From Thermoanaerobaculia bacterium (GTDB lineage Bacteria; Acidobacteriota; Thermoanaerobaculia; Multivoradales; Multivoraceae): a stretch of DNA of 64,000 nucleotides. How positions within the stretch are numbered: the first letter of the stretch is position 1; each line of letters opens with the position of its first letter. Shown here in pieces: positions 1 through 64,000 of the stretch. A program made the position numbers and the translations under genes. The notes beneath the pieces are model-generated. The model ran no database searches. It was given only the letters and a program-made list of their open reading frames with translations, and had not been told where the DNA came from. The stretch is from positions 2,022,797 to 2,086,796 of the forward strand of contig OY762911.1 of the NCBI GenBank assembly GCA_963666565.1. The letters are read 5' to 3'.

Positions 1-5
1 TCGCG

Positions 6-563
6 TTGATGGTGGTCTGCGGCCTCGGCTACGCCGTTCCCTGGGGGGTGGTCACGGTCCACGGCCGGCTGCACCTCCAGGACATGGGCTTCGGCGTCGA
101 TGCCGCGGCGGGTCTGATCGGGCTGATGATCCTCCTGAGCACCTTCGGACGGTTGTCGGGCGCGCTTGGCGACAGGATCTCGCCGCCCCGGCTGCTCGGC
201 GTCGCCCTTGCGATGGAGGGAACGGGAACGGCCTTGTTCCTGTTCGCGGACACGACTTCGGCGGCCCGCGTTGCCCTGATCCTGCTGGGTCTCGGTTTCG
301 GCATGGCCTACATCAGTCAGGCCGCCACCTTCGCCCAGTTCTTCGGCCGCCGCGCCTTCGCCACGACGACGGGCGTCCGTTTCGCCATCGGCGCCGCGCC
401 CGGCGCGGCGATGCCCTGGGTCTCCGGCTGGGTGTTCGACACGCAGGGCAGCTACGCGATTCCCTTCCTGGCCATCGCGGCGGTGTCGCTGGTCGGTTCG
501 GTGGTCGCGTTCTTCCTCAAGCCGCCGCGGAAGAAGGACGCGGCGCAAGCGGCGCCGGCCTGA
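6..563 (+). CDS. MFS transporter, C-terminal portion (5' end outside window)
   Basis: Multiple hydrophobic helices and MFS-like loop motifs; the ORF is open to the window edge. Confidence 0.55.
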   Translation: MMVVCGLGYAVPWGVVTVHGRLHLQDMGFGVDAAAGLIGLMILLSTFGRLSGALGDRISPPRLLGVALAMEGTGTALFLFADTTSAARVALILLGLGFGMAYISQAATFAQFFGRRAFATTTGVRFAIGAAPGAAMPWVSGWVFDTQGSYAIPFLAIAAVSLVGSVVAFFLKPPRKKDAAQAAPA

Positions 564-564
564 C

Positions 565-584
565 GGCCGGCACTGCTGCCGGGA
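565..584. terminator. GC hairpin CCGGC-N6-GCCGG between convergent MFS and photolyase genes (no U-tract)
   Basis: Inverted repeat directly after the MFS stop and before the photolyase stop on the opposite strand; coordinates approximate. Confidence 0.25.
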
Positions 585-597
585 AACCCGCGCCGCG

Positions 598-2049
598 TTA
601 CGGCGACCTTGTCCTTATCCCCCGGACGTGGCTTCGCCAGGCGTCGAGAGCCCGCAGCCGTGCCTCCGCGTGGTCGACCATCGGCAGCGGGTACGTCTCG
701 CCGAGCCGGACGCCGGCTGCGGCGAGGACGCCGTCGGCAGCCAGCCACGGCGCGTGGATCGCGCGATCGGGCAGGCGCCGCAGTTCGGGAATCCACCTTC
801 GCAGATAGTCGCCGGAGGCGTCGTAGCGTCGCGACTGGGCGGCCGGATTGAAGATCCGGAAGTACGGCGCGGCGTCGGCGCCGCTGCCCGCGGTCCACTG
901 CCAGCCGGCGCTGTTGTTCGCCCAGTCCGCGTCGACGAGGGTGTCCCAGAACCACTCCGCGCCGTGCCGCCAGTCGATCAGCAGGTGCTTGGTCAGGAAG
1001 GAGGCGACGAGCATCCGCACCCGGTTGTGCATCCAGCCAGTGGTCCGGAGTTCGCGCATCCCGGCGTCGATGATCGGGTAGCCGGTCTCGGCCCGTTGCC
1101 AGCGGCGGAGATCGCCGGGGGCGCGCCGCCAGGGCATGCGGTCGAACTCCAGCCGGAGGTTGCGGTCGCCCATCTGCGGGTTGTGGGCAAGGAGATGGTG
1201 GCTGAACTCCCGCCAGCCGATCTCGCGCAGGAACGCGTCGCGCCCTGGCCCCGGCGGTAGCGCCGACGCTCCTGCGGCTACCTGGCGGGGGCCGACCTCG
1301 CCGAAGTGCAGGTGCGGCGACAGCCGGCTGGTTGCTTCGACTCCCGGCCGGTCGCGCTCCTGGTCGTACTGTTCGGCCGGGCCGGCGAGGAAGGCCCGGA
1401 GGCGGCGCCGCGCGCCCTCTTCGCCGGGTTGCCAGACCTCGCGGAAGCCCGCCGCCCAGTCCGGCTCGCGGCATCGCAGGTTCCAGCTTTCGAGATCGTC
1501 GCCGGGCGGCCAGACGGCGGGCGAGGCGGGTGGCGGCGGAGCGGGAGCCGGACGGGCGAACGCGTGTTCCAGGCACTTCCGCCAGAACGGCGTGAACACC
1601 CGGTACGGCAGGCCGCTGCCGGAACGGATGTCCCACGGCTCGAAGAGGAGTCCGGCCTGAAAGGTCCGTGTCTCGAGGCCGGCTTCGGCGCAGCGCTCCT
1701 CGATCGCGTCGTCGCGCTGAGCGTTCGCCGGTTCGTAGAGCCGGTTCCAGACGATGGCCGAGGCGCCGGTTTCCCCGGCCAGTTCGGCGATTGCCTGGCG
1801 GGCTGATCCGCGGCGAAGGACGAGCCGGCTGCCCTGGCGGCGCAGTGCCCGGTCCAGCGCCTCAAGGCTGCCGTGCAGCCACCACCGCGAAGCGCCTCCG
1901 AGCGGCCTGTGGCCCTCTTCCTCGTCCAGCACGAACGCCGGGATCGCGGGCCGGCCGGCTTCGACGGCCCACGACCAGGCGGGGTTGTCGGCCAGACGGA
2001 GATCGTGCCGGAACCAGACGAGGACGGGCGATTCAGCGGAACGAGGCAT
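598..2049 (-). CDS. phr: Deoxyribodipyrimidine photolyase / cryptochrome family (FAD-binding)
   Basis: Photolyase N-terminal fold motifs (VWFRHDLRLADNPAW) and the FAD-binding C-terminal domain (TGYPIIDAGMRELRTTGWMHNRVRMLVASFL, WANNSAGWQW). Start moved to the internal Met that gives a roughly 484 aa protein. Confidence 0.85.
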   Translation of the reverse strand: MPRSAESPVLVWFRHDLRLADNPAWSWAVEAGRPAIPAFVLDEEEGHRPLGGASRWWLHGSLEALDRALRRQGSRLVLRRGSARQAIAELAGETGASAIVWNRLYEPANAQRDDAIEERCAEAGLETRTFQAGLLFEPWDIRSGSGLPYRVFTPFWRKCLEHAFARPAPAPPPPASPAVWPPGDDLESWNLRCREPDWAAGFREVWQPGEEGARRRLRAFLAGPAEQYDQERDRPGVEATSRLSPHLHFGEVGPRQVAAGASALPPGPGRDAFLREIGWREFSHHLLAHNPQMGDRNLRLEFDRMPWRRAPGDLRRWQRAETGYPIIDAGMRELRTTGWMHNRVRMLVASFLTKHLLIDWRHGAEWFWDTLVDADWANNSAGWQWTAGSGADAAPYFRIFNPAAQSRRYDASGDYLRRWIPELRRLPDRAIHAPWLAADGVLAAAGVRLGETYPLPMVDHAEARLRALDAWRSHVRGIRTRSP

Positions 2050-2227
2050 CGGGGCTGACGGTATCTTCCCGGACGGAACCGGGGCGGTCGGCCGCCAGCC
2101 AGCCGGACGAGACGTTGGGTTCCCGCTTCCGCTTGCCGGGCAGGCAGGGAGCGCCGCGGGTCTTCTCCGCAACGCAGTGCCGCACGGGTTGACGGAACAG
2201 GCCGTCGCGTCGCAGAGTGTCAGCGCG

Positions 2228-3499
2228 ATGAAAGAACCCCTCTTGGGAACGGCTGGCCGCTGGCGGTCGGTTCCGGTCGCCGCGGTACTGGCCGGACTCG
2301 CGGTTTCGGGCGGCGCGGCAGCCGACGACTGGCCGCAGTGGCGCGGACCGCAGCGCGACGGCGTCTCGATGGAGACCGGCCTTGCCGGCCGCTGGCCGTC
2401 CGGGGGGCCTCCGCTGCTGTGGCGCATCGACGGCCTGGGCGAGGGCTACGGTTCGGTGTCGGCGGTCGGCGGCGCTCTCTACGTGCAGGGAACCCGCGGC
2501 GGCCGCAGCCTCGTGTTCGCCCTCGATGCGTCGGACGGCGACGTCCGCTGGGAACGCGAACTCGGCTCGCGGCTTCGGGACGGCCGGGGCAATGGCCCCC
2601 GCGGCACGCCGACGGTGGCTGGCGACGCGCTCTACGCGCTGACCGGCGTGGGAGAACTGGCGCGCATCCGTCTCGCTGACGGGAGCGTGGCGTGGCGGCG
2701 AAACATCCTCCGCGACTTCGGCCAGCGGAACATCAGTTGGGGGATCAGCGAGTCCCCTTTGATCGAGGGCGGCCGGGTGGTCGTGATGCCGGGAGGAGAG
2801 GGCGGCGCGATCGCGGCCCTCGACCGGGAGACGGGCGGCACGGTGTGGACCAGCACCGGCCTGACCGACCGGGCCGGCTACTCGTCTCTCATCGCCGTCG
2901 ACCTGGAGGACGGCGGCGAGCCGCTGCGGGCGATCGTCGGCTTCACGGCGCGGGCCGGCGTGGGCGTGCGGGCCTCGGACGGCGAACTGCTCTGGCACTA
3001 CCGGGAGCCGGCCAACCGCACGGCGAACGCGGCGACGCCGATCTACTCGGGCGGCCTCGTCTTCTACGCCTCGGACTACGGCACGGGAGGCGGCGCGCTC
3101 CGGGTGCGGGTGGCTGGCGACAACGTGAGCAGCGGCCAGGCGTGGTTCGAGTCGCGCCTGCGCAACCATCACGGCGGCGTCGTGCTCCACGAAGGACATC
3201 TCTACGGGTTCTTCGGCAGCGCGCTCGCCTGCGTGGACTTCGCAACCGGCGAGACCGTGTGGAGGGACCGCAGCGTCGGCAAGGGTTCGCTCACTCTCGC
3301 CGACGGCAAGCTGTTCCTGCTCGGCGAGAGGCACCTCGCCGGCCTGGCGGAAGCGACGCCCGATGGCTACGTCGAGCTGGGCCGCTTCGACGTGGACAAC
3401 CGCGGCCGCCCGAGCTGGGCGCATCCCGTGGTAAGCAACGGCGTGCTGTACCTCCGCAACTGGGACGAACTGCTGGCGTACGACGTCGCGGACCGGTAG
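2228..3499 (+). CDS. PQQ-like beta-propeller repeat protein (BamB-like), secreted
   Basis: Signal peptide, then repeated 'G.LYA/V..DG.L.A.D..TG...W' PQQ-type repeats. Start chosen at the MKEPLL Met downstream of the divergent photolyase. Confidence 0.7.
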   Translation: MKEPLLGTAGRWRSVPVAAVLAGLAVSGGAAADDWPQWRGPQRDGVSMETGLAGRWPSGGPPLLWRIDGLGEGYGSVSAVGGALYVQGTRGGRSLVFALDASDGDVRWERELGSRLRDGRGNGPRGTPTVAGDALYALTGVGELARIRLADGSVAWRRNILRDFGQRNISWGISESPLIEGGRVVVMPGGEGGAIAALDRETGGTVWTSTGLTDRAGYSSLIAVDLEDGGEPLRAIVGFTARAGVGVRASDGELLWHYREPANRTANAATPIYSGGLVFYASDYGTGGGALRVRVAGDNVSSGQAWFESRLRNHHGGVVLHEGHLYGFFGSALACVDFATGETVWRDRSVGKGSLTLADGKLFLLGERHLAGLAEATPDGYVELGRFDVDNRGRPSWAHPVVSNGVLYLRNWDELLAYDVADR

Positions 3500-3550
3500 G
3501 GCGCGGGCTCAGGATTGGCGCCCGCGTCGGGGTGGCGTAGGGTAACGGCC

Positions 3551-3769
3551 ATGCGGACGAAGGTGGAGCTCGACGACGAACTCGTGGCCGAGGCGAGTCG
3601 CTACGCGAACCGAACGGGCCGGACTCTCGGGGCGCTGATCGAGGAGGGCCTGCGCCTCGTGGTCCCCCTTCGGCAGTCACGTGGACCTGCGGAACGGGTG
3701 GAGTTATTGACCGGCGGCAAGGGCGGATTGATGCCCGGCGTCAAGAAGGACGGCTTCAATCACCTCTGA
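3551..3769 (+). CDS. Ribbon-helix-helix / VapB-like type II antitoxin (orphan)
   Basis: MRTKVELDDELVAEASRYANRTGRTLGALIEEGLRLVV resembles VapB/RHH antitoxins; no cognate toxin downstream. Confidence 0.5.
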   Translation: MRTKVELDDELVAEASRYANRTGRTLGALIEEGLRLVVPLRQSRGPAERVELLTGGKGGLMPGVKKDGFNHL

Positions 3770-4423
3770 TCAGTCGCGCAAGGGGCCCGATCGCTCGCCG
3801 TCGGCAAACGCGCTCTGGAACTCCGGCCTGCCTTCGAGCCGGCCCATGTAGGCGACGGTGTTTGGGTACCTTTCGTCCAGTACGCCCAGCCGCTGCGCCA
3901 AGGCCAGCGAGTATCCCATCATGATGTCGGCGGCGGTCAGGTCGTCGCCGAGCAGGTAGTCGCGGCCTTCGAGTGTCGCTTCGACCGCGTCGAGGCAGAT
4001 CTCGGCGCGCTCGCGGCCGTCCTCGACGACGGCCGGGATGCGCTCCGGTGCCGGCTTGAGGATGCGGTGGTGGACCATGTCGCCGAGCGGACGCGCCAGG
4101 CTCGCCTCGGCGAACCAGGACCACTGAAGGAACAGCGCGCTTTCGGGGCTGCCCGCAGGCGGCTGCAGGCGGCCTTTCCCGTATCGCTCCAGGATGTAGT
4201 GGACCATCGCGCCGGACTCGATCATGGTGAAGGGCTTGCCCTTCTCGTCGACGTCCGTCATGGCCGGCACCTTGCCGATCGGGTTGAGCCGCCGCCATTC
4301 GGCCGACTTGCGGTACTCCGGGCTGAAGTCGACCGGGACGACTTCGTACGGGAGATCCAACTCCTCGCACAGCCAGATGACCCGTGCGGAGCGGGTCCGC
4401 GGCACGTGGTAGATCGTGATCAC
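3770..4423 (-). CDS. Glutathione S-transferase
   Basis: GST N-terminal thioredoxin-like domain (IYHVPRTRSARVIWLCEELDLPYE) and C-terminal helical domain. Confidence 0.85.
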   Translation of the reverse strand: MITIYHVPRTRSARVIWLCEELDLPYEVVPVDFSPEYRKSAEWRRLNPIGKVPAMTDVDEKGKPFTMIESGAMVHYILERYGKGRLQPPAGSPESALFLQWSWFAEASLARPLGDMVHHRILKPAPERIPAVVEDGRERAEICLDAVEATLEGRDYLLGDDLTAADIMMGYSLALAQRLGVLDERYPNTVAYMGRLEGRPEFQSAFADGERSGPLRD

Positions 4424-4456
4424 GTGCGAAGGGAGAACGTCGATAATCTGGTCGGT

Positions 4457-5323
4457 CTACGCCAGAGCGCGCTCGAACAGGGCGAGCAGTCGGCTCCACG
4501 CCCGCTCCGCCTGAGCCTCGTTGTAGACCGGCGTGTCCGGCGGGCACCAGCCGTGCATCGCGCCCTCGTAGACCTCGATCTCGGCCGGCAGGCCGGCGGC
4601 CTCGAACGTCTCGCGCAGCACGTCCTTGGCCTCGGGCTGGCGCTGGTCGTCGTTCTCGGCGATCGCGAACAGGTAGTGCGCCGTCATGTCCTTCACGAGG
4701 AGGTGTGGGCTGTCCGGCTGATCCGTGACGAGTCCGCCGCCGTGGAAGGAGGCGCCGGCGCCGATGCGGTCGGGCAGCGCGGCCGCCGTCCGCATCGTCA
4801 TCGGGCCGCCCATGCAGTAGCCCATCGTTCCCATCTTCCGGTCGCTGTCGACGGACGACTGGCCGTCCAGGAAGCTCACGAAGGCCTTCGCGTCCGTCAC
4901 GTTGGTCTCGGGACTCAGCGAACCCATCAGCGGCCGCAGCGTCTCGCGCAAGGCGGCGAAGTCGGTGCCGTCCGCGATGGGCGCCTTCTTCGACCGGTAG
5001 TACTGGTTGACGGCCAGGACGGAGTAGCCCGATTCCGCGAGGCGCGTCGCCATCTGCCGCATCGCCGGCCGCAGGCCGAACGCGTCCGGCCAGATGAGGA
5101 CGCCCGGATGGGCGCCGTTCGCCGGGTGGACGAAGTAGCTGTCGCAGACGCCGTCGGGTGTCGTGATCTCGATCTCGGAGTCGGTGACGTTCAGGGCGTT
5201 CGCCGCCCGCGGCAGCAGGATCGTCAGGCCCGCGCCGGCCGAGACGGCGCCGAACTCCCGACGGGTCAGCCGCTTCCCTTGCAGGTACCGGGCGTTCTCG
5301 GCATCGGTTCTGTCGTCACACAT
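4457..5323 (-). CDS. Dienelactone hydrolase family protein, TAT signal
   Basis: RREFGAVSAGAGL twin-arginine signal; DLH-like motifs GYCMGG and an HGG region. Confidence 0.8.
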   Translation of the reverse strand: MCDDRTDAENARYLQGKRLTRREFGAVSAGAGLTILLPRAANALNVTDSEIEITTPDGVCDSYFVHPANGAHPGVLIWPDAFGLRPAMRQMATRLAESGYSVLAVNQYYRSKKAPIADGTDFAALRETLRPLMGSLSPETNVTDAKAFVSFLDGQSSVDSDRKMGTMGYCMGGPMTMRTAAALPDRIGAGASFHGGGLVTDQPDSPHLLVKDMTAHYLFAIAENDDQRQPEAKDVLRETFEAAGLPAEIEVYEGAMHGWCPPDTPVYNEAQAERAWSRLLALFERALA

Positions 5324-5356
5324 GGGGTCCTCCCGGGTCTGGGTTTCAGGCGTCCC

Positions 5357-5512
5357 TCAGGCCGCTTCATGGATGGTCCGTCCCTCGCCCCGCGCCGCCG
5401 AGCCGAAGAGGATGATCTTCTCCGGCTGGGCAACGTCCACGATGCACCGGACGATCTTGTCCAGGAGGTCGGGGTCGAGGGGGCGTGTGCCGGTTTGCGG
5501 CGGCTCGGTCAT
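5357..5512 (-). pseudogene. Nucleotidyltransferase (MNT-like) domain fragment
   Basis: IILFGSAARGEG nucleotidyltransferase motif, but only about 50 aa precede the stop; probably a truncated remnant. Confidence 0.3.
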
Positions 5513-5610
5513 TGGAACGAGTCTACAGGCCGCCGTTCCGTTTCGGGCCGTTCGGCGCACGCCCGCACGACGGGACGGGGTACCGGCGGCACTTCCATCG
5601 TGTGCTTCTG

Positions 5611-5640
5611 TTGCAATGGACTAATCGATGGTCCAGAATG
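5611..5640 (+). promoter_or_regulatory. Putative promoter/operator of the phd-vapC operon (TTGCAA-N17-CAGAAT with imperfect palindrome GGACTAATCGATGGTCC)
   Basis: A -35/-10-like pair overlapping a palindrome about 40-60 bp upstream of the antitoxin ATG. Type II TA operons are usually autoregulated at such operators. Coordinates approximate. Confidence 0.3.
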
Positions 5641-5674
5641 GGCGAGCCGAGTCCAATGACCTGAGGCCGTTCCC

Positions 5675-5932
5675 ATGCAAATCTCCGTATCCGAGGCCAA
5701 GGCCAAGCTGACTGAACTCGTCCGGCGCGCCGAAGCCGGACACGACGTGGTACTTACTCGTCATGGCCGGGCAACGGTCGCCCTGGTTCCCGTTCGGGCG
5801 CGGCGCGATCCCGAGGCGCGACGGGCCGTGATCGCCTCCGTGCGCGCCGCCGCCGCGGGCAAGGCGGAGATCGGCGCCAGCGCCGCCCGGAGCCAGGACT
5901 TTCTCTACGGCGACAGCGGTCTGCCAGAGTGA
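5675..5932 (+). CDS. Phd/YefM-family type II antitoxin
   Basis: MQISVSEAKAKLTELVRRAEAGHDVVLTRHGRATVALVP is a canonical Phd/YefM N-terminus; 4-nt overlap (GTGA) with the downstream PIN gene. Confidence 0.75.
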   Translation: MQISVSEAKAKLTELVRRAEAGHDVVLTRHGRATVALVPVRARRDPEARRAVIASVRAAAAGKAEIGASAARSQDFLYGDSGLPE

Positions 5933-6309
5933 TTGCCGTAGACACGTCCGCCCTGATGGCCGTTCTGCTGGACGAGCCGACCGCGGGAGATTGTGCTGAG
6001 GTGCTGGCGAGCGAGCGCTGCGCGATTTCCGCGGCTACGGTCGCCGAAGCGTTGATCGTGGCCGATCGCCGAGGCTTGCGTTCGGAGATGGCCGGCTTGA
6101 TCGACGGCCTGGGCCTTGAGGTCGTCAGCGTGTCGGCGGCGGCAGCCCGCCGGGTTGCTGACGCTTATGCGCGATGGGGTAAGGGCGTGCATGCCTCCGC
6201 ACTGAACTTCGGCGATTGCTTCGCCTACGACCTGGCCAAGACCAATGATTGCCCCTTGCTCTACGTTGGGCTGGATTTCGGACGGACCGACGTTGACGCT
6301 GCCATGTAG
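5929..6309 (+). CDS. vapC: VapC-family PIN-domain toxin
   Basis: IAVDTSALMAVLLDEP PIN N-terminus with conserved acidic residues; translationally coupled to phd. Confidence 0.8.
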   Translation: MIAVDTSALMAVLLDEPTAGDCAEVLASERCAISAATVAEALIVADRRGLRSEMAGLIDGLGLEVVSVSAAAARRVADAYARWGKGVHASALNFGDCFAYDLAKTNDCPLLYVGLDFGRTDVDAAM

Positions 6310-6349
6310 GCGATGCCCGGACATGGCACGCTGTTCGCCTCCAACTGCC

Positions 6350-6826
6350 TTAGCCCCACCACACGCCGCAGTCCCTCGCCTGGAGTTCCCGTGCCAACGC
6401 CCTCTCCATGTCTTTGGCCTGATCGGCTGACACGGAGGCTGAACCCACTAGAGGACGCTTGCCGAAGTCTCTGACGAACCCCTTGCCGGCTTGGTAGTTC
6501 CTCTTGTGTCGCTTGAAACGACGCTCGGGCTTGAGTCCGGTTTCGCCCACGTAAAAGAACTGCTTACGGTTCTCCTCCCGGTAGTGAGGGTTCTTCTCCC
6601 GGAACTTCGCTTTCTCCCGCCACACAGACCGGTCAAGGAGAACCACGTAGAGGTTCCGCTCCCGTCCCCCCGGCGGGACCGCGGGGTACCGGCTCAGCAC
6701 GGAGTCGATGGCCTCGCGGACCAACTGGGTCGCTGGCCGAGCCCGCCGCCTTCGGATGAGCTCTATGGCCGCATAGGTGGCTGCTGCGCCAGCGCCAACT
6801 GCGATGGGAATGAGGGGGACGGCCAC
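6350..6826 (-). CDS. Membrane-anchored GIY-YIG-like nuclease family protein (putative)
   Basis: N-terminal TM helix; NLYVVLLD...FFYVGETGLKPERRFKRHKRN resembles the GIY-YIG core; local GC lower (about 58 percent). Confidence 0.4.
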   Translation of the reverse strand: MAVPLIPIAVGAGAAATYAAIELIRRRRARPATQLVREAIDSVLSRYPAVPPGGRERNLYVVLLDRSVWREKAKFREKNPHYREENRKQFFYVGETGLKPERRFKRHKRNYQAGKGFVRDFGKRPLVGSASVSADQAKDMERALARELQARDCGVWWG

Positions 6827-6854
6827 TCTTCGCTGCTCCTATCGTTACACGCTG

Positions 6855-7487
6855 CTACACGTGGCTCTCGCCGGGCTCGTGCTGGCAGCCACGGAAACGC
6901 TCGACGCGGACCCGGTCGGGCAGCCCTAGCGCTTCCGTGCGTCCGACCTTCGAGGTGTAGAAGGCGAACAGCGTACGCCGCTTCAGGTCGCTGAAGAAAG
7001 CGGCGCCGGCGAGCAGTTCCGGCGCGTGTTCCTCGTGCTCGTCGCTGATCTCGCGCAGCATGTCGAGTTGGCGAGCCGCGTCGAGTGCGACGAAGGACGA
7101 GCCGTGCACCTCCGCCGCGCGCCGGTCGATCCAGTCCAGGCCGCCGAGCGCGGCCAACTGCTCGTCGCCGTCGGCGAGCGAGAGTTCGAGGTCGATGAAC
7201 TCGTGGACGGCGGCGTCTCGGGCGCCGGGAGTGTCCGTGCGCGGCAGGATGTGCTCGCAGAGCACGGCGAGCAGTTCGCCCTGGGCCTGCGTCAGCAGCC
7301 GGGGCGTCCAGCCGGCGCCCTCGGCCTGGTAGGCGGCCACCGCCGGGATCGCGGCCCGAATCGGTTCGGCCTGCAGCGTGGCGTAGCCGAAGGCGCCCGC
7401 GCCGGCCGCCAGGACCTTCCGTCTCGTGGTCCGTCCGCCCGCGCTTGCCCCCGCGGCGGTGGTCGCGCCGTTCGTCGGCTTGTTCAT
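6855..7487 (-). CDS. Gluconate 2-dehydrogenase subunit 3 family protein (TAT signal)
   Basis: TRRKVLAAGAGAFGYATL twin-arginine signal; small-subunit partner of GMC dehydrogenases; start overlaps the GMC stop (ATGA). Confidence 0.65.
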   Translation of the reverse strand: MNKPTNGATTAAGASAGGRTTRRKVLAAGAGAFGYATLQAEPIRAAIPAVAAYQAEGAGWTPRLLTQAQGELLAVLCEHILPRTDTPGARDAAVHEFIDLELSLADGDEQLAALGGLDWIDRRAAEVHGSSFVALDAARQLDMLREISDEHEEHAPELLAGAAFFSDLKRRTLFAFYTSKVGRTEALGLPDRVRVERFRGCQHEPGESHV

Positions 7488-9178
7488 GCGAGTTCTCCGC
7501 GCTTGTGCCGCTCGACGACGTACTCGGACGAGCGCAGCGCCAGCGCCATCATGGTCAAGGTCGGGTTGACGCAGCCGATGCTGACGTAGCAGGAGCCGTC
7601 CATGACGAACAGGTTCTTCACGGTGTGGGACTGCTGGTACTGGTTCATCCAGGAGGTCTTCGGATCGTCGCCCATGCGGGCCGTGCCGACCTCGTGGATG
7701 CCCGATCCCAGCGGCGCCGGCTCCGTGTTCTGGGTGATGTTCGTGCAGCCGAGCGCCTCCAGCATGGCCCGGCCTTCCGCGATGATGTCCTGGACCATCG
7801 CGTACTCGTTGCTGCCGAGGGTGCAGTTCATCCGGAGCACGGGCACGCCCCACTTGTCGGTCACGTCCGCGTCGAGCGCGACGCGGTTCTCGGCCCGCGG
7901 CAGGATCTCGCCGAAGCCGCCGAGGCCGATCGTCGAGACGGTGCTCGATTCGACCATCCGCTTGAAGTCGGCGCCGAAGCCGGGAATGCCGTTGCCGTGC
8001 TGCCAGGTGGTGATGTTCTCGCCGCCCTGGTAGCCGTAGCCGCGGATGAAGTTCGGGTTCTTCGTTGCCGCGTCCTTCAGGTTCTGGAAGCGGGGTACGT
8101 AGATCCCGTTCGGTCGATTCGCGCGCTCCGGTTGAGCGCCGGCCCGCGCCTCCAGGACGCCGCGTACTCCGGTCGCGTAGATGTGGTCCATCACGTAGCG
8201 GCCCAGGCAGTCGCTGTCGTTGGCGAGGCCGCCCTCGGCCGAGTTGAGCAGGATGCGGGTCGAAGCGAGGGTCGAGGCGCAGAGCACGACGACGTCGGCC
8301 TTGGCTTCCCGGGTCAGGTCCGTGTTCTTGTCGACGTAGGTGACGCCCGAGGCCAGGTCGCCGGCCTTCATGTCGACCTTGATGACGGCGGCGTCCGGGA
8401 CCAGGGTGAACCGGCCGGTCGCCTCGCAGTCGACGAGGGTCGTCTGCGGCGAGTTGAAGTAGGAGTTCGTCCGGCAGCCGTAGTGGCAGGGGCCGCAGTA
8501 GTGGCACATGTCGCGGCCGTTGTGCCGGCGGGTGAGGACGGCGTTGCGGCCGATCGTCATCGGCCGGTTGAACTTCTCGGCCAGGGTCTCCTTCAGCATC
8601 GCCTCGCCGCACGTGAAGGCCATCGGCGGCAGGAAGTCGCCGTCCGGCAGGATCTCCAGACCCTCCTTGCGGCCGTTGACGCCGATGTAGCGTTCGATCC
8701 GGTCGTAGTACGGCGCCAGGTCGGCGTAGCCGATCGGCCAGTCCATGCCGTAGCCATCGAGGCTGGCCGCCTTGAAGTCGTAGTCGCTCATCCGGTACGA
8801 CTGCCGCGCCCACATGATCGAGCGGCCGCCGACGACGTTGCCCTGGATCCAGTTGAAGTGGGTGCCGGGGGCCTCGGTGTAGGGGTTGTCGACGTCGTCG
8901 ATGAAGAAGTCCGCGTTGACCTCGGTGCAGGCGTAGCAGTACGACTGGCGGTGCCGCCGCTGGAGCAGTTCGTTGCGCGGGTCGGGGCGGCCGCGGAGTT
9001 CCATGTCGTGCGGCAGGGTGTGCTCGCGGAAGTCGTTCTCGGGGTCGAAGGCGCGGCCGGCCTCGAGCATCAGCACGTCCATCCCGGCTTCGGTGAGGAC
9101 CTTGGCGGCCCAGCCGCCGGTGGCGCCGGAGCCGACGACGATGGCGTCCCAGGTCTTCGTGTCGGACGTCTGTTTCAT
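7484..9178 (-). CDS. GMC family FAD-dependent oxidoreductase (gluconate 2-dehydrogenase flavoprotein-like)
   Basis: WDAIVVGSGATGGWAAKVL Rossmann motif; GMC C-terminal HEVGTARMG and CVNPTLTMMALA motifs. Confidence 0.9.
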   Translation of the reverse strand: MKQTSDTKTWDAIVVGSGATGGWAAKVLTEAGMDVLMLEAGRAFDPENDFREHTLPHDMELRGRPDPRNELLQRRHRQSYCYACTEVNADFFIDDVDNPYTEAPGTHFNWIQGNVVGGRSIMWARQSYRMSDYDFKAASLDGYGMDWPIGYADLAPYYDRIERYIGVNGRKEGLEILPDGDFLPPMAFTCGEAMLKETLAEKFNRPMTIGRNAVLTRRHNGRDMCHYCGPCHYGCRTNSYFNSPQTTLVDCEATGRFTLVPDAAVIKVDMKAGDLASGVTYVDKNTDLTREAKADVVVLCASTLASTRILLNSAEGGLANDSDCLGRYVMDHIYATGVRGVLEARAGAQPERANRPNGIYVPRFQNLKDAATKNPNFIRGYGYQGGENITTWQHGNGIPGFGADFKRMVESSTVSTIGLGGFGEILPRAENRVALDADVTDKWGVPVLRMNCTLGSNEYAMVQDIIAEGRAMLEALGCTNITQNTEPAPLGSGIHEVGTARMGDDPKTSWMNQYQQSHTVKNLFVMDGSCYVSIGCVNPTLTMMALALRSSEYVVERHKRGELA

Positions 9179-9200
9179 GCGGGAGGGTCCTCGGCTGGAG

Positions 9201-10256
9201 CTAGCGGACGACCGCCTCGGTCGACGCCTCGACGTTGTACGGCAGGGCGTCGTCGCCCTCGAGGCCCAGCCGCTCGTTGATCGCCAGCAGGTGGTGGTCG
9301 ACGCCGATCTCGGCGCCGGGGCGGAAACCGGGCACGGTGATGACCTGCGCCAGCACGCCGCCCAGGCCGCGGTGGATCACGCCGCGCGGCAGGTAGATCA
9401 GGTCGCCGGCGCGGACGTCGTGAACGTCGAAGAGCTGCCCGGCGAGCTCGGGGGTCATCGTCTCGGGGGACTCGATTGCCTCGGCGCGGTAGCTCGTGAG
9501 GAGTTGGTCCTCGTCGTTGCTCATCTGCACCAGGTAGAACTCGTCGAAGCCCGTGTCCACGGGGTGGTAGTGGGTGAAGGAGTCCGTGATCCGCACGCGG
9601 TGCGCGTTCAGGCCGTGGAAGGTGTAGGGCCCGTTGTCGTTGAGCCAGGTGAGCAGGATGCGACGGTAGGCGCCGGTCTCCGTGGCGCAGCCGCCGGGGA
9701 CGTCCGTGATGTTCGGATCCCAGTCGGGCCGGATCGCCGCCGGCACGTTCTCGTCCGGTGCGTCGGGAACGTCGAACACGAGCGCGGCGATCGCGGGTTC
9801 GACCGTCAGCCGTTCGCCGGGGCGGAGCACCGCGATGTCGCCTACATGGAGCTCGGTCCTGGTTGTGCCCGAGGCGGTGTGGATCTCGGCCGTCGCGGGC
9901 GCCTCCTCGACCGGCGTCTGAACGAAGACGAGCCGGCTCGACGCGTCCGCGGCGATCTCGGTGGCCGCGGCCAGGAACGTCATCGCGTAGCCGGGGTTCG
10001 CCGCCTCGAAGGCCTCCCGGACCCGCGCGAAGGCGGCTTGGCCCTCGGCGTCGTCGTCGAAGAGGTGGGCGCGGACGACTTCAGCCGGACTTCCTACGCT
10101 CTTGAGTTCGGCATCCTCCCCGCCCGGGTCGGCATCGACCTCGCTGGAGATGCAGGCACAGAGCGTGAGCGAGGCCAAGAACGTTGCTGCCGTCGCAGAC
10201 GCGAGCGGTACCGGGCACCTTCGGAATCTCACCGGCGAAACGGTACCACGCGGCAA
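9201..10256 (-). CDS. Cupin-domain lipoprotein (hypothetical)
   Basis: Lipobox-like LTLCAC in the N-terminal signal; C-terminal GDLIYLPRGVIHRG cupin-like motif; start uncertain. Confidence 0.45.
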   Translation of the reverse strand: MPRGTVSPVRFRRCPVPLASATAATFLASLTLCACISSEVDADPGGEDAELKSVGSPAEVVRAHLFDDDAEGQAAFARVREAFEAANPGYAMTFLAAATEIAADASSRLVFVQTPVEEAPATAEIHTASGTTRTELHVGDIAVLRPGERLTVEPAIAALVFDVPDAPDENVPAAIRPDWDPNITDVPGGCATETGAYRRILLTWLNDNGPYTFHGLNAHRVRITDSFTHYHPVDTGFDEFYLVQMSNDEDQLLTSYRAEAIESPETMTPELAGQLFDVHDVRAGDLIYLPRGVIHRGLGGVLAQVITVPGFRPGAEIGVDHHLLAINERLGLEGDDALPYNVEASTEAVVR

Positions 10257-10272
10257 AGGTCGGGCTCGCCCT

Positions 10273-11067
10273 TCAGCTACCCCGATCGTGTCGCTCCTGG
10301 AATCTGGCGTGGAGCTCCAAGTCGAACAGTCTGGCGGATCGGATCTCCGAGAGTGGAAGGATCACACGCATGTCCTCCAGGGACGTGCTCCGGTCTGCTC
10401 CTGGGTGGTGTCTTCGGATCTCGTTGTAGTAGCGGCCGTAGGAAGTAGTCAGCTTGAGTTCCTGCGTGTCCTTGTCGCGGTAGCCGCTGACTACTGGGAG
10501 GAGAGCTATGTCGGGCTCGGTGGCGTCCCTCTGGAAGATGCCGCTGACCGTGGCATAGCCGATGTAGGTCTTGCCGCTGTTGAGTGCGATCTCGACAGTG
10601 GTGGGGCGTTGAGCCGAGTCCTGCAGAGTCAACTCGATGAGATCGCCCCTCTCCGCCGCTGCTCTGCGGGCGCCTTCGAGATCCGTACAGCGGAGACGGC
10701 GCCGCCAGGATAGCGGCGTCTCGGTGTCCACTGCCTCGTGTTCTGCGTCTGTCTCTTTCTTCCGCCGGTTGAGTCCGTACGGAAGAGCGAACCCGCTGAG
10801 AGTTCCGATGCCGACGGCCGCCTGAACCAGGGTGAGCGGCTCCGACAAACGTAGCCAGCCCTTGAGGTCTACGCCGAGGTCCGGAACTGCATACGAGAGA
10901 GCTAGAAGCGGCAGGTATGCGATGGCCGAGAGCAGGCCCCCCAGGCAGGCCGACCGGAAGACCAGGTGGTAGCCCGACTCGCGCAGAGCGCCGTACTTCC
11001 AGCAGTTTGCCCGCGTGAGGGCCCAGTACCCGCCGAGGGCCGGCAGGAGAAGAAGCCCGAGACCCAT
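10273..11067 (-). CDS. Hypothetical membrane protein (3 predicted TM helices + cytoplasmic domain)
   Basis: ORF in a lower-GC (about 58 percent) islet; hydrophobic N-terminus; no recognisable family. Confidence 0.4.
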   Translation of the reverse strand: MGLGLLLLPALGGYWALTRANCWKYGALRESGYHLVFRSACLGGLLSAIAYLPLLALSYAVPDLGVDLKGWLRLSEPLTLVQAAVGIGTLSGFALPYGLNRRKKETDAEHEAVDTETPLSWRRRLRCTDLEGARRAAAERGDLIELTLQDSAQRPTTVEIALNSGKTYIGYATVSGIFQRDATEPDIALLPVVSGYRDKDTQELKLTTSYGRYYNEIRRHHPGADRSTSLEDMRVILPLSEIRSARLFDLELHARFQERHDRGS

Positions 11068-11085
11068 CTGGCTGAGCCGACCGGT

Positions 11086-11292
11086 CTAGCCGGAGTGTGC
11101 CGCCTTGCGATTCGGCGGTGGCGGGTCGACCTGCGCGTAGCGGTGTTCTCGCTCGATGATGGCGGTGCCGGCAGAAAAGGCGTCCGCAACTTCCGGCCTG
11201 CTCAGGAGATCGTCCATGTCGACTTGCCACGCGCCCTTGCTCGTGAAGTGGAGTCGCACCGGCCGGCTGCTCTCCTTGGTCTTGTCGGTCAT
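11086..11292 (-). CDS. Small hypothetical protein (about 68 aa)
   Basis: Short ORF starting MTDKTKESSRPV directly upstream of the membrane protein in the same islet. Confidence 0.3.
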   Translation of the reverse strand: MTDKTKESSRPVRLHFTSKGAWQVDMDDLLSRPEVADAFSAGTAIIEREHRYAQVDPPPPNRKAAHSG

Positions 11293-11488
11293 GACGCGCT
11301 CTTCCGGTTGCTGGCGGGCTCCCGACCACCCCACCTGAGACTCGACGCACAGCGTAGCAGAAGAGCCGACTTCCGTTTGCAGAGGACACGGCACCTGACA
11401 ATGCCGTCGCGAGCTCGGGCCGAACTGGCCCGCGAACGCCCCGTGGGATCCATGCAGAGCACGGTACCATGAGGGGCTCCGGCGAGAC

Positions 11489-12676
11489 GTGACGAAGAAT
11501 GAGGCCGGGGAAGAGGAGTCGACGATGGAACCCTCGACCGGTGGTGCCGAAAACGTCCAGTCCGGAAGGAGTGCGGCAGCGGTCGTGTCCGCTGGTAGGG
11601 CCCGATCCCGATGCTTGAGCGGGAGCCCGCTGGGTACGCAGCGGGTTCATGCCGCTATCCGCTGGCGATTGGCCTCCGTTTCCGGCGCCGCGTTCCTCAT
11701 GGCAACCGCGGCTGCTCATCCGGCTGCGACCGCGGACGAAGGCGGTCCGACGATCGATCTCGCGAAGCGAGCCGGCGCCCGCGTCCTGGTCACCGTCGAC
11801 GGCGAGCCCTTCACCGAGTACCGGCCCGGCGGCGAGGCCGATGGCGGCGGCCACCTGCCGTACCTGTACCCGGTCTACGGCCCCGGCGGGCAGGCGCTCA
11901 CCCGCAACTGGCCGATGGCCGAGGCGGAAGGCGAGGAGCGGGACCATCCGCATCACCGTTCCCTCTGGTTCGCTCACGGCGCCGTTGGCCCGGCCGACGG
12001 CTCGGAGCGCCACGACTTCTGGACCGGCCGCGACGGTTCGGCGATCGTCCACCGGGAGATCCTGGCCGCCGAGTCGGGCGCGGCCGGCGGCCCGGGCCTC
12101 CTGCGCACGGCCAACGTCTGGCTCGCACCCGGCGGCGCCGAGGTGCTTCGCGAGGAACGTGCGATGACCTTCCGCGCCGGCGCTTTCGACGGCGGCCAGG
12201 CCTGGCGCGCGATCGACTTCGACATCCGGCTTCGGGCCGGCGGCGCGGCCGTCGTCCTCGGCGACACGAAGGAAGGCACGATGGCCATCCGCGTCGCGCC
12301 GACTCTCCGCCACCAGGGCGAGCGCGCCGCCGGCGCCATGCTGAACAGTGAAAGCGTCGAAAGCGCCGCCGTCTGGGGCAAGCGCGCCGCGTGGGTCCAC
12401 TACAGTGGCCCGGTCGACGGCAGGCCGGTCGGCATCGCGATCTTCGACCACCCCGGGAACTTCCGCCACCCGACCTGGTGGCACGCCCGCGCCTACGGCC
12501 TGTTCGCCGCCAACCCCTTCGGCGTCCACGACTTCGAGAAGGCGAAGAAGGGCACCGGCGCCTGGACGATTCCGGCGGGCGGCGAGCTGCGGTTGCGGTA
12601 CCGGCTGCTGTTTCACGACGGCGAGGTGGCTGCGGAACAGCTCGCTGGGGAACTGGCGCGCTACGGCTCTGAGTGA
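11489..12676 (+). CDS. PmoA-family (DUF6807-like) protein, probably secreted
   Basis: HPHHRSLWFAHG and the surrounding motifs are typical of the PmoA-like family common in Planctomycetes/Verrucomicrobia-type genomes; true start uncertain (the signal-like segment begins around residue 60 of the ORF). Confidence 0.6.
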   Translation: MTKNEAGEEESTMEPSTGGAENVQSGRSAAAVVSAGRARSRCLSGSPLGTQRVHAAIRWRLASVSGAAFLMATAAAHPAATADEGGPTIDLAKRAGARVLVTVDGEPFTEYRPGGEADGGGHLPYLYPVYGPGGQALTRNWPMAEAEGEERDHPHHRSLWFAHGAVGPADGSERHDFWTGRDGSAIVHREILAAESGAAGGPGLLRTANVWLAPGGAEVLREERAMTFRAGAFDGGQAWRAIDFDIRLRAGGAAVVLGDTKEGTMAIRVAPTLRHQGERAAGAMLNSESVESAAVWGKRAAWVHYSGPVDGRPVGIAIFDHPGNFRHPTWWHARAYGLFAANPFGVHDFEKAKKGTGAWTIPAGGELRLRYRLLFHDGEVAAEQLAGELARYGSE

Positions 12677-12795
12677 CGGCGCACGGGCGATGATCGTGTG
12701 CGGACGGCGTGGTTCGTCTCGAACCCGACCGGCGAGTTGTCACAAGAACTTGTCTTTCTGGCAGAGATTCGCGCGCTTGGGCTAAGGTCCGCCAC

Positions 12796-12880
12796 AATGA
12801 TCCTCAACGCGCAGCAGCTTCGGCAGGCCGTTTCACCAGCTCGCCGAGCCGACCGAGAAGCCCTGCGACGGCCCGTCTCC
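12796..12880 (+). pseudogene. Degenerate internally deleted partial copy of the downstream dCTP-deaminase-like gene (start plus C-terminal piece)
   Basis: ATGATCCTCAACGCGCAGCAG.. and ..CAGCTCGCCGAGCCGACCGAGAAGCC match 13353-13385 and about 13760-13790; the upstream promoter-like segment is also duplicated. Confidence 0.5.
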
Positions 12881-12986
12881 CCTGCGGGATCGCCGAAGAG
12901 CAGGCGGATTATCGGTCCGGTCGTATGCTCCGTCCGGGTTCCAGAGGCGCCCGCCCGTCGACGATGGGAGTGAGGATCCGTACACG

Positions 12987-13208
12987 ATGAGCCGTACGAT
13001 TGGCGCCACGCAGTTCAGGAAACAGTGCCTCGCGATTCTCGATCAGGTGGACCGCGACGGCATCGTGATCACGAAACACGGGCACCCGGTGGCGAAGCTG
13101 ATACCAGTCAAGGGTACTTCCGGGCACTTGATCGGCTGCCTTCGGGGGAAACTGCGGCCTGCGGGCGACACGATGAGCACAGGCGTCAGGTGGGATGCTG
13201 AACACTGA
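12987..13208 (+). CDS. Phd/YefM-family type II antitoxin
   Basis: ATQFRKQCLAILDQVDRDGIVITKHGHPVAKLIP is Phd/YefM-like. Confidence 0.7.
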   Translation: MSRTIGATQFRKQCLAILDQVDRDGIVITKHGHPVAKLIPVKGTSGHLIGCLRGKLRPAGDTMSTGVRWDAEH

Positions 13209-13257
13209 CTCCGACATCCTCGTCGACGCCCTGGAAGGAGAGGCGAGACCGGCGTAG
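13195..13257 (+). pseudogene. Remnant of a VapC/PIN toxin gene (about 20 codons, then stop)
   Basis: MLNTDSDILVDALEGEARPA* overlaps the antitoxin stop in the classic TA arrangement and resembles a PIN N-terminus, but is truncated. Coordinates approximate. Confidence 0.35.
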
Positions 13258-13352
13258 CGAAGCAGCGGCTTGTTGTGGTTCGACCGAGCGGAGCGTCCGA
13301 AGATCTTGCCCGTTTCGTGGAAGTTCGGCGGCTTGCGCTAGGGTCGCGGCAG

Positions 13353-14036
13353 ATGATCCTCAACGCGCAGCAAATCCGGCGGGCTGTGGAGGGCGGTGAC
13401 ATTCGGATCGAGCCGTACGACGAGGATCAGTTGCAGGCGGCCACCTACGACCTGCGGGTCGGTGCGCAGGGCGCGACGACCAGCACGAAGAAGGTGTTGG
13501 ACCTCCGTTCAACCGGCTATCTCTCCATCGAGCCTGGCGACTTCGCGGTCGTCACCGTGCGCGAGGAGATTGCGCTGGGGCCGCAGCACGCCGGACGCTT
13601 CGGGCTGCGCTCGAAGTACGCCCGCAAGGGCCTCATTGCAACGACGGGGCCACAGATCGACCCCGGCTTCCACGGACGGCTGATCCTCGGCCTCACGAAC
13701 CTGACGCCCAAGGCCATCACGCTCTCGCACGACGACGACCTCGTGTCGGTCGAGTTTCACCAACTCGCCGAGCCGACCGAGAAGCCGTACGACGGTCCGT
13801 TCCAGGGGAAGACGAAGCTCGGTCCCGAGGAAATCGAGATGATCACCGAGAGTTCCGGGGGCATGGCCTTCTCGGAGGTGCTGACCACGCTCAGCTCGCT
13901 GAGCAAGAACGTGGCGACCCTCTCAAGGGACGTGCACGAACTTTCGGCCTCGATGAAGACGCAGCGCTGGCTCGTGCCCGTGCTCTTCGGATTCGTCGCG
14001 CTGCTGATCGCGGTGTTCGGGTTCCTCGGCGGCTGA
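13353..14036 (+). CDS. dCTP deaminase (Dcd/dUTPase-fold)-like domain fused to a C-terminal TM-anchored domain
   Basis: MILNAQQIRRAVEGGDIRIEPYDEDQLQAATYDLRVG and IDPGFHGRLILGLTNLTPKAITLSHDDDLVSVEFHQL match the Dcd fold; about 90 extra C-terminal residues ending in a hydrophobic helix WLVPVLFGFVALLIAVFGFLGG. Confidence 0.6.
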   Translation: MILNAQQIRRAVEGGDIRIEPYDEDQLQAATYDLRVGAQGATTSTKKVLDLRSTGYLSIEPGDFAVVTVREEIALGPQHAGRFGLRSKYARKGLIATTGPQIDPGFHGRLILGLTNLTPKAITLSHDDDLVSVEFHQLAEPTEKPYDGPFQGKTKLGPEEIEMITESSGGMAFSEVLTTLSSLSKNVATLSRDVHELSASMKTQRWLVPVLFGFVALLIAVFGFLGG

Positions 14037-14063
14037 CGCCAGAGCTTGGCGGCCCGGCGCTCG

Positions 14064-14621
14064 CTACCGCAAGCGCGCCGGATCGAACATCGCGTAGATG
14101 CGGGTGTCCCGCAGTTCGCCCGCGTTGTCGAGGGCATCGTTCCTGAGCGTCGCTTCCCACTCGAAGCCGAGCCGCTCCGCCACGGCCCAACTGGGCTCGT
14201 TGCGGTCGTCCATCGTGATCTGAACGCGCTTCGCGCCGAGGGTCTCGAAGGCGAGGCCGATCAGCGCGCGGGCGGACTCGGAAGCGTAGCCGTGGCCGAC
14301 GAAAGCGGAGAGCAACCAGTAGCCGATCTCGAACTTGGGCACGTCCCAGTTCGCGAACAGCGAGGAGCCGCCGACGATGCGCCCGGAGGACTTGAGCGCC
14401 AGCAGGACGTGGTACGCGGCTTCTTCTTCCAGTTCGGTCTGGGCCAACTTCAGGTAGGCCGCGAATTCGTCTTCGCCGTATGGCTTCTTTGCCCACGGCA
14501 TCCACTCGGTCAGTTCGGCGAAGGACGCCGCTATCGCGGCGATCAGTTCCTGGCCGTCCGCCGGCGTGGGCGGGCGGAGGATCAGCCGGTCGGTTTCGAG
14601 TTGGTCGGGGAAGCGGGACAT
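14064..14621 (-). CDS. GNAT family N-acetyltransferase (RimJ/RimL-like)
   Basis: ETDRLILRPPTPADGQEL; acetyl-CoA binding region; GNAT fold motifs. Confidence 0.8.
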   Translation of the reverse strand: MSRFPDQLETDRLILRPPTPADGQELIAAIAASFAELTEWMPWAKKPYGEDEFAAYLKLAQTELEEEAAYHVLLALKSSGRIVGGSSLFANWDVPKFEIGYWLLSAFVGHGYASESARALIGLAFETLGAKRVQITMDDRNEPSWAVAERLGFEWEATLRNDALDNAGELRDTRIYAMFDPARLR

Positions 14622-14647
14622 TGGAGTCGACTGCCCGTTTCGGCTTC

Positions 14648-15661
14648 TCAGTCGGCTTCGGGCGGAAGGTACTCGTCGCCTACGGTGCGCCCGCCGTTGC
14701 CGTTCGGGCGGTTCAACCGGCCCGACAGGGCATCCCGGGCAATCTGGACCGCGCTCAGGATGGTCTCCGTCGAGCGGACGCCGACGTAGTCGGAGAACGC
14801 CTTCAGGTTTCCCTCGTCAGCGGCTTCGAGTGCCCGGATGTACGCGGGTTTGCCCTCGGCGGTCACCACGGGAGGCGGCAGGTGCCGCTTCACGTAGGCC
14901 CACGCCATGAGCAGCCGCGAAACCCGTCCGTTGCCGTCCTGGAACGGGTGGGTGCGAACGAAGCGGTGATGCAGCCAGGCGGCCTCCACGTTGACTGGAT
15001 AGCTCCGTTCGCGGATGTCGTCGTCGTACAGGGCGAGGAAGCGGCGCATCTCCGGGTCCACCTGCTCCGGCGGGCAGTACTCGTGAACGAGCCCGTCGGC
15101 GCGGCGCGGGTTGTTGGGCCTCGTCTTCCACTCGCCCTTGCCGCGGAACTCGACCTGAACGCGCCGGCCCTGGAGGTCGAGGCCCGTGATTGTCTCCTGG
15201 TGCCGCGTCAGCAGGGCGTGCCAACTTTTCATCATGTACACCGACAGGGGGCGGCCGCTGGCGACATCCTCGAACATCATGTCGTAGGCGGCCTCCTGGT
15301 CCCGCAGCAGGCCCCGCAGAGTGCGGTCCTCGATCCCCTCGAGAGTGTGCGCCCCCACCGCGCCGGCGAAGCCCTCCGCGATGAACTGCTCGGTGACGCC
15401 CCGCCGCAGCGTGTACAGCCCCTCGATCTGGCCGGTCTCCAGGGCGAAGGCGCGCACCCGCTCCCGCAGCCAGCCGTTCAGGAAGCGCGACTCGGGGGAG
15501 CCGTCCTTGATCCCGCCCAGGCATTCGTTCCACTCGGCCTCGAGGTCGGCGTAGCCGGGCATCGTCCAGCCTTCCGCGCCGTCCGGCATGCCGGTCAGTG
15601 GCTTCCACTGCTCGGGGGCCTGCGCGGCCACTGCCAAACTCCCGTTGCGTCTTCGGTCCAT
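14648..15661 (-). CDS. Fic/DOC family protein (AMPylation-type fold)
   Basis: Canonical Fic motif HPFQDGNGRVSRLL. Confidence 0.85.
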   Translation of the reverse strand: MDRRRNGSLAVAAQAPEQWKPLTGMPDGAEGWTMPGYADLEAEWNECLGGIKDGSPESRFLNGWLRERVRAFALETGQIEGLYTLRRGVTEQFIAEGFAGAVGAHTLEGIEDRTLRGLLRDQEAAYDMMFEDVASGRPLSVYMMKSWHALLTRHQETITGLDLQGRRVQVEFRGKGEWKTRPNNPRRADGLVHEYCPPEQVDPEMRRFLALYDDDIRERSYPVNVEAAWLHHRFVRTHPFQDGNGRVSRLLMAWAYVKRHLPPPVVTAEGKPAYIRALEAADEGNLKAFSDYVGVRSTETILSAVQIARDALSGRLNRPNGNGGRTVGDEYLPPEAD

Positions 15662-15744
15662 CCGGCCGCGATGCTACTACTGGGCCGGCGGTCTCGGCCG
15701 TCCATCGTGACCTGAACGCGCTTGGCGCCGCGCGGCGCAAGCTC

Positions 15745-16512
15745 CTAGTCGAACGCGGGTCTGACCGGCTTCTTCGTCTCCGGCGCCCAGATTCGGATCT
15801 GGCTGAAGCGGCCGGTGTCGTCGAACGACCCGAAGCCGACGCGGCCCCAGCCGAGCGGGTCGCGGTCGGCCGAGACGGTCGGCTGCTTCTCGTCGTCGAA
15901 GTAGACCCGTAGCGAGCCGTCCTGGCGTTCGACGCGCACGCGCTTCCAGCCGCGGCCCCAGTCGACGCCTTCGTCCGGGATCGCGCCCATCGGCGTCCGG
16001 TCGGCGTTGTCGACCAGGAAGATGTTGTGGGCACGGTCGTCCGGCTCGGTGGCGAGGTGGGCGTAGTAGTAGCGGTTCGGTCCCTCGAAGCCGAAGAAGA
16101 GGCTGAGGTCGCGGTGACCGTACTCGCGGCCGGTCTGCCAGGCCTCGGCTTCGAGGACGAAGTCGGCGAGCAGGAGATCGTCGATCAGGGCGATGTTGAG
16201 CGGCGAGCGGTGTTTCGGCTTGTACTTGCTGCCGCCCTTGAGGTCGAGGTAGCCGCGCCAGTCTCCCGCGCCGTACGCCCACGCTCGCCGGTCGCTGAAC
16301 GTGAAGTCGTCGAGCGCGGAGGCCTCGGTGAAGTCCTGGGAGTAGACGAGTTCGTAGCCTTCCGGGACGTCGGACTGGGCGTGGAGGCCGCCGGCGGTGG
16401 CGACGGCAGTCAATGCGGCCAGACTCAGCCAAACCGGCGCTTTGCGCCGGATGCCGGCGAGGGCGCCGGCGCACCCGGTGGGGCGCATCGCGAGACTGCG
16501 AACCGGGCCCAT
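15745..16512 (-). CDS. Secreted DUF1080-like (3-keto-disaccharide hydrolase family) protein
   Basis: Signal peptide; domain often found next to Gfo/Idh/MocA oxidoreductases; start overlaps the upstream stop by 1 nt (alternative Met at 16488). Confidence 0.5.
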   Translation of the reverse strand: MGPVRSLAMRPTGCAGALAGIRRKAPVWLSLAALTAVATAGGLHAQSDVPEGYELVYSQDFTEASALDDFTFSDRRAWAYGAGDWRGYLDLKGGSKYKPKHRSPLNIALIDDLLLADFVLEAEAWQTGREYGHRDLSLFFGFEGPNRYYYAHLATEPDDRAHNIFLVDNADRTPMGAIPDEGVDWGRGWKRVRVERQDGSLRVYFDDEKQPTVSADRDPLGWGRVGFGSFDDTGRFSQIRIWAPETKKPVRPAFD

Positions 16513-17984
16513 CAGACGGTCCGCGGGACGACGAAGGGTTCCCGGTACTCGCGAGTGAGCATCCTGTTCGCCTCCGGGTCGCCTTCGATCGTCTCGGTGT
16601 CCGGGTCGATCTCGAGCCAGGGCCCGACGATCGGCTGCTCGATCTCGAGGTCGACGCCGTTCCTGGCCAGGTGGTCGAGGAAGCGGTCCGGGGTGTCGCC
16701 GGCGTGGCGGAGCTTCGAGGCGATCTTCGACACCTTGGCGGGCCCCCCGGCTTCGCCGCGCAGGTAGGAGATGTTGCCGAGGTGGCAGAGCGCGCTCGAC
16801 AGGTGGCCGTCCTCGATCGAGGCGGTCAGGTTGGCGGCGCGCCGGCTGCGCACAGCGTCCACGAAGTTCGCGTAGTGGTTGGCGCCGCCCTTCCAGGACT
16901 CCAGCTTCTTGCCCTTCTTGTCGTAGGCTGCGGCCTGCGTGTAGCTCGGGATCTGCACGTGGCCGCCCTCGCAGTGGACGATGACGCCGATGCTGGCGCC
17001 CAGGTAATCGTCCATGCCGTCGCGCCACTTGCCGGCCTGCGCCTTGGCGTCGCGCGGCAGGCCGCGGACCTCGAACAGCAGCGGCGCCCGCTCGTAGTCG
17101 TGGTACACGAACTGCGTGTTCGGGGTGTTGCCGTCGTCGACGTAGCCGAACCGGCCGCCGACGCTGATCGTTCGCGGCGGCAACGCGGGCTCGCCCAGCG
17201 CCCAGCGCGCGATGTCCATCTGGTGGATGCCCTGGTTGCCCAGGTCGCCGTTGCCGGTGTCGAAGACCCAGTGCCAGTCGTAGTGCAGGCGCTCCCGCAT
17301 CAGCGGCTTCTTCGGCGCCGGGCCGCACCACAGGTCGTAGTCGACGGCGGGATCGATCTTCTGCGCGCCTTCCACCCGGCCGATGCTCTCGCGCGGCTTG
17401 TAGCAGAGGCCGCGGGCGAGCTGGATCTCGCCGATGTGCCCTTCGTTGACCCAGGCCAGGGCCTCCCGGATCGAGGGCGACGAGCGGATCTGGGTGCCGG
17501 TCTGGACGATGCGGTCGTACTTGGCGGCCGCGTGGACGATCTGGCGGCCCTCCCAGACGTTGTGGGACACGGGTTTCTCCAGGTACACGTCCTTGCCGGC
17601 CTGGCACGCCCACACGGCCTGCAGCGCGTGCCAGTGGTTCGGCGTCGCGATGGAAACCGCGTCGATGTCGTCGCGCTCCAGGAGTTCCCGGTAGTCGACG
17701 AAGGTCATCGGAGCGGTCGCGCCGGCCTCGATCGCCTTGGCCTTGGCCGCTTCGAGCACGTTGCTGTCGACGTCGCAGAGGGCGGCGACTTCGACGCCGG
17801 GCAGCTTGGCGAACTGGTTGACGTGGTCCCGGCCGCGTCCGCGCAGGCCGACGACGGCGACGCGAAGCTGTTGGTTGGGACTCGCGGCTGTGGCCGTGCC
17901 GGCCGAAGCGCGGCATCCCAGAGTCGTCGTGGCGGCGGCAGCGGCGGCCGAGCCGAGGAAGACGCGGCGGGTGATGGCGGACAT
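16512..17984 (-). CDS. Gfo/Idh/MocA family oxidoreductase, TAT signal
   Basis: MSAITRRVFLGSAAAAAA twin-arginine signal; LRVAVVGLRGRGRDHV Rossmann motif; EKP motif. Confidence 0.85.
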   Translation of the reverse strand: MSAITRRVFLGSAAAAAATTTLGCRASAGTATAASPNQQLRVAVVGLRGRGRDHVNQFAKLPGVEVAALCDVDSNVLEAAKAKAIEAGATAPMTFVDYRELLERDDIDAVSIATPNHWHALQAVWACQAGKDVYLEKPVSHNVWEGRQIVHAAAKYDRIVQTGTQIRSSPSIREALAWVNEGHIGEIQLARGLCYKPRESIGRVEGAQKIDPAVDYDLWCGPAPKKPLMRERLHYDWHWVFDTGNGDLGNQGIHQMDIARWALGEPALPPRTISVGGRFGYVDDGNTPNTQFVYHDYERAPLLFEVRGLPRDAKAQAGKWRDGMDDYLGASIGVIVHCEGGHVQIPSYTQAAAYDKKGKKLESWKGGANHYANFVDAVRSRRAANLTASIEDGHLSSALCHLGNISYLRGEAGGPAKVSKIASKLRHAGDTPDRFLDHLARNGVDLEIEQPIVGPWLEIDPDTETIEGDPEANRMLTREYREPFVVPRTV

Positions 17985-18060
17985 GTCGTTTCTCCCAGAG
18001 TCGGAAGCTGGCCCGTAGGCGGCTTCCGATTGTAGCGCCGCGGCTCCATACGAGACTGGC

Positions 18061-18100
18061 CGCCCGCTGGGTGCGCGGGTCTTCCGACCCGCTGCCGCCG
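18061..18100. repeat. REP-like hairpin element (core GCGGGTC TTCC GACCCGC)
   Basis: Member of a dispersed repeat family; paired in inverted orientation with 18235-18273 in the oxidoreductase/sulfatase divergent intergenic region. Confidence 0.6.
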
Positions 18101-18234
18101 GAGGCGGCCGGAGAGACGCGCCGGCCGGAGGCTGCCTCCGCTCCAGCGCCGGCCGCGCCGGCCGCGGCTGGTGCGGTCGCCGGGCGTTCGCCAGCGGCCC
18201 TTCGTCCGGGCTGCACCGCTCCGCGGCGCCGCCC

Positions 18235-18273
18235 GTGGGCGGGTCGGAAGACCCGCGCACCCAGCGGGCGGCC
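18235..18273. repeat. REP-like hairpin element (inverted partner)
   Basis: GGGTCGGAAGACCCGCGCACCCAGCGG. Confidence 0.6.
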
Positions 18274-18315
18274 CATGCCCGTCAGCGCCGCGCCGGCTGC
18301 TACCGTGGCCGGCGG

Positions 18316-19899
18316 ATGAAGTCGGTCGGACATCGGGGACCGTTTGCCGTTCTCGCTTCGGCGGGTCTAGCCGCCTGCTTCGTCGGATGCGTCGCCGACA
18401 TGCCCGCCGAGCCCGCGGCGGCCCCCAACATCGTCTTCCTGCTGGTCGACGACCTGGGCGCCATGGACATCGGTGCCTTCAACCCGGACACCTTCTACGA
18501 GACGCCGAACATCGACCGGCTCGCGGCCGGCGGGGTGCGCTTCACCCGAGGCTACGCCGCGAATCCGGTGTGCAGCCCAACCCGCTTCAGCATCATGACC
18601 GGCCGGTACCCGACCCGGGTGGGCGCGACGAACTACTTCGCGGGCCGGCGGCAGGAGAAGTACGCGCCCGCTCCGCTCAACGACCGGATGCCGCTCGCGG
18701 AGTACACGCTCGCCGAGGCGCTGCGCGACGGCGGCTACCGCACGGCATTCCTGGGCAAGTGGCACCTGGGGCCGACGGAGGAGTTCTGGCCGCTCGCCCA
18801 GGGCTTCGACGTGAATGTCGGCGGCCATCGGGGCGGCATGCCGCGGAGCTACTTTTCGCCCTACTCGAACCCGACGCTTCAGGACGGCCCCGAGGACGAG
18901 CACCTGACGGCGCGGCTGACCGACGAGGCGCTCGCCCTGCTCGACGGCTACGCGGCGGACGAGGAGGGCAGGCGCTTCCTGCTCTACCTTTCGTACTACA
19001 CGGTCCACACACCGCTCGTGGCGCCGGCGGACCTGATCGCGAAGTACGCCGCCAAGGCAGGCGTCGAGGTCGGCGTGTCGGAGAAGCCGCCGGGCCGCGT
19101 GGCCGGCTATCCCGCCGACCCCGCCGATTTCGGCGACGAGGAGCAGATCTGGCCGCGCGACGAGCCGCGCCGGGTGCGCGAGGTGCAGAACCACGCGGTC
19201 TACGCGGCGATGGTGGAGACGCTGGACACGAGCGTCGGCCGCATCCTCGACCGCCTCGACGCCCTGGGTCTGGCCGAGAACACGATCGTCGTCTTCTTCT
19301 CCGACAACGGCGGCCTGTCCACCGCGGAGGGGGCGCCGACCTCGAACCTGCCGCTCCGCGGCGGCAAGGGCTGGCTCTACGAGGGCGGCATCCGCGAGCC
19401 GACGATCGTCCGCTGGCCTGCCGTGGCCCCGGCGGGCGCCGCGACGGCGGCCCCCGTCATCAGCATCGACTTCTACCCGACCTTGCTGGAGGCGGCCGGC
19501 GTCGACCAGCCGGCCGGCGTCGAGATCGACGGCGTGAGCTTCGTGGACGTGCTCCGCGGCGGCGACGCGGGTACGGCGGCTGCCGCCGCGGCCGCCGAGC
19601 GCGACCTGTTCTGGCACTACCCGCACTACGGCAACCAGGGAGGCTTCCCCGGCGGCGCGATCTCACGGGGTCGCTACAAGCTGATCGAGCGCTACGAGGA
19701 CGGCCAGGTCCACCTCTACGACCTGGAGAACGACGTTGGTGAACGGAAGGACCTGGCCGCCGAGCAGCCCGAGCGGGTCGCCGAGATGCGAGCGCGGCTC
19801 CACGCCTGGTACGGCGAAGTCGGCGCCGAGTTCCTGAGCGCCCTGCCGGATGGCCCGGGACCCTGGCAACCGTCGGTGCAGGCCGGGGACGGCGGTTGA
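18316..19899 (+). CDS. Sulfatase (arylsulfatase family), lipoprotein signal
   Basis: NIVFLLVDDLG and CSPTRFSIMTGRYP (the Cys target of formylglycine modification); GKWHLG motif. Confidence 0.85.
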   Translation: MKSVGHRGPFAVLASAGLAACFVGCVADMPAEPAAAPNIVFLLVDDLGAMDIGAFNPDTFYETPNIDRLAAGGVRFTRGYAANPVCSPTRFSIMTGRYPTRVGATNYFAGRRQEKYAPAPLNDRMPLAEYTLAEALRDGGYRTAFLGKWHLGPTEEFWPLAQGFDVNVGGHRGGMPRSYFSPYSNPTLQDGPEDEHLTARLTDEALALLDGYAADEEGRRFLLYLSYYTVHTPLVAPADLIAKYAAKAGVEVGVSEKPPGRVAGYPADPADFGDEEQIWPRDEPRRVREVQNHAVYAAMVETLDTSVGRILDRLDALGLAENTIVVFFSDNGGLSTAEGAPTSNLPLRGGKGWLYEGGIREPTIVRWPAVAPAGAATAAPVISIDFYPTLLEAAGVDQPAGVEIDGVSFVDVLRGGDAGTAAAAAAAERDLFWHYPHYGNQGGFPGGAISRGRYKLIERYEDGQVHLYDLENDVGERKDLAAEQPERVAEMRARLHAWYGEVGAEFLSALPDGPGPWQPSVQAGDGG

Positions 19900-21524
19900 G
19901 CCGGCGCTACACGCCTCCGGGCCACCATCGCACCGTCGGGGCTTTCCGGGAGCATCTGCACGGCCTCGACACCGCGTTCGACTGTGCCGGCGAGTTGCTA
20001 GGCCCGGATGGGCCGCTGGCGAAGCCGCTCACAGTGTTCGGCCGCGAAGTCGGGAACCGGTTCGCGATCCATCCGATGGAGGGCTGGGACGGCAAACGGG
20101 ACGGCAGCCCGAGCGATCTGACTCTGCGGCGCTGGCGGCGGTTCGGGCTGAGCGGGGCGAAGCTGGTCTGGGGCGGGGAGGCGGTGGCGGTGGTCCCGGA
20201 AGGGCGCGCGAATCCGAACCAGCTCTTCATCGACGGCGAACGGCTGGCCGACTGCGTTGCTTGGCTTGAGACGCTTCGCCGGGAGATCCTGGCGGGGCAC
20301 GAAGAGAGCGGCGCCGGCGGCGAGCGGCCGGTCGTCGGCCTCCAGTTGACCCACTCGGGGCGTCTTTCCCGTCCCGATCCGCCGCCCGCGCCGCCGCGGC
20401 CGTTGCGGGCGCAGGTCCATCCCGTGCTCGACGCGCGGCTGGGCGAGGCCGCGAACCGGCCCCTCGTGACCGACGAGCAACTGGAGAAGATCGCCGGCGC
20501 CTACGTGCGGGCGGCGCGCTGCGCCGAGCGGGCAGGGTACGACTTCGTCGACGTCAAGTGCTGCCACGGCTATCTGCTGCACGAACTGCTCGGCGCTCGC
20601 ACCCGGCCGGGCCGCTACGGCGGGGCGTTCGAGAACCGGGTGCGGCTGCCGCTTGAAATCGTCGCGGCGGTGCGCGCCGAGTGTCCCGGTCTTGGGGTCG
20701 GCGTCCGTCTGTCGGTCGGAGACGTGGCGCCGTTCGTTGCGGACGAGAGCGGCGTCGGGATCCCGCAAGAACCGGGAGCGCCGAGCCGCGAAGTCGCACC
20801 CGGCGTCGCGGAGGGATTGTCGCCGCTTCGCGGCGCGTCTCCGTCAGAAGCCGGCGGGGACGCCGGCGCACCCGGTGTGAGGCGCATGGATCAGGGCCGG
20901 AACGCTGACCCCACGGCAGGTGCATCCGGTCCGGCGGCCGCGCTACCTGCTGCCGGCCTGGGCTTCGGCATCGACCGCTCGAACTGCGCTTTGCCCGAAG
21001 CCACCTGCGCCGAGGCGATTCGCTACATTGACCTGCTGATCGAGGCTGGAGTCGAAGTGGTCAACGTGACGATGGGTTCGCCCTATAGTTGCCCGCACCT
21101 GTCGCGACCGTTCACGTATCCGGCGTCGGACAGCTATCTGCCGCCGGAGGATCCGCTGCGTTCGGTGCTGCGTCAACTCGCCGCCGTGCGCACGGTGCGC
21201 ACGGCGTTCCCGCGACTCCCCCTGGTGGGGACGGGCTACAGCTACCTGCAGGAGTGGCTGCCCTACGTCGCCGAGGCGGAGGTCGGGGCCGGTCACGTCG
21301 ACTTCGTCGGCCTGGGCCGGATGGTGCTGGCCTACCCGCGCCTGCCGGCCGACGTTCTGGCGGGCCGGCCGCTCGAGCGGCGCCGGATTTGCCGGACCTT
21401 CAGCGACTGCACCACGGGACCGCGCAACAACATGGTCAGCGGCTGCTACCCGCTGGACGAGCGCTACCGGGAGTCCCCCGAGTTCGCCCGGATCAAGGAG
21501 ATCAAGAAGGCGGTGGCCTCGTGA
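19896..21524 (+). CDS. NADH:flavin oxidoreductase (Old Yellow Enzyme family) with about 80 aa low-complexity insertion
   Basis: CCHGYLLHELLG active-site region and TIM-barrel OYE motifs; the inserted Pro/Gly/Ala-rich segment (about residues 285-365) contains a REP-like sequence. Confidence 0.7.
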   Translation: MSRRYTPPGHHRTVGAFREHLHGLDTAFDCAGELLGPDGPLAKPLTVFGREVGNRFAIHPMEGWDGKRDGSPSDLTLRRWRRFGLSGAKLVWGGEAVAVVPEGRANPNQLFIDGERLADCVAWLETLRREILAGHEESGAGGERPVVGLQLTHSGRLSRPDPPPAPPRPLRAQVHPVLDARLGEAANRPLVTDEQLEKIAGAYVRAARCAERAGYDFVDVKCCHGYLLHELLGARTRPGRYGGAFENRVRLPLEIVAAVRAECPGLGVGVRLSVGDVAPFVADESGVGIPQEPGAPSREVAPGVAEGLSPLRGASPSEAGGDAGAPGVRRMDQGRNADPTAGASGPAAALPAAGLGFGIDRSNCALPEATCAEAIRYIDLLIEAGVEVVNVTMGSPYSCPHLSRPFTYPASDSYLPPEDPLRSVLRQLAAVRTVRTAFPRLPLVGTGYSYLQEWLPYVAEAEVGAGHVDFVGLGRMVLAYPRLPADVLAGRPLERRRICRTFSDCTTGPRNNMVSGCYPLDERYRESPEFARIKEIKKAVAS

Positions 21525-22684
21525 CGGCCGCCGCCGAACGGACGGGCGCCGCCGAACGGACGGGCGCCATCGGCCGGACAGGCACAGCCGGCCGCCCCGC
21601 CGTTCCGCCGCTGCCGAGGCTCTGTTTCGCCGCACTTCACGTCGTCGTGCGCGACGGCTACGCCCAGGCTGGCCACTCGCTCGAACAGCCCGGCTCGCCG
21701 CAGGAGATCGAACACTGGATCGACTGGAAGGCGACCGCCGGGCTGCGCCGCCACGTCGACTCGCTCGGATTCGGCGTCGCGGAGGCGATGGATACGGCCC
21801 AGCGTTTCGAGATCGGCTGGCCCAGCGCGCGGCGGTTGATCGAACTCTGCGCCTCGCTCGAACTCCGCAACGGCTTCGTCGCCGGGGCCGGCAGCGACCA
21901 GTTCGATGCCGTCGACAGCAACGCGAAACTGGTGGACGCGGTGGTGGAACAGGCGGAGTTCATCGACGGGCTGGGCGGAGTCCCGGTCCTGCTGCCGATG
22001 CCGCGGCTGACGGAGACCGGGGCCTCGGAGCGCGAGTACGTCGACGTCTACGGCGCGATCATCGACCAGCTCGAGGGGCCGCTGTTCCTCCACTGGCTGG
22101 GCGAGATGTTCCACCCGGCGATGCGCGGCTACTTCCCGGGCAACAGCCTGGAGCGCATCCTCGCCCGTCACGACGACAAGGTGCGCGGCGTCAAGCTCTC
22201 GCTGCTGGACGAGGAGTTCGAGGTGCGCCTTCGACGTCGCCTCGCCATGCGCGGCCAGATCGTCCTGACAGGGGACGACTACCACTTCGCCAGCCTGCTG
22301 GAGGGGCAGCCGGCGGCCAGGGGGTCGAGGCTCGGCGGCACGTTCGAACTGATGGGCCGCGGAGTGGCCATGGGCGACTTCAGCCACGCGCTGCTCGGCG
22401 CCTTCGACGCGGTAGCCGAGCCGGCGGCCGAGGCGCTTCGCGCCCTCGGCGACGGTGACGTCGGCCGCTATCGCGAACTGATGGGCCCGGCGGAAGAGCT
22501 CGCCCGCTTCATCTTCCAGCCGCCGACGCGCCACTACAAAGCCGGACTCGCCTACCACGCCTGGCTGCGCGGTCTGCAGGACAACCCGATGCTGGTCAAT
22601 CGGGAGGATCTGGCGCGGGACGAGGCGCACTACCGCGGAGTCGCGTCTCTCGCGCGGCGCGCGGGCACGTTGGGCGACGGCTGA
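21521..22684 (+). CDS. DUF993-like TIM-barrel family protein (putative)
   Basis: FAALHVVVRDGYAQ N-region; GTG start overlapping the upstream stop; N-terminal hexapeptide repeats AAERTG x2-3; true start uncertain. Confidence 0.45.
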   Translation: MTAAAERTGAAERTGAIGRTGTAGRPAVPPLPRLCFAALHVVVRDGYAQAGHSLEQPGSPQEIEHWIDWKATAGLRRHVDSLGFGVAEAMDTAQRFEIGWPSARRLIELCASLELRNGFVAGAGSDQFDAVDSNAKLVDAVVEQAEFIDGLGGVPVLLPMPRLTETGASEREYVDVYGAIIDQLEGPLFLHWLGEMFHPAMRGYFPGNSLERILARHDDKVRGVKLSLLDEEFEVRLRRRLAMRGQIVLTGDDYHFASLLEGQPAARGSRLGGTFELMGRGVAMGDFSHALLGAFDAVAEPAAEALRALGDGDVGRYRELMGPAEELARFIFQPPTRHYKAGLAYHAWLRGLQDNPMLVNREDLARDEAHYRGVASLARRAGTLGDG

Positions 22685-22734
22685 CCGGCGCCTCACCGAC
22701 AGTCACGCGATGTGCGAGAGTTCGCGCGGGCGGG

Positions 22735-25713
22735 ATGGCGATCGTGACGAGAACCGAGAACGGGACGGGCGGCGGCCCCGGCGGTGGACGACCGGGCCGG
22801 ATTGGCGCCGCGTCCCTGGCTGTTGCGCTGCTGCTTTGCGCCCACGCCGCGACAGCCCAGCAGACCGGGCGCATCGAAGGAACGGTGACGCTGCGCGGCG
22901 CCGCCTCGCCGGACGGCATCGCCGTTCTGGCCGAGACCGGCGCCGTGCCCCGGCCAAGGTCGACCGTTGTCGACGCGTCCGGCCGCTACGCGCTGCCGCG
23001 GCTCTACCCGGGCCGCTATCGGGTCACGTTCACGACCCCGGCGGGAGCGAGCCGCACCGTCGAGGCCCGGGTCCTGCTCGGCCAGACGACGACCCTGGAC
23101 CTGGAACTCGACGCCGCCGCCGCTTTCAGCGAGGAACTCGTCGTGGTCGGAGAGCGGGTCGCCGTCCGCGGCCGTGCCGCAGTAGCCAGCGCCATCGACG
23201 GCGAAGCGGTGCGGGACATGCCTCTCGGTCCCGACTATCGCAGCCTCGTCCGGCTCGCTCCGGGCGTCCAGGTGACGCAGGACGGCGTGCGGGGACCGGC
23301 CAGCGGCGGCAGCGGTCAGGACAACGTGTACCGATTCGACGGCGTCGACGTGTCGCTGCCGATGTTCGGCACGCTGTCGGCCGAACTCTCGAGCCACGAC
23401 GTCGACCAGGTGACCTTCGAGCGCGCCGGCGCCACGGCGGTGGGCTTCAACCGTAGCGGCGGGTTCACGATGGACTCGACGGCGAGATCGGGTACGAACG
23501 CCTTCACGGGCAGCGTCGAGTACACCGTGGAGCCGCCCGATCTTCAGGCGGAGCCCGAGACGGTCCTGGAGTCCGCGGCTGGACACGACACGGACCGCCA
23601 GCGCGCCGTCGCCACCTTCGGCGGCCCGATCGTTCCGTCGCGGCTCTTCTTCTTCGCTTCCGCTTTCCGGCCCACGGAAGAGCGGACGAACGCGGCCACG
23701 GCCTACGGACCGGTCAAGGACTACGAGAACACGCGCCGCGAGTTCTACGGCAGGCTGACGCACGCGCCGTCGGACCGGGTGCTGCTCAACGCCGGCTACC
23801 GTGCCTCGCGGCGCGAGGAGAACGGCGTCTCGGTCGGGCCGTACGAAGCCGATTCGGTATCGCTCGGCGGCAGGGCGGACCAGCGAGTCGCGAACGTCGA
23901 CGGCGTCTGGCAGACACGCCTGGGCGCCCTCTCGTTCCGGCTCAGCGATTACGAACTCGAGGGCTCTTCCCGGCCCGACGTGGGGCTGGCCGTCCAGCCG
24001 GCGCTCGACGGCGCCCTGGACGTGGACAATCTGGACCGGATGGGCTACTTCAGCGTCCCCGAGTACGTGGACGGCGCCGATGCCTACAACGCCGCGGTCG
24101 GGCCCCTGGTGGAGCGCTACGGCTACGCGGACGAGCAGGGCGTGCGCCGGGGAGGCGGCGCCGTCGGCGCGCACCCGTCGATCAACGACCAGGCGTTCTA
24201 CCGGCGGAGCTTCGAACTGACGTTCGATCGCGAGTTCGACCGGGGCGCGATCGGCCACGACGTCCACTTCGGGTTGCGGGCCGCCGAGGCGCGCGAGACG
24301 CTGAGCCGTGAATCGAACGGCTGGGGCGCCATCGAGGCGCCGGGCGGCGTCGACCTGGCCGCGGCCGGAACGCCGGTCTTCTACGTCGCCACGGTGCAGC
24401 AGATGAGCCTCCGGCGCCCGGACGGCACGGTGGTTTCGCCCATCGACTCCTTCACGGAGACGATGTCCCTGGGGGTGCACGACCGCGTGACCGCGGGCGA
24501 CTTCACCTTCGACGCTGGCGTGCTGCTGAGCCGGGACGTTCTGTACGGGCAGGGTCTAAGAGCGGCGCCGGGGACGGTGTCCGGCTACGCCCTGGCGCCG
24601 GGCGAGAAGTACAGGATGTACACGATCGACTGGCGAGACATGATTCAGCCGCGTCTCGGCGTAACGTGGTCCTGGCGGGCGGAGGGCACGGTCTTCGCGA
24701 ACTACGCCCGCTACCACCCGGAGGCGTCCTCGCTGGCGCGCGCGGCCTCCTGGGACCGGAACACCCGCGCCAGCCTCCGCGTGCTGTTCGACGAAGGCGG
24801 CCGCGTCATTGCCCACGAGCCGTACCCGGGATCTTCCGGCAAGGTGTTCCAGGACGGCATGAAGCCCCGCCGCATCGACGAGTGGACGCTCGGCGCGACC
24901 CGGACGTTGTCGCGGGGACTGTCGCTCAGCGCTCACCTGCGCCGCCGGGAGGGCGGGAACTTCTGGGAGGACACATGGAACGGATCCCGGGGTTACGACA
25001 GCGCCCCCGCCCACATCGCCGCCCGCGGTCTCTACGTGCCGGGTCTCGATGCCGTGCGAGCGGAAATCGGCGGTTCGAGCTACGTGATCGCGGAACTCGA
25101 CGGCGCTTACACTGAGTACTCGGAGGCTGCGGTCGAACTGGTGTGGCGGGGCGAGCGCGGCTACCTGAACGCCTCGTACGTGCGGAGCCGCTACACCGGC
25201 AACTTCGATCAGGACAACACGAGCTGGAACAACGACGCCAACCTGTTCATCGGCTCGTCCAATCTCGCCGACGGCTATGGCCGGCAGCTATGGGACAACA
25301 AGGACGGGACGCTGCGCGGGGACCGGCCGCATCTCGCGAAGGTGTTCGGCCGTCTCGACCTGCCGTGGCGGGCGAGCGTCGGCGCGTTCGTCTTCTTCCA
25401 GTCCGGGCAGCCGTGGGAAGCGTGGGACTCGGTCGCCTACGGGCTACCCTCCTACTTCTCGTCGACCAACCGTTACGCGGAGCAGGCCGGCAGCAGGCGC
25501 AGTCCGAGCCACTGGCAACTGGACCTGGGCTACACGCAGCACTTCCTCCTGCCGACGGACCTGGGCCTTCGGCTGCGCGTCGATCTCTTCAACCTCTTCG
25601 ACCGCCAGACCGGCTACAACATGAATCCGTTCCGGCGCGACGCCGCTTTCGGGGAACCCCGCGACCGCTTCGATCCGCGCCGGGTGCAGATCTCCCTGAG
25701 CGTCGAGTTCTGA
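22735..25713 (+). CDS. TonB-dependent receptor with N-terminal carboxypeptidase-regulatory-like domain
   Basis: Signal peptide; CarbopepD-reg-like GRYALPRLYPGRYRVTF; plug domain; terminal aromatic residue (..LSVEF). Confidence 0.8.
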   Translation: MAIVTRTENGTGGGPGGGRPGRIGAASLAVALLLCAHAATAQQTGRIEGTVTLRGAASPDGIAVLAETGAVPRPRSTVVDASGRYALPRLYPGRYRVTFTTPAGASRTVEARVLLGQTTTLDLELDAAAAFSEELVVVGERVAVRGRAAVASAIDGEAVRDMPLGPDYRSLVRLAPGVQVTQDGVRGPASGGSGQDNVYRFDGVDVSLPMFGTLSAELSSHDVDQVTFERAGATAVGFNRSGGFTMDSTARSGTNAFTGSVEYTVEPPDLQAEPETVLESAAGHDTDRQRAVATFGGPIVPSRLFFFASAFRPTEERTNAATAYGPVKDYENTRREFYGRLTHAPSDRVLLNAGYRASRREENGVSVGPYEADSVSLGGRADQRVANVDGVWQTRLGALSFRLSDYELEGSSRPDVGLAVQPALDGALDVDNLDRMGYFSVPEYVDGADAYNAAVGPLVERYGYADEQGVRRGGGAVGAHPSINDQAFYRRSFELTFDREFDRGAIGHDVHFGLRAAEARETLSRESNGWGAIEAPGGVDLAAAGTPVFYVATVQQMSLRRPDGTVVSPIDSFTETMSLGVHDRVTAGDFTFDAGVLLSRDVLYGQGLRAAPGTVSGYALAPGEKYRMYTIDWRDMIQPRLGVTWSWRAEGTVFANYARYHPEASSLARAASWDRNTRASLRVLFDEGGRVIAHEPYPGSSGKVFQDGMKPRRIDEWTLGATRTLSRGLSLSAHLRRREGGNFWEDTWNGSRGYDSAPAHIAARGLYVPGLDAVRAEIGGSSYVIAELDGAYTEYSEAAVELVWRGERGYLNASYVRSRYTGNFDQDNTSWNNDANLFIGSSNLADGYGRQLWDNKDGTLRGDRPHLAKVFGRLDLPWRASVGAFVFFQSGQPWEAWDSVAYGLPSYFSSTNRYAEQAGSRRSPSHWQLDLGYTQHFLLPTDLGLRLRVDLFNLFDRQTGYNMNPFRRDAAFGEPRDRFDPRRVQISLSVEF

Positions 25714-25717
25714 TCCG

Positions 25718-26968
25718 TTGCCTCGGAACGTCGCGGATGCCGTTTCGGCGGGAGCTCGCCGGGCCGAGATCACGGTCCGGGACGCGCGCCGTCTGGCGCT
25801 GGCCCGCGCGGGGCTGCTGAAGCCCGAGTGGACCGGCCTGCCGCGTTCGGCTTCCGGCCGCGGCGTGCGGGCGCGCCGGGCGCTCCACGCACTGATCGAG
25901 CGCTTCGGCTACCTCCAGCTCGACACGATCTCGGTCGCGGGGGCCCGCACCCACGCGCTGGTGCCGTTGTCGCGCTGGCCCGGAATCGACCGGAACCTGC
26001 CGGAGGAACTCCTGCAGCCCGGCGAGCCGATCTTCGAGTACTGGGGCCACGAAGCGAGCTGGATCCCGATCGACCTCTACCCGGCGTTCGGCTTCCGCCG
26101 GGACGAGTACCGAAGCGGCAGGACCTGGCACAGCCGCGGGATCCGCGATCACCCGGACGTGGCGAACGCGATCCTCCGCCAGGTCGAGGCCGAGGGGCCC
26201 CTCCGGTCGCTCGATCTCAAGGGGCCGATGATGGGCGAGATGTGGCGCTCGAAGCGAGAGCGGTGGGTCGCCTACTCGCTGTGGTCGACCGGCGAACTCG
26301 CCATCCGTTCGCGGCACAACTTCCAGCGAACGTTCGACTTGCCCGAGCGGGTGATCCCCGAGCGTTGGCGGAGCGAGGAATGGCGCCTGGAGGAGGGGAT
26401 CCGGGCGCTGATCCTGCGCGCCCTCGAGGGTCACGGCTGGGCGACGATCGGCGCGCTCGCCGACACCTTCCGGCTCAAGAACGTGCGCCCGCAGATCGGG
26501 ACCGCGCTGGAGGAACTGGCCGCGGCGGGGGAGGCGGCCCCGTGCGACGTGATCGCGGCCGGCGGCAAGAGGCGGTCGGGATGGGTGCGCCCCGCCGACC
26601 TCGAACTCGCCGCCCGGTTGCGCCGCGTGCGCCCGGCGCCCGACCGGGGCGTGCTGCTGTCGCCGTTCGATCCGGTGCTGTGGCGGCGGAACCGGGTGGC
26701 GCATCTGTTCGGTTTCGACCAGATCCTGGAGATCTTCAAGCCGGCCTCGCAGCGGCGCTACGGCTACTACTGCATGCCGGTGCTCGCCGGCGACCGGCTG
26801 GCGGCGCGCTACGACCTGAAGGCGCACCGGCGCGAGGGCCGGCTGGAGGTGCTGGCGCTCCACTACGAGGCGGACGGTCCGAAGCCTCCCGCAGCCGACC
26901 GGGCGGCCGCGAAGAGCGCGTTGGCGAGATTCGCGGAGTCGGTGGAGCTGGCTGTCGACCAGGAGTAG
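25718..26968 (+). CDS. Winged-helix DNA glycosylase YcaQ/AlkZ family (DUF1006) protein
   Basis: FDPVLWRRNRVAHLFGFDQILEIFKPASQRRYGYYCMPVL is typical of YcaQ-like crosslink-repair glycosylases. Confidence 0.65.
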   Translation: MPRNVADAVSAGARRAEITVRDARRLALARAGLLKPEWTGLPRSASGRGVRARRALHALIERFGYLQLDTISVAGARTHALVPLSRWPGIDRNLPEELLQPGEPIFEYWGHEASWIPIDLYPAFGFRRDEYRSGRTWHSRGIRDHPDVANAILRQVEAEGPLRSLDLKGPMMGEMWRSKRERWVAYSLWSTGELAIRSRHNFQRTFDLPERVIPERWRSEEWRLEEGIRALILRALEGHGWATIGALADTFRLKNVRPQIGTALEELAAAGEAAPCDVIAAGGKRRSGWVRPADLELAARLRRVRPAPDRGVLLSPFDPVLWRRNRVAHLFGFDQILEIFKPASQRRYGYYCMPVLAGDRLAARYDLKAHRREGRLEVLALHYEADGPKPPAADRAAAKSALARFAESVELAVDQE

Positions 26969-27012
26969 TCGCAGCCGCGAGAGGCTGTGCTGGCGCGCGT
27001 GGAATGGCCAGT

Positions 27013-27070
27013 GCGGGTCGGAAGACCCGCGCACCCAGCGGAAGCCGGCGCACCCGGTGTGCGGCGAGTC
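27013..27070. repeat. REP-like hairpin element plus GCCGGCGCACCCGGTGTGCGGCG submotif
   Basis: GCGGGTCGGAAGACCCGCGCACCCAGCGG followed by a second recurring motif also seen at about 20850 and 16445. Confidence 0.55.
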
Positions 27071-27087
27071 CAGTACGCTGCAGCGCG

Positions 27088-28035
27088 ATGAGAAACACGC
27101 ATCTTTGCCGGACCGTCCCGGTCCTGCTCTTCGCCGTATCGCTGACGGTCGGGTGCGCCGCCGAAGGCCCAAGCGACGAAGCCGACGCGCGGCCGCGGGT
27201 CGCGCTGGTCATGAAGTCGCTCGCCAACGAGTTCTTCGAGACGATGGCCGAGGGCGCGCGGGCGCACCATGAGGCGAATGCCGACGACTACGACCTTGTC
27301 GTCAACGGCACGCGGAACGAGAGCGACCTCGCCCAGCAGGTCGCCCTGGTCGAGCAGATGGTGGCCTCCGGGAGCGACGCGATCGTCATCGCGCCGGCGG
27401 ACTCGAAGGCCCTGGCGCCGGCGCTCGCGCGGGCGCAGGCTGCCGGGGTCGTCGTCGTCAACATCGACAACCGCCTCGATGCCGAGGTGGCGGCCGACAC
27501 GGGTCTCGACGCGCCCTTCGTGGGCCCCGACAACCGCGACGGCGCCCGACGGGTCGGCGAGGCCCTGGCCGCGCACCTCGAGCCCGGCGACCGGGTGGCG
27601 ATCGTCGGCGGCATTCCGACCGCCTTCAACGCGCAGCAGCGGCAGGCCGGCTTCGAGGACGCGATGAACGCGGCCGGCGCCGAGATCGTCGACACGCAAA
27701 GCGGCGGCTGGGAGCAGGCGCAGGCGAACGCGGTGGCGGCGGCGATGCTGCGCGAGCACCCGGATCTGCGGGCGCTGCTCTGCGCCAACGACAACATGGC
27801 GCTCGGCGCGCTGGCGGCCAGGCGCCAGAGCGGGCGCGACGACGTGGCGATCGTCGGCTTCGACAACATCGACGCGGTCGCGGACCTGGTGGCCCGGGGC
27901 GAGATCCTGGCGACCGCCGACCAGCACGCGGACCGGCTCGCCGTGTTCGGGATCGAGGCGGCGCTCGAGATCCTGCGCGGCGGCGAGGCGAAGGACCGCC
28001 AGACGCCGGTCGACGTGATCGTCGCGCCCGACTGA
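27088..28035 (+). CDS. Sugar ABC transporter substrate-binding protein (RbsB-like), lipoprotein
   Basis: Periplasmic-binding fold type I motifs; lipobox LTVGC. Confidence 0.8.
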   Translation: MRNTHLCRTVPVLLFAVSLTVGCAAEGPSDEADARPRVALVMKSLANEFFETMAEGARAHHEANADDYDLVVNGTRNESDLAQQVALVEQMVASGSDAIVIAPADSKALAPALARAQAAGVVVVNIDNRLDAEVAADTGLDAPFVGPDNRDGARRVGEALAAHLEPGDRVAIVGGIPTAFNAQQRQAGFEDAMNAAGAEIVDTQSGGWEQAQANAVAAAMLREHPDLRALLCANDNMALGALAARRQSGRDDVAIVGFDNIDAVADLVARGEILATADQHADRLAVFGIEAALEILRGGEAKDRQTPVDVIVAPD

Positions 28036-28036
28036 A

Positions 28037-28075
28037 CCCGCTGGGTGCGCGGGTCTTCTGACCCGCCTTCGGTGA
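28037..28075. repeat. REP-like hairpin element
   Basis: CCCGCTGGGTGCGCGGGTCTTCTGACCCGCC; inverted partner at 28180-28215. Confidence 0.55.
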
Positions 28076-28179
28076 AGCCCCGAAGCGGCGCAGTCCGTAT
28101 GACGGGGCGGCCGGCCGCAGGCCGGCGACAATCGCGGAGCCGGCCTTGGGGGCCGGCGCGTTCTTCTGGCCGCCTCCGG

Positions 28180-28215
28180 CGGCAGCGGGTCGGAAGACCC
28201 GCGCACCCAGCGGAC
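28180..28215. repeat. REP-like hairpin element
   Basis: GCAGCGGGTCGGAAGACCCGCGCACCCAGCGG. Confidence 0.55.
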
Positions 28216-29016
28216 TCAGGGCAGCTTCGTTACGAGGGCTTGGCCCGTCGGCAGCGCGAGCGGGGCCTCGGGCCGGCCGGCGAAGAACTCGTCCACGGCC
28301 TCCTTCTCGCCGCGTGCGGCGGGGAAGCCGTAGTCGTCGAAGACGACGACCGCGCCGGCGGCGAGGCGCGGGTAGAAGTAGTCCAGGCAGTCGAGGGTCG
28401 AGCGGTAGAGGTCGACGTCGATGTGGACGAAGGCGAAGCGCGAGTCCTCCAGGCCCTCGAACGTCGACGGGATGAAGCCCTCGTGGATCCGGAGGCTGCC
28501 CGGGAAGCGGCCGAGAAGCCGCTCGACGTCCCGCGCCGAGGTGGCCCGGAAGACGCCCTCTTCCAGGTCCGGGTCCCGCTCCGGATCGGGCGCCGGGAGC
28601 CCCTCGAAGCTGTCGAAGAGATGAAGGGCCTTGCCGCTTCCTTTCAGCACCCTGGAGAGGAGGAGCGCCGTGCCGCCGCGGTACACGCCGCACTCCGCGA
28701 AGTCGCCCGCGACGGACAGCGCCTGGCGGCCGAGGCGGTAGAGCACCTGGCAGCGGTCGGCGGAGACCACCGTGTACGGCTCGACGCCGTCGTACGCCTC
28801 CCGGAAGTCCGGTTCGCCGCGCCAGGGGGCCCAGATCGGCGATGGGGAGCGCCACTCGCGGTAGAAATCCCCGGAGGCGTCCGCCATTGCGGTCGAGTCC
28901 CGGCGGGACCGGGGAAAGACCTCGAAGTCGTAGCCGAAGCGGCGCAGGAGGCCCTTCGTCAGCCGGTATGCAGCGGCCCTCGCGTCGCCGCGGAGCCTGC
29001 GAACGAGAGAGAGCAT
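28216..29016 (-). CDS. TylF/MycF-type class I SAM-dependent O-methyltransferase
   Basis: Macrocin-O-methyltransferase-like motifs (VFDSFEGLP, ECGVYRGG, VVVFDDYG); start chosen at MLSLVRRL. Confidence 0.65.
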   Translation of the reverse strand: MLSLVRRLRGDARAAAYRLTKGLLRRFGYDFEVFPRSRRDSTAMADASGDFYREWRSPSPIWAPWRGEPDFREAYDGVEPYTVVSADRCQVLYRLGRQALSVAGDFAECGVYRGGTALLLSRVLKGSGKALHLFDSFEGLPAPDPERDPDLEEGVFRATSARDVERLLGRFPGSLRIHEGFIPSTFEGLEDSRFAFVHIDVDLYRSTLDCLDYFYPRLAAGAVVVFDDYGFPAARGEKEAVDEFFAGRPEAPLALPTGQALVTKLP

Positions 29017-29070
29017 CGGCGCCGGTCGCGACTGTATCCTCGGCTCGATGCTCGGCGGGGGTTTTGATCG

Positions 29071-30036
29071 ATGACGCTGGCGGCTGCCGGCTGGCGCCGC
29101 GCCCTCGCTCCGGGCTATCGGAGCGGACTCGTCCTGGTGCTCCTCGGCCTGTGCGTGGTCTTCGGACTCGTAACCGACCACTTCTGGAGCGCGCTGACCT
29201 TCCGCACGCTGGCGAACCAGTTGCCGCCGCTGGTGGTGGCGTCGGCCGGACTGACCCTGGTGCTGATCGCCGGCGGCATCGACCTCTCGGTCGGCTCCGT
29301 GCTGGCGCTGGCGGCGGCGGTTCTGGGCGTGCTGACGGTCGATCAGGGGCTGCCGCTGGTGGCGGCGGCGCTGGTTGCGCTCGTCGTCGGCGCGCTCTGC
29401 GGCGCGATCAACGGCGCCCTCGTGGCGCGCTGGTCCATTCCGTCCTTCCTGGTCACGCTCGGCATGCTGGAGATCGCCCGCGGCTCGACCTATCTCGTCA
29501 CCGCGTCGCGGACGAGCTACCTGGGCGACCGCGTCTCGGTTCTCGGCGCGGCGACGCCGGTGCTCGGGCTCTCCGCGGCGTTCATCGGCTCGCTCGCGCT
29601 GGTCGGCGCGCTGCAGTTCGTCCTCTCGCGCACGGCCTTCGGGCGATGGGTGTTCGCGGTGGGCGGCAACCGGGAGGCCCTGCGGCGTTGCGGCGTTCGC
29701 CCCGCGCGCGTCCAGTTCGCGGTGTTCACGCTCGCCGGTTTGCTGGCGGCCGTCGCCGGGCTGTGCCAGGTCGGCTACCTGCAGTCGGCCGATCCGAACG
29801 CGGCCATCGGAATGGAACTGTCGGCCATCGCCGCGGTCGTCATCGGCGGCACGTCGCTCATGGGCGGGCGGGGGTCCGTCGCGGGCACCTTGCTCGGCGT
29901 GCTCGTGATCGCCGTGCTGCAGACGGGCCTCGCCCAGGCCGGCGCCACGGAGCCGACGAAGCGGATCATTACCGGCGCCGCGATCCTGCTGGCGGTGGCT
30001 ACGGACATGTGGCGGCGCCGCCGCGTGCGGCGGTAA
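29071..30036 (+). CDS. Sugar ABC transporter permease (RbsC-like)
   Basis: 8-10 TM helices and the ribose/branched-chain permease family signature. Confidence 0.85.
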   Translation: MTLAAAGWRRALAPGYRSGLVLVLLGLCVVFGLVTDHFWSALTFRTLANQLPPLVVASAGLTLVLIAGGIDLSVGSVLALAAAVLGVLTVDQGLPLVAAALVALVVGALCGAINGALVARWSIPSFLVTLGMLEIARGSTYLVTASRTSYLGDRVSVLGAATPVLGLSAAFIGSLALVGALQFVLSRTAFGRWVFAVGGNREALRRCGVRPARVQFAVFTLAGLLAAVAGLCQVGYLQSADPNAAIGMELSAIAAVVIGGTSLMGGRGSVAGTLLGVLVIAVLQTGLAQAGATEPTKRIITGAAILLAVATDMWRRRRVRR

Positions 30037-30165
30037 GGTCGCCGCTCCGCGGCGCGTTCTCTCAAGGCGGGTCGGAAGACCCGCGCACCCGGCGGCGGTA
30101 AGGCCGTCGCTTCGCGGTGCGTTTTCTCAAGCGGGTCGGAAGACCCGCGCACCCGGCGGCCGTTC
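30033..30165. repeat. Tandem duplication (about 62 bp x2) carrying two REP-like hairpins
   Basis: GGTAAGGnCGnCGCTnCGCGGnGCGTTnTCTCAAGnCGGGTCGGAAGACCCGCGCACCCGGCGGC repeated head-to-tail. Confidence 0.6.
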
Positions 30166-30240
30166 CGCAGCCGGGGCGGCTATTCTGGGTGCCGCGGACG
30201 TACTCGCGCCCGGAGCAGCCCGACCGATGAGGAGGCCGAC

Positions 30241-31440
30241 ATGAAGAACCGATCCACCATCCGCAGTCTGACCCTCGCCGCCGCGACGCTGGCCGTGGCG
30301 GTCGCGCCGCTCGCCGCCCAGGAGCGGGCGATCGAGTTCCCCGACGTCGACGGCTATCGGACCTTCGCCGTCGACCTGCACACCCACTCCGTCTTCTCCG
30401 ACGGCATGGTCTGGCCGATCATCCGCATGCAGGAGTCCGAACGCGACGGCCTCGCGTTGATGGCCGTCACCGAACACCTGGAGTACCAGCCGCGGATGCA
30501 GGACATCCCGCACCCGGACCGGAATCGCTCCTACGTCGTCGCCAGCGAGTACGTCGCGGAGGCGGGGCTGGACGCGATGGTGGTCAACGGCGCCGAGATC
30601 ACGCGCAGCATGCCGCCGGGCCACGTCAACGCCGTGTTCATCGAGGACGCGAACGCGCTCCTCGTGCAGACCAGCGGCGCGGACTACATGACTCGGCTTC
30701 GTCCCTCCACACCGGAGGAGCAGGCCGCGAGCGAGCGGGAGGCGCGGCGGGCGATCGAGGCGGCCAACGCGCAGAACGCCTTCGTCTTCTGGAATCACCC
30801 GAACTGGCCGCGCCAGCGGCCCGACGGCGTCGCCAGGCTGACCGACATGCACCGCGATCTCATCGCCGAGGGCCTGCTGCACGGCATCGAGGTGGCGAAC
30901 GGGGACTTCTACTCGGCCGAGTCGCTCCAGATCGCGCTCGACAACGACCTGGCGATCCTCGGCGTCTCCGACGTCCACTACCTGATCGACTGGGACTACC
31001 TGCCCCATGCCGGCGGCCACCGCACGGTGACTCTCGTCTTCGCCGAAGAACGGACCGCCGAGTCGATCAAGGAGGCGCTGCACGCGAACCGCACGGTCGC
31101 CTGGCTGGCCAACTGGCTGATCGGCCGCGAAGACGCGCTGATGCCGCTGCTCGAGGCGTCGCTGCTGCTGACGAAGGTCGAACGCAGCGATGGCGACGAA
31201 CTGATCGACATCCGGCTCTCGAACGTCTCGGACGCCGCCTTCGACCTGCGGGTGACGAGCGGGCACCGCTTCAACGGCCCGCCGTCGACGATGCGGGTCG
31301 AGCCGCACAGCGACATCGACCTGGCGATCAGCGGCGAAACGCGCTCCAGCTTCGAGATGGCCTTCGAGGTTCTGAACGCCATCACGGCGCCGGAGACGCA
31401 CCCGACGCTGCGGCTGCCGGTCGAGCTGCCGCCGCAGTAG
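30241..31440 (+). CDS. Secreted PHP-domain (polymerase/histidinol-phosphatase-like) metal-dependent phosphoesterase
   Basis: Signal peptide; DLHTHSVFSDG PHP motif. Confidence 0.55.
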   Translation: MKNRSTIRSLTLAAATLAVAVAPLAAQERAIEFPDVDGYRTFAVDLHTHSVFSDGMVWPIIRMQESERDGLALMAVTEHLEYQPRMQDIPHPDRNRSYVVASEYVAEAGLDAMVVNGAEITRSMPPGHVNAVFIEDANALLVQTSGADYMTRLRPSTPEEQAASEREARRAIEAANAQNAFVFWNHPNWPRQRPDGVARLTDMHRDLIAEGLLHGIEVANGDFYSAESLQIALDNDLAILGVSDVHYLIDWDYLPHAGGHRTVTLVFAEERTAESIKEALHANRTVAWLANWLIGREDALMPLLEASLLLTKVERSDGDELIDIRLSNVSDAAFDLRVTSGHRFNGPPSTMRVEPHSDIDLAISGETRSSFEMAFEVLNAITAPETHPTLRLPVELPPQ

Positions 31441-31560
31441 CAAGACTGGGTGCGCGGGTCTGCCATCCGTGCGCCCGATGACGGCCGCACGGACCGGTTC
31501 ACGGCTGGCGCGGTTCGCGCCACCCGGGTGCCTGGCCCGCTGCCGGGTGCCTGACCCGCT
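31441..31560. repeat. Composite REP-like element (degenerate hairpin plus CCATCCGTGCGCCCGATGACGnnCGCACGGA submotif)
   Basis: Shares an extended composite with 35176-35340; located between convergent genes. Confidence 0.5.
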
Positions 31561-31571
31561 GCCGGTGGCGC

Positions 31572-32669
31572 TCAGTCCCGTTCGCCGCGGCGCTGGCGCT
31601 CGACGATCCGGCGCACCGAATCCACGTCGGGCGCCCAGTACCGTTCCCGGTCTTCGACCGGCGGTTCGGCCAGCGGCCGTACGACGCGGAAGCCCAGGAA
31701 GCGGGCGTTCGTGTGGTACCAGACGCTCTGCGGGATCTGGGGATCCATCCGCTTCCACGAGAGGTCCGATCCGCGGCGGGCGGCGCAGCGAAGGTCGGCC
31801 GGCTCGTCCCGCCAGGAGCCGCCGCGGACGCTGCGCGGGTACTCCCTCTCCGGCCAGGCGATCGGGTCGACGAGAACCTCGCCCTCGCCGAGTTCCGCGT
31901 AGGCGGCCCAGGCGTCGAGGGTCCACTCGGCGACGTTGCCGTGCAAGTCGAAGAGTCCCCAGGCGTTCGGTTTCAGCCGGGCGATCTCGCGGTAGCGGCG
32001 GCCGCTGTTGCCGGCGTGCCAGGCGAAGCGGTCGATCTCCGCCGGGGCGTCGCCGAACGACCATGCCGTGTCCGCGCCGGCGCGGCAGGCGCGTTCCCAC
32101 TCGGCCTCGGTCGGCAGCCGGTAGAAACGGCCGGTCTTCATCGACAGCCACTTGGTGAAGTGGCGAGCCGCGAACTGGGTCATCGAGATGGCCGGGAATC
32201 CCTCGACGCCCATGCCGAAGTCCATCGGCCGGTAGGGCGGCGTCGGCCGGCTCACCGCGTCCGCCCAGGCGGCCGCAGGTTCCTCGCCGCCGCGGTCCAT
32301 GTCGAACATGAAGACGCGGTACAGGGCCCAGGTCGTCTCGTGGGTCGCCATCCAGAACGGGCCGACTCGCACCCGGAGGCGCGGGGATTCCAGTTCGCCG
32401 CGTCCGGGTTCCGTGTCCGGGCTGCCGAGCAGGAACTCGCCGCCCGGAACCGGCGTCATGTCGAGGTGAAGCTCTCCGCCTTCGACGCCGGCGCCGACGC
32501 CGACGATCCGCTCCCGGTAGGGCCGCATGTCGGCCTCCGCGGCCGCGACGGCGGCCGGCACTTCCACCGGCGGCGGTTCGCCGGGAGGCATGTCCGGGTA
32601 GCGGCTCGCTCCTGGCTCTTGCGCCGCGGCCAGGAACAGCGCTCCTGCGAGCGCCGGCCCCCTCAGCAT
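31572..32669 (-). CDS. Formylglycine-generating enzyme (FGE/SUMF1 family)
   Basis: FGE-sulfatase domain motifs (RGGSW, RCAARRG, YRLPTEAEWE). Confidence 0.85.
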   Translation of the reverse strand: MLRGPALAGALFLAAAQEPGASRYPDMPPGEPPPVEVPAAVAAAEADMRPYRERIVGVGAGVEGGELHLDMTPVPGGEFLLGSPDTEPGRGELESPRLRVRVGPFWMATHETTWALYRVFMFDMDRGGEEPAAAWADAVSRPTPPYRPMDFGMGVEGFPAISMTQFAARHFTKWLSMKTGRFYRLPTEAEWERACRAGADTAWSFGDAPAEIDRFAWHAGNSGRRYREIARLKPNAWGLFDLHGNVAEWTLDAWAAYAELGEGEVLVDPIAWPEREYPRSVRGGSWRDEPADLRCAARRGSDLSWKRMDPQIPQSVWYHTNARFLGFRVVRPLAEPPVEDRERYWAPDVDSVRRIVERQRRGERD

Positions 32670-32678
32670 TTCCTCTGA

Positions 32679-32795
32679 GTGCGCGGGTCCTCCGACCCGC
32701 CGCCGCCGAAGGCGGCCTCCGAACCGTACATCCGCTGGGTGCGCGGGTCTTCCGACCCGCTGCCGCCGAAGGCGGCCTCCGAACCATCGCCGGCT
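32679..32795. repeat. Two tandem REP-like elements
   Basis: GTGCGCGGGTC(C/T)TCCGACCCGC(C/T)GCCGCCGAAGGCGGCCTCCGAACC x2. Confidence 0.6.
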
Positions 32796-32859
32796 CTGCC
32801 GGCGTCCGCACTGTTCAGCACGCCGCCGTCACCCATGCGTCAGCGCTGCGACCACTCGC

Positions 32860-33651
32860 CTAACGTCCCTTGAAGACCGGCCGCCGCTTCTCCAGGAAGG
32901 CCGCGATGCCTTCCGCCGCGTCTTCGGTGCGGGCGGCGTCGGCGATCGCCTGCGACTCGAACTCCATCTGGGACTCCAGGTCCTCGGAGAAGGACTGCAG
33001 AACGAGTTCCCTCGCCCTGCCGAAGGCCCACGTCGGCCCCGCGGCGAGCTGCTTCGCCAGCGCCTCCGCCCGCGCATCGAGATCTTCCGGCGCCACGACT
33101 TCGGTCACCAAGCCCCAGTCCAGGGCCTCGGCAGCCGAGAGCGCCCGGTTCGTCAGGATGAGCTCGAGCGTGCGGTGACGCCCCAGGAGCCTCGGCAGGA
33201 ACCAGGTCGAACTGCCGTCCGGCGTCAGGCCGGCGGCCGTGTAGGCCATCGTGAACCTCGCCTTCTCCGAGGCGACGACCAGGTCGGCGGCGCAGGCCAT
33301 CGAGAAGCCGGCGCCGGCCGCCGCCCCCTGCACCGCGGCGACGATCGGCGCCCGCCCGCGGACCAGCCGCGTCAGCGACGCGTGAAGGAAAGCCGTCATC
33401 TCCTTGAGCACCTTGGGCAGCGAGTCGCCGGCGGCGTTGAACGCCGCCACGTCGCCGCCGCCGCAGAACATCGGCCCCGTGCTTCGCAGCAGGATCGCCC
33501 GGACCTCGGGGTTCTCGTCGCACTCGATCCCGATCTGGAGCAGCTCCCGCGCCATCTGCGGGCTGATCGTGTTTGCCGCTTCGGGCCGGTTCAGCGTGAT
33601 CCGGGCGACGCCGTCCCGGAGGTCGAGGGTCACGGTGCTCGTGTCGTTCAT
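32860..33651 (-). CDS. Enoyl-CoA hydratase/isomerase family protein
   Basis: Crotonase fold motifs (FCGGGD, AAVQGAAAGAG). Confidence 0.85.
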   Translation of the reverse strand: MNDTSTVTLDLRDGVARITLNRPEAANTISPQMARELLQIGIECDENPEVRAILLRSTGPMFCGGGDVAAFNAAGDSLPKVLKEMTAFLHASLTRLVRGRAPIVAAVQGAAAGAGFSMACAADLVVASEKARFTMAYTAAGLTPDGSSTWFLPRLLGRHRTLELILTNRALSAAEALDWGLVTEVVAPEDLDARAEALAKQLAAGPTWAFGRARELVLQSFSEDLESQMEFESQAIADAARTEDAAEGIAAFLEKRRPVFKGR

Positions 33652-33841
33652 GGCGGCGATGGTAGCGGAGGCTGACGGTGGCGCCAGCGTCCGAGACGCC
33701 TCGCAGGCTCGGCGCTTCGGCCCATCCGGTCCTCGCTCGGGAGCTTGAGCCGCGAACTCGCTACACTGCGTTCCGCGGCGCAAGCTACTAGACTAGGACG
33801 ACCGGAGACGAAGACGGCACCTGGCGGTGCGGGGAGACACG

Positions 33842-35173
33842 ATGGACGGAACCTCTCGACGCAGTTTCATCACCGGGGCCTCGGCGGCCCTGCTGGCAGG
33901 CGGAGTCGGCGGCCGCGCGGCGGCGGCCGCGAACGCGGACCCCGACGTGGGCCGCGCCCGCGGCGACGACACGCTCCGCATCGGCCTGATCGGCTGCGGC
34001 GGCCGCGGCACCGGCGCCGCGGCGCAGGCGCTCTCGACTTCGGGGCCGGTCGAACTGGTGGCGATGGCCGACGCCTTCGAGGACCGGGTCGAGAACTGCT
34101 ACGCGCGGCTCGCCGAGATGGGCGAGGAAGGCTCGTTCGAGAACGGCAAGCGCCTCCAGGTGCCGGCCGAGAACCGCTACGTGGGCTTCGACGCCTACCG
34201 CAGGGTGATCGACTCCGGCGTCGACGTCGTCGTCCACGCGACGCCGCCGGGCTTCCGGCCCGAGCATTTCGAGTACGCGGTCGAGCAGGGCAAGCACGTC
34301 TTCATGGAGAAGCCGGTCGCGGTCGACGCGCCGGGCGTGCGGCGCGTGCTCAAGGCCGCCAAGCTGGCGAAGGAGAAGGACCTCAAGGTCGGCGTCGGCC
34401 TGCAGCGGCACCACAGCGCGATGTACAACGCGACGATCGACCGGGTCCACGACGGCGCCATCGGCGACGTGGTCGCGCTTCGCGTCTACTGGAACGGCGC
34501 CGGCCTCTGGGTGCGGGAGCGCCAGCCCGGCCAGACCGAGATGGAGTACCAGATGCGCAACTGGTACTACTTCAACTGGCTCTGCGGCGACCACATCGTC
34601 GAACAGCACATCCACAACATCGACGTCGGCAACTGGGTCAAGGGCGGGCACCCCGTCGAAGCCCAGGGCCAGGGCGGCCGCCAGTGGCGGAACGGCCCCG
34701 ACCACGGCGAGATCTTCGACCACCACTTCGTCGAGTACACCTACGACGACGGCGCCGTCATGCTGAGCCAGTGCCGCCACATCCAGAACTGCTGGGACCA
34801 GGTCGCCGAGTTCGCGCACGGCACCAAGGGCAAGGCGGCCCTGGCCGCCGGCGTGATCAAGGCGCCGGGCGGCTGGAAGCACCGCGAACCGGAGGACGAG
34901 AAGAGCCCGTACCAGGTCGAGCACGACCGCCTGTTCGAGGCCATCCGCGAAGGCAAGCCCTTCAACGAGGCGAAGAACGGCGCCATCGCCACGATGACCG
35001 CCGTCATGGGCCGCATGGCCACCTACTCCGGCAAGAAGATCACCTGGGACGAGGCGCTCAAGTCGGACGTGTCCTTCGAGCCGGCGAAGTACGCCTGGGA
35101 CGCCGCGCCGCCGACGGTGCCGGACGAGCACGGCCGGTACACCGTGGCGGTGCCGGGAGTGACGAAGGCGTAG
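33842..35173 (+). CDS. Gfo/Idh/MocA family oxidoreductase, TAT signal
   Basis: SRRSFITGASAALLAGG twin-arginine signal; LRIGLIGCGGRG Rossmann motif; EKP motif. Confidence 0.85.
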   Translation: MDGTSRRSFITGASAALLAGGVGGRAAAAANADPDVGRARGDDTLRIGLIGCGGRGTGAAAQALSTSGPVELVAMADAFEDRVENCYARLAEMGEEGSFENGKRLQVPAENRYVGFDAYRRVIDSGVDVVVHATPPGFRPEHFEYAVEQGKHVFMEKPVAVDAPGVRRVLKAAKLAKEKDLKVGVGLQRHHSAMYNATIDRVHDGAIGDVVALRVYWNGAGLWVRERQPGQTEMEYQMRNWYYFNWLCGDHIVEQHIHNIDVGNWVKGGHPVEAQGQGGRQWRNGPDHGEIFDHHFVEYTYDDGAVMLSQCRHIQNCWDQVAEFAHGTKGKAALAAGVIKAPGGWKHREPEDEKSPYQVEHDRLFEAIREGKPFNEAKNGAIATMTAVMGRMATYSGKKITWDEALKSDVSFEPAKYAWDAAPPTVPDEHGRYTVAVPGVTKA

Positions 35174-35175
35174 AC

Positions 35176-35340
35176 AAGTCTGACGCCAGTCACTGGGTGC
35201 GCGCGGGTCGTCTGACCCGCTGCCGCCGAACACTGGGTGCGCCGGGGTGCCATCCGTGCGCCCGATGACGAGCGCACGGATGGCTCGCGCGTGGCGCGGG
35301 CCGCGCCACCCGGGTTCTCGCCAGTTTCCGAAGAAACGCG
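35176..35340. repeat. Composite REP-like element (two degenerate hairpins plus shared CCATCCGTGCGCCCGATGACG..GCGCCACCCGGG tail)
   Basis: Homologous to 31441-31560; between convergent genes. Confidence 0.5.
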
Positions 35341-35367
35341 CCGCGAAGCGGCGGCCGTTGTGCCGCG

Positions 35368-36024
35368 CTACGGCGCGGCCTCGAATGCGGCGAGGAACTG
35401 GTGATCGCCCCAGGCGATCCTCAACACCGCGCCCGGTTCGACCTCCAGGAACTCGATCGTCAGCTTCTCGGTCGGCTCGTCGGCCGTGGAGTGCTCGAGC
35501 GGCACCTCGACGGCGTCGGCCGCCGGGGCGCGCTGACTGCCCCAGATGTCGGCGTCGCCGTTGAAGACGAGGTTCCAGCCGTCGGCGGTGCGCTTCGGCC
35601 ACAGGCTGTAGACGCCCGGGTAGTCGGGGGAGGCGTTGCCTTGCGGCACGACGACTCCGCCGAAGGAGAGCGAGACGCCGGTGAGCAGCTTGAGCGCCCG
35701 GCCGCTGTTCCAGACGGCAACCTGGCCGGGTTCGAGATTCTCGAATGCGCGGTAGTCGTCGCTGTCCGCCAGGAGATCCGGATAGGAGATTCGGAGCTGC
35801 TTGCCGCCGAGTTCGAGTTCGGCGAGGTTGCCGTAGCGCAGGCGTCGCAACCGCTCGCGGCGGGCGGCGGCCCTGGCGGCGGCGTCGCCGTCGTCGGCCT
35901 GGGCGGTGGCCGGGGCGGGGTCGGAGCGGCTTGAGCCAGCCGGTTCCTGGGCGGTGATCGGCGCCGCTTCGAGGAGCAGGGCGGAAAGGAGGGCGAGGGC
36001 GGCGATGGCGGTCGTCGTTCTCAC
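35368..36024 (-). CDS. Secreted DUF2911-like protein
   Basis: Signal peptide; family commonly found in high-GC environmental genomes. Confidence 0.5.
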   Translation of the reverse strand: MRTTTAIAALALLSALLLEAAPITAQEPAGSSRSDPAPATAQADDGDAAARAAARRERLRRLRYGNLAELELGGKQLRISYPDLLADSDDYRAFENLEPGQVAVWNSGRALKLLTGVSLSFGGVVVPQGNASPDYPGVYSLWPKRTADGWNLVFNGDADIWGSQRAPAADAVEVPLEHSTADEPTEKLTIEFLEVEPGAVLRIAWGDHQFLAAFEAAP

Positions 36025-36154
36025 GGCGAGCTCCGGTAGAGGTTGCGGAAGGAAGGGGCGGTCGTGGCCGCTCGGCGGAGCTTACAGGCCGGAGTGACCG
36101 CTTGCGGCTCGGCGGTAGACTCGGCGAAGGCGCTTGCCGCCCGGAGACCGCTCC

Positions 36155-39100
36155 ATGACGACGCCCGAACAGGATCCGCGGATCCGCCTCGCCGAAGACG
36201 CCAGCCCGCTCCGGTTCGTGACGGCGGCGTCGCTCTTCGACGGGCACGACGCGGCGATCCACATCATGCGGCGCATGATCCAGGACCGCGGGGCCGAGGT
36301 GATCCACCTGGGCCACAACCGCGGCGTCGACGAGATCGTCCGCGCCGCGGTGCAGGAGGACGCCGACGCCATCGCGGTCAGTTCCTACCAGGGAGGCCAC
36401 ATCGAGTTCTTCCGCTACATGATCGACCGGCTGGCGGAGGAGGGCAGGGAAGACGTTCTCGTGTTCGGCGGCGGCGGCGGCACGATCACGCCGGAGGAGA
36501 TCGCGGAACTTGAGGCCTACGGCGTCGAGCGGATCTACCACCCCGACGACGGCCTGAAGATGGGTCTGCCGGCGATGATCGACGACGTCGTCGAGCGGGC
36601 GCACGCGAAGCGCCGGCCGGCGGCCGCCGAGCCGCGGTTCCGGGCGCGGATGGCGGCGGATCCCGGCGGCGACATCGAGCTCTCGGGGCTGTTGTCGGCG
36701 ATCGAGCGAGGCGCGCTGGACGAAGCCGAACTGCGCCGGCTACGCAAGGAGTGGCGCCTCGCCGGCGCCGGCGTGCCGGTCGTGGGCCTCACCGGCACCG
36801 GCGGCGCGGGCAAGAGCAGCGTCGCCGACGAACTGCTGAATCGCTTCCTCGATTCCATGCCGGAGGCCGCCTCTGAGATGCGGATCGCCCTGCTGGCGGT
36901 CGACCCGACCCGGCGGCGCACTGGCGGCGCGTTGCTCGGCGACCGCATCCGCATGAACAGCCTGCGCAGCGACCGCGCCTTCATGCGCTCGATGGCGACC
37001 CGCCGGCAGCACCGCGCCACCAGCGAGGTGCTGGGCGACGCGATCGCCCTGCTCAAGGCGTCCGGGTTCTCCATGGTCCTCGTGGAGACCGCCGGCATCG
37101 GCCAGAGCGACAGCGAGATCGTCGACCTGGTGGACCTCTCGATCTACGTGATGACCTCGGACTACGGCGCGGCCAGCCAGCTCGAGAAGATCGACATGCT
37201 CGACTTCGCCGACGTGATCGTGCTGAACAAGTTCGACCGGCGCGGCGGCCGGGACGCGCTGCGCGACATCCGCAAGCAGTGGCGTCGCAACCGCCTGGCC
37301 TTCCAGACCGCGGACGAGGACGTGCCGGTCTACCCGACGATCGCGAGCCAGTTCCAGGATCCCGGCGTCAACTGGATGTTCTGGAACGTCTGCCGGCTGC
37401 TGCAGGAGCGGCTCGACCTGGACGAGGAGGCGTGGACGCCGGAGATCGCACTGGACGAGCGCGAACCGAGCGCGGCGGCGCTGATCCCGGACAGCCGCAG
37501 CCGCTACCTCGCCGAGATCGCCGAGGCGAGCCGGGCCGCCGAGGCCGAGGCGGAGCGGCGCGCCGCCGCGGCGTCCAGGGCGCACGCCTGCTACCGGGCG
37601 CTGGCGGAACTCGACGACCCGGAGCTTCCCGAACCGCTCGCCGCGTACGCTGAGTCGGCGCTGGAGACGGCCCGCGGCGCCGGCGCCGAGTCGCCCGCTG
37701 GCGCAGGCGGGGAGACCGGCACGGGCGCGGCCGCCCGCGCCGCCACTCCCGACGTCGCCCGCGCCGCCGCGCCCTCCGGCACGGCCCCCGCCGCCGCTCT
37801 CGGCACGACCGCCGACGAGACCCTCTTGCGCCTGCGCCGGAGCTACCAGCAGGCGCTGGCGGAAGTGGGCGCCGGCGCGGCGGCACTCCTCCGCGCCTGG
37901 CCGGCCCGCGCCGCGGCCGCGCGTGCGGACCGGTACAGCTACCCGGTCCGCGGCCGCGAGGTCACCGGCGACAACTACGTCACGACGCTCAGCCACCTGC
38001 GGATGCCGAAGCTGGCCCTGCCCGAGTACTCGGACTGGGGCGACCTGCTGCGCTTCCTGCTGAAGCACAACCTGCCCGGCGCTTGGCCCTACACCGCCGG
38101 CGTTTACCCCTACCGTCGCCGCGGCGAGGAGCCGACGCGGATGTTCGCCGGCGAGGGGATCGCGGAGCGCACGAACCGACGGTTCCACTTCGTCTCGCGC
38201 GGCCAGCCCGCGAACCGCCTGTCCACCGCCTTCGACTCGGTCACCCTCTACGGCTCGGACCCCGGCGAGCGGCCCGACATCTGGGGCAAGGTCGGCAACT
38301 CGGGCGTCTCCATCGCCACGGTCGACGACATGAAGCGGCTTTACTCGGGCTTCGACCTGTGCGACCCCGCGACCTCCGTGTCGATGACGATCAACGGCCC
38401 GGCGCCGACCATCCTCGCCTTCTTCATGAACGCCGCCATCGACCAGCAGGTCGAACTGCACCTGCGCGAGACCGGCGGCTTGGAGCGGGCGCGGGCCGAG
38501 ATCGACCGGCTGTCAGGCGGCGACGTGCCGGTCTACCGCGGCGAACTGCCGGAGGAGAACGACGGCCTGGGACTGGCACTGCTTGGCATCTCGGGCGACC
38601 GGGTCGTCGAGCGCGAGGTCTACGAGCGCATCCGCGCCGACGCCCTGAGCCGGGTTCGGGGCACGGTGCAGGCCGACATCCTGAAGGAGGACCAAGCCCA
38701 GAACACATGCATCTTCTCGACCGAGTTCTCGTTGCGGACGATGGGCGACGTCCAGCAGTTCTTCATCGACGAGAACGTCCGCAACTACTACAGCGCCTCG
38801 GTCAGCGGCTACCACATCGCCGAAGCCGGCGCGAACCCGATCACGCAACTCGCGTTCACGCTCGCCAACGGCTTCACGATCGTCGAGTACTACCTCGCGC
38901 GCGGCATGGCGATCGACGACTTCGCTCCCAACCTGTCGTTCTTCTTCTCGAACGGGATGGACCCGGAGTACGCCGTGATCGGGCGGGTCGCCCGCCGCAT
39001 CTGGGCGCGCGCGATGCGCGAGCGCTACGGCGCCTCGGCGCGCAGCCAGATGCTCAAGTACCACATCCAGACCTCCGGCCGTTCGCTGCACGCGCAGGAG

Positions 39101-39760
39101 ATCCAGTTCAACGACATCCGCACCACGCTGCAGGCGCTCTACGGAATCCTCGACCGCTGCAACTCCCTGCACACGAACGCCTTCGACGAGGCGATCACGA
39201 CCCCGACCGAGCAGTCCGTCCGGCGCGCGCTGGCGATCCAGTTGATCATCAACCGCGAGTTCGGCCTCAACCGGAGCGAGAACCCCTGGCAGGGCTCGTT
39301 CGCCCTCGACCAGTTGACCGACGCCGTGGAGGAGGCCGTCTACCTGGAGTTCGAGCGCCTGTCCGAGCGGGGCGGCGTGCTGGCGGCGATGGACACGATG
39401 TACCAGCGCTCGAAGATCCAGGACGAGAGCATGGAGTACGAGGCGAAGAAGCACGACGGCAGCCTGCCGGTGGTCGGCGTCAACACCTTCCTCGCCGAGG
39501 GGCAGGAGCACGCCGAGACGGTCGAGGCGGAACTCATCCGCTCGACCGACGAGGAGAAGCGGCAGCAGATCGAGAGTCTGGCCTCCTTCCACCGCCGGCA
39601 CGCCGGCCACTCCGAGGCGTGTCTCGAACGCCTACAGGACGTCGCGCGGCGGCGGGGCAACGTCTTCGAGGAACTGATGGAGACGGTCAAGCACTGCTCG
39701 CTCGGCCAGATCTCGGACGCGCTCTACCGCGTCGGCGGCGAGTACCGGCGCAGCATGTAG
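36155..39760 (+). CDS. icmF: Fused isobutyryl-CoA mutase IcmF (B12-binding domain + MeaB-like GTPase + mutase catalytic domain)
   Basis: N-terminal B12-binding (DGHD), central G-protein (GLTGTGGAGKSS), C-terminal methylmalonyl-CoA-mutase-like barrel. Confidence 0.85.
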   Translation: MTTPEQDPRIRLAEDASPLRFVTAASLFDGHDAAIHIMRRMIQDRGAEVIHLGHNRGVDEIVRAAVQEDADAIAVSSYQGGHIEFFRYMIDRLAEEGREDVLVFGGGGGTITPEEIAELEAYGVERIYHPDDGLKMGLPAMIDDVVERAHAKRRPAAAEPRFRARMAADPGGDIELSGLLSAIERGALDEAELRRLRKEWRLAGAGVPVVGLTGTGGAGKSSVADELLNRFLDSMPEAASEMRIALLAVDPTRRRTGGALLGDRIRMNSLRSDRAFMRSMATRRQHRATSEVLGDAIALLKASGFSMVLVETAGIGQSDSEIVDLVDLSIYVMTSDYGAASQLEKIDMLDFADVIVLNKFDRRGGRDALRDIRKQWRRNRLAFQTADEDVPVYPTIASQFQDPGVNWMFWNVCRLLQERLDLDEEAWTPEIALDEREPSAAALIPDSRSRYLAEIAEASRAAEAEAERRAAAASRAHACYRALAELDDPELPEPLAAYAESALETARGAGAESPAGAGGETGTGAAARAATPDVARAAAPSGTAPAAALGTTADETLLRLRRSYQQALAEVGAGAAALLRAWPARAAAARADRYSYPVRGREVTGDNYVTTLSHLRMPKLALPEYSDWGDLLRFLLKHNLPGAWPYTAGVYPYRRRGEEPTRMFAGEGIAERTNRRFHFVSRGQPANRLSTAFDSVTLYGSDPGERPDIWGKVGNSGVSIATVDDMKRLYSGFDLCDPATSVSMTINGPAPTILAFFMNAAIDQQVELHLRETGGLERARAEIDRLSGGDVPVYRGELPEENDGLGLALLGISGDRVVEREVYERIRADALSRVRGTVQADILKEDQAQNTCIFSTEFSLRTMGDVQQFFIDENVRNYYSASVSGYHIAEAGANPITQLAFTLANGFTIVEYYLARGMAIDDFAPNLSFFFSNGMDPEYAVIGRVARRIWARAMRERYGASARSQMLKYHIQTSGRSLHAQEIQFNDIRTTLQALYGILDRCNSLHTNAFDEAITTPTEQSVRRALAIQLIINREFGLNRSENPWQGSFALDQLTDAVEEAVYLEFERLSERGGVLAAMDTMYQRSKIQDESMEYEAKKHDGSLPVVGVNTFLAEGQEHAETVEAELIRSTDEEKRQQIESLASFHRRHAGHSEACLERLQDVARRRGNVFEELMETVKHCSLGQISDALYRVGGEYRRSM

Positions 39761-39890
39761 CGCCGCCGACCGCCGCGCATGCCGGGTCCGTTGACGGCGA
39801 AGAACTGCGGCATATCTGCGCTCGCCAATGCTCAGGCCGAGCTACCAGTCATGCGCCAGGTTCCAGCCAGCTCCAGCGAGTCGTAGTCCT

Positions 39891-40877
39891 TCATCGCCTG
39901 GCCCGAAGCGGCCTGAAGAACAACTCCAGTTCGTTGACCTTCTCCTTGCGGGGCAACCTGAGTGTTCCACTGTCCAGGATACTCCCGGTGACCTCGATCG
40001 CGTAGACGCCGAACACATCGTCGTCTTCGACGTCGATGTCAACCACACTGATCAAGAGCGTGTCGCCTTCGTAGACCTTCACGAGCGTGCCGGACCGACG
40101 GAAGTTGTACCGGCCTGACTTCCTGGATCGCTCGGGTGTTCGCCCCCGGACAAGCCGCTCGACGCAGGCCAGTTCTAGCCTGTACCGTCCTGAGGCCGCG
40201 TTCAACATGGATTGCTGAATCGGTATCTCGTACCTTCGAGCCCTCTCGGCATCGGACAGCGGTGGGCTTGGCTTGCGCTTGCTGGCCTCATCCTTCGCTT
40301 CGAGCTCGGTGAGTTCCGTTTCGCGTAACGACACTTCGGCGGAGCTGAGTTGCAGCCTGCCTTCCGAGTACGCCTGCGTTTCGGACTTCAGTTGGTTCAT
40401 CCGCGTGCGCTCGCTCTCGGTTAGTGGCAGCTTCGGCTTTGACAGCTCGTCCTTCTGGACGAGTGCCGACAGCTCGGCCTGGAGGCGCTCCACCCTTGCG
40501 GCGATCTCCGCCAGACCGGTGCCGAGGTCGTCGACCAGCCCTTCCATCCTCAGGTCCTGGCGTTCCACGCGCACCTGGACGTCGGCCCCACTCAGGAAGT
40601 CCATCGCGCTTTGGCCTGAAACGCTGAGAGCGCCAACGCCCAGGCCATGGGCGCGGCTGGTTGGCAGGAGGTCGGAAGCCGACTCGCAAGAAGGCGGATC
40701 GAGCGGCACCGGCTCTTGTTGCAGAGACCAGGCTGGACCGCCAGCGAGAACTCCAAGACTGACCGCGATGAGGAACCGCGCCGGATCGACCGACCGCCAA
40801 GCTGCGACTGCCGGAGCGCCCCGGTGGCGGCTCCGCACCCGCTGTCGCGCACTCTCTTTCCCCATTCTGGCGGTCAC
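39891..40877 (-). CDS. Hypothetical coiled-coil protein with PL(S/T)(D/E)xExxR repeats and a conserved C-terminal VYEGD...FRP domain (paralog of 43199-44629)
   Basis: Lower-GC region; clear similarity to the downstream paralog in the coiled-coil, repeat and C-terminal roughly 65 aa regions. Confidence 0.5.
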   Translation of the reverse strand: MTARMGKESARQRVRSRHRGAPAVAAWRSVDPARFLIAVSLGVLAGGPAWSLQQEPVPLDPPSCESASDLLPTSRAHGLGVGALSVSGQSAMDFLSGADVQVRVERQDLRMEGLVDDLGTGLAEIAARVERLQAELSALVQKDELSKPKLPLTESERTRMNQLKSETQAYSEGRLQLSSAEVSLRETELTELEAKDEASKRKPSPPLSDAERARRYEIPIQQSMLNAASGRYRLELACVERLVRGRTPERSRKSGRYNFRRSGTLVKVYEGDTLLISVVDIDVEDDDVFGVYAIEVTGSILDSGTLRLPRKEKVNELELFFRPLRARR

Positions 40878-41035
40878 GACTCTTCTGTCTCCTCGGCCTT
40901 GAGCGGCGCCGAGATGCGGAGAACAGCGGCGCCGGTGTCGTCCGTTGTCTCAACCTCGCATCTGGTGGGCGTTGCATCGGCTGAGGCAAGGCTGATTGTC
41001 GATCCCATGGAGAGATCACTCTAACCTGAGAACGG

Positions 41036-41067
41036 GCTTGTAGTAGCGAGCAAGAACGTGTAGCTGG
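41036..41067 (-). promoter_or_regulatory. Conserved upstream motif CTTGTAGT-N14-ACGTGTAGC (copy 1)
   Basis: About 80 percent identical to 49099-49130; both lie about 150-200 bp upstream of minus-strand gene starts in the accessory cluster; coordinates approximate. Confidence 0.35.
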
Positions 41068-41158
41068 CCGATCGGCCTGGGTCGCTCAAGGGTCTCGTCC
41101 GGGATCGTGACCTTCCCCCGGCGAAGCTAGGGGAACGCGTGCGCGGGGAACGGGTCGC

Positions 41159-41503
41159 CTACTGGCACGGAAACGCCGTGATGTCCGACTTCGTGGTGGC
41201 GGTCGCGCCCTGCGGGTTGCCGTGCGTCCAGCGGCTGCCGTCGGGTCCCGTAATCCACAGGTTGAAGTCCAGGGTCGTCACCGGCGCCACGAACGCCCAG
41301 CGGTGGCCGTTGACTTGGCAACCGTCGAGCACCTTGACGAGAACCTCGGGGTTGTTGCGGCCGAAGAACCACAGAATGCCGGCCTCGCTGGACCAGGCTT
41401 CGGCCTTGACCGGGCCCGACTCGCCCTCTTGCGTGACGTAGCACATGCTGACCTCGAAGCCGCCGTCGAAGCGGAGGGCCACGGTCGTGGGCGTGCAGGT
41501 GCC
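41159..41503 (-). repeat. Dispersed about 340 bp repeat copy 1 (encodes the shared four-Cys domain)
   Basis: About 80 percent nucleotide identity to 44893-45231 and 48054-48392. Confidence 0.7.
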
Positions 41504-43060
41504 GACGGGATCCTCGGCCGGTCCGGAATCCGGGTCCGGGTCGGGGTCCGGATCCGGATCGGGCGAAGGCGTTCGCGGGCGTCTGTCGGCGAAACCGTCC
41601 TTGATCCAGTCGAACACCTTCGTGTTGGCCACGGTGCCGCGCACGTTCTCCGACGTGCGGCCGACCGCGTAGATCATCACGTCTTCGCCGGCGTGGGTCT
41701 CCAGGAACAGCGGGACCGTCGCCTCCTGCCGATATGCCGTGTGGCTGGTGCTCGTGGGAACGGCGCCGCCGCGGCCCGGCGTCCTGTCGCTGTTCGGATT
41801 GACCCGCGAACCGCTCCGGTGGCCCGGCCCGTTGGCGTAGCCCAGGATGGTGTAGGGAATGCCCCCCGAGTCGCCGCTCTCCGAGATCGTGCCGCCGCTG
41901 TCTATGTCGTGAACCGTTCCCAGGATGCCGTTGTGCGGCTGGTTGCGGAACGACGCGGGCACCGAGCGGGGGCTGTAGCGCAGGTCGCCGAGCGGCCGCA
42001 TCGGGTAGCCGGCGATCGTGAAGACGTGGCTGTGGTCCGCGGTCGCGAGGATCAGCGTCCTGTTGAGATTGACGCTCCGCTGCGCGGCGGCGATCGCTCG
42101 ATCGAACATCCGGGTGTCGGTGAAGGCGCGATAGGCGTTCCCCTCGTGGTGCGCGTGGTCGATCCGTCCCCCTTCGACCATCAGGAAGTACGGCTTTCCC
42201 GTGGCGGCGAGAATCTGGATCGCCTTCCTCGTCATCTCCTCCAGGCTCGGCTCGCCGCTGTCCCGGTCCGTTTCGTACTCCAGATGACTCGACGCGAACA
42301 GGCCGATCGCGCGGCCGGAACCGCCCAGCGAGTTGAGTCCCTGCCGGTTCCAGACGTAGCGGTAGCCCCGCTCTCGCAGTTCGTTTCGCAGATCGCGGCC
42401 GTCCGATCGGCTCCCTGGAAGTCCCTCGTCGTCCGATGCGGAAGTGGGAAGGAAGTGCCGTCGGCCGCCTCCGAAGACGACGTGGAGGCCCTGTCCGAGG
42501 CGGTCGTTGTATCCGCCGCCGCCCGGCGTCATCTGCCTGGCGATCTCGTTCTCCAGGTTGCGGTCGTTGACGTGCCCGAAAACGGCCGCCGGCGTCGCGT
42601 GGGTGACCCGCGTCGTCGTCACGATGCCCACTGCGTAGCCCATCGATATGGCCAGTTCGCCGATGTTGGTCAGCCTCGCGCTGTTGCCGTTGCCGTTGAA
42701 GTCCGCGTACTCGGTGGCCGGGCCGTAGCCGATCACGCCCGTGTTCGTGTTGACGCCGGTCATCATCGCCGACATCGTGGCGGCGCTGTCGGGGGTGATG
42801 TAGTCGGCCGACGCCGTGCGCGAGATGGCGGTGTAGGGCATGCGGTCGAGCGCCAGTTGCCCGTCGACGCCGACCGTCGCGATGCGGGTGGACGTGACGG
42901 TCGACACCCCCATGCCGTCGCCGACGAACAGGATGACGTTGTTCCTCTGCGCGGCCGCGGGCAGTGCCGCCGCCAGCAGGAGTGCGATGGTTGAGAGAGT
43001 GCTCAACGACGGGACGAGATTTCCGCGCACGCTTCCGATCTGCACGACACGACTCTTCAT
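41159..43060 (-). CDS. Alkaline phosphatase (PhoA family) fused via a (PD)n linker to a C-terminal roughly 114 aa four-cysteine domain
   Basis: Signal peptide; PhoA motifs (VGDGMG, TDSAATMSA, DHAHHEGN, ADHSH); linker PSPDPDPDPDPDPD; C-terminal domain shared with two neighbouring genes. Confidence 0.8.
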   Translation of the reverse strand: MKSRVVQIGSVRGNLVPSLSTLSTIALLLAAALPAAAQRNNVILFVGDGMGVSTVTSTRIATVGVDGQLALDRMPYTAISRTASADYITPDSAATMSAMMTGVNTNTGVIGYGPATEYADFNGNGNSARLTNIGELAISMGYAVGIVTTTRVTHATPAAVFGHVNDRNLENEIARQMTPGGGGYNDRLGQGLHVVFGGGRRHFLPTSASDDEGLPGSRSDGRDLRNELRERGYRYVWNRQGLNSLGGSGRAIGLFASSHLEYETDRDSGEPSLEEMTRKAIQILAATGKPYFLMVEGGRIDHAHHEGNAYRAFTDTRMFDRAIAAAQRSVNLNRTLILATADHSHVFTIAGYPMRPLGDLRYSPRSVPASFRNQPHNGILGTVHDIDSGGTISESGDSGGIPYTILGYANGPGHRSGSRVNPNSDRTPGRGGAVPTSTSHTAYRQEATVPLFLETHAGEDVMIYAVGRTSENVRGTVANTKVFDWIKDGFADRRPRTPSPDPDPDPDPDPDSGPAEDPVGTCTPTTVALRFDGGFEVSMCYVTQEGESGPVKAEAWSSEAGILWFFGRNNPEVLVKVLDGCQVNGHRWAFVAPVTTLDFNLWITGPDGSRWTHGNPQGATATTKSDITAFPCQ

Positions 43061-43198
43061 GGCCCAGACCCTCCTTCGTTGGTGCCCGGCCCCGGCAAGG
43101 GGCTTCATCGTCGGGATCGCGCCGCTCTTCAGCCGACCCGATGCCGACTCTTCCAACGATGGTAGTGGACTTGGCCTCAATCGGAGACTCGGCGGCCC

Positions 43199-44629
43199 CT
43201 ACCGAAGAGCGCCGGGCCGGAACTTCAACTCCACGTACTCCACGTCCGTCATGCGGGCGCGGAGAACTCCCTCTTCAAGCGTCCGACGATCGAGGACGAC
43301 CGTCGTCCTGCCGTAGAGGTCGTCGTACAAGACGTCCGCGTCCCAGACCTCGACGTCCAGTTCGTCTCCCTCGTAGACGGTGAGGATCTCGCGGTCGCCG
43401 AAGTTCACCACGGGACTCGACGTCTCCACCTTGCGCGTCCGAGCCGAGAGCAGGGCATCGAGCCGAGCCTGCTCCTCCTGCGCTTCGGCCCTCTCCTGCT
43501 GCAGGGTGCCGAGGTTCGCGGTCAGAGCCGTGAGGCGGACGGACTCCGACTCGGTCAGCGGGTCACCGGGAACGACTTCGCTTTCCGCCTTCCGCTCGGT
43601 CAGGTACTCAAGTTCGCGGCACATCGCGCACCGTGGGCAGGGATCCCGTTCGTCGAACGGGCTGCACGCCGCGCAGGCGGTCTCCGTGTAGACGGCGCAC
43701 GAGTGCGACACTTCGGCATCGAGTTCCCGCAGCCGTGCCAACTGGGTGTCGCTGAGAGGATCGCCGACAGCGACCTTGCTGGCCGTGTCCCTGGCCTCGA
43801 GTACTTCCAGTTCCGCCACGACCGCAGCTTGTTCCTCGGCCAACTCCGCCACCCTGCCGCCCAGCCAGTCCATAGCTCCCTGGATCTCGGGAACGTGCCG
43901 CCGGACCTGCACGAACGGATCGGGGTCCGAACTGGAGTCCTGGCGGTGCTTCCTGACGCGCATGACGCCGACGGAAAGGATGTACGGCGCCCGGCGATCC
44001 GGGCTGGCCACGCCCGGGCCACACGCCTTCTCTCCCTCGGTCGCGGGGTGCAGAGTCGAAGCGTGAACCCATCCGCGAGTGATGGGATCGTCGCCCAGAC
44101 GGGCCGAGGACGGTGCCGGATTCCGCGGCCCATGGTGTGCGGCATACAGCCAGCAGTTCCGCCTTTCGCGGACGTACACGAGTTGATCGTTGGAGGCTTG
44201 GAAGTCCATGGCGGCCGCGGCATGAGCCGGCGCTCGCCGGAAAGGCGCGCCCTCGCTCAGCATGCCGATGCGTAGCCATTCGTGGCGTTGTTTCAACTCC
44301 GCGGACAAGCCGCTGGTGTCCAGCACGCTTCGGCAGCCGGGCAACTCGTCCCGAGCGAACCGCAGATGGACACGCTCGCCGAGGAACTCAAGGACGCCCG
44401 AGGCTTCGCTCTCGCCCCGGGAAAGTGCTTCGGGATCGGACGACGCTTCGATCCGGAAACGTGGCGTCCGGCCTCGTCTCGTTTCCTCGCCAGCGAAGAA
44501 AAAGGAGCAGCCGAACTGCGGAAACGATGCCGAGCCGTTGCCGATCCGGAACTGCTCGTGGTAGCCCGTCAGCGAGCCGCTGGCCGGGTCGAAGGCGATC
44601 ACGGTGTCTCCGTCGTTACCCGGCACCAC
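43199..44629 (-). CDS. Hypothetical protein: N-terminal unknown domain, CxxC/CPRC zinc-ribbon-like motif, coiled coil, PL(S/T)(D/E) repeats, C-terminal VYEGD...FRP domain
   Basis: Paralog of 39891-40877; GTG start per the ORF track; no signal peptide evident. Confidence 0.5.
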   Translation of the reverse strand: MVPGNDGDTVIAFDPASGSLTGYHEQFRIGNGSASFPQFGCSFFFAGEETRRGRTPRFRIEASSDPEALSRGESEASGVLEFLGERVHLRFARDELPGCRSVLDTSGLSAELKQRHEWLRIGMLSEGAPFRRAPAHAAAAMDFQASNDQLVYVRERRNCWLYAAHHGPRNPAPSSARLGDDPITRGWVHASTLHPATEGEKACGPGVASPDRRAPYILSVGVMRVRKHRQDSSSDPDPFVQVRRHVPEIQGAMDWLGGRVAELAEEQAAVVAELEVLEARDTASKVAVGDPLSDTQLARLRELDAEVSHSCAVYTETACAACSPFDERDPCPRCAMCRELEYLTERKAESEVVPGDPLTESESVRLTALTANLGTLQQERAEAQEEQARLDALLSARTRKVETSSPVVNFGDREILTVYEGDELDVEVWDADVLYDDLYGRTTVVLDRRTLEEGVLRARMTDVEYVELKFRPGALR

Positions 44630-44766
44630 CTGCGCCCACGAGGGCGCCGCGAACGGCAGTGCCGAAGCGAAGAGGGCAAGGAACCCGCGCCAGACTGAAC
44701 GGCCGTACTCGGAGCCAGTGAACGTGCTTGACGGCCGCGGTCGGTCGTGGTGGTTGTCCGGGAGTA

Positions 44767-47340
44767 TCAGGGCACTCTCTCCCCTCGTTCCGACTGCGCC
44801 GAGATGCGAAGAACCGCGGCGCCGGTGTTGCCCGTCACATCCACTTTCCCGTCATCATCGCCGTCCCCGTCGTCGTCATCATCCTCGTTCGCGCACTGGA
44901 ACGCGTTCGTGTCGCTCCTGGTCGAGGCCGTCTGGCCTTGCCGATTGCCGTGCGTCCACCGGGTGCCGTCCGGGCCCGTTATCAAGAGATTGAACTCCAG
45001 GGTCGTGACCGGCGCCACGAACGCCCAGCGGTGTCCGTTGTGCTTGCAGCCGTCGAGCACCTTGACCAGAACTTCCGCGTTGCCCCGGTCGAAGAACCAC
45101 AGGATGCCGGACTGGCCGGATGCCCAGACGCCGGACCTGGCCTGGCCCCCGTCTCCGTCGGGCGTGCGGTAGCACATGCTGACCTTGTAGCCGCCGTCGA
45201 ACTGAAGCGCGGTCGTCGTCGGCCTGCAGCCCATGGTCGGCGGAGCTGGGCGGTCACCTTCCCGAACCACGCGGATGTCGTGACCGGAAGGCGCCAGCAC
45301 CAACTCGTAGCGGTTGCCCCGCCAGGTGAACGGCCTGTCGGGGAGGAGCGCACCAGGCCTCGTCCTGTTTCCGTCCACGTCTTCGGTGAAGTCGCACTCG
45401 TTCAGCCAGCCGTTCCGGTCGAGGTCGAGGCAGACGAAGTCCTTGTCGTCCTCGGGCAGCGCGTCAGATGGGGAGTCGAACCGTCCGTCGCCGTTCCCAT
45501 CGACAGCCAGCGCCAGCAGCCGCCCTCCCGACGGCAGCTCGACTTCGCCCCTCCAGACGCTGGACGGGCCGTACACGAGACCGTTCGACAAGTCGCCGCG
45601 CTGGGCGGACATCGTAATGGCGTAGGGCAGGACCAGCCCCGACGCATAGGGCACTTCCAGAACCGCCCCGGTTGTCCCCACAGCCCACGGACGCTCCGTG
45701 TTCCACGCCGTGAGCAGCGGCGGTCCGTCGTCGGTGAGATTTCGGTTCCTGTTCCGATCAACCCAAACGCGGATGAACCGGTTCTGGAAGTACGACGAGT
45801 AGTACCCACTCGCCGCGAACCGTTCGACATCGCAAAGCTGAGGCAGGAGCACCGTCGGGCAGGACTCGGGTCTCCTATGGCTGTCGACGAGGATCTCGAA
45901 CCGGCCTCCCGCGTCTCCAAGCTCAAGAAACTGGTAGGACGCCGAGTCTCCCCGAACTGCCGGATAGACCACGTCGGATGGCCGACTTGCATGAACCTGT
46001 ACCCGCTGAGTGATGTGGAGGCCGGTGTAGCCGCTCAGCCTGCCGTTTCGGCTCACGAAGGCGAGTCCGCGGCCGTCCGTGTTGTCGTCCATCCGGTCCC
46101 CGATGCCGTCGCCGTCCGTGTCCCGCTGCTCCCGCGGGTTCAGAGGGAAGGCGTCCGCGGCGTTACTCACGCCGTCGCCGTCGGCGTCCCGGTCCAGTGC
46201 GTCGGCGATGCCGTCACCGTCCGTATCGCGCCAGTCTCGGTGGTCCAGAGGCAGAGCGTCGATGAAGTCCGGTGCTCCGTCGCCGTCGTCGTCAAGGTCG
46301 GTCCGATTCGGCGTGCCGTCGCCGTCAGTGTCGTTCGCGGTCCCTGGGCGCGCCAGCGCGGCGCCGGACGACAGCCACTCGAAGATCTCTCTCGGGGGCG
46401 TGTCGCCAGACGAGCAGTGACCGCCGGGCGCATCCAGATCCGCGCGGGTTTCCAGGCCCAGCCAGTCTGAGTAGTACCTCGCCATCGACTCGGCGTCCTG
46501 ATGCAGGAAGTCTCCCGTCGTGGCTTCCACGAACACGCGAAAGCGCTCCCTCACGAACTGGGCGGCGAATGGGGTCCACTGAAACGAGGGCCTCCACGGT
46601 GCGTGGTGGAACGGCGGAGCGACGGCGTAGGTGTCGTGCGAGGCGTCGCCGTCGAAATCCAGCCAGAAGCACCCGCAATGCGCGTGAAAGCCACCGCCGT
46701 AGCTGCCGCCGTAGAACTCCATGAACTGCGCCAGGAAGCAAGTGCCCTGGGAGCCGCCGGCGAAGACGATTCGGTCGTGGTCGAGAGCAAGCCGCGACTT
46801 CAGGTTGTTCTGGAGCAGTTCATGGATCAGGCGCGCGTCTTCGCCTTGCCAGAACCGGGTTCCTCCCGCGCCGACTGCTTCGGGGAGCAACGTGCGTTCA
46901 CCGAATGAGATCTCCTCCGGCACCGAGTTGGGAGACGCCGGCACGATCAGCGCCAGCCCAAGATCCAGAGCCGTATCGACGTGCTGGTACCTGGGCTGCC
47001 GCAGCTCCTCGGCCGTTCCCCTGTTGTTCCCGTGGAAGAAAACGACCGCTCCGCGAGGCGTCGTCGGATCCCAGCCGCTCCTCACCCAGTACCGGTAGAG
47101 GAGAGTCCGGCCGGTGGAATCGGTGAACGAGTCATCGTGCCATACCGTGGACTGCCCTTGGACGGCGCCGGAAGCGGCGAGGAGCGCAACTGTCAGCGCC
47201 CAACGTCGTCGTCCGAGTCTCCGAGTCAGCGCCTGCCGGGAGAGTCGCATCAGTTCTGCACAGTCCGCCAGGGTCGTCCCCATCGCTTGTTCTCTCACCT
47301 TTTGCCGCCCTTCGATGGATGCACGGGATTCAACTCGCAC
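44767..47340 (-). CDS. Secreted multidomain protein: alpha/beta-hydrolase (GGSQG serine esterase), thrombospondin type-3 Ca-binding repeats, unknown middle region, shared four-Cys domain, acidic tail
   Basis: Signal peptide; VVFFHGNN...FAGGSQGTCF; DTDGDGxxD TSP3 repeats x4-5; C-terminal domain about 90 percent identical to that of 47388-48953. Confidence 0.65.
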   Translation of the reverse strand: MRVESRASIEGRQKVREQAMGTTLADCAELMRLSRQALTRRLGRRRWALTVALLAASGAVQGQSTVWHDDSFTDSTGRTLLYRYWVRSGWDPTTPRGAVVFFHGNNRGTAEELRQPRYQHVDTALDLGLALIVPASPNSVPEEISFGERTLLPEAVGAGGTRFWQGEDARLIHELLQNNLKSRLALDHDRIVFAGGSQGTCFLAQFMEFYGGSYGGGFHAHCGCFWLDFDGDASHDTYAVAPPFHHAPWRPSFQWTPFAAQFVRERFRVFVEATTGDFLHQDAESMARYYSDWLGLETRADLDAPGGHCSSGDTPPREIFEWLSSGAALARPGTANDTDGDGTPNRTDLDDDGDGAPDFIDALPLDHRDWRDTDGDGIADALDRDADGDGVSNAADAFPLNPREQRDTDGDGIGDRMDDNTDGRGLAFVSRNGRLSGYTGLHITQRVQVHASRPSDVVYPAVRGDSASYQFLELGDAGGRFEILVDSHRRPESCPTVLLPQLCDVERFAASGYYSSYFQNRFIRVWVDRNRNRNLTDDGPPLLTAWNTERPWAVGTTGAVLEVPYASGLVLPYAITMSAQRGDLSNGLVYGPSSVWRGEVELPSGGRLLALAVDGNGDGRFDSPSDALPEDDKDFVCLDLDRNGWLNECDFTEDVDGNRTRPGALLPDRPFTWRGNRYELVLAPSGHDIRVVREGDRPAPPTMGCRPTTTALQFDGGYKVSMCYRTPDGDGGQARSGVWASGQSGILWFFDRGNAEVLVKVLDGCKHNGHRWAFVAPVTTLEFNLLITGPDGTRWTHGNRQGQTASTRSDTNAFQCANEDDDDDGDGDDDGKVDVTGNTGAAVLRISAQSERGERVP
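44893..45231 (-). repeat. Dispersed about 340 bp repeat copy 2
   Basis: About 95 percent nucleotide identity to 48054-48392. Confidence 0.75.
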
Positions 47341-47387
47341 AGAGCCTCTGTCGGGTCGTCGTCATGCGGCGGCTCCCTCGCGGCCCT

Positions 47388-48953
47388 CTACCTCCTGGTC
47401 TCTACCCAGGTACCGGCCGTAACCGTTCTCCCTTCGATCCGGCAGGTGCTCGCGTCGCATGTGTACCGATAGGGACGCCTCTCGACGTAGCCGTTCCGAG
47501 AACAGCGCACGTTCGTTTTGCCACCGGAGTTGCTGAGGGAACACCTCGACAACCCGCCGTTGAGGCTCCACGAATCCGAGGGCAACGTCGTAATGACGTC
47601 ACCGACGTTGTACCTGGTTCCCGACCCGCCGCCGCCGCTGACCGTCACGCGGACGCCGCTGGAACAGTTGTTGCCGGTGTTCGATTCGCCCGACACGGAA
47701 TCCACGCAGGCGCCGTAGTAGTACGTGCCCGCGCTGGACGGCGCCGTCAGGCTGATCGACTCGGCACTGGAGCTCGAGGCGGAGAGGACACCGACCGAAT
47801 CCGTGCCGACCTGCGTGTCGGAGGTGCCGATGCTGGAGTTCGACGAGCGGTAGTAGCGCAGCGTCGTGGCGGCGGAGCGACCGTCGCCCTGGTTGCGCAC
47901 CGTGGCGCGGAGCGTGAAGCGGTCGCCCGCGCTGAGGCTGCTGTCGCTGACCGACGGGCTCGACACCACGAGGTCGGGCGCCGACGTTGGTTCGTCATCG
48001 TCCCCGTCATCATCACTGTCGTCCCCGTCATTGTCGTCATCACCATCGGTCGCGCAAGCGAACGCTCTGTTGTCGCTCTTGGTCGAAGCCGTCTGGCCTT
48101 GCCGGTTGCTGTGCGTCCACCGCTTGCCGTCCGGTCCCGTGATCCAGAGGTTGAACTCCAGGGTCGTGACCGGCGCCACGAACGCCCAGCGGTGTCCGTT
48201 GTGTGTGCAACCGTCGAGCACTTTGACCAGAACTTCCGCGTTGCCCCGGTCGAAGAACCACAGGATGCCGGACTGGCCGGATGCCCAGACGCCGGACTTC
48301 GCCTGGCCCACGTCCCCAGCGGGCGTGCGGTAGCACATGCTGACGTCGTAGCCGCCGTCGAAGCGGAGCGCCGTTGTCGTGGGCCTGCAGCCTGCGGTTG
48401 GCGGGGGGTCGGGATCGGGATCCGGCGGCTGACTTTCTTCGGACGTTGCGCGCACTTCGCATCCGGTGGGCGTTGCTCCAGAGACCGTCCCGGTCATGTG
48501 GAAGGTCCTGGTCTGGTTGGCCTCCATCCTCCCGAGGAGCTGATTGCCTATCTGGCGCCGCCCCGGCTCGATATAGCCCCGTACCCTGACGTTCCTGACG
48601 GACCGTTGGGCCGTCACGCTCCCGCCGATGGTCGCGTTCCAGGTGCTGCCGGCGGTCTGGTCAGCCCTGCAGGTCGTGACGCGGCCGGTCAAGGCCGGGC
48701 CGGACGCTGCTGCATGGACGGATTCGGTGTCACCGGCGGCGGCATTGACGAACACCGTGCTCGGTGCGGCGTGCAGAGGCACTTCCCAGGCAACAAGTTC
48801 CCGGTCCTGCTGAGCGGCCGATGGCGCCGAAACGGCCATGGTCAACGCCATCAGCGTCAGCAGGACGGCGGGTCGAGGAACGCGAACGCCTCCGGCTCCG
48901 TTCCCTCCGCGGGTCTGGCGCTTCTGGCTCGGGCCGATCATTGTGTTGTTCAT
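47388..48953 (-). CDS. Secreted multidomain protein: unknown N-domain, PDPDPD linker, shared four-Cys domain, poly-acidic linker, CARDB-like domain, Cys-containing C-terminal domain
   Basis: Signal peptide; CARDB-like region LVVSSPSVSDSSLSAGDRFTLRATVRNQGDG; shared domain GCRPTTTALRFDGGYDVSMCY...AFAC. Confidence 0.6.
   Translation of the reverse strand: MNNTMIGPSQKRQTRGGNGAGGVRVPRPAVLLTLMALTMAVSAPSAAQQDRELVAWEVPLHAAPSTVFVNAAAGDTESVHAAASGPALTGRVTTCRADQTAGSTWNATIGGSVTAQRSVRNVRVRGYIEPGRRQIGNQLLGRMEANQTRTFHMTGTVSGATPTGCEVRATSEESQPPDPDPDPPPTAGCRPTTTALRFDGGYDVSMCYRTPAGDVGQAKSGVWASGQSGILWFFDRGNAEVLVKVLDGCTHNGHRWAFVAPVTTLEFNLWITGPDGKRWTHSNRQGQTASTKSDNRAFACATDGDDDNDGDDSDDDGDDDEPTSAPDLVVSSPSVSDSSLSAGDRFTLRATVRNQGDGRSAATTLRYYRSSNSSIGTSDTQVGTDSVGVLSASSSSAESISLTAPSSAGTYYYGACVDSVSGESNTGNNCSSGVRVTVSGGGGSGTRYNVGDVITTLPSDSWSLNGGLSRCSLSNSGGKTNVRCSRNGYVERRPYRYTCDASTCRIEGRTVTAGTWVETRR
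48054..48392 (-). repeat. Dispersed about 340 bp repeat copy 3
   Basis: See copies 1 and 2. Confidence 0.75.
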
Positions 48954-49098
48954 GGTGACCGTGTCTCCTTGGTCCGGTTGGCCGCCAGGTCTCCTGCCCT
49001 TCCGCCGTCAACACCCGGCGATTTGCCGCGACGGACGCGCGCTTCGCGTTTACCGAAGACGCGCTCTTCATCATGCTCGTCAGCCTACGACGGACGCG

Positions 49099-49130
49099 GC
49101 TTGTAGTGCCGAGGAGAAACGTGTAGCCGG
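49099..49130 (-). promoter_or_regulatory. Conserved upstream motif CTTGTAGT-N14-ACGTGTAGC (copy 2)
   Basis: Upstream of the first gene of the minus-strand cluster (start 48953); see copy 1. Confidence 0.35.
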
Positions 49131-49151
49131 TCGCGGTGGCGCGGCAGCCGG

Positions 49152-51845
49152 TCAGGAGTCGCCGGGGATCAGGCCCATGTCCCAGGCCCGCCGGACGGCC
49201 TCCGCCCGATTGCGGGTGCCGAGCTTGGCGAAGATGCTCCGCAGGTTGTACCTCACGCCATGCGTCGTCAGACCCAGTTCGGCGGCGATCTCCTTGTCGC
49301 GGCGACCCGGCAACCGGTGCAGCACTTCAAGTTCGCGCTCGCTGAGCGACGGCGCCGAACCATCGTCCGCGTCGCACATCGCCAGGAGCGAACGGGCGGC
49401 TGGCCGGTGGGAGGCGTCCGCGCCGAGCTCGAGGTACATCCGCAACGCGTCCGCGCAGGTTGCCTGGTCCCGCACCAGGGGCCAGGCGTAGGGCGACTCG
49501 ACGAACAGCCTTAGGTACTCCGTCAGATGCCGCAGGCTCGCCTGGGTGTCGCCGGCCTGCTGTTCCAGCGAGACGGACAGCGCCAGGGCGCGCATCTCGA
49601 CGGTGCGGAGGCCCAGCTCGGCCGCAACCGAGCGTAGCCGGCGCAGCAACGAGCGCCCTTCCTCCCACCGTCGGCCCGCGATCGACAATCGGGCGCGAGC
49701 TTCCGAAACGGCCTCCATTTCCCTCCAGCTCTGAGCCGTCAGATCCACGCAGTCCTCAGGCTCCTCCGGCAACGCCTCCCGCCGCCAGGCGCGCTCGGCT
49801 TCCGTCGTGCGGCCGGCGATCGCCAGCACCGATATCCGGAGCGCGACGATCAGTCTCAGGAAGGCGGTCAATCCGGCCCTGCGTGAACGAAGCACCAGCT
49901 TGTCTGCCACGGCGAGAGCCTCTTCGACCTGTCCGGACCCGAGTCTGGCGCCGATCAACACGTTGCTGGCCGTTGCGAAGTACGAGAAGGGCACGCCGTG
50001 GCGCGTCAACACGCTCAGTACGCCGGGCGGGTTGGCGGCTGCCGAAGCCGGGTTGCATTCCAGGGCGATTTCGTGCCGCACGAGATCGCAGCTCGTGGTC
50101 GCCGTGGGATCGAGCATGAAGCACTTCCTGGCAATCCGCCGTGCTCTGCGGCAGTGTGCCCGGGCGTCCCGTGGCCGGCCCCTCACGAAGTCGATCTGGC
50201 CATGCAGGATTCCTCCGTACAGCGCGATGTAGTCGGTACCGGTGGACTCGAGCGCCGCGGAGAGCGTGTCGAGAGCGTCGGCGAACTCTCCCTTCAGAAA
50301 GTGGAGGATGCACAGCCCGTACTCGAACCCGCCGCGCTTGGCCGGGGCCAGATCCGCATCCGCCGTCAGCCGGGCGATGTCGCGAAGCAGGGCCTCCGAC
50401 GAGTCCGACCCGACGGGAGATATCCCGTACAGGGCCAGGCAGAAGCGAGCGGTGAGATGCTCCAGGCGGTAGCGGAAGTCGTCCTCGTCGTCGCTGGCGG
50501 GGACAGGACGGGGACACGTCCGGTAGAGATCCCGAGCTTGGTCGCCACGTCCGGTAAGCGCCAGCGTGACGCATCTGAGGAGCTTGAGTCGCGGCGATTC
50601 GGCGACGACAGCCTCGCTCAACAGGCGGTTCGCTTGCTGCAACTCCGGGACGCCGTTGCGCATCCACAAGCGTACCCCGCCCGCCTGTTCGGCAATCCGA
50701 CCGGCGAGGAACGGATCGCGCCCCTCGATCGCGTGGCGCATGGCCGCTATCGTCTCGCGGCGTTTCGCCAGGGCGGCGGCGATGCGCCGATGGATGGCGG
50801 CGAAGCGTTCCGGGTCTTCGCGAAGCCGCCTGGCGGCGCAGTGCTCTCGCACCAGCGGATGCAGCCGCCAGCGCCGGGTTTCGCCGTCGCTCAGCGGCTC
50901 AAGCAGCCCGGTCAGCGCGGCCATCGACTCGAAGCGGCGCATCGAGTCGTTTCGTTGCAGGACTTCGTCCAACAGCGCCGCGTCGGTCCAGTCGAGCAGG
51001 GACATGTCCAGAACGAAGTCCCGGTCGCCGCGCCCGAGAGGCGCGAACAGGCGGGACTCGATCCAGTTTCCGAGGAAGCCATGCCCACTGTCGCGGTCGT
51101 CGTGCGCTTCGTGTTGCATACCGTTGCGGGCAATGCGCAGTGCGACCGGCCATCCGGCTGAACGGTCGATCTCTCTCGCCAGGGCTCGGCGGGAAAGGCG
51201 GAGACCGAAGAACCTGGCCACCTCCGCTCGGGAGAACCTCAGGTCTTCGGTTTCCACGGCCTCCGCGTGGCCCGCCAGCAGGGGACTGGCCACATCGAGG
51301 CCGTCCGGGATCTCCCGGCCCGCCAAAGCCAGGTGCAGATTGGAGGGGCCGCGTTGCAGGAGCAACGTCAGGAGCGGGACGGAGGCGGGATTCAGACGCT
51401 CCAGCTCGTCGAACGCAATGACGAAGGGTCTTCCGAGGGACTCGATTCCGTGCAGAACGGTGCCGATCCGGCTCGCCGGTCCAGCGCGCGTTTCCCTCAC
51501 GGGCGGCACGTCGCCCAGGTTCAACCCGGCCTCGGCGCAGGCGAAGGCGATGTAAACGTCGAGTACGCCGGGCTCGTCGTTCTCGTCCAGCGAAATCCAG
51601 GCCGTGGCGACCCCGTCCCGGCGGACTCGGCGGCAGCACTCCGCCATCAGGGTCGTCTTCCCGAAACCGCCGGAGGCCCTCAGCACCGAGAGCTTGCGGC
51701 GCGTGGGCAGCGCCCGCTTCTCGAGTTCCGGCCGGCTGAGGTAGCCGGCCACCCTGTCCGGGATCGCGACCTTCCGCCGCAGCAGCCAAGGGAACGCGCG
51801 CGCGGGGAAGGACTCCGCGGGCATTCCTCGCGACGCTCCGGTCAT
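49152..51845 (-). CDS. Large ATP-binding LuxR-family transcriptional regulator (LAL / MalT-like)
   Basis: N-terminal P-loop (GGFGKTTL), long helical/TPR-like middle, C-terminal LuxR HTH (LSERELEVLHRLPGRRDKEIAAELGLTTHGVRYNLRSIFAKLG). Confidence 0.8.
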   Translation of the reverse strand: MTGASRGMPAESFPARAFPWLLRRKVAIPDRVAGYLSRPELEKRALPTRRKLSVLRASGGFGKTTLMAECCRRVRRDGVATAWISLDENDEPGVLDVYIAFACAEAGLNLGDVPPVRETRAGPASRIGTVLHGIESLGRPFVIAFDELERLNPASVPLLTLLLQRGPSNLHLALAGREIPDGLDVASPLLAGHAEAVETEDLRFSRAEVARFFGLRLSRRALAREIDRSAGWPVALRIARNGMQHEAHDDRDSGHGFLGNWIESRLFAPLGRGDRDFVLDMSLLDWTDAALLDEVLQRNDSMRRFESMAALTGLLEPLSDGETRRWRLHPLVREHCAARRLREDPERFAAIHRRIAAALAKRRETIAAMRHAIEGRDPFLAGRIAEQAGGVRLWMRNGVPELQQANRLLSEAVVAESPRLKLLRCVTLALTGRGDQARDLYRTCPRPVPASDDEDDFRYRLEHLTARFCLALYGISPVGSDSSEALLRDIARLTADADLAPAKRGGFEYGLCILHFLKGEFADALDTLSAALESTGTDYIALYGGILHGQIDFVRGRPRDARAHCRRARRIARKCFMLDPTATTSCDLVRHEIALECNPASAAANPPGVLSVLTRHGVPFSYFATASNVLIGARLGSGQVEEALAVADKLVLRSRRAGLTAFLRLIVALRISVLAIAGRTTEAERAWRREALPEEPEDCVDLTAQSWREMEAVSEARARLSIAGRRWEEGRSLLRRLRSVAAELGLRTVEMRALALSVSLEQQAGDTQASLRHLTEYLRLFVESPYAWPLVRDQATCADALRMYLELGADASHRPAARSLLAMCDADDGSAPSLSERELEVLHRLPGRRDKEIAAELGLTTHGVRYNLRSIFAKLGTRNRAEAVRRAWDMGLIPGDS

Positions 51846-51888
51846 TCGGCGATCTTACCGGGGACGCCTACTGCTAGATTGCCCGCCC

Positions 51889-53559
51889 ATGAGCGACTGG
51901 CATCACGCGGACATTCTCGAAGCGATCGCCCGGCACCAGCCGGAGGCGCCGGCGCAAGCCTTCGTCGATCCCCTGGGCGGCGAACCGGCGCGCCGCTACT
52001 CGCAGGCCGAGCTGCACCGTCGCGCGAACGGCGTCGCGGCGACGCTGATCGCGCGCGGCGCGAAGCGCCAGGACAAGGTTGCACAGTACCTCTACAACGT
52101 GCCGGAGTACCTGGAGTCCGTCCTCGCCTGCTTCAAGGCGTCGCTGGTGCCGGTGAACACGAACTACCGCTACGTGGAGAGCGAGCTCCTCTACCTGTGG
52201 GACAACGCCGACGTCGTGGCGGTTGTCTTCCACGGCTGCTTCGCCTCGCGGATCGCGGACCTGCGGGCGAAGATGCCGGCGATCCACACTTGGCTGTGGG
52301 TCGACGACGGCTCGGGTCCCTGCCCCGAGTGGGCGATCCCCTACGAGCAGGCGGCCGCCGCGGCGTCCGGCGAGCCCGGCGACTCGCTGGCCTTCGAGGC
52401 GCCTTGGCCGCGCAGCGGCGACGATCTGTGGCTGCTCTACACCGGCGGCACGACCGGCATGCCGAAGGGCGTCATGTGGCGGCTCGACGACCTCTGGCTG
52501 CTCGGCAACGAAGGCCGGCCCGAGCCGTTCGACCTCTCGGGCGGCGTCGAGGGCCTCGTGCCCCAGTTCGACGAACTCCTCATGCGGCGCGTCTCGCTTC
52601 CCGCCTGCCCGCTGATGCACGGCACCGGCTTCCTCACCGCGCTCGGCGGCATGTTGAACGGCGGCACGGTGATCACCCTGGCCAACCGCCGCTTCGACGC
52701 GGTCGCGACCCTCGAGGCGATCACCGGCGAGAAGATCAACGGGATGGCGATCGTCGGCGACGCGTTCGCCAGGCCGATGGTGCGGGCGCTGGAGGCGGAA
52801 CCGGACCGCTTCGATCTCTCCAGCCTGGAGGCCGTCGTCTCCTCCGGCGCGATGTGGAGCGCCGAGGTCAAGCGGGCCTTCCTGCGGTTCTGCCCGCCGG
52901 AGACGATCCTGACGGACAGCCTCGGGTCGTCCGAGTCGATCGGCATGGGCCGTTCGGACTCGACCGCCGGCGAGGAGAGCGAAACGGCCTCCTTCGTGCT
53001 CGGCGACAACGCCTGCGTCATCGACGACGACGGCAACAAGGTCGAACCGGGCTCGGGCGTGCTCGGCCGCATCGCCGTGACCGGTCACATCCCGCTCGGC
53101 TACTACAAGGACCCCGAGAAGACCGCGGCCATATTCACCGAAGTCGACGGCGTCCGCTACTCGATGGCGGGCGACTACGCCACCGTCGAGGCGGACGGCT
53201 CCCTCAAGCTCTACGGCCGCGGCTCCGTGTGCATCAACAGCGGCGGCGAGAAGATCTTCCCCGAGGAGGTCGAGGAAGTGCTGAAGACCCACCCTTCGGT
53301 CCGCGACGCGGTGTGCGTCGGCGTGCCGGACGAGCGCTTCGGTCAGGCGGTGACGGCGGTCGTCGAGCTGGACGACGCCGCCCGCTTCAGCGAGCCGGAC
53401 GTCATCGGCTGGGTCAAGCGGGAACTGGCGTCCTACAAGGCGCCCAAGCGCGTCCTGGTGCGGGACAGCGTGGGCCGGGCCGCGAACGGCAAGGCCGACT
53501 ACAACGGCCTGCGCGAGTGGGCGGTCGGCGAGCTCGCCGCGGGCGAGGCGGCGCCGTGA
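51889..53559 (+). CDS. Acyl-CoA synthetase (AMP-dependent synthetase/ligase)
   Basis: LYTGGTTGMPKGV AMP-binding motif; C-terminal GEKI and K..PK motifs. Confidence 0.85.
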   Translation: MSDWHHADILEAIARHQPEAPAQAFVDPLGGEPARRYSQAELHRRANGVAATLIARGAKRQDKVAQYLYNVPEYLESVLACFKASLVPVNTNYRYVESELLYLWDNADVVAVVFHGCFASRIADLRAKMPAIHTWLWVDDGSGPCPEWAIPYEQAAAAASGEPGDSLAFEAPWPRSGDDLWLLYTGGTTGMPKGVMWRLDDLWLLGNEGRPEPFDLSGGVEGLVPQFDELLMRRVSLPACPLMHGTGFLTALGGMLNGGTVITLANRRFDAVATLEAITGEKINGMAIVGDAFARPMVRALEAEPDRFDLSSLEAVVSSGAMWSAEVKRAFLRFCPPETILTDSLGSSESIGMGRSDSTAGEESETASFVLGDNACVIDDDGNKVEPGSGVLGRIAVTGHIPLGYYKDPEKTAAIFTEVDGVRYSMAGDYATVEADGSLKLYGRGSVCINSGGEKIFPEEVEEVLKTHPSVRDAVCVGVPDERFGQAVTAVVELDDAARFSEPDVIGWVKRELASYKAPKRVLVRDSVGRAANGKADYNGLREWAVGELAAGEAAP

Positions 53560-54620
53560 ACCGGACCTCCAGGCGGAAGGTCGTCGTTCAGCTTCCCGCG
53601 ATCGCCAAGGCCGCGGCCTCGGTCGACACCCGCTACTCCTTCGAGCTCGAGGCGCTGCTTCCGGTGGCGGACCTGGTCGAGGTCGCCGCGACCTCGGAGG
53701 AGGAGTTCCTGGCCGAGGCGTCGGACGCGGCCGCCGTCATCACCTCCTGGGGCTTCCGCATCGGCCGCTCGGTGATCGCCGGTCTCGACGAGTGCATCGT
53801 CATCGGCGTCGGCAGCGTCGGCGTCGACATGGTCGACGTCGAGGCGGCGACGGAGGCGGGCATCGTCGTCACCAACGTCCCGGACGTGTTCATCGAGGAG
53901 GTGGCCGACCACACGATGGCGCTGCTCCTCGCCGGCGCGCGGCGGATGCGCGAGATGGACTCCATGGTCCGCCGCGGCGACTGGTTCCAGGGGCGGCCGC
54001 TGCTGAACGAGGTGCCGCGGCTGTGGGGCCAGACCCTGGGGCTCGTCTCGTTCGGCAACGTGGCTCGGGCGGTGGCGCGGCGGGCGAAGCCCTTCGGCAT
54101 CCACGTCATCGCGCACGACCCGTACGTCAGCGAGCTGAAGATGACGGGAGAGGGCGTCGAGCCGGTCAGTTTCGACGAACTTCTGGAGCGCTCCGACTAC
54201 CTCTCCATGCACGCGCCGCTCAACGCGGAGACCCGGCACATGCTCTCGGGGCCGGAGTTCGCGGCGATGAAGGAGACCGCGGTGGTGATCAACGCCGGCC
54301 GCGGACCGACGATCGACGAGGCGGCCATGATCGAAGCGCTCGAGTCGGGCGGCATCGCCGGCGCCGCCCTCGACGTGCTGGAACGGGAGCCGCCGGCCGA
54401 AGACAACCCGCTCCTCGGCATGGACAACGTGATCCTGACCCCGCACGTCGCCTCGGCGACGACGCGCATGAGGCCCGTGACCCGGCGCCGCGTGGGCCGC
54501 GAGGTCGCCCTGGCCCTCTCCGGCCGCTGGCCGATGAGCTGCGTCAACCCGACCGTGCTGCCGCGGGTCGAACTCGAACGCTGGCAGCCGGTGCCGATGG
54601 AGCGCGGCCCGAACCGCTGA
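53556..54620 (+). CDS. D-isomer-specific 2-hydroxyacid dehydrogenase family protein
   Basis: NAD-binding GLVSFGNVARAVA; catalytic R/E/H triad region; GTG start overlapping the upstream stop. Confidence 0.8.
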   Translation: MNRTSRRKVVVQLPAIAKAAASVDTRYSFELEALLPVADLVEVAATSEEEFLAEASDAAAVITSWGFRIGRSVIAGLDECIVIGVGSVGVDMVDVEAATEAGIVVTNVPDVFIEEVADHTMALLLAGARRMREMDSMVRRGDWFQGRPLLNEVPRLWGQTLGLVSFGNVARAVARRAKPFGIHVIAHDPYVSELKMTGEGVEPVSFDELLERSDYLSMHAPLNAETRHMLSGPEFAAMKETAVVINAGRGPTIDEAAMIEALESGGIAGAALDVLEREPPAEDNPLLGMDNVILTPHVASATTRMRPVTRRRVGREVALALSGRWPMSCVNPTVLPRVELERWQPVPMERGPNR

Positions 54621-54622
54621 CG

Positions 54623-55144
54623 CTACCCGGCCCGTTTCGGCGTGCTGAACCAGTCCAGCCGGCCGGAGTACGGCTCGATCTCGCTCCAGGACGCGACGTC
54701 GAGGTGTACGCAGGCCGCCGCCGCGGTGACGAACCGGGGCGGCTCGTCGCCGGTGAGCCGCCGGACCAGTTCCGCGCAGGTCGGCTGGTGGCCGACGATG
54801 AGGATCGAGTGCGCGTCGTCGGACTGCCCGCCGAGCAGGTCGATCGCGGCGCCCGGCGAGGCGAGGTAGAGCGCCGGTTCCAGGATCGTCGTGCGGTTCC
54901 AGTCCCCGGCGGCGACCGCCAGATCGATCGTCTGCCGTGTGCGCACCGCCGTCGAACAGAGGATTCGGTCGGGCACGGCCTGCCGCTCCGCGAACCGGCG
55001 GCCCATCTTCCGGGCCGCCTTGACGCCCCGGGCGTTCAGCGGCCGCTCGTGGTCGACCCCGCCGTAGGCGGCGGTCCAGTCCGACTTCGCATGCCGCAGC
55101 ACGTAGAGGACCCGCACCGGGCCACGGTAGCAGCGTTCGCGCAT
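54623..55144 (-). CDS. Histidine phosphatase family protein (SixA-like)
   Basis: LYVLRHAKS RHG motif; short phosphohistidine-phosphatase-like fold. Confidence 0.7.
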   Translation of the reverse strand: MRERCYRGPVRVLYVLRHAKSDWTAAYGGVDHERPLNARGVKAARKMGRRFAERQAVPDRILCSTAVRTRQTIDLAVAAGDWNRTTILEPALYLASPGAAIDLLGGQSDDAHSILIVGHQPTCAELVRRLTGDEPPRFVTAAAACVHLDVASWSEIEPYSGRLDWFSTPKRAG

Positions 55145-55177
55145 GGAACGGCTCGCTGCTCTCCCTCCGCCTCCGGC

Positions 55178-55215
55178 GGGAGCGGGTCAGAAGACCCGCG
55201 CACCCAGCCTGTGGC
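55178..55215. repeat. REP-like hairpin element
   Basis: GCGGGTCAGAAGACCCGCGCACCCAGCC in a divergent intergenic region. Confidence 0.5.
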
Positions 55216-55226
55216 ATTCTCCTGCC

Positions 55227-56762
55227 ATGCAGAGGGCGGATCGATGGTGGCGGGCCGAGTGGTTCGTCCTTCTCGGTTTGGCGGCAGCGGCGACGGCAGC
55301 GGCGCAGCCACCGCGCCAGCCGGCCGACTCCGCCGCGAATCCCAGCCTGGAGACCTTCGACTTCGCCTGGCAGAGGATCGCCGACACCTTCTGGGACGAA
55401 GACATGGCCGGCGTCGACTGGCACGCCGTGCGCGACGAGCTGCGGCCGCTCGCCCGCGACGCCGGCGGCGCCGACGAACTCCGGCCCGTGCTGCGGGACA
55501 TGCTCTCGCGGCTCGGCCAGTCCCACTTCGGCGTGCTGCCGGGGCCCGGTTCGGCGGCGAGCCGCGAGGGCTCGCCCGCCGGGTCGGGCGCCGGCGGCGG
55601 GGCGCTCCACGTCTGTACGCCCGCTCTCGCGCGCGCCGTGGCCGGCGGCGGCGGATCGCCCCTCTCCGACGCCGGCCCCGGCTTCGACTTCCGCTTCCTC
55701 GACTCGGCCGCCGTGGTCACCCGCGTCGAGCCCGGTTCCGCCGCGGAGCGCGCGGGCCTCGCCGCCGGCCTGGAGGTCGTGCGCGTCGGGGACCAGGACC
55801 TGGCGCCGCTGGCCCGCTGCCTGGGCCTCGAGTCCGCGGACGGGCCGGTCGCCGCGACGCTGCGCTCTCGAGTCGTGGAGGGCCTGCTGTACGGCCGCGC
55901 CGGCGAGCCGGTGACGGTCGAGTTCGCGGACCGCGACGGCAGCCGGCGCCTGCTCGAACTCGAGCGGCACCACCGCCCGGACGCGGTCGAGATCGCCTTC
56001 GGGAACCTGCCGCCGGTGCGCTATCGGTTCGAGAGCGAGGTCGTCGAGACCCCGGCGGGCCGCGTGCTGGCGGTGCGCTTCAACGTCTGGATGCTGCCCG
56101 TCGTGCAGGCCTTCGGCGCCGCCCTCTACGGCGACCCGCCCGCCGGCACGGCGCCGTTCGACGGCGTGCTCATCGATCTGCGCGGCAACCCGGGCGGCGT
56201 CGGCGGCACGGCCATCGGCGTCGCCGGCTACCTCCTGGACGAGCCGGCCGAACTGGGCCGGATGGTGAACCGGGGCAGCGACTTCCGCTTCCGGGTCACG
56301 CCGCGCCGATCGTCGAGCGGCGGTCGGAGATTGACGCCGTTCGCCGGCCCGGTGGCCGTGCTCGTCGACGGCGGCAGCGCCAGCACGAGCGAGATCTTCG
56401 CGGCCGGACTCCAGGATCACGGCCGCGCCCGCATCTTCGGCCAGCCGACGATGGCCGCGGCCCTTCCCTCGGTGATCGAGAGGATGCCGAACGGCGACCT
56501 GCTGATGCGGGCCGTCGCCGACTTCGTGCGCCCGAACGGCGAGCGGGTCGAGGGCCGGCCCATCGCGCCCGATTCACCCCATCCTCTGACCCGCGAGGGG
56601 CTGGCGGCGGGCCGGGACGAGCCGCGCGAGGCGGCCCTGGCCTGGATCGTCTCCGAATTGGACGGGACGGCGCCGCCGGCCGCCAGTCCCGGAGAGTCCG
56701 GGGCGGAAGGGCGCGGAGAGTCCAGTGCGGGCGGCCGCGGAGAGTCCGGGGCGGAAGGATAG
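55227..56762 (+). CDS. S41 family peptidase (C-terminal processing protease) with Gly/Glu/Ser repeat tail
   Basis: Signal peptide; PDZ-like region; IDLRGNPGG and VLVDGGSASTSEIFA catalytic motifs; C-terminal GESGAEGRGESSAGGRGESGAEG repeats. Confidence 0.75.
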   Translation: MQRADRWWRAEWFVLLGLAAAATAAAQPPRQPADSAANPSLETFDFAWQRIADTFWDEDMAGVDWHAVRDELRPLARDAGGADELRPVLRDMLSRLGQSHFGVLPGPGSAASREGSPAGSGAGGGALHVCTPALARAVAGGGGSPLSDAGPGFDFRFLDSAAVVTRVEPGSAAERAGLAAGLEVVRVGDQDLAPLARCLGLESADGPVAATLRSRVVEGLLYGRAGEPVTVEFADRDGSRRLLELERHHRPDAVEIAFGNLPPVRYRFESEVVETPAGRVLAVRFNVWMLPVVQAFGAALYGDPPAGTAPFDGVLIDLRGNPGGVGGTAIGVAGYLLDEPAELGRMVNRGSDFRFRVTPRRSSSGGRRLTPFAGPVAVLVDGGSASTSEIFAAGLQDHGRARIFGQPTMAAALPSVIERMPNGDLLMRAVADFVRPNGERVEGRPIAPDSPHPLTREGLAAGRDEPREAALAWIVSELDGTAPPAASPGESGAEGRGESSAGGRGESGAEG

Positions 56763-56768
56763 GCGCGG

Positions 56769-57362
56769 GTGGACTGGCGCCTCTGGAGCGACGGAGTCAG
56801 CCTCGGCCGGTTCGGCGACGAGGGCGCTCTGGGTCCGCCCTGGTTGTGGATCGTCGCCGGTCTGCTGTTGCTGTTCCTGGGGCGCCGGCTCTACACGGCG
56901 CTGATCGGCCTCGTCGGCTTCTTCGTCGTCTACGGCGTTCCCGAGGACGTGCTGACCCTGCCGGACGAGATGCGGCTGATGGTCGCCGTCGGCGTCGGCG
57001 TGCTGGCCGCGCTGCTCGCCTTCATCGTGCGCAAGGTGGCGGTGGCGCTCGCCGGGGCCCTCCTGGGCGCCGGCGCGGCGCTGTGGGCGATCAGCTTCTT
57101 CGGCGTCGAGTGGGAGGTCCTCTGGTGGATCGTGGTCGCGGTGGCCGCGGTGCTCGGCGCGCTCGTGCTGCGCGCCGTCTTCGAGACGGCGCTGATCGTC
57201 GTCTCGTCGTTCGTCGGCGCGCTGCTGATCATGGCGGCCACCGGCCTCGAAGGGCTGCCGGCCCACGTCGGCGTCGCGTTGCTGATCGTGGTCGGCGTGA
57301 CCTTCCAGTTGGGACGCCGGCGCGCCGCGGACAAGGACGCGAAGAAGAAGTCCGCCGGCTAG
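56769..57362 (+). CDS. Integral membrane protein (4-5 TM helices), hypothetical
   Basis: Strongly hydrophobic ORF with GTG start 7 nt after the peptidase stop. Confidence 0.5.
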   Translation: MDWRLWSDGVSLGRFGDEGALGPPWLWIVAGLLLLFLGRRLYTALIGLVGFFVVYGVPEDVLTLPDEMRLMVAVGVGVLAALLAFIVRKVAVALAGALLGAGAALWAISFFGVEWEVLWWIVVAVAAVLGALVLRAVFETALIVVSSFVGALLIMAATGLEGLPAHVGVALLIVVGVTFQLGRRRAADKDAKKKSAG

Positions 57363-58903
57363 CGGTTCGGCATCGTCACGGCGACCTTGCCGGCGCCGGC
57401 CGCGGCAACCGAACGGGCGGCGGCGGGCAGGAGCGCTGCCTGACCGGGGCGCAGGCGGACCTCGCCGGAGAGGTTGCCGACCTCGATGTCGCCTTCGAGA
57501 GCGAGGGCGATTCGCGGGCCATCGTCTCCCGGCAGCGGCGCCGCCGCGTGCTCCGCGACCTCGAGAATCTCCAGCCGGAAGTCTGCCACCGGCGGCGTGA
57601 AGCGGGTGCGCCGGCCCCAGGGCGGTTCCTCGACTTCGGTCTCCAGGCCGGGGTCTCCCAGTGTCCTGTAGTGGAGGATGTCGAGGAACGCGTCGGCGTC
57701 GACCGGCTTGGACGTCAGGCCGAAGCGGAGCACGTTGTCGGAGCTCGCCATGACCTCGACGCCCGAGCCCTCCAGGTAGCTGTGAGGCACGCCGGGTCCC
57801 GTGAACAGGACCTCGCCAGGTTCGAGGTGAACGAGCCGGAGGAACAGGGGCGCGACGACCAGCGGGTCTTCGGGATGGTGGTCGGCGATGCGGACGATCC
57901 AGCGCAGCGCCTCCCTGGTGGCGGCGCTGGCGTTGGCCAAGACGGTCACGGCGCGCCACGCGGCCGCGACGGCTCGCTCGGCGAGGCCGTTGCCCGCCGG
58001 CCCACGCAGCGCCGAGAGCAGACGCGCGTACGCGGCGGCGCCTTCCTTTCTCAAGTGCCGGACGTGCGGCCGGAGTTCGTCGAGGTTGAGAGCGGCCAGC
58101 AGCCGCGCGGCCTCCGCGGCCGGCCGGAATCCGGACATGGCCTCGAAAGGCGTCAGCGCGTAGATCAGCTCCGGCTTGTGGTTCGGATCGCGGTAGATGC
58201 GACCCTCGGCGGCAGACCCGCGCGCGCCGCCGTCCGTCTCGGCGGCGAAGCCTCGCTCCGCCTGCTCTCGGTCGGGATGGGCCTGGATCGACAGCGGCCG
58301 GTCGGCGGAGAGGATCTTCGTCAGGAAGGGCAGGGCGGCGCGGGCCTCCCCGGCTCCGCCGGCCCCGAGAATCTCCGCCGGGCGGCCGGCGATCAGGCGG
58401 TCGAAGGGAATCGCGCCGGGTCGGGAGGCGGCCGGCGCCTCGGCCCGTGCGGCGCCGCGTTCGCCGTCGGGGCCGTGGGGCCCGCCCCCGGAACCCGCTT
58501 CGAGGACGACGCTGGCGGGCGCGTCCGGGTGGGCGCCGAACCAGAGCTCGGCTTCCGGCTCGTCCGACGGCTCGCGGCCGAGCAGCCTGGGAATGAAGTC
58601 GCGGGTGCCCCAGTCGTAGCGGCGAACCCGGGGCAGCAGCCGCAACGGACGGTCGAGTGCGCCCGGTTCGACGCGGCCGCCCGCCGGGCCGCGGCTCGTC
58701 CGCTTCGGCGCCCTCTCCGGCCTGCCCGGACCGCTCACGTTCGCGCCCGCCCGAAGGTCCACGACCGGGCCTCCGCCTCGGTGTCGATGTCGCGCAGCGG
58801 CAGCGCCGAGTCCAGTTCGACCTGGGCGACCTGCCCGTCCAGACGGTTCAGGAGCGGCCGGGCGCCTCGGTCGCCGCGCAGCCGTTCCAGATCCCCGAAC
58901 CAC
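57359..58903 (-). CDS. manA: Mannose-6-phosphate isomerase class I (ManA); true start probably downstream of the ORF's first start
   Basis: RYDWGTRDF, ELWFGAHP, PLSIQAHPD, YRDPNHKPELIYALTPF, VMASSDNVLRFGLT match class I PMI; the N-terminal roughly 80 ORF residues are RG-rich and overlap the upstream gene. Confidence 0.7.
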   Translation of the reverse strand: MVRGSGTAARRPRRPAAPEPSGRAGRPGRTGLGAAAARHRHRGGGPVVDLRAGANVSGPGRPERAPKRTSRGPAGGRVEPGALDRPLRLLPRVRRYDWGTRDFIPRLLGREPSDEPEAELWFGAHPDAPASVVLEAGSGGGPHGPDGERGAARAEAPAASRPGAIPFDRLIAGRPAEILGAGGAGEARAALPFLTKILSADRPLSIQAHPDREQAERGFAAETDGGARGSAAEGRIYRDPNHKPELIYALTPFEAMSGFRPAAEAARLLAALNLDELRPHVRHLRKEGAAAYARLLSALRGPAGNGLAERAVAAAWRAVTVLANASAATREALRWIVRIADHHPEDPLVVAPLFLRLVHLEPGEVLFTGPGVPHSYLEGSGVEVMASSDNVLRFGLTSKPVDADAFLDILHYRTLGDPGLETEVEEPPWGRRTRFTPPVADFRLEILEVAEHAAAPLPGDDGPRIALALEGDIEVGNLSGEVRLRPGQAALLPAAARSVAAAGAGKVAVTMPNR

Positions 58904-59478
58904 CGCCGCCCGAAGGTGACCGGGGCGCCGCGGCGGCCCCGGAAGGCGGGCGCCACGATGGAGTCCGGCCCGCGGAACCCGCCGAGCAGCCGGTCGATGA
59001 CGGCGGCGTCGAGCCCCGGCTGGTCCGCCGGCAGGAACATCGCGCCGTCGGCCCGGTCCGACACGGCGGCCAGCCCCGCGCGCACCGAGCCGCTCTGGCC
59101 CTGCTCGTAGTCCGGGTTGTGGACCGCTCGCAGGTCGAGATCGGCAACCTCCGCTTCAACCTGGCGCCGCGCGTGGCCGGTGACGAGGACGACCTCCGCC
59201 AGCCCGGAAGCGAGCGCCGCGCGGCAGACGCGCCGAACGAGGCTCTCGCCGTCGATTCGGTAGAGCTGCTTCGGCTGTGCCGCGGCGCCGCCGTCCATTT
59301 CGGTACGGCGGCCCGTCCCGCCGCGGCGGTCCATGAGGCCACGGCTGTTCGTTCCGGCACGGCGGTCCGTGCCGGCGCCGGCGTCCGTTCCCGCACCGCC
59401 GGCGTTTCGGCCTCTTCCGGCGACGAACCGGGTCGACAGCCCGGCGGCGAGCACGACGCCTGAGACCCGCCCGGTCAT
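58735..59478 (-). CDS. MobA-like NTP transferase domain protein (molybdenum cofactor cytidylyltransferase MocA-like) with low-complexity insertion
   Basis: VVLAAGLSTRF and LPADQP motifs; start overlaps the XdhC stop; inserted AG(T/D)-rich repeat segment. Confidence 0.65.
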   Translation of the reverse strand: MTGRVSGVVLAAGLSTRFVAGRGRNAGGAGTDAGAGTDRRAGTNSRGLMDRRGGTGRRTEMDGGAAAQPKQLYRIDGESLVRRVCRAALASGLAEVVLVTGHARRQVEAEVADLDLRAVHNPDYEQGQSGSVRAGLAAVSDRADGAMFLPADQPGLDAAVIDRLLGGFRGPDSIVAPAFRGRRGAPVTFGRRWFGDLERLRGDRGARPLLNRLDGQVAQVELDSALPLRDIDTEAEARSWTFGRART

Positions 59479-60203
59479 CGCTTCCCGGCGGCCTGCCGGC
59501 CGTTTCGCACGGCGACCAGTTCCGCGGCGATGGCCATCGCGATCTCCTCGGGCCTGCGGCCGCCGAGGTCGAGGCCGATCGGCGCGTGGATCCGGTCGAT
59601 CAGTTCGTCCGGCAGGCCGGCCTCGCGAAGCGACGCGGCCCGCTTCGCGTGCGTGCGCGACGAGCCCAGGGCGCCGGCGTAGCGGACCCCGGCCTCCAGC
59701 GCGACCCGGAGCGCCGGGTTGTCCAGCTTCTCGTCGTGGGTGAGGAACACGCAGTACGCGTTGGCGTGGAGCGGCGCACGGGCCAGGTAGGCGGCCGGCC
59801 ACTCGACGACCAGTTCGTCGGCGTGGGGAAAGCGCTCGGCGGTGGCGAAGGCCGAGCGCGCATCGACGACCACCGTGCGGAACCCGAGCCGCCGCGCGAA
59901 GTGGACCAGATGGATCGCGACGTGGACCGCGCCGACGACGAACAGTTGCGGCAGCGGCTCGAACGTCTCGACGAACACCTCGACGCCCTCGATCTCGCGC
60001 AGGCCGGTGGCCGGCAGCGCGTCCGCGGTGGCCAGGTCGAGTGCTTCCCGGTCGAGGCCGGCGTCGTTCAGCGTCCCTTCCGCCCGGCCGTCCGTCCATG
60101 CCAGCAGGCGCGCTCCGAGTTCGGCGCCGTCGGCGCGGGTGAACGCGACCACGGGTTCGCCCGCGAGCAGCGACCGGCGGAGGGACTCGAACCGGGATTC
60201 CAT
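59475..60203 (-). CDS. XdhC/CoxI family molybdoenzyme maturation protein (Rossmann-like C-terminal domain)
   Basis: LFVVGAVHVAIHLVHFARRLGFRTVVVD; XdhC_C-like. Confidence 0.7.
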   Translation of the reverse strand: MESRFESLRRSLLAGEPVVAFTRADGAELGARLLAWTDGRAEGTLNDAGLDREALDLATADALPATGLREIEGVEVFVETFEPLPQLFVVGAVHVAIHLVHFARRLGFRTVVVDARSAFATAERFPHADELVVEWPAAYLARAPLHANAYCVFLTHDEKLDNPALRVALEAGVRYAGALGSSRTHAKRAASLREAGLPDELIDRIHAPIGLDLGGRRPEEIAMAIAAELVAVRNGRQAAGKR

Positions 60204-60229
60204 CGGTACGCGCGTCCGGCCGGCGGGCC

Positions 60230-60544
60230 TCAACCATCGATGCGTTCGACCAGCACCTCGACCTCGCCGCCGCAGGTCAGCCCGACGGACCATGCCTGCT
60301 CGTCCGAGATGCCGTAGCGGCGCCGCTTCGGCCGGCCGTCCTCCAGTACGGACTGCGCCTCCTCGATCACCGCGCCTTCGATGCAGCCGCCGCTGACCGA
60401 GCCGGCGATGCTCCCCGCGTCGGACACGGCCATCTTCGAGCCGAGGGGCCGGGGCGAGGAACCGACGGTGCGGATCACGGTCGCGACGGCCACGCGCCGG
60501 CCGTCCGCGCGCCAGCGATCCACGTCGCTGAGAATGTCCAGCAC
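60230..60544 (-). CDS. XdhC/CoxI N-terminal domain protein (separate ORF or frameshifted N-part of xdhC)
   Basis: VAVATVIRTVGSSPRPLGSKMAVSDAGSIAGSVSGGCIEG...GLTCGGEVEVLVERI; GTG start inferred. Confidence 0.4.
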   Translation of the reverse strand: MLDILSDVDRWRADGRRVAVATVIRTVGSSPRPLGSKMAVSDAGSIAGSVSGGCIEGAVIEEAQSVLEDGRPKRRRYGISDEQAWSVGLTCGGEVEVLVERIDG

Positions 60545-60592
60545 GGCGGCAAGTCTACCGCCAGAGGCGGAGGGGCGTAGACTCCGGGCTGG

Positions 60593-63007
60593 ATGAAGGG
60601 TGTCGATCGCAGGCCGGTGGCGTGGATGGCGCTCCTGTTGGCCGCCTGGGCGGGTACCCCGGCGGCGCGGGGGCAGGCCGGCGCCGAGGACTCCGGCGAC
60701 GCGGACGCGGACGAGACGCCGGCCGTGATGGAGACGCTGACCGTCGTCGCCGAGGCGCCGCGGACCTTCGCGACGAACGTGGTCGCCGAGCCGATGCTCG
60801 AGCAGCAGTCGGCGATCACCAGCGTCCTCGCCACGGTCGACAACCTGCCCGGCGTCTCGGTGCAGGAGGGCGACACCTACGGCTTCGACGCCTGGAGCAC
60901 CAGCATCACGATGCGCGGCTTCCAGCAGCTCCAGGACGAGTCGCAGATAGGCACCACGATCGACGGCATCCCGAACGGCACCTCCGACTACTGGAGCGGC
61001 GGCTCGAACGCGAACCGCTTCGTCGACTCGATCAACCTCGGCGGCGTCGACGTGTCGCAGGGCACGGCCGACATCGCATCGCGCTCGGTGGAGGCGCTGG
61101 GCGGCACGCTGAACTTCACCACCGACGCGCCCCTGCCGGAGCGGGCCTACACGCTGGAGCTCTCGTTCGGCGCCCACGACGGCCAGCGCCAGGCGATGCG
61201 GGTCGACACCGGGCCGCTGTTCGGCGGCGGTACGCTCGCCTGGTTCTCCGTTTCGCGCCGGCAGGCGACGGACTGGGTCCAGGGCGCGGCCCGCAACGAG
61301 CGCGAGCACGTCGCGGGCAAGGTCGAGTCGCGGGTCGGCCGGGTGGACCTCGTCGGCTACTTCTCGTACGACGACGCCCACGAAGAGGACTACGCGCGCC
61401 TCTTCTCGGAGGCCGAGTTCGAGAGCAACCCGCGCTGGGACCGGCTGATCGCCGACTGGACGGACACGCCCTGGGTCAACCAGGTCTACCGCCGCGGCTG
61501 GAAGACGCCGCGCGCCAACACGTTCGGCTACCTGAAGGCGAAGTTCGAGCCGAAGCCGGGCCTGACCTTCGACGCCGCCGGCTACTACCACCGGCTGAGC
61601 GGCATCGGCACCTGGCTGCCGCCGTATCTGCTCGACGTGACAGACGACGGCGGCGGCCCCGAGTCGGAGCTCGGCGGCGGCGCCGCGCCGCGCGGCGGAT
61701 CGCCCCTGGGCCGCCTGTACTTCGTGGATCCGAACGGCGTCGCCCTCGCCCCCGCGGCCGGCTGCGAGTCGTCGCTCGGCTTCCCGTACGGCGGCGGCGG
61801 TGCCGAGTACGACCCGGGCTGCTACCCGGCGAACGCGATTCCGGTGCAGACCCTCCGCATGGCGCACTACGGCAAGGAGCGCTTCGGCTTCTCGCTCGAC
61901 CAGGAGTGGCTGACCGCCATCGGCTCGTCCGGCCGGATCGGCAACACCCTGCGGGCCGGCGTCTGGCACGAGGACGCCCGCCGCCGCCTGGGCAGGGACT
62001 GGCACAAGGTGATCGACGCGCGGTTCAGCGTCCAGTGGGACCGGGCGCCGTACTGGCGGCAGTACGACTGGGACTTCCCGAAGCGGGTCTTCAAGTGGTA
62101 TGTCGAGGACACCGTGGACGCCGGCGACTTCGCCTTCACCGCCGGCGTGAAGCAGTTCCTCGTCGACCTGGAGCGGGTGGATCGGTTCGGCGCCACGGAC
62201 GCCTTCGCGGTGGACTCCGACTCGGAGATCCTGTTCTCCGGCGGCGTGACCTGGGACGCGCCCGTGGACGGCCTGGAGCTGTTCGCCGGCTACGCCGAGA
62301 ACTTCCGGGCGTTCTCGCCGCGGGTGCTGGAGGTGCCGGGCCGCAGCCTCGACGAACTCGAACCGGAGGCGGCCGCCAACGTCGACTTCGGCGTCCGCTT
62401 CGCCGGCGAGCGGCTGTCGATGACGGCGACCTGGTACGACATCGACTTCGACAACCGGGTCTTCTTCCTGTCGCCGCAGACGGCGGCGGGGCCGGACTAC
62501 GTCATCGCGGGCGGCGGCTCGTACTTCAACGCCGGCGGCATCGACTCGACCGGCATCGAGATCGCCGGCACGCTGCGGCTCGGCGAGGCGACCTCGCTCT
62601 ACGCCGCCTACACGCGGAACGACGCCGAGTACGCCGGCGCCGGCGACCCGCTGGTCGACGCGGCGCAGGGGATCGTGCCCGGCATGGCGGTCACCGGCGT
62701 GCCGGAGACGCTGCTCGTCGTGTCGCTCGACCACGCCGGCGAGGTCCTCTCCGCCGGCGCCTCGGCGAAGTACACGGACTCCCGCTCCGTGACCCTGGAC
62801 GAGTCCTGGATCGCTCCCGACTACTGGCTGGCGGACGCCTACCTGACCTTCGCCCTCGACGCCTTGCACGAGCGCCTCGCCGGCGCCGAGGTCTCCCTCG
62901 TCGCGAACAACCTGCTCGACGAGTCCTACCTGTCCACCATCAGCGCCCAGGGCGCGTTCCTGGGCGCGCCCCGCACCGTCTCGCTCAACCTGACCGTCTC
63001 CTTCTGA
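60593..63007 (+). CDS. TonB-dependent receptor
   Basis: Signal peptide; plug domain (ETLTVVAEA, SITMRGF); 22-strand barrel; terminal F. Confidence 0.8.
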   Translation: MKGVDRRPVAWMALLLAAWAGTPAARGQAGAEDSGDADADETPAVMETLTVVAEAPRTFATNVVAEPMLEQQSAITSVLATVDNLPGVSVQEGDTYGFDAWSTSITMRGFQQLQDESQIGTTIDGIPNGTSDYWSGGSNANRFVDSINLGGVDVSQGTADIASRSVEALGGTLNFTTDAPLPERAYTLELSFGAHDGQRQAMRVDTGPLFGGGTLAWFSVSRRQATDWVQGAARNEREHVAGKVESRVGRVDLVGYFSYDDAHEEDYARLFSEAEFESNPRWDRLIADWTDTPWVNQVYRRGWKTPRANTFGYLKAKFEPKPGLTFDAAGYYHRLSGIGTWLPPYLLDVTDDGGGPESELGGGAAPRGGSPLGRLYFVDPNGVALAPAAGCESSLGFPYGGGGAEYDPGCYPANAIPVQTLRMAHYGKERFGFSLDQEWLTAIGSSGRIGNTLRAGVWHEDARRRLGRDWHKVIDARFSVQWDRAPYWRQYDWDFPKRVFKWYVEDTVDAGDFAFTAGVKQFLVDLERVDRFGATDAFAVDSDSEILFSGGVTWDAPVDGLELFAGYAENFRAFSPRVLEVPGRSLDELEPEAAANVDFGVRFAGERLSMTATWYDIDFDNRVFFLSPQTAAGPDYVIAGGGSYFNAGGIDSTGIEIAGTLRLGEATSLYAAYTRNDAEYAGAGDPLVDAAQGIVPGMAVTGVPETLLVVSLDHAGEVLSAGASAKYTDSRSVTLDESWIAPDYWLADAYLTFALDALHERLAGAEVSLVANNLLDESYLSTISAQGAFLGAPRTVSLNLTVSF

Positions 63008-63045
63008 CTCGCCGGGTGCGCTGGGTGCGCGGGTCTTCCGACCCG
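63008..63045. repeat. REP-like hairpin element
   Basis: GCTGGGTGCGCGGGTCTTCCGACCCGCATCCGG. Confidence 0.55.
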
Positions 63046-63099
63046 CATCCGGGCCAAGCCGCGGAGCGGCGTCGGTCGCTGCCGCCCGGACGGGGAGCG

Positions 63100-63180
63100 G
63101 AGGGAGGGTCCCATCGGCCGCGGCATCCGGGCGTCCGCCAGCGGACGCCCGGGCTGCGACGCATGTGGCGCGGGGACGCG
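63100..63180. repeat. Two additional perfect palindromes (CCGGGCGTCCGC-CAG-CGGACGCCCGG and CATGTGGCGCG-GGGA-CGCGCCACATG)
   Basis: Stem-loops visible in a repeat-rich intergenic region. Confidence 0.5.
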
Positions 63181-63280
63181 CCACATGGGTGCGCGCTTTC
63201 CCGGTAGAGGGAAAGCTGGCGCTCGCTTCGGTCGACTGCGCTCCGCCGCGTCGGCGGTCGATGGAAGGTCATTGGCAGTC

Positions 63281-63378
63281 GCTTGTCTTCAGCCCGCCGG
63301 GACCCTCCCCCCGGACTCCCGTCGCAGACTGGGCTGTGGTGGGCGTCGCTTGCCTCCAGCCCGCTGGGACCCTCCCTC
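63281..63378. repeat. About 30 bp direct repeat x2 (CGCTTGyCTyCAGCCCGCyGGGACCCTCCC)
   Basis: Direct repeats separated by about 36 bp. Confidence 0.5.
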
Positions 63379-63419
63379 CGCTCCCCGTCCGGGCTGGACG
63401 CCGGCTGGGTGCCTGGGTA

Positions 63420-63470
63420 CGCGGGCCGCTGGGTGCGCGGGTCTTCTGACCCGCCCCCCGGGGCGACGCC
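63420..63470. repeat. REP-like hairpin element
   Basis: GCTGGGTGCGCGGGTCTTCTGACCCGCC. Confidence 0.55.
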
Positions 63471-63549
63471 GCGGAGCGGCGGCGTCCAGGGAAGCGGCGA
63501 GGCGAAGCCTCGCTCCGAAATGGCGCCACATGAAACACTGCGGCGACTC

Positions 63550-64000
63550 ATGAACGGTCTCGCGCGCTGCTTCGCAACTGTCATGTTCCTGGCCACGGCC
63601 GCATTTGCGGAAGTGCGGCTGCTCGACACGCCGGCGGCGGACAGGAGCGGCAGCTATGCCCTGAACGCGGGGCCCGACGGCACGACCGTTCTCAGTTGGG
63701 TCGAGCCCCTGGACGACGGCGGCCACGCGCTACGGTTCGCCGAACTGCACGGAGACGAGTGGAGCGACCCGGCGACGGTGGCCTCGGGCGAAGGCTGGTT
63801 CGTCAACTGGATCGACCATCCGGCCGTCGCGCCCCTGGGCGGTGGCCGCGTGGTGGCGCACTGGCTGGTCCACGACCAGGACCGGGAGGGCGACTACGGC
63901 TACGGCATCCGCTTGGCGTTCTCGGACGACCGGGGCGCCACCTGGCGAGAGGCGTTTCGGGCAAGCGGCGAAGGCGCTGACGGTTACGCCGGGTTCGTCG
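63550..64000 (+). CDS. BNR/Asp-box repeat (sialidase-like) protein, 3' end outside window
   Basis: Signal peptide; Asp-box SDDRGATW; the ORF is open to the window end; start coordinate approximate. Confidence 0.45.
   Translation, partial: MNGLARCFATVMFLATAAFAEVRLLDTPAADRSGSYALNAGPDGTTVLSWVEPLDDGGHALRFAELHGDEWSDPATVASGEGWFVNWIDHPAVAPLGGGRVVAHWLVHDQDREGDYGYGIRLAFSDDRGATWREAFRASGEGADGYAGFV

Follow-up and report, generated by a model that had tools for sequence, protein, structure and literature searches.

Two related genes lie on the minus strand of the window, the 64,000-nucleotide stretch of Thermoanaerobaculia DNA analysed here, and raise the question of what a pair of coiled-coil proteins with an acidic β-domain might do beside secreted enzymes. 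The open reading frames of protein A (39891–40877; 328 aa) and protein B (43199–44629; 476 aa) coincide exactly with those given in the earlier note, and the common architecture described there is confirmed. In protein A a probable signal peptide precedes a C2 domain into which a helical arm of two repeats is inserted; in protein B an N-terminal domain precedes a C2 domain interrupted likewise, by a two-repeat arm bearing a cluster of six cysteines (Cys6). BLASTP aligns A 79–323 with B 218–472 (68 bits, E 5e-17); the alignment has 261 columns, 30% of them identical. As had been noticed, the repeat motif occurs twice per protein, at P151 and P206 of A and at P291 and P357 of B, and four of the five matches to PL[ST][DE]x[EQ]xxR in the six-frame translation of the 64 kb fall within these two genes. 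Orthologs of A (P0005, 85% identical; P0008, 46%) and of B (P0002, 84%; P0003, 49%) were identified.

A and B are paralogous proteins that are predicted to be exported. Residues 1–51 of A (40725–40877, minus strand) include the hydrophobic segment FLIAVSLGVLAGGPAWS, which is probably a Sec signal peptide; its Kyte–Doolittle 12-residue maximum is 2.43 at residue 35, and the cleavage site was placed by eye. The NCBI gene model of A (P0006, 237 aa) starts at M92 (window position 40604), a choice that removes the hydrophobic N-terminal region and the first C2 strand. For B, translation reveals an in-frame signal-peptide-like stretch, RSVWRGFLALFASALPFAAPSWAQ, located 5′ of the first canonical start (44630–44701, minus strand); no in-frame ATG, GTG or TTG was found within these positions, and no canonical start codon would bring a signal peptide into B. 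The B ortholog P0003 has a normal signal peptide, and in-frame upstream GTGs are present at locus L006.

Predicted structures show that A and B adopt a C2 fold of type II topology, with the calcium loops at one end of the sandwich and the helical insertion leaving it at the other. The AlphaFold model of A (mean pLDDT 81.5, core >90) places strands at residues 77–86 and 98–106, then four helices, then further strands within 244–323, together giving an eight-stranded antiparallel sandwich of C2 topology; the model of B has the same order of strands and helices, both models having been predicted from alignments of only 7–8 sequences. Foldseek matched model A to the cPLA2 C2 domain at probability 1.00. 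In A, C2 strands 1–2 and calcium loop 1 (D93, D99) occupy residues 74–108 in the model (40554–40658), and strands 3–8 and calcium loop 3 (D280, D282, D287) occupy residues 244–328 (39894–40148); the corresponding parts of B are residues 213–246 (43892–43993; D231, D237) and 398–476 (43202–43438; D430, D432, D437), all on the minus strand. Since the first two strands and the first calcium loop lie N-terminal to the coiled coil, A and B each form one split C2 sandwich, and the C-terminal β-domain of ~65 aa, which the earlier note had treated as a standalone domain, is really the C-terminal part of this sandwich, covering only the last two-thirds of the C2 domain. Neither protein has a contiguous C2 domain of ~130 residues; the insertion after strand 2 measures 135 residues in A and 151 in B, which makes this a variant C2 architecture. 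Pfam C2 (PF00168) matches B weakly over residues 417–448 (14.7 bits against a cut-off of 22) and has no match in A.

The wider family, here termed C2cc (C2 with coiled-coil insertion), became visible only through an exhaustive profile search, which returned 142 clusters; word-indexed homolog searches returned 4–5 proteins each. No Pfam or NCBIfam model for this family was found, and C2 is the sole Pfam family that recurs among 41 divergent members (11 of 41, sub-threshold). The link to Pfam C2 is transitive, because the family profile matches both the eukaryotic multi-C2 proteins P0116, P0122 and P0101 and P0088, which itself scores 44.7 bits on Pfam C2 against the cut-off of 22. P0088 and P0104 are unsplit bacterial fusions of C2 with an α/β-hydrolase, and the profile also reaches P0136, a TPR-C2 protein; these three share with A and B the C-terminal signature G-x-L-x-L ... 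V-x-x-L-x-L-x-F and the calcium ligands, but lack the helical arm. In the fusions C2 is joined directly to the enzyme, whereas A and B are encoded beside one. A Rosetta-stone link between the window hydrolase and the C2-fused hydrolase of P0088 was considered and rejected, there being no similarity between them.

The predicted calcium site is preserved throughout this family. D93, D99, D280, D282 and D287 of A are invariant in the A1 alignment and align with the calcium ligands D172, D178, D230, D232 and D238 of Syt1. Among the 41 divergent members, the D93 position is D in 38 and E in 2, D99 is D in 29, E in 8 and N in 3, D280 is D in 25 and E in 16, D282 is D in all 41, and D287 is D in 39 and E in 2, with each of the five canonical ligand positions D or E in 37–41 members. 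Hydrophobic residues of membrane type also occur in the loops, with F/W/L at position 95 of loop 1 (27 of 41) and F at position 284 of loop 3 (19 of 41). The suggestion of a C2-like or Ca-binding β-sandwich is right and is well supported by the fold, the profile links and the conserved calcium ligands.

Turning to the distribution of these proteins, family members diverge to <20% identity and lie on bacterial contigs of 3–7 Mb with GC of 0.56 to 0.70. A scan of GTDB genomes identified one relative, in a Vicinamibacteria MAG; no relative was found in JGI metagenomes scanned with B-type patterns, and searches of plasmids, phages, PADLOC and NCBIfam gave no match. The architecture, with a repeat-built helical arm interrupting the C2 domain, had no match among the PDB entries and the Pfam and NCBIfam models searched, and the literature searches brought up no bacterial C2 domain described as split. 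An N-terminal hydrophobic segment is present in 33 of the 41 members, adjoined in ~13 by a lipobox; a signal peptide or lipobox is thus the rule among the relatives. These observations bear on the idea that A and B might act on a host, as eukaryote-like effectors that a sponge symbiont releases to bind host membranes with a C2 domain acquired from a eukaryote. C2 domains are described as typically absent from prokaryotes (PMC12922734; PMC3495828), and two C2cc contexts encode repeat proteins of the classic eukaryote-like kind, among others: a 1903-aa LRR protein and an astacin at L002, and an ankyrin-repeat protein, read from translation, at L005. However, the lipobox in ~13 of 41 members implies tethering to the bacterium, the family is deep and lies on bacterial contigs, and the hydrolases fused to its unsplit relatives are of bacterial type; moreover, the best eukaryotic matches reach only E ~1e-5, making a recent transfer unlikely. 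On this evidence we regard a host-directed, eukaryote-derived effector as improbable.

The insertion itself is a helical arm built of repeats. By DSSP on the model, the arm of A (residues 109–243; 40149–40553, minus strand) consists of helices 109–146, 154–171, 179–200 and 209–243, and pLDDT is 91–97 by 10-residue block over residues 111–250; the arm of B in its model (residues 247–397; 43439–43891, minus strand) consists of helices 247–284, 294–311, 332–350 and 360–397. The repeat consensus marks two corners in each arm, all on the minus strand: in A, corner 1 (residues 142–163, KDELSKPKLPLTESERTRMNQL; 40389–40454, motif match at 40427) and corner 2 (residues 195–218, KDEASKRKPSPPLSDAERARRYEI; 40224–40295, motif match at 40262), and in B, corner 1 (residues 279–303; 43721–43795, motif match at 43759) and corner 2 (residues 345–369, RKAESEVVPGDPLTESESVRLTAL; 43523–43597, motif match at 43561). 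Across the family the arm comprises 1–4 helix-corner-helix units and the insertion spans 64–275 aa; the consensus of 69 units is E-L-x2-L-x2-[KR]-K-x2-S-E-x2-P-G-P-P-L-T-x2-E-x2-R-L-x2-L. The corner motif combines a helix C-cap, a proline turn and an N-cap box, and its conservation may be purely structural rather than the mark of a binding site. The arm has no match to Pfam or PDB families. Its PLTxxE corners do resemble LTXXQ, which would make A and B Spy/CpxP-type (LTXXQ) or Skp-type holdase chaperones of the periplasm: one member, P0011, gives a weak Pfam LTXXQ match (E 0.04), CpxP appears at E 0.57 in the PDB profile search, and the β domain of Skp is likewise split by a helical hairpin. 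Against such an assignment, hhalign of the arm profile with CpxP gave a probability of 0.6%, LTXXQ does not recur in the 41 members, and OmpH appears in two of them at E 0.13 or weaker. We reject the Spy/CpxP relation, given the hhalign and E values and the single LTXXQ-matching member, and consider a holdase role highly improbable.

Two parts are specific to B, and both had been pointed out before: an extra N-terminal region of ~212 aa and a Cys cluster. The N-terminal domain (residues 1–212; 43994–44629, minus strand) is confined to B orthologs, apart from a free-standing secreted protein of 249 aa at L003 (14126–14875; 55% identical, E 2e-57). This domain had no match in PDB or Pfam, and pLDDT is <50 over residues 101–212 of the model. 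The Cys6 cluster, C-x7-C-x2-C-x8-C-x2-C-x2-C (residues 311–337; 43619–43699, minus strand), lies between helices 2 and 3 of the arm. The motif previously called zinc-ribbon-like does exist, with C311, C319, C322, C331, C334 and C337 invariant in seven orthologs (A2 alignment) and paired CxxC knuckles (C319-x2-C322 and C331-x2-C334-x2-C337, plus C311), and among the closer members of the family about one in two has the cluster. Given export, these residues could equally form three disulfides as bind zinc.

The gene neighborhood suggests possible partners. The row is headed by a MalT/LuxR-type STAND regulator (49152–51845; Pfam GerE, TPR_MalT and AAA_16), with a counterpart in the equivalent position at L006 and L015. 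Three further genes encode a CARDB-domain protein (47388–48953), an α/β-hydrolase-like protein with TSP3 repeats (44767–47340; TSP_3 E 6e-5) and an alkaline phosphatase, PhoA (41159–43180; Pfam Alk_phosphatase E 1e-101), the whole row being on the minus strand. These three proteins share a four-Cys domain of ~112 aa (67–77% identity), internal in the CARDB-domain protein (48039–48428), encoded at 44881–45255 in the hydrolase-like gene and C-terminal in PhoA (41162–41515). This undescribed C-terminal domain is common on secreted enzymes, with 307 relatives in JGI metagenomes; its PDB matches were limited to designed propellers and carboxypeptidase and did not rise above chance. The positions claimed for A and B downstream of four-Cys enzyme genes hold, with 281 bp from PhoA to A and 137 bp from the hydrolase-like gene to B, and B is followed by PhoA after 18 bp. 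The label of esterase for the second neighbor finds weak support (feruloyl esterase E 0.059, PHA depolymerase E 0.0055). A promoter and terminator scan of the island gave no usable signal.

Possibly, then, A and B serve the adjacent four-Cys enzymes as cognate chaperones, adaptors or anchors, with the arm, or the N-terminal domain of B, binding the four-Cys domain. Four-Cys-domain genes flank C2cc genes in the window and at L003, L006 and L007/L008; at L003 an A-type gene, a gene for a reprolysin-like protein with two four-Cys domains and the gene for the B-N-terminal-domain protein form a row separated by a 52-bp gap and then a 7-bp overlap, and in the window B and PhoA are as close as stated above. 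However, three of these four loci represent one inherited island, no C2cc gene occurs in any of the 80 four-Cys loci fetched (766 kb), and the C2cc contexts L001, L002, L005, L009 and L010 have no four-Cys domain within 10 kb. Among orthologous islands whose PhoA is 88–91% identical, a B-like gene is absent from L014, L015 and L016, and A is absent between the PhoA and mutase genes in L006, L013 and L014. Thus, adjacency holds among close relatives, and the proposed cognate partnership breaks down at distant members, at the 80 four-Cys loci and in some PhoA islands; conserved co-occurrence was not found, C2cc and the four-Cys domain being together in four of nine contexts, all four from close relatives. 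We consider a dedicated partnership with four-Cys enzymes unlikely. Secreted hydrolases more generally adjoin C2cc genes, in the window and at L002 (astacin), L003 and L007 (reprolysin-like) and L006 (PhoA), and no neighbor gene conserved throughout the C2cc family was found.

As the best explanation, and at about even chances of being correct, we propose that A and B may be calcium-dependent, membrane-anchored adaptors or tethers, with a C2 domain split by an antiparallel helical arm. In the predicted structures, the chain would exit the C2 sandwich after strand 2, form an antiparallel arm of 135–151 residues and re-enter to complete the sandwich. The C2 tip would dock on an anionic lipid surface in the calcium-rich extracytoplasmic space, and this surface could belong to the cell's own envelope membranes or to a foreign membrane. 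The arm would reach ~5–6 nm outward (outer helices of 38 and 35 residues); the two conserved corners would sit next to each other at its distal tip, a placement taken from helix lengths rather than from coordinates, and would there bind a partner. Such a protein would recall periplasmic adaptors such as MacA and EmrA in layout and Lgd/CC2D1 in logic. More tentatively, the clients in this lineage might be the secreted hydrolases encoded alongside A and B on the variable island, and B might contribute its extra N-terminal domain, which at L003 is a separate gene. A broader reading, possible and on the whole doubtful, is that the family is a prokaryotic radiation of canonical calcium-ligating extracytoplasmic C2 domains, each forming a calcium-switched membrane dock with a modular arm. 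The dock would tether hydrolases that the cell secretes, membranes of the host or some other membrane, a role like that of the eukaryotic E-Syt and Lgd.

[quoted passage not shown] Zhang and Aravind (2012) described C2 domains as not known beyond eukaryotes (PMC3495828), and Nair and Crane (2026) as typically absent from prokaryotes, with a bacterial example that lacks the calcium-binding aspartates (PMC12922734). Against this long-held view of C2 as essentially eukaryotic, the C2cc family retains the five ligand positions in proteins that are predicted to be exported or lipid-anchored. If calcium and lipid binding are real, these proteins would offer a tractable bacterial system for studying C2 origins and would add to the secretome of uncultivated Acidobacteriota an adaptor of a new type, working at the envelope or at the host interface. 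Were the broader prokaryotic radiation also true, eukaryotes would not have invented calcium/C2 membrane targeting, and C2 docking would be at work at the host interface of sponge-associated Acidobacteriota.

Among known systems, the best Foldseek matches are the periplasmic adaptors MacA and EmrA, which like A and B have a β-sandwich broken by a long antiparallel α-hairpin of variable length and are often lipoproteins. For model A, the two matches at E ≤ 0.001 are both MacA (3fpp_B, 9e-5; 5nik_D, 1e-4), followed by EmrA, and the same families head the matches for model B. The hairpin tip of periplasmic adaptors docks on TolC, and A and B might by analogy be parts of a trans-envelope export machine, with the arm tips on an outer-membrane channel and the C2 domain on the inner membrane; consistent with this, the C2cc gene at L005 lies 38 bp upstream of the ATPase and permease genes of an ABC transporter, beyond which lies an outer-membrane receptor-like gene. 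However, TM scores are only 0.15–0.17, and long helices inflate scores of this kind, so the likeness is one of layout rather than shown homology. The adaptor sandwich is a lipoyl domain whereas that of A and B is C2, no β-barrel, membrane-proximal domain, or HlyD or lipoyl Pfam match was found in A or B, a transporter adjoins the C2cc gene in one of nine contexts, and the window has no transporter partner gene. A role in an export machine is thus very unlikely.

The calcium-dependent adaptor or tether that we favor has its closest known counterparts in calcium-binding domains, namely the type II C2 domains (cPLA2, Itch/Nedd4/Smurf2) together with those of E-Syt, Munc13 C2B and perforin. All share with A and B the five acidic ligands of loops 1 and 3, along with hydrophobic residues in these loops, and perforin C2 further resembles A and B in being extracytoplasmic, as predicted here. 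Unlike the eukaryotic domains, A and B are bacterial, exported and outside signaling or trafficking proteins, and their family is split after strand 2 by a helical insertion of 64–275 residues. A similar logic is seen in Lgd/CC2D1, which combines DM14 helical hairpins with a phospholipid-binding C2 domain; in that cytosolic ESCRT-III regulator the hairpins precede C2 rather than being inserted into it, and the likeness to A and B is one of logic rather than of sequence. Finally, the C2 domain of the cyanobacterial nitric oxide synthase syNOS differs from A and B in being cytoplasmic, intramolecular and regulatory, and it lacks the usual calcium-coordinating Asp residues (PMC12922734), all five of which are kept in both A and B.

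The genes for A (328 aa; 39891–40877, − strand) and B (476 aa; 43199–44629, −) lie in a co-directional row headed by a MalT/LuxR-type STAND regulator of 897 aa (49152–51845, −). The row further comprises genes for a CARDB protein with a four-Cys domain (47388–48953, −), an alpha/beta-hydrolase-like protein with TSP3 repeats and a four-Cys domain (44767–47340, −), and an alkaline phosphatase, PhoA, likewise with a four-Cys domain (41159–43180, −). Convergent with A is a gene for a 1208-aa fusion of B12-binding, MeaB-type GTPase and methylmalonyl-CoA-mutase-like domains in an IcmF-like arrangement (36134–39760, +), which is also a neighbor in the related loci L006, L007, L008, L013 and L014. The G+C content of the row from A to the regulator (39891–51845) is 0.67, and that of A alone 0.637, against 0.70 and 0.73 in the flanks and ~70% for the window; among the orthologous loci L006 and L013–L016, the genes for A, B, the hydrolase-like protein and the CARDB protein come and go. 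Together, the lower G+C and the varying gene content point to a variable secretome island. The regulator retains its position at the head of the island in L006 (92% identical) and L015 (69%), and therefore probably controls the secreted-enzyme genes. In the product of 44767–47340, previously called an esterase, calcium-binding repeats of thrombospondin type 3 are clear, and the four-Cys domain is followed by an acidic D/G tail; support for the catalytic domain is weak (feruloyl esterase, E 0.059; PHA depolymerase, E 0.0055).

The earlier note had described A and B as paralogs, each containing paired copies of one motif and encoded beside four-Cys enzymes. BLASTP aligns the two proteins with an E value of 5e-17 and 30% identity over 261 columns, and PL[ST][DE]x[EQ]xxR has five matches in a six-frame translation of the whole window, four of which make up the two pairs in A and B. 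Alignments show that the additional N-terminal region and Cys cluster of B are both real, and a four-Cys domain of ~112 residues is common to three neighboring proteins at 67–77% identity; the observation is thus confirmed. The C-terminal conserved block also stands, though not as the sole one: an alignment of A, B and a few close relatives reveals a second block before the coiled coil, LSVGxxxV...DxxSxPDxxVRVxRxD.

Turning to the fold, an AlphaFold2 model of A built on an 8-sequence alignment (mean pLDDT 81.5; 210 residues at 90 or above) places strands at 77–86 and 98–106, helices at 109–146, 154–171, 179–200 and 209–243, and six strands within 244–323. The first strand of A aligns with strand 2 of Syt1, and an extra strand lies at the C-terminal end. 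The top structural matches are type II C2 domains, and the modeled topology is therefore probably type II. Since the helical insertion comes after the strand running down from calcium loop 1, strand order puts its exit from the sandwich at the end away from the calcium loops. Neither A nor B has a contiguous C2 domain or reaches the Pfam C2 threshold: B scores 14.7 bits (cut-off 22) and A has no match. In the family, which we term C2cc (a C2 domain with a coiled-coil insertion), no Pfam family other than C2 recurs across 41 divergent members. When 1.84 billion representatives were searched exhaustively by HMMER with the C2cc profile, 142 clusters matched at E ≤ 1e-3, 34 of them at E ≤ 1e-30. 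Eukaryotic multi-C2 proteins appear among the weaker matches, as do bacterial proteins that carry the domain unsplit, as one contiguous unit joined to an alpha/beta-hydrolase; P0088, a fusion of this kind, passes Pfam C2 with 44.7 bits. Fold (as modeled), transitive profile links and ligand set place A and B in the C2 superfamily, which bears out the earlier suggestion of a C2-like beta-sandwich. Searches of plasmids and phages found no C2cc gene. We consider it unlikely that A and B are host-directed effectors.

Five acidic residues of A form a putative calcium site: D93, D99, D280, D282 and D287, which align with Syt1 D172, D178, D230, D232 and D238, respectively. Across the 41 members, the first position is D in 38, E in two and G in one; the second is D in 29, E in eight, N in three and G in one; the third is D in 25 and E in 16; the fourth is D in all 41; and the fifth is D in 39 and E in two. 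The usual form of loop 1 is D-[FWL]-[FWL]-S-x-P-D, and F is frequent in loop 3. In synaptotagmin, hydrophobic side chains at the corresponding positions of loops 1 and 3 enter the bilayer.

The insertion, 64–275 residues long across the family, forms an arm of one to four helix–corner–helix units with the consensus E-L-x2-L-x2-[KR]-K-x2-S-E-x2-P-G-P-P-L-T-x2-E-x2-R-L-x2-L (69 units); in the most divergent members the arm is a simple hairpin lacking the motif, and in B-type members helices 2 and 3 are separated by a segment with six invariant Cys. No known family matches the arm, and a PDB profile search returned only generic coiled coils. That A and B serve as Spy/Skp-like holdases is very improbable. 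Foldseek with the model of A gave only two matches at E ≤ 0.001, both to MacA (9e-5 and 1e-4), with EmrA next, and the same families lead for B. These matches bring in a role as adaptors of an export machine, which we rate as improbable; their TM scores are only 0.15–0.17, and the likeness is therefore one of layout, a sandwich broken by a long hairpin, rather than homology. Separately, a reading of the arm as LTXXQ (Spy/CpxP) was rejected (hhalign probability 0.6%).

An N-terminal hydrophobic segment is present in 33 of the 41 members, with a lipobox beside it in ~13; A, too, has one. The NCBI model of A (P0006) begins at M92 and so loses the probable signal peptide along with the first C2 strand (40604–40877), while the public model P0001 begins B at residue 10 (44603–44629). 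Upstream of the first canonical start of B, a GTG at 44629, lies an in-frame signal-peptide-like stretch, RSVWRGFLALFASALPFAAPSWAQ followed by VVPG, and the frame stays open to 44851 (44630–44851, −), overlapping the upstream gene at its 3' end. An in-frame scan of 44630–44851 found no ATG, GTG or TTG; B orthologs have usable starts. In this strain, B may begin at a non-canonical codon or no longer be exported, unless the sequence itself contains an error.

The four-Cys domain (41162–41515, 44881–45255 and 48039–48428, −) recurs in loci L003, L006, L007 and L011–L090, has 307 relatives in JGI metagenomes, and matches nothing in Pfam, NCBIfam or PDB. It almost invariably sits at the very C-terminus, with 0–5 residues after it, and is often doubled; its carriers, diverse secreted enzymes, include alkaline phosphatases, matrixin/reprolysin-like metzincins, penicillin amidase, a Vgb-lyase-like propeller and PKD proteins, often encoded in tandem arrays of three to four consecutive genes. 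The domain is an undescribed module that appears to serve in C-terminal sorting, anchoring or binding.

The claim that A and B are partners of four-Cys enzymes finds support in adjacency at several loci. Besides the window, L006 carries a B ortholog (84%) in the order MalT/LuxR, CARDB–four-Cys, B, PhoA–four-Cys, without A; in L007/L008, reprolysin-like and stand-alone four-Cys proteins precede an A ortholog (84%); and in L003 an A-type gene (46%) is followed by one for a reprolysin-like protein with two four-Cys domains. The 3' end of the latter is overlapped by 7 bp by the gene for a separate secreted protein of 249 aa (14126–14875), 55% identical to the N-terminal domain of B, a gene-fusion (Rosetta-stone) link that hints that this domain and C2cc work together. 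However, five other contexts (L001, L002, L005, L009 and L010) lack the four-Cys domain within 10 kb of the C2cc gene, and none of the 80 fetched four-Cys loci (766 kb) contains a C2cc gene. Four of these 80 are orthologous islands with PhoA 88–91% identical to that of the window; B was not found in the islands L014, L015 and L016, and in L006, L013 and L014 no A gene separates PhoA from the mutase gene. This makes A and B variable accessory genes of the secretome island rather than obligate partners of four-Cys enzymes, and even a partnership specific to these enzymes appears unlikely. Of lesser weight, secreted hydrolases adjoin C2cc genes in five of nine contexts, and two C2cc members occur close together both in the window and in L009, where an intact second paralog (11566–12306) lies 850 bp downstream of P0049, the two being separated by a VapBC-like pair. 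In L002, the second copy (2372–2806) is a C-terminal C2 remnant joined to sequence that seems, on visual inspection only, to be transposase-derived.

Together, sequence and model show A and B as predicted exported C2 domains with an intact putative calcium-ligand set, membrane-type loop residues and a modular arm emanating from the opposite end. We propose that the C2 tip may dock on an anionic lipid surface in the presence of calcium, that the arm would reach out ~5–6 nm, and that its conserved corners, which helix lengths would put at the distal end, could bind a partner, making A and B membrane-anchored adaptors or tethers. Taken whole, this proposal stands evenly poised between right and wrong, and each of the four alternatives is rated much lower. 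A pattern scan of GTDB representative genomes found C2cc in one genome only, and there is no C2cc model in Pfam, NCBIfam or PADLOC. For prokaryotes, C2 domains have been called unknown or atypical (PMC3495828, PMC12922734). The C2 domain of syNOS, the only bacterial example with a structural study, lacks the calcium aspartates (PMC12922734), whereas A and B retain an intact putative ligand set.

Follow-up and report, generated by a model that had tools for sequence, protein, structure and literature searches.

Architecture and uniqueness of the two sites

Two look-alike motifs lie upstream of the first and of the last gene of a gene cluster in a 64-kb stretch of bacterial DNA (hereafter, the window), and the question was what kind of element they form and which protein is likely to act on it. 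An actinomycete host had been supposed for this DNA; the names of the homologs of the adjacent LAL regulator indicate instead Acidobacteriota, class Thermoanaerobaculia, a relative of Candidatus Multivorans.

On the minus strand, which is the sense of the genes, the sequence of both sites is GCTACACGTT-N10-ACTACAAGCC; they are located at 41064-41035 (site 1) and 49127-49098 (site 2), and their plus-strand form is CTTGTAGT-N11-ACGTGTAGC. Each site contains CTACA twice, as a direct repeat with a period of 20 bp; a -10-like hexamer comes 14-15 nt further on. The elements were as follows.

49118-49127, minus strand: site 2 box 1, GCTACACGTT, distal candidate LAL box, approximately -52 to -43 from the predicted start
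49098-49107, minus strand: site 2 box 2, ACTACAAGCC, proximal candidate LAL box overlapping the -35 position, 20 bp downstream of box 1
49082-49087, minus strand: site 2 -10-like hexamer TAGGCT, 14 nt past the box 2 CTACA, with an ATG at 49074, 7 nt beyond
41055-41064, minus strand: site 1 box 1, GCTACACGTT, found by pattern and weight scans
41035-41044, minus strand: site 1 box 2, ACTACAAGCC, found by weight scan
41018-41023, minus strand: site 1 -10-like hexamer TAGAGT, 15 nt past the box 2 CTACA, with an ATG at 41008, 9 nt beyond

The original prediction was correct in that a motif is shared by two promoter regions, with all 20 box positions identical between the sites, but the spacing given for it was not. 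The literal pattern CTTGTAGT-N14-ACGTGTAGC had no match in the window even when 3 mismatches were allowed, the actual spacer being N11, and the TGTAG half-sites are 20 bp apart from start to start (N15 between them) rather than about 17 bp. Only 5 of the 10 spacer positions are identical in the two sites; conservation is confined to the boxes and to the T, A and T of the -10 hexamer, while the spacer and the flanks differ.

The pattern TGTAG-N8-25-TGTAG had exactly 2 matches in the window (41039-41063 and 49102-49126; 0.09 expected), and none of 100 shuffled sequences contained two or more. CTACA-N15-CTACA with at most one mismatch occurred at the same two places only (0.29 expected). A position-weight matrix built from 38 sites in related loci scored the two sites at 50.7 and 44.1 bits; the next best score in the 64-kb window was 7.2, and the best score in the reversed window sequence was -1.3. 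Since this matrix, which was also used to score the related loci described below, was trained on sites that it scores, the independent support comes from the simple-pattern scans of related loci with their controls. The search of the window that had been proposed as a check thus revealed no random spread of the motif, which is also present in the orthologous loci described below.

Site 2 lies about 25 nt past the stop codon of the LAL gene and ahead of a four-gene block, and site 1 lies ahead of the last gene. The start codon is reached 173 nt from the start of box 1 in site 2 (ATG at 48953) and 186 nt from it in site 1 (GTG at 40877), in agreement with the predicted 150-200 bp. Because the next best window score was 7.2 bits, it may be concluded that no comparable site precedes the internal genes, as had been claimed, or the LAL gene.

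The position just past a stop codon, and nothing else, could suggest a structured RNA element (a LAL 3' UTR or a terminator). Such an element, or chance similarity, is extremely improbable: chance is excluded by the pattern counts, the reversed controls and the weight-scan scores; the folding energies were no better than those of shuffled sequences (z +0.95 and +0.59); an Rfam search of 38000-53000 gave no match, and no terminator-like site was found; and the repeats are direct, not inverted.

Genes downstream of the sites

The genes that follow the two sites were assigned to two proposed transcription units from open reading frames and Pfam matches.

41159-48953, minus strand: proposed transcription unit 1, under site 2, four genes
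47388-48953, minus strand: CARDB protein (Pfam), unit 1
44767-47340, minus strand: thrombospondin-type-3-repeat (TSP3) protein (Pfam), unit 1
43199-44629, minus strand: 476-aa protein with no family assigned, unit 1
41159-43180, minus strand: PhoA-like alkaline phosphatase (Pfam), unit 1
39891-40877, minus strand: proposed transcription unit 2, under site 1, 328-aa protein with a GTG start

The two-unit layout of the original prediction fits because there are only two sites in the window. The intergenic gaps in unit 1 are 47, 137 and 18 nt, and neither a further box site (weight scan) nor a canonical promoter was found inside the four-gene block; a scan of the whole region 39500-52200 likewise detected no canonical -35/-10 promoter. 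Read-through from unit 1 into unit 2 is possible, since no terminator was found. The 328-aa protein is paralogous to the 476-aa protein over the C-terminal half of the latter (BLASTP, 30% identity over 261 residues, E 5e-17). The N-terminal region of the 328-aa protein contains a hydrophobic, signal-like segment.

In the related loci, the genes after the sites form a variable set, which mostly encodes signal-peptide proteins (CARDB, LRR, Ig-like, cadherin-like, peptidases). Several features of this arrangement could be expected if the repeats were primarily recombination or cassette-boundary sites flanking an exchangeable 8-kb block and acted as promoters only incidentally. Close relatives differ in gene content after the site, the similarity of the window to loci L001, L004 and L008 stops just past the -10 hexamer and the ATG, the contigs of L004, L008 and L040 break off a short way past a site, and the four-gene block is bracketed by the two window copies. 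Nevertheless, this explanation is very improbable. None of the genes listed for L001 and L004-L007 has an integrase, transposase or recombinase domain, and the repeats run in the same direction and are accompanied by a -10 element, in contrast to the inverted-repeat core sites of att or integron-like systems. Moreover, the -10 hexamer keeps a constant spacing and in every case points to an ORF further on, usually one with a signal peptide; a promoter requires this, whereas a recombination site does not. In most loci the site occurs just once (the range being one to three promoters per locus). The promoter may nevertheless act as a passive homology anchor for gene replacement, which is compatible with activation by the neighboring LAL, the reading preferred here.

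The LAL regulator

The gene next to site 2 encodes the candidate activator.

49152-51845, minus strand: LAL (MalT-like STAND ATPase and LuxR-type HTH), candidate activator, identified by Pfam, NCBIfam and profile search

Its true start is probably near 51803; the tblastn alignment of the LAL ortholog from L001 begins at 51797. The C-terminal HTH domain (residues 833-887) matched Pfam GerE with 38.7 bits (cut-off 23.5), and the family profile matched the GerE, NarL, ComA and VraR chains, as is characteristic of a LuxR/GerE-type HTH. The Walker A sequence GGFGKTT is invariant in 30 LAL homologs, in keeping with an N-terminal STAND/AAA ATPase. The Pfam scores of the TPR region (TPR_MalT, 41.2 bits, cut-off 45) and of the ATPase region (AAA_16, 29.2 bits, cut-off 32.6) were just under the thresholds. 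The NCBIfam MalT model matched residues 22-425 with an E value of 1e-42, and almost all LAL homologs carry precomputed PF25873 (WHD_MalT) and PF17874 (TPR_MalT) annotations. The family profile also matched the MalT structure 8bob (E 1.5e-27); a single-sequence PDB search with LAL returned only spurious ubiquitin matches, so that a profile search was needed for this match.

Assignment of the protein as MalT proper was rejected, its score being 146 bits against the 537-bit cut-off of the NCBIfam equivalog. E. coli MalT boxes, GGGGA(T/G)GAGG, had 12 matches in the window against 15.5 expected, and none of these was located at either promoter.

Conservation of the architecture and its linkage to LAL

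All 26 related loci in which LAL was at least 52% identical and the 3' flank was at least 300 nt long carried a site of at least 27 bits, the null maximum being 16.2. Among about 40 loci with LAL identity of 51% or less, a single one had such a site. Orthologous loci L001 and L004-L014 had the same architecture just past the LAL stop codon, and gammaproteobacterial and other acidobacterial loci had it with a 19-bp period. The compared loci are attributed to sponges by isolate names only.

Each position of the CTACA core was conserved in 33-38 of 38 related sites, and the T, A and T of the -10 hexamer in 35, 37 and 36 of them, respectively. A consensus scan of 1.66 Mb of loci gave 41 matches, 37 of which had TAnnnT at 13-16 nt after box 2; with reversed sequences, only 4 matches were obtained and none was followed by TAnnnT. 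G was enriched just upstream of the -10 hexamer, giving a TGn extension in the gammaproteobacterial loci, where a third copy of the core was present in inverted orientation. Boxes followed at constant spacing by a -10 hexamer, where a -35 consensus is lacking, have the layout of an activator-dependent sigma-70 promoter.

These data bear on the two proposals made initially, namely that the adjacent LAL regulator binds to the motifs or that both are promoters of one alternative sigma factor. According to the latter, CTACA would be the -35 element of, for example, an ECF-type sigma factor and LAL would be merely a neighbor. Indeed, the -35 region contains no TTGACA-like element, and a conserved element takes that place in all sites. 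However, the downstream element TAnnnT with its frequent TGn extension belongs to the housekeeping type, CTACA precedes the hexamer by no more than 14-15 nt and not by 16-18, and repetition of the core 19-20 bp upstream, together with the third inverted copy in the gammaproteobacterial loci, is needless for a sigma factor. The genes listed for five orthologous loci (L001 and L004-L007) included none with a sigma-factor domain. An alternative sigma factor is thus very unlikely. Comparative evidence favors LAL as the probable binding protein: the architecture follows the LAL orthogroup across Acidobacteriota and Gammaproteobacteria, and no other gene is shared by all of the motif-bearing loci.

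The boxes could also be bound by another transcription factor, activator or repressor, encoded elsewhere, the linkage to LAL then being indirect. The binding of LAL to the boxes is predicted from sequence comparison, and alphaproteobacterial LAL homologs of 45-50% identity with a very similar recognition helix had no box within 10 kb, which is consistent with such a factor and counts against activation by LAL. On the other hand, of the window genes, LAL alone recurs in every one of the 32 motif-bearing loci of the two phyla, and in 24 of the 26 related loci, the site starts 21-285 nt past the LAL gene on the same strand. Furthermore, the loci of two paralogous LALs with 35-36% identity (L061 and L065), in which the recognition helix is HLKNIY instead of HLRKLF, have the same layout with a CTACC core and an inverted GGTAG copy; a variant core beside a variant helix hints at co-variation. 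Considering this evidence, a factor other than LAL is unlikely. The comparison covered individual loci, and further sites may lie far from LAL in the genomes. No CTACA box was found near more distant LALs (alphaproteobacterial LALs and paralogs of 31-45% identity), and variant cores were detected only in L061, L065 and L055/56/62.

An unbiased pattern scan of metagenomes gave 23 matches, and this converse test had little power because 18 of them were in AT-rich contigs and only 2, L089 and L099, adjoined LAL homologs. The remaining 3 were in unrelated contigs of 52-66% GC (L093-L095), in which no LuxR-type ORF was found near the box match.

Proposed mechanism and its meaning

Each site is probably a housekeeping-sigma promoter in which the -35 element is replaced by two direct-repeat boxes and which is predicted to be activated by LAL binding. 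The -10 hexamer would be used as such, no usable -35 element being present; its place would be taken by two asymmetric boxes with the core CTACA and the consensus rrCTACACGwTT and ccACTACAmg, centered near -30 and -50. The boxes would lie on the same face of the helix because the direct repeat has a 20-bp period. After nucleotide- and ligand-driven oligomerization of its STAND ATPase/TPR part, the MalT-like LAL would bind the boxes via its C-terminal LuxR-type helix-turn-helix and recruit RNA polymerase. Site 2 would then drive the block encoding the CARDB, TSP3, 476-aa and PhoA-like proteins, and site 1 the gene of the 328-aa protein. The predicted starts are about 7 nt after the -10 hexamers, near 49075 (TAGGCT) and near 41010 (TAGAGT).

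The center of box 2 near -30 is nearer to the -10 hexamer than a classical class II position (-41.5) or the proximal MalT box, which speaks against this mechanism. Dimeric binding to inverted repeats is more usual for LuxR-type HTH domains, which counts against binding of LAL to direct-repeat boxes.

In the compared loci of uncultured Acidobacteriota and Gammaproteobacteria, the regulator gene and its probable promoter are followed by genes for secreted surface proteins, the set of which varies. In symbionts, surface proteins of the LRR, cadherin-like and CARDB types are thought to mediate host attachment. A broader interpretation is offered tentatively: the LAL gene and the CTACA-box promoter could be a portable module that has passed from one phylum to another among host-associated bacteria, apparently those of sponges, and serves as a host- or niche-sensing switch for hypervariable secreted adhesion-type and eukaryote-like cassettes, with the promoter doubling as a homology anchor for cassette exchange.

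Comparison with known systems

A literature search on this LAL, the CTACA box and the Candidatus taxa found nothing relevant. The actinomycete LALs PikD, RapH and AveR are large ATP-binding LuxR-family regulators that are encoded beside the genes they activate and control antibiotic biosynthetic clusters. Unlike these, the LAL group of the window occurs in MAGs of Acidobacteriota and Gammaproteobacteria, ahead of secreted CARDB, LRR, Ig-like and peptidase genes, and no orthology with them at the sequence level is claimed. The box is a candidate binding site for a LAL subfamily outside actinomycetes and enterobacteria.

LAL shares with E. coli MalT an N-terminal STAND ATPase and a LuxR-type HTH, and it has a candidate MalT-type winged-helix and TPR region in the same order. 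As summarized in PMC7567727 (citing Vidal-Ingigliardi et al. 1991), the MalT promoters malPp and malEp/malKp have no -35 element, and the MalT boxes are several short asymmetric copies, direct repeats included, with the proximal one over the -35 region. The window sites are similar, as they also lack a -35 element and have asymmetric direct-repeat boxes. They differ in that the box is of the CTACA type and not GGGGA(T/G)GAGG, that the proximal box is nearer to the -10 hexamer, and that the putative targets are genes of secreted surface-type proteins and not maltodextrin genes.

In Actinoplanes sp. SE50/110, the gene of a LuxR/MalT-like activator belongs to a large maltose-regulated genomic region that is horizontally mobile and prone to rearrangement, and a conserved motif, kept in related genomes, lies over the -35 region of 17 start sites (PMC7567727). 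The window likewise has a MalT-like regulator gene near putative promoters that share a conserved motif in the -35 region. The Actinoplanes motif is a palindrome, TCATCC-5nt-GGATGA, and the start sites and their MalT dependence were measured (PMC7567727), whereas the window boxes are direct repeats of another sequence, with 1-3 promoters per locus, and are known from sequence alone.

Genes for LRR, cadherin and fibronectin-III proteins are enriched in sponge-associated MAGs, including those of Acidobacteriota (PMC8163846), and the genes after the box promoters similarly encode LRR, cadherin-like, Ig-like and CARDB proteins. That work covers gene content, and its main text names no LuxR protein, regulator or promoter for such genes. 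The present analysis supplies a defined cis-element and a named candidate regulator common to MAGs of Acidobacteriota and Gammaproteobacteria, and the box can be used as a search key for listing the regulon in complete genomes.

Two probable box promoters in the window

The original prediction placed a paired motif, CTTGTAGT-N14-ACGTGTAGC, at two promoter regions of the cluster. The two sites are real, but the literal motif had no match in the window, even at three mismatches. TGTAG-N15-TGTAG occurred exactly twice in the window, at 41039-41063 and 49102-49126, with 0.09 occurrences expected by chance and two copies in 0 of 100 shuffles; a one-mismatch search of the window revealed no TGTAG-type pair beyond these sites. 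Once the spacing is corrected, the observation is real. In gene sense (minus strand), both sites are GCTACACGTT-N10-ACTACAAGCC, a direct repeat of CTACA with a 20-bp period, in which the distal copy is called box 1 and the proximal copy box 2. The -10-like hexamers lie 14-15 nt past the boxes, and an ATG follows 7-9 nt 3' of the hexamer at both sites.

Genes and elements of the cluster
49152-51845, minus strand, 897-aa MalT-like LAL regulator
49127-49098, minus strand, site 2, GCTACACGTT-N10-ACTACAAGCC
49087-49082, minus strand, -10-like hexamer TAGGCT of site 2
47388-48953, minus strand, CARDB protein
44767-47340, minus strand, thrombospondin-type-3-repeat (TSP3) protein
43199-44629, minus strand, 476-aa protein of unknown family
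41159-43180, minus strand, PhoA-like alkaline phosphatase
41064-41035, minus strand, site 1, GCTACACGTT-N10-ACTACAAGCC
41023-41018, minus strand, -10-like hexamer TAGAGT of site 1
39891-40877, minus strand, 328-aa protein
48039-48410, 44872-45243 and 41162-41509, minus strand, copies of a ~115-aa four-Cys domain (70-86% identity)

Box 1 of site 2 starts ~25 nt past the LAL stop codon, and site 1 lies in the 281-nt gap preceding the last gene (39891-40877). When the two sites were compared, only the boxes and three hexamer positions (T, A and T) were conserved, the spacer and flanks being different. When the 64-kb window was scanned with a weight matrix, which was trained on the same sites that it scores here and in the linkage scan below, the two sites reached 50.7 and 44.1 bits and the third-ranked score was 7.2. 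Therefore, no such site is present at the internal genes, as had been predicted, or at the LAL gene. No canonical -35/-10 promoter and no Rfam match were found in the cluster region, where a terminator scan gave one weak terminator-like site, within a gene. The sites themselves lack RNA structure; both chance similarity and RNA structure as explanations of the boxes were excluded by the controls.

The post-hexamer ATG at 49074 (minus strand) opens a 114-codon ORF in a frame different from that of the CARDB gene, and from the ATG at 41008 (minus strand) a 44-codon ORF runs to a TGA that shares bases with the GTG start codon of the 328-aa gene (GTGA). In the related locus L001, the equivalent ATG (7951) is the called start of a 617-aa gene. 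These ATGs may reflect leaderless transcripts or coupled upstream ORFs. GC3 across 40700-40990 gave no clear preference for the annotated frame.

The 328-aa ORF represents a true gene, whose product is paralogous to the 476-aa protein in the C-terminal half of the latter (30% identity, E 5e-17). This family is very rare: a word-indexed search of 5.8 billion proteins returned only 4 homologs, and tblastn located the domain also inside the gammaproteobacterial LAL loci L015, L018, L027 and L038. Its model is a beta-sandwich into which a long helical hairpin is inserted; the fold matches obtained (C2-domain and MacA-like) were all weak. The ~115-aa all-beta domain with four conserved Cys (…ILWFF.R.N.EVLVKVLDGC..NGHRWAFVAPVTTLEFNL…), common to the CARDB protein, the TSP3 protein and the PhoA-like phosphatase, had no Pfam match, and its AF2 model (pLDDT 70) had no PDB fold match. 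It was found again in many proteins of the orthologous loci. With E values no higher than 1e-3, it matched 7833 cluster representatives, frequently as the very C-terminal end of proteins as long as 6814 aa, and it may be a sorting or anchoring module. The G+C content over 38000-52000 was 0.66-0.68, below that of the flanks (0.70-0.75), which would fit a segment that was acquired or evolves rapidly.

Conservation of the box architecture

Orthologous loci were obtained via homologs of the 476-aa protein and LAL and via a LAL-profile scan (one genome per species; 75 loci); at least 633 LAL homologs were identified. The LAL homologs and closest genome loci belonged to Acidobacteriota, the nearest being Candidatus Multivorans, class Thermoanaerobaculia; this affiliation rules out an actinomycete host. 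In the Multivorans-like clade, the locus was syntenic: LAL, the PhoA-like gene and variable genes for large secreted proteins are flanked at one end by genes for an AMP-binding enzyme and a 2-hydroxyacid dehydrogenase and at the opposite end by an IcmF-like mutase gene. The motif was not absent from these orthologous clusters: the box architecture begins 21-285 nt 3' of the LAL gene in every locus of the clade. The period in L004 is 21 bp because of one extra base. Other Acidobacteriota and many Gammaproteobacteria MAGs carried the same architecture 3' of LAL with a 19-bp period, at a LAL identity of merely 52-60%. The gammaproteobacterial loci had a third, inverted box copy (GTGTAGTC) ~20 nt upstream and a -10 with a TGn extension.

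A simple consensus scan of 1.66 Mb of loci gave 41 matches, of which 37 had a correctly spaced TAnnnT; the reversed sequences, used as a control, gave 4 matches, none with TAnnnT. Among 38 aligned sites, each core position was kept in 33-38, and the T, A and T of the -10 in 35, 37 and 36, respectively. The alternative that the sites are promoters of an alternative sigma factor, raised in the original prediction, does not fit a -10 of the housekeeping type, a spacing of 14-15 nt, a repeated core and the lack of a sigma gene in five orthologous loci.

Several related arrangements were observed. L001 contains, at 13640-13860, two tandem ~118-bp repeat copies with the palindrome CTGCGAGC-N5-GCTTGCAG, between the PhoA-like and IcmF-like genes, where the window has site 1 and the 328-aa gene. 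Directly downstream of the box promoter of L013, extra inverted box copies (GTGTAGTCAC, GTGTAGTGAC) were present at 12880-12940. The matches from an unbiased metagenome scan were mostly due to chance; 18 lay in AT-rich contigs, and just two were linked to LAL. Unrelated AT-rich contigs (L086, L098, L101) contained tandem TACTACACGATT-like repeats with a ~20-bp period, possibly iterons of another system.

Linkage of the boxes to LAL

Across the compared loci, the linkage of the boxes to LAL was close to all-or-none. Where LAL was at least 52% identical and enough flank was available, a site of at least 27 bits was found in 26/26 loci (null maximum 16.2), directly downstream of LAL in 24 of them; the exceptions were L016, with a site divergent from LAL, and L021, with a site upstream of it. 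At a LAL identity of 51% or less, a site was found in 1 of ~40 loci. LAL was also the sole window gene common to all 32 motif-bearing loci, which span two phyla; binding of the boxes by a different transcription factor is thus possible but unparsimonious. Strong comparative evidence supports the prediction that the sites belong to the adjacent LAL regulator, and likewise that of two transcription units, a putative operon structure.

In the paralogous LALs of L061 and L065 (35-36% identity), the recognition helix differs, and the same layout recurs with CTACC as its core and GGTAG as an inverted copy, a hint from only two loci that box and helix may change together. Alphaproteobacterial LAL homologs with a similar helix had no box within 10 kb.

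Among L008-L082, the Gammaproteobacteria (Pseudomonadales, Ca. Azotimanducaceae and Ca. Rariloculaceae) contained LAL homologs of 52-60% identity. Since these resemble the acidobacterial query as closely as some acidobacterial LALs do, transfer of LAL between phyla is suggested. In some genomes, several LAL paralogs lay within a few kb of one another (L022 and L024, NZ_OZ253579.1), and LAL genes were in tandem in L054 and L064.

Genes downstream of the probable box promoters

The first ORF past 27 box promoters nearly always encoded an N-terminal signal peptide. Pfam assigned CARDB to 10 of these ORFs, LRR families to 5 and PPC to 4; Ig-like and cadherin-like domains and S8, M10 and trypsin-type peptidases were also present. 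Many of the isolate names resemble those of marine-sponge metagenome bins, from which we infer a possible host association; an enrichment of LRR, cadherin and fibronectin-III proteins has been reported for sponge MAGs (PMC8163846).

Downstream gene content varied even among close relatives. Compared over 48880-49175, the window was near-identical to L001, L004 and L008 between the 3' end of LAL and the post-hexamer ATG and then diverged, and the contigs of L004, L008 and L040 end within a few hundred bases past a box promoter. The similarity break and the contig ends suggest strain-level replacement of the downstream genes. Variable content and a break at the promoter also suggest that the boxes could be recombination or cassette-boundary sites; however, no recombinase was found in five orthologous loci (L001, L004-L007), and a -10 at a fixed distance is characteristic of promoters. 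The boxes could serve passively as homology anchors, which is compatible with LAL-activated promoters as the main explanation.

Proposed mechanism and comparison with known systems

Beyond the demonstrated architecture, uniqueness, conservation and linkage of the sites, it is probable that they act as -35-less, LAL-activated box promoters. Both would be housekeeping-sigma promoters without a -35 element that require an activator, which would occupy two direct repeats on the same face of the helix, with centres near -30 and -50. This activator would be the adjacent LAL because of its position, its linkage and the precedent in its family; we infer activation rather than repression, the binding, and the organisation into two transcription units. 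Transcription is predicted to start near 49075 and 41010, with the four genes from the CARDB gene (47388-48953) to the PhoA-like gene (41159-43180) transcribed together, and the TPR/ATPase part of LAL would sense a signal. The unusual nearness of box 2 to the -10 is a point against this mechanism. Another is that LuxR-type HTH domains usually favour inverted repeats.

No description of this LAL subfamily or its box was found in the literature, nor of a regulator that controls secreted proteins of this type in these lineages. The regulator and its box accompany each other in both phyla, ahead of variable secreted-protein genes.

LAL has the LAL/MalT architecture, with an ATPase carrying GGFGKTT, a LuxR HTH above the Pfam cut-off and a MalT-type TPR region scoring just under the cut-off. 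Its identity with MalT itself was rejected (146 bits versus a 537-bit cut-off), and no MalT boxes were found at the two window promoters. MalT boxes in direct repeat over the -35 region provide a precedent for the window boxes (PMC7567727), and for a MalT-like regulator of Actinoplanes, a conserved motif lies over the -35 of 17 start sites (PMC7567727). By this comparison, the window sites would represent an already known kind of promoter, the activator-box promoter of a MalT-like regulator.

Follow-up and report, generated by a model that had tools for sequence, protein, structure and literature searches.

A large family of four-cysteine domains absent from Pfam, NCBIfam, and the PDB is represented on three adjacent secreted proteins of a sponge-symbiont acidobacterium

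Results

Three Adjacent Secreted Proteins Share a Domain.

The locus lies in a 64-kb window (the whole stretch of DNA that was analyzed) from a sponge-symbiont acidobacterium, where a 12.1-kb island separates two conserved genes (Table 1). Three copies of a 113-aa, four-cysteine domain are found here in three adjacent proteins, all on the minus strand and in frame, which bears out both the coordinates and the consensus motif of the initial annotation; a tblastn search of the window for a fourth copy returned none. All three host proteins feature N-terminal signal peptides, as read from the translated ORFs, and flexible Pro-Asp and poly-Asp linkers flank the domain within them.

Table 1. Features of the domain-bearing island and its surroundings, in window positions
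Feature	Position	Strand	Description
IcmF-type mutase gene	36134-39760	+	Conserved; island flank
Variable island	39761-51888		12.1 kb, between the mutase and acyl-CoA synthetase genes
Secreted alkaline phosphatase (PhoA) with copy 1	41159-43180	-	673-aa ORF; Pfam Alk_phosphatase E 1e-101, residues 80-526
Domain copy 1	41162-41503	-	114 aa including the final Gln; C-terminal end of the PhoA ORF, stop codon at 41159-41161
857-aa secreted protein	44767-47340	-	Signal peptide, weakly alpha/beta-hydrolase-like N-terminal part, TSP3 calcium-binding repeats, unassigned region, copy 2, acidic tail
Tail after copy 2	44770-44892	-	41 aa, acidic
Domain copy 2	44893-45231	-	113 aa; residues 704-816 of the 857-aa ORF
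75-nt stretch in copy 2	45062-45136	-	Perfect direct repeat of 48223-48297; core of putative conversion tract
521-aa secreted protein	47388-48953	-	Signal peptide, unassigned N-terminal part, PD linker, copy 3, then poly-Asp linker, CARDB, C-terminal region
CARDB domain of the 521-aa protein	47658-47981	-	Pfam CARDB E 2.6e-13, residues 325-432
Poly-Asp linker of the 521-aa protein	47991-48053	-	
Domain copy 3	48054-48392	-	113 aa; residues 188-300 of the 521-aa ORF
75-nt partner stretch in copy 3	48223-48297	-	Identical to 45062-45136
Putative LuxR/MalT-like regulator gene	49152-51845	-	Large; head of island; read from ORF translation
Acyl-CoA synthetase gene	51889-53559	+	Conserved; island flank

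Copy 1 is carried by a secreted alkaline phosphatase (341 bits against PF00245, with a cut-off of 24.4) that likely starts at Met41 (~43060) with a signal peptide ending in AAA before Q, and whose PD-repeat linker (residues ~535-559) joins the phosphatase to the domain; the fusion is kept in every relative examined. The 857-aa protein matches TSP_3 in Pfam (E 6e-5) and MtsC-like repeats in NCBIfam (E 5e-9), as well as, weakly and under the cut-off, a PHA-depolymerase profile (E 0.0055), and has orthologues at the related loci L001, L002, and L007. The 521-aa protein ends in a conserved C-terminal region of ~80 aa with four cysteines, and its residues 187-519 are 80% identical to those encoded at L004.

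The initial annotation placed the domain at the extreme C terminus of PhoA and internally in the two other proteins. This stands for PhoA and for the 521-aa protein, in which copy 3 is truly internal and followed by 221 further residues, but in the 857-aa protein copy 2 is internal only by virtue of the 41-aa tail. Its orthologues from three related genomes end 6-7 aa past the domain, and the DNA encoding the tail has a homologous counterpart at L064 in the intergenic sequence upstream of PhoA; judging from these alignments, the tail is probably a read-through into formerly intergenic DNA.

Copies 2 and 3 align without gaps at 89.7% nucleotide and 88.5% amino acid identity, so that the figure of about 95% DNA identity first given for this pair proves too high, while the about 80% given for copy 1 agrees with the measured values (77.7% nucleotide and 70% amino acid identity to copy 2; 79.5% and 72% to copy 3). 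Similarity between the copies, with tblastn E-values of 1e-52 to 3e-79, reaches its limits at the domain edges: upstream, identity falls to 30-45% within ~15 nt, and downstream a loose likeness is limited to the acidic linker. The copies are in frame, their dN/dS is below 1, and conservation at the protein level extends across thousands of clusters, which rules out a noncoding or mobile DNA repeat; the repeat is a protein domain and not a DNA element.

A Compact All-Beta Fold with Two Predicted Disulfides.

An AF2 model of copy 3 (pLDDT 94.3, pTM 0.88) is all-beta with ~10 strands and weakly resembles carbohydrate-binding modules. Together with the tblastn E-values and the loss of similarity at the domain edges, this confident fold excludes a low-complexity or chance repeat, an outcome that the initial annotation had left conceivable: the domain is not of low complexity, and the similarity is not limited to such sequence.

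Exactly four cysteines are present in 225 of 244 family instances. C61 and C112 are conserved in 100% of these instances and C1 in 94%, whereas the second cysteine is found at position 19 (70%) or position 9 (27%), changing along with the subtype. This pattern fits predicted pairs C1-C19/C9 and C61-C112, and the even number of conserved cysteines in hosts with signal peptides supports the initial proposal of two disulfides in an extracytoplasmic fold. It is also important to note that conservation extends to polar residues: N50, E52, K56, N64, T75, N95, and D106 are each conserved at 94% or above. Strong purifying selection acts on the domain (dN/dS 0.11-0.30), and in PhoA it evolves more slowly than the catalytic part (dN 0.03 vs. 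0.10). The best explanation of the model and the cysteine pattern is a predicted autonomously folding, all-beta extracellular unit of ~106-113 residues with two disulfides.

A Very Large Family without a Database Entry.

An exhaustive profile search recovered 8861 cluster representatives at E<=1e-3, 6887 of them at E<=1e-10. Nevertheless, Pfam and NCBIfam profiles give no match over the domain in the three window proteins at E<=0.1, no Pfam family covers it among 77 plus 10 family members, the precomputed Pfam field reads '-' for domain-only proteins, and no PDB chain matches it in either sequence or fold. Sequence searches of Pfam, NCBIfam, PADLOC, and the PDB came back negative, which speaks against a known family, and a match to a described Pfam family, named in the initial annotation as a possible refutation, did not turn up. 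Very large as it is, the family is listed in none of Pfam-A, NCBIfam, and the PDB, and a literature search on the host genus name and on the domain motifs found nothing. Members are labeled 'hypothetical' or are nameless in the searched databases, and several small ones look like truncated gene calls. Taxonomically, the family is documented here in Acidobacteriota MAGs, and similar sequences may occur in other phyla as well.

Family proteins carry one to four copies of the domain, with two copies in 94 of 171. The majority end 1-3 residues past it, at the extreme C terminus; other placements are nonetheless common and include N-terminal pairs, which precede 250-1500 further residues, internal and tandem copies, and stand-alone secreted forms composed of a signal peptide and a single domain (P0234 and P0269). 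The initial view that this is not a simple C-terminal tag is thus borne out. Shuffling has spread the domain over many extracellular proteins that are not related to one another, with many unrelated secreted enzymes and adhesins carrying it in one genome, and its partners are all extracellular, comprising enzymes and adhesion repeats: fn3, reprolysin, M10 and M60 peptidases, LRR, CARDB, purple acid phosphatase, Calx-beta, PKD, VWA, sortilin/BNR, LamG, and FGE-sulfatase.

Domain-Carrying Genes Accumulate in a Variable Island.

Among Candidatus Multivorans relatives the island ranges from 2 to 12 kb. In 11 related species the slot measures 2.0-2.2 kb and holds the PhoA-domain gene alone, whereas in six others it spans 4.1-10.4 kb and holds 2-4 domain copies. 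Domain-bearing genes also cluster: half of the 12-kb loci contain 2-5 copies, and in the variable island such genes accumulate side by side. GC3 is 0.76-0.88 in the genes of the island, lower than the 0.95 of the genes that flank it. Orthologues of the LuxR/MalT-like regulator at L064, L008, L001, and L002 are 78-87% identical; dS for this gene leaves out L001 and L064 on account of alignment or frameshift problems.

The putative C2-like genes are two flanking paralogues, distinct from the shared domain. A 40-nt sequence common upstream of these genes was considered as an RNA element and rejected, as it neither matched Rfam nor gave a signal of folding (z +0.7 to +1.4).

Evidence for Gene Conversion between Copies 2 and 3.

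In a neighbor-joining tree based on 339 nt, copies 2 and 3 are sisters (bootstrap 0.89), and copy 1 falls among the domains attached to PhoA in other species, to which it is close at L001 and L002 (dN 0.03, dS 0.24-0.28). Copies 2 and 3 differ from each other by a dS of 0.25, whereas the non-domain parts of orthologous genes across related species give 0.41-0.61 and copy 2 and the domain of its L002 orthologue 0.69; copy 2 is, moreover, nearer to domains of the 521 type in other species than to those of the 857 type. The paralogues are thus closer than the orthologues at synonymous sites, and the tract is bounded by the repeated domain. The identical 75-nt stretch takes in 28 successive sites at which homologues differ (run-length permutation P 0.03, uncorrected) and is the putative core of the tract. 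Because the two copies group as sisters and their dS lies below that of orthologous genes between species, these comparisons indicate that copy 2 was overwritten by copy-3-type sequence through gene conversion, although it might, less probably, be the L001 and L002 orthologues, and not the window copy, that underwent conversion.

Recent duplication of the domain-encoding segment, or strong codon-level constraint, would also yield two similar copies, and could draw on an identity of just 90%, on the run-test P of 0.03, and on the high conservation of the domain everywhere. We nevertheless regard either as highly unlikely: both host genes predate the split from L001 and L002, since their orthologues there have domain copies of their own; the dS between copies 2 and 3 is smaller than that of the same genes between species; and the synonymous sites of the identical tract vary among homologues, so codon-level constraint does not explain the 75-nt identity. 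The gene conversion or shuffling first proposed from the window is therefore supported for copies 2 and 3 by tree, dS, and tract, at 90% rather than 95% identity. The proposed recombination substrate likewise has a counterpart in the perfect 75-nt direct repeat, at a locus that is rearranged between species, and this repeat could offer a substrate for further recombination.

Discussion

We propose that the domain is a disulfide-held, secreted binding or tethering module of an unlisted family, with gene conversion between copies 2 and 3 at this locus, a combined reading to which we assign a probability of roughly 0.55. The module is attached via flexible linkers to three Sec-exported proteins, namely the alkaline phosphatase, the TSP3-repeat protein, and the CARDB protein, and its architecture on its own would suggest a role in non-catalytic binding. 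Through it, secreted enzymes and adhesin-like proteins may be held on a polymeric ligand, which is probably a glycan or a component of the matrix and would belong either to the bacterium's own surface or to the sponge host matrix; this could keep the proteins from diffusing away. More speculatively, and in our estimate with little likelihood, the module might serve as recognition handle for a surface-display or host-matrix-targeting system, so far undescribed, in sponge-symbiont Acidobacteriota, and its conserved coding sequence might at the same time act as a recombination handle for capturing new secreted-protein genes beside resident ones and exchanging them; if true, this would account for the pile-up of domain-bearing genes in variable islands.

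Two other functions deserve consideration. The domain could be a secretion or surface-sorting signal akin to the C-terminal domain of type IX secretion in Bacteroidota; a dedicated machinery would then recognize a folded C-terminal beta-sandwich, export the cargo over the outer membrane, and either attach it to the surface or remove the domain. The strong preference for the extreme C terminus, 1-3 residues before the end, would agree with such a signal, as would the terminal position in PhoA and in the 857-type orthologues and the presence on so many unrelated secreted proteins of one genome. We consider it unlikely all the same, given the prevalence of tandem pairs and of up to four copies per protein, the N-terminal pairs with long stretches of protein after them, the truly internal copy 3, the stand-alone secreted proteins, and the lack of a match to Por_Secre_tail or any other sorting-domain HMM. 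The type IX system is, furthermore, known from the Bacteroidota group and the host here is an acidobacterium; a partial Pfam pass of the 64-kb window showed no type IX-like genes. Alternatively, the domain may be a structural or oligomerization module that stabilizes its cargo in an oxidizing milieu or assembles domain-bearing proteins with one another, with no external ligand. Its compact, disulfide-stabilized, conserved core would suit this role and the clustering of the genes could reflect co-assembly, but neither the strong conservation of polar residues nor the stand-alone secreted form is expected of a pure spacer, which makes this a distinctly improbable account.

Nearly nine thousand sequence clusters and a confident fold, lacking both a database entry and a solved relative, amount to an annotation gap. 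The domain sits on phosphatases, peptidases, and adhesion repeats of abundant sponge and coral symbionts, and the identity of its ligand would reveal how these bacteria hold on to the host matrix or keep their exoenzymes on the cell surface. In addition, the locus offers a compact natural case of gene conversion at the level of a domain and of an island growing between two housekeeping genes that stay fixed.

Among known systems, the type IX C-terminal domain (Por_Secre_tail, PF18962/TIGR04183) is likewise a small beta-sandwich that ends many unrelated secreted enzymes and adhesins per genome. The present domain is longer (106-113 aa), has two predicted disulfides, matches neither profile, and is often tandem, N-terminal, internal, or alone in its acidobacterial host, and hence departs from the single-copy, strictly C-terminal arrangement of that system. 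The PPC domain (PF04151) is comparable in occurring as one or two C-terminal copies on secreted metallopeptidases, and the present domain, too, is commonly partnered with reprolysin, M10, and M60. The proposed binding module is also like carbohydrate-binding modules and accessory beta-sandwiches with Pro-rich linkers, which are independent beta modules on flexible linkers that move among hydrolases, often form tandem duplicates, and in some cases stand alone. Finally, the locus recalls the concerted evolution of bacterial surface-protein genes in that paralogues are closer than orthologues, the tract is repeat-bounded, and the locus is variable; the exchange here is, by contrast, old (dS 0.25) and confined to one pair, and copy 1 evolves as a plain orthologue.

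Results

Domain copies and their secreted hosts

In-frame alignment of the three copies of the four-cysteine domain gives 89.7% nucleotide identity between copies 2 and 3, free of gaps (88.5% in protein), with copy 1 standing at 77.7% to copy 2 and 79.5% to copy 3; the initial annotation, otherwise accurate in its description of the repeat, had put the copy 2/3 identity at 95%. Similarity sets in about 15 nt ahead of the first Cys and fades in the acidic linker past the last, the regions flanking the copies being unrelated to each other, and neither tblastn nor a broad family HMM finds a fourth copy in the 64-kb window. Copy 1 belongs to a 673-aa alkaline phosphatase (PhoA; Pfam PF00245, E 1e-101, residues 80-526), where it is linked to the phosphatase part by a Pro-Asp repeat and ends one residue ahead of the stop. 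The 857-aa host of copy 2 contains thrombospondin type 3 calcium-binding repeats and shows weak, sub-threshold similarity to an extracellular PHA depolymerase, and in the 521-aa host copy 3 leads through a poly-Asp linker into a CARDB domain (E 2.6e-13), with an additional Cys-containing region at the C-terminus. By eye, from the ORF translations, all three N-termini look like Sec signal peptides (...LLLAAALPAAA/Q, ...ALLAASGAVQG/Q and ...MAVSAPSAA/QQ, respectively).

The second small Cys-containing region, which occupies the last ~80 residues of the 521-aa protein and has no family match, is ~89% identical in the related loci L001 and L002, where it directly follows the shared domain without CARDB between; its differing placement is another sign of module-level rearrangement. 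The 857-aa protein ends in an acidic 41-aa tail absent from its orthologues, which stop 6-7 residues past the domain, and which probably results from translation running on into once intergenic DNA, a change brought about by insertion of a C2-like gene, one of two flanking paralogues in the island.

Positions of the domain copies, their hosts and associated features in the window
Feature	Position	Strand
IcmF-type mutase gene, one slot border	36134-39760	
Conserved element upstream of C2-like gene	40906-40945	
Regulator remnant, just past PhoA stop	41097-41150	
673-aa ORF with copy 1	41159-43180	minus
Copy 1, aligned	41162-41503	
857-aa ORF with copy 2	44767-47340	minus
41-aa tail of 857-aa protein	44770-44892	minus
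Conserved element upstream of C2-like gene	44796-44835	
Copy 2, aligned	44893-45231	
Identical 75-nt run in middle third of domain	45062-45136 and 48223-48297	
521-aa ORF with copy 3	47388-48953	minus
Cys-containing C-terminal region of 521-aa protein	47388-47650	minus
Copy 3, aligned	48054-48392	
Regulator 5' coding end	51756-51809	
Acyl-CoA synthetase gene, other slot border	51889-53559	

Family size, architectures and fold

With copy 3 as query, a word-indexed search yielded 25 hypothetical proteins, all short, three of them with a source name (Acidobacteriota or 'Holophagales' MAGs). In many the first residue is the Met inside the MCY motif, and such entries look like truncated gene calls. 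Database fragments of ~100 aa of this kind include P0002, P0004, P0005, P0014, P0018 and P0019; since they start at that internal Met, public MAG annotations have apparently mis-called the full genes or carry them frameshifted, concealing the real architectures of the family. A family HMM built from the aligned word-search matches and run exhaustively against 1.84 billion cluster representatives matches 8861, 6887 and 1476 proteins at E values of at most 1e-3, 1e-10 and 1e-30, respectively. Architectures were re-scanned in 171 proteins, namely the 25 and 146 of the best 150 HMM matches (the other four being already among the 25): the domain occurs once in 71, twice in 94 and three or four times in 6. 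The domain lies mostly 1-3 residues from the protein end, and many other re-scanned proteins carry one or two copies right behind the signal peptide, followed by 250-1500 residues. Its partners are all extracellular (fn3, reprolysin-type, M10 and M60 peptidases, LRR, CARDB, purple acid phosphatase, Calx-beta, Big, FGE-sulfatase, spondin, PKD, VWA, sortilin/BNR, lactonase propeller, LamG), and no Pfam family covers the shared domain itself in any family protein examined for them. By hhalign, homology to a distant subtype (LCLxxGRFxVxVxW...FWFFxxxNxExLxKVLDGC) is beyond doubt (probability 99.9, E 2e-37); this subtype includes stand-alone secreted proteins, P0234 and P0269, each with one domain behind a signal peptide. 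Genes for stand-alone proteins of this subtype sit among ordinary metabolic genes, not islands, at L072 4001-4459 and L073 4001-4504.

The AlphaFold2 model, from a 19-sequence alignment, has about ten strands and one short helix (pLDDT 94.3, pTM 0.88); Foldseek returns no match to it under E 0.1, and a profile search of PDB sequences returns none. As modelled, the fold class is ordinary, yet without an identifiable solved relative. Exactly four Cys occur in 225 of 244 domain instances. No variation is seen at the third and fourth Cys and conservation of the first is 94%, whereas the second has two alternative places, position 19 in the window's subtype (70%) and position 9 in the distant one (27%). 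This sequence pattern agrees with one short disulfide near the N-terminus and another that would join the last strand to the KVLDGC strand. Conservation is 94% or higher at each of the polar residues N50, E52, K56, N64, T75, N95 and D106. P0174, a Cys-poor variant of the distant subtype, has Arg in place of the third Cys (KVVDGRGVNGHYW) and lacks the terminal one, so the fold has no strict need of disulfides.

Gene conversion within a variable island

Seventy-one related loci came out of a genome scan; they belong to Candidatus Multivorans, Thermoanaerobaculia and 'Holophagales' MAGs, several with isolate labels that presumably denote sponge or coral metagenomes. In a neighbor-joining tree of 119 full-length copies, copy 1 clusters with PhoA-linked copies of other species, and in a 22-sequence subset copies 2 and 3 are mutual closest relatives (bootstrap 0.89). 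Their dS is 0.25; non-domain dS against the L001/L002 orthologues is 0.41 for PhoA, 0.55-0.61 for the 857-aa gene and 0.46 for the regulator, the large LuxR/MalT-like gene at the island head. Between copy 2 and the domain in its L002 orthologue dS is 0.69, and copy 2 is nearer 521-type domains of other species (0.43 to L004) than 857-type ones. Because both host genes are older than the species split, the simplest account, whose direction rests on short sequences, is that copy 2 was later overwritten by copy-3-type sequence. The middle third of the domain holds 7 differences between copies 2 and 3 versus 21-30 against other species, and in a run-length permutation test limited to sites varying among homologues P is 0.03. 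Similar mosaic signals mark several copy pairs in other genomes. The PhoA-linked domain is under tighter constraint than its phosphatase (dN 0.03 vs. 0.10).

The three host genes occupy a slot whose two border genes, for an IcmF-type mutase and an acyl-CoA synthetase, are 85-96% identical in protein among relatives. Between them, 11 species carry 2.0-2.2 kb with the PhoA-domain gene only and six carry 4.1-10.4 kb with two to four domain copies, the window's 12.1 kb being the largest slot among those compared. Gene order is PhoA-regulator-X-857 in L001 and L002 and regulator-521-857-C2-PhoA-C2 in the window, where 54 nt just past the PhoA stop are 85% identical to the regulator's 5' coding end (FPARAFP*LRRGKVTIPD vs. 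FPARAFPWLLRRKVAIPD), a remnant that fits an earlier order with PhoA ahead of the regulator, still seen in L001/L002. GC3 is 0.76-0.88 in island genes and 0.95 in flanking ones, and G+C over 38000-52000 is 0.66-0.68 vs. 0.70-0.75 in neighboring housekeeping genes; both lower values would fit DNA that is accessory or was acquired. Clustering of domain-bearing genes is a general feature, with two to five domain copies in half of the 12-kb loci recovered. The evidence for gene conversion and island dynamics is clear, though neither is unusual.

A conserved 33-40-nt element (ACACCGGCGCCGCGGTTCTTCGCATCTCGGCGC) precedes both C2-like genes and recurs upstream of PhoA in L064 (4240-4272; Ca. Multivorans thiocomprendens). 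With neither an Rfam match nor a signal of RNA folding, the element may act as a regulatory site in DNA; within the 857-aa ORF it forms part of the translated tail.

Discussion

The data presented here show a conserved, independently folding extracellular module that has moved among many secreted proteins, at times duplicated and at times stand-alone. From its flexible linkers, tandem copies, exoenzyme and adhesin partners and stand-alone forms we infer the signature of a non-catalytic binding module, which would retain its cargo on a polymeric ligand of the bacterial surface or the host matrix. The chief alternative, a signal for sorting or anchoring, would account for the strong C-terminal bias of the domain but sits poorly with its N-terminal, internal, tandem and stand-alone arrangements and with the absence of any match to sorting-domain profiles. 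A purely structural or oligomerising role is also possible.

The size of the family and the absence of any annotation make the domain worth describing. By profile and by architecture it falls outside every known family against which it was compared, but it behaves like carbohydrate-binding modules, PPC domains and T9SS C-terminal domains, and the most fitting description is a new family within an already known class.
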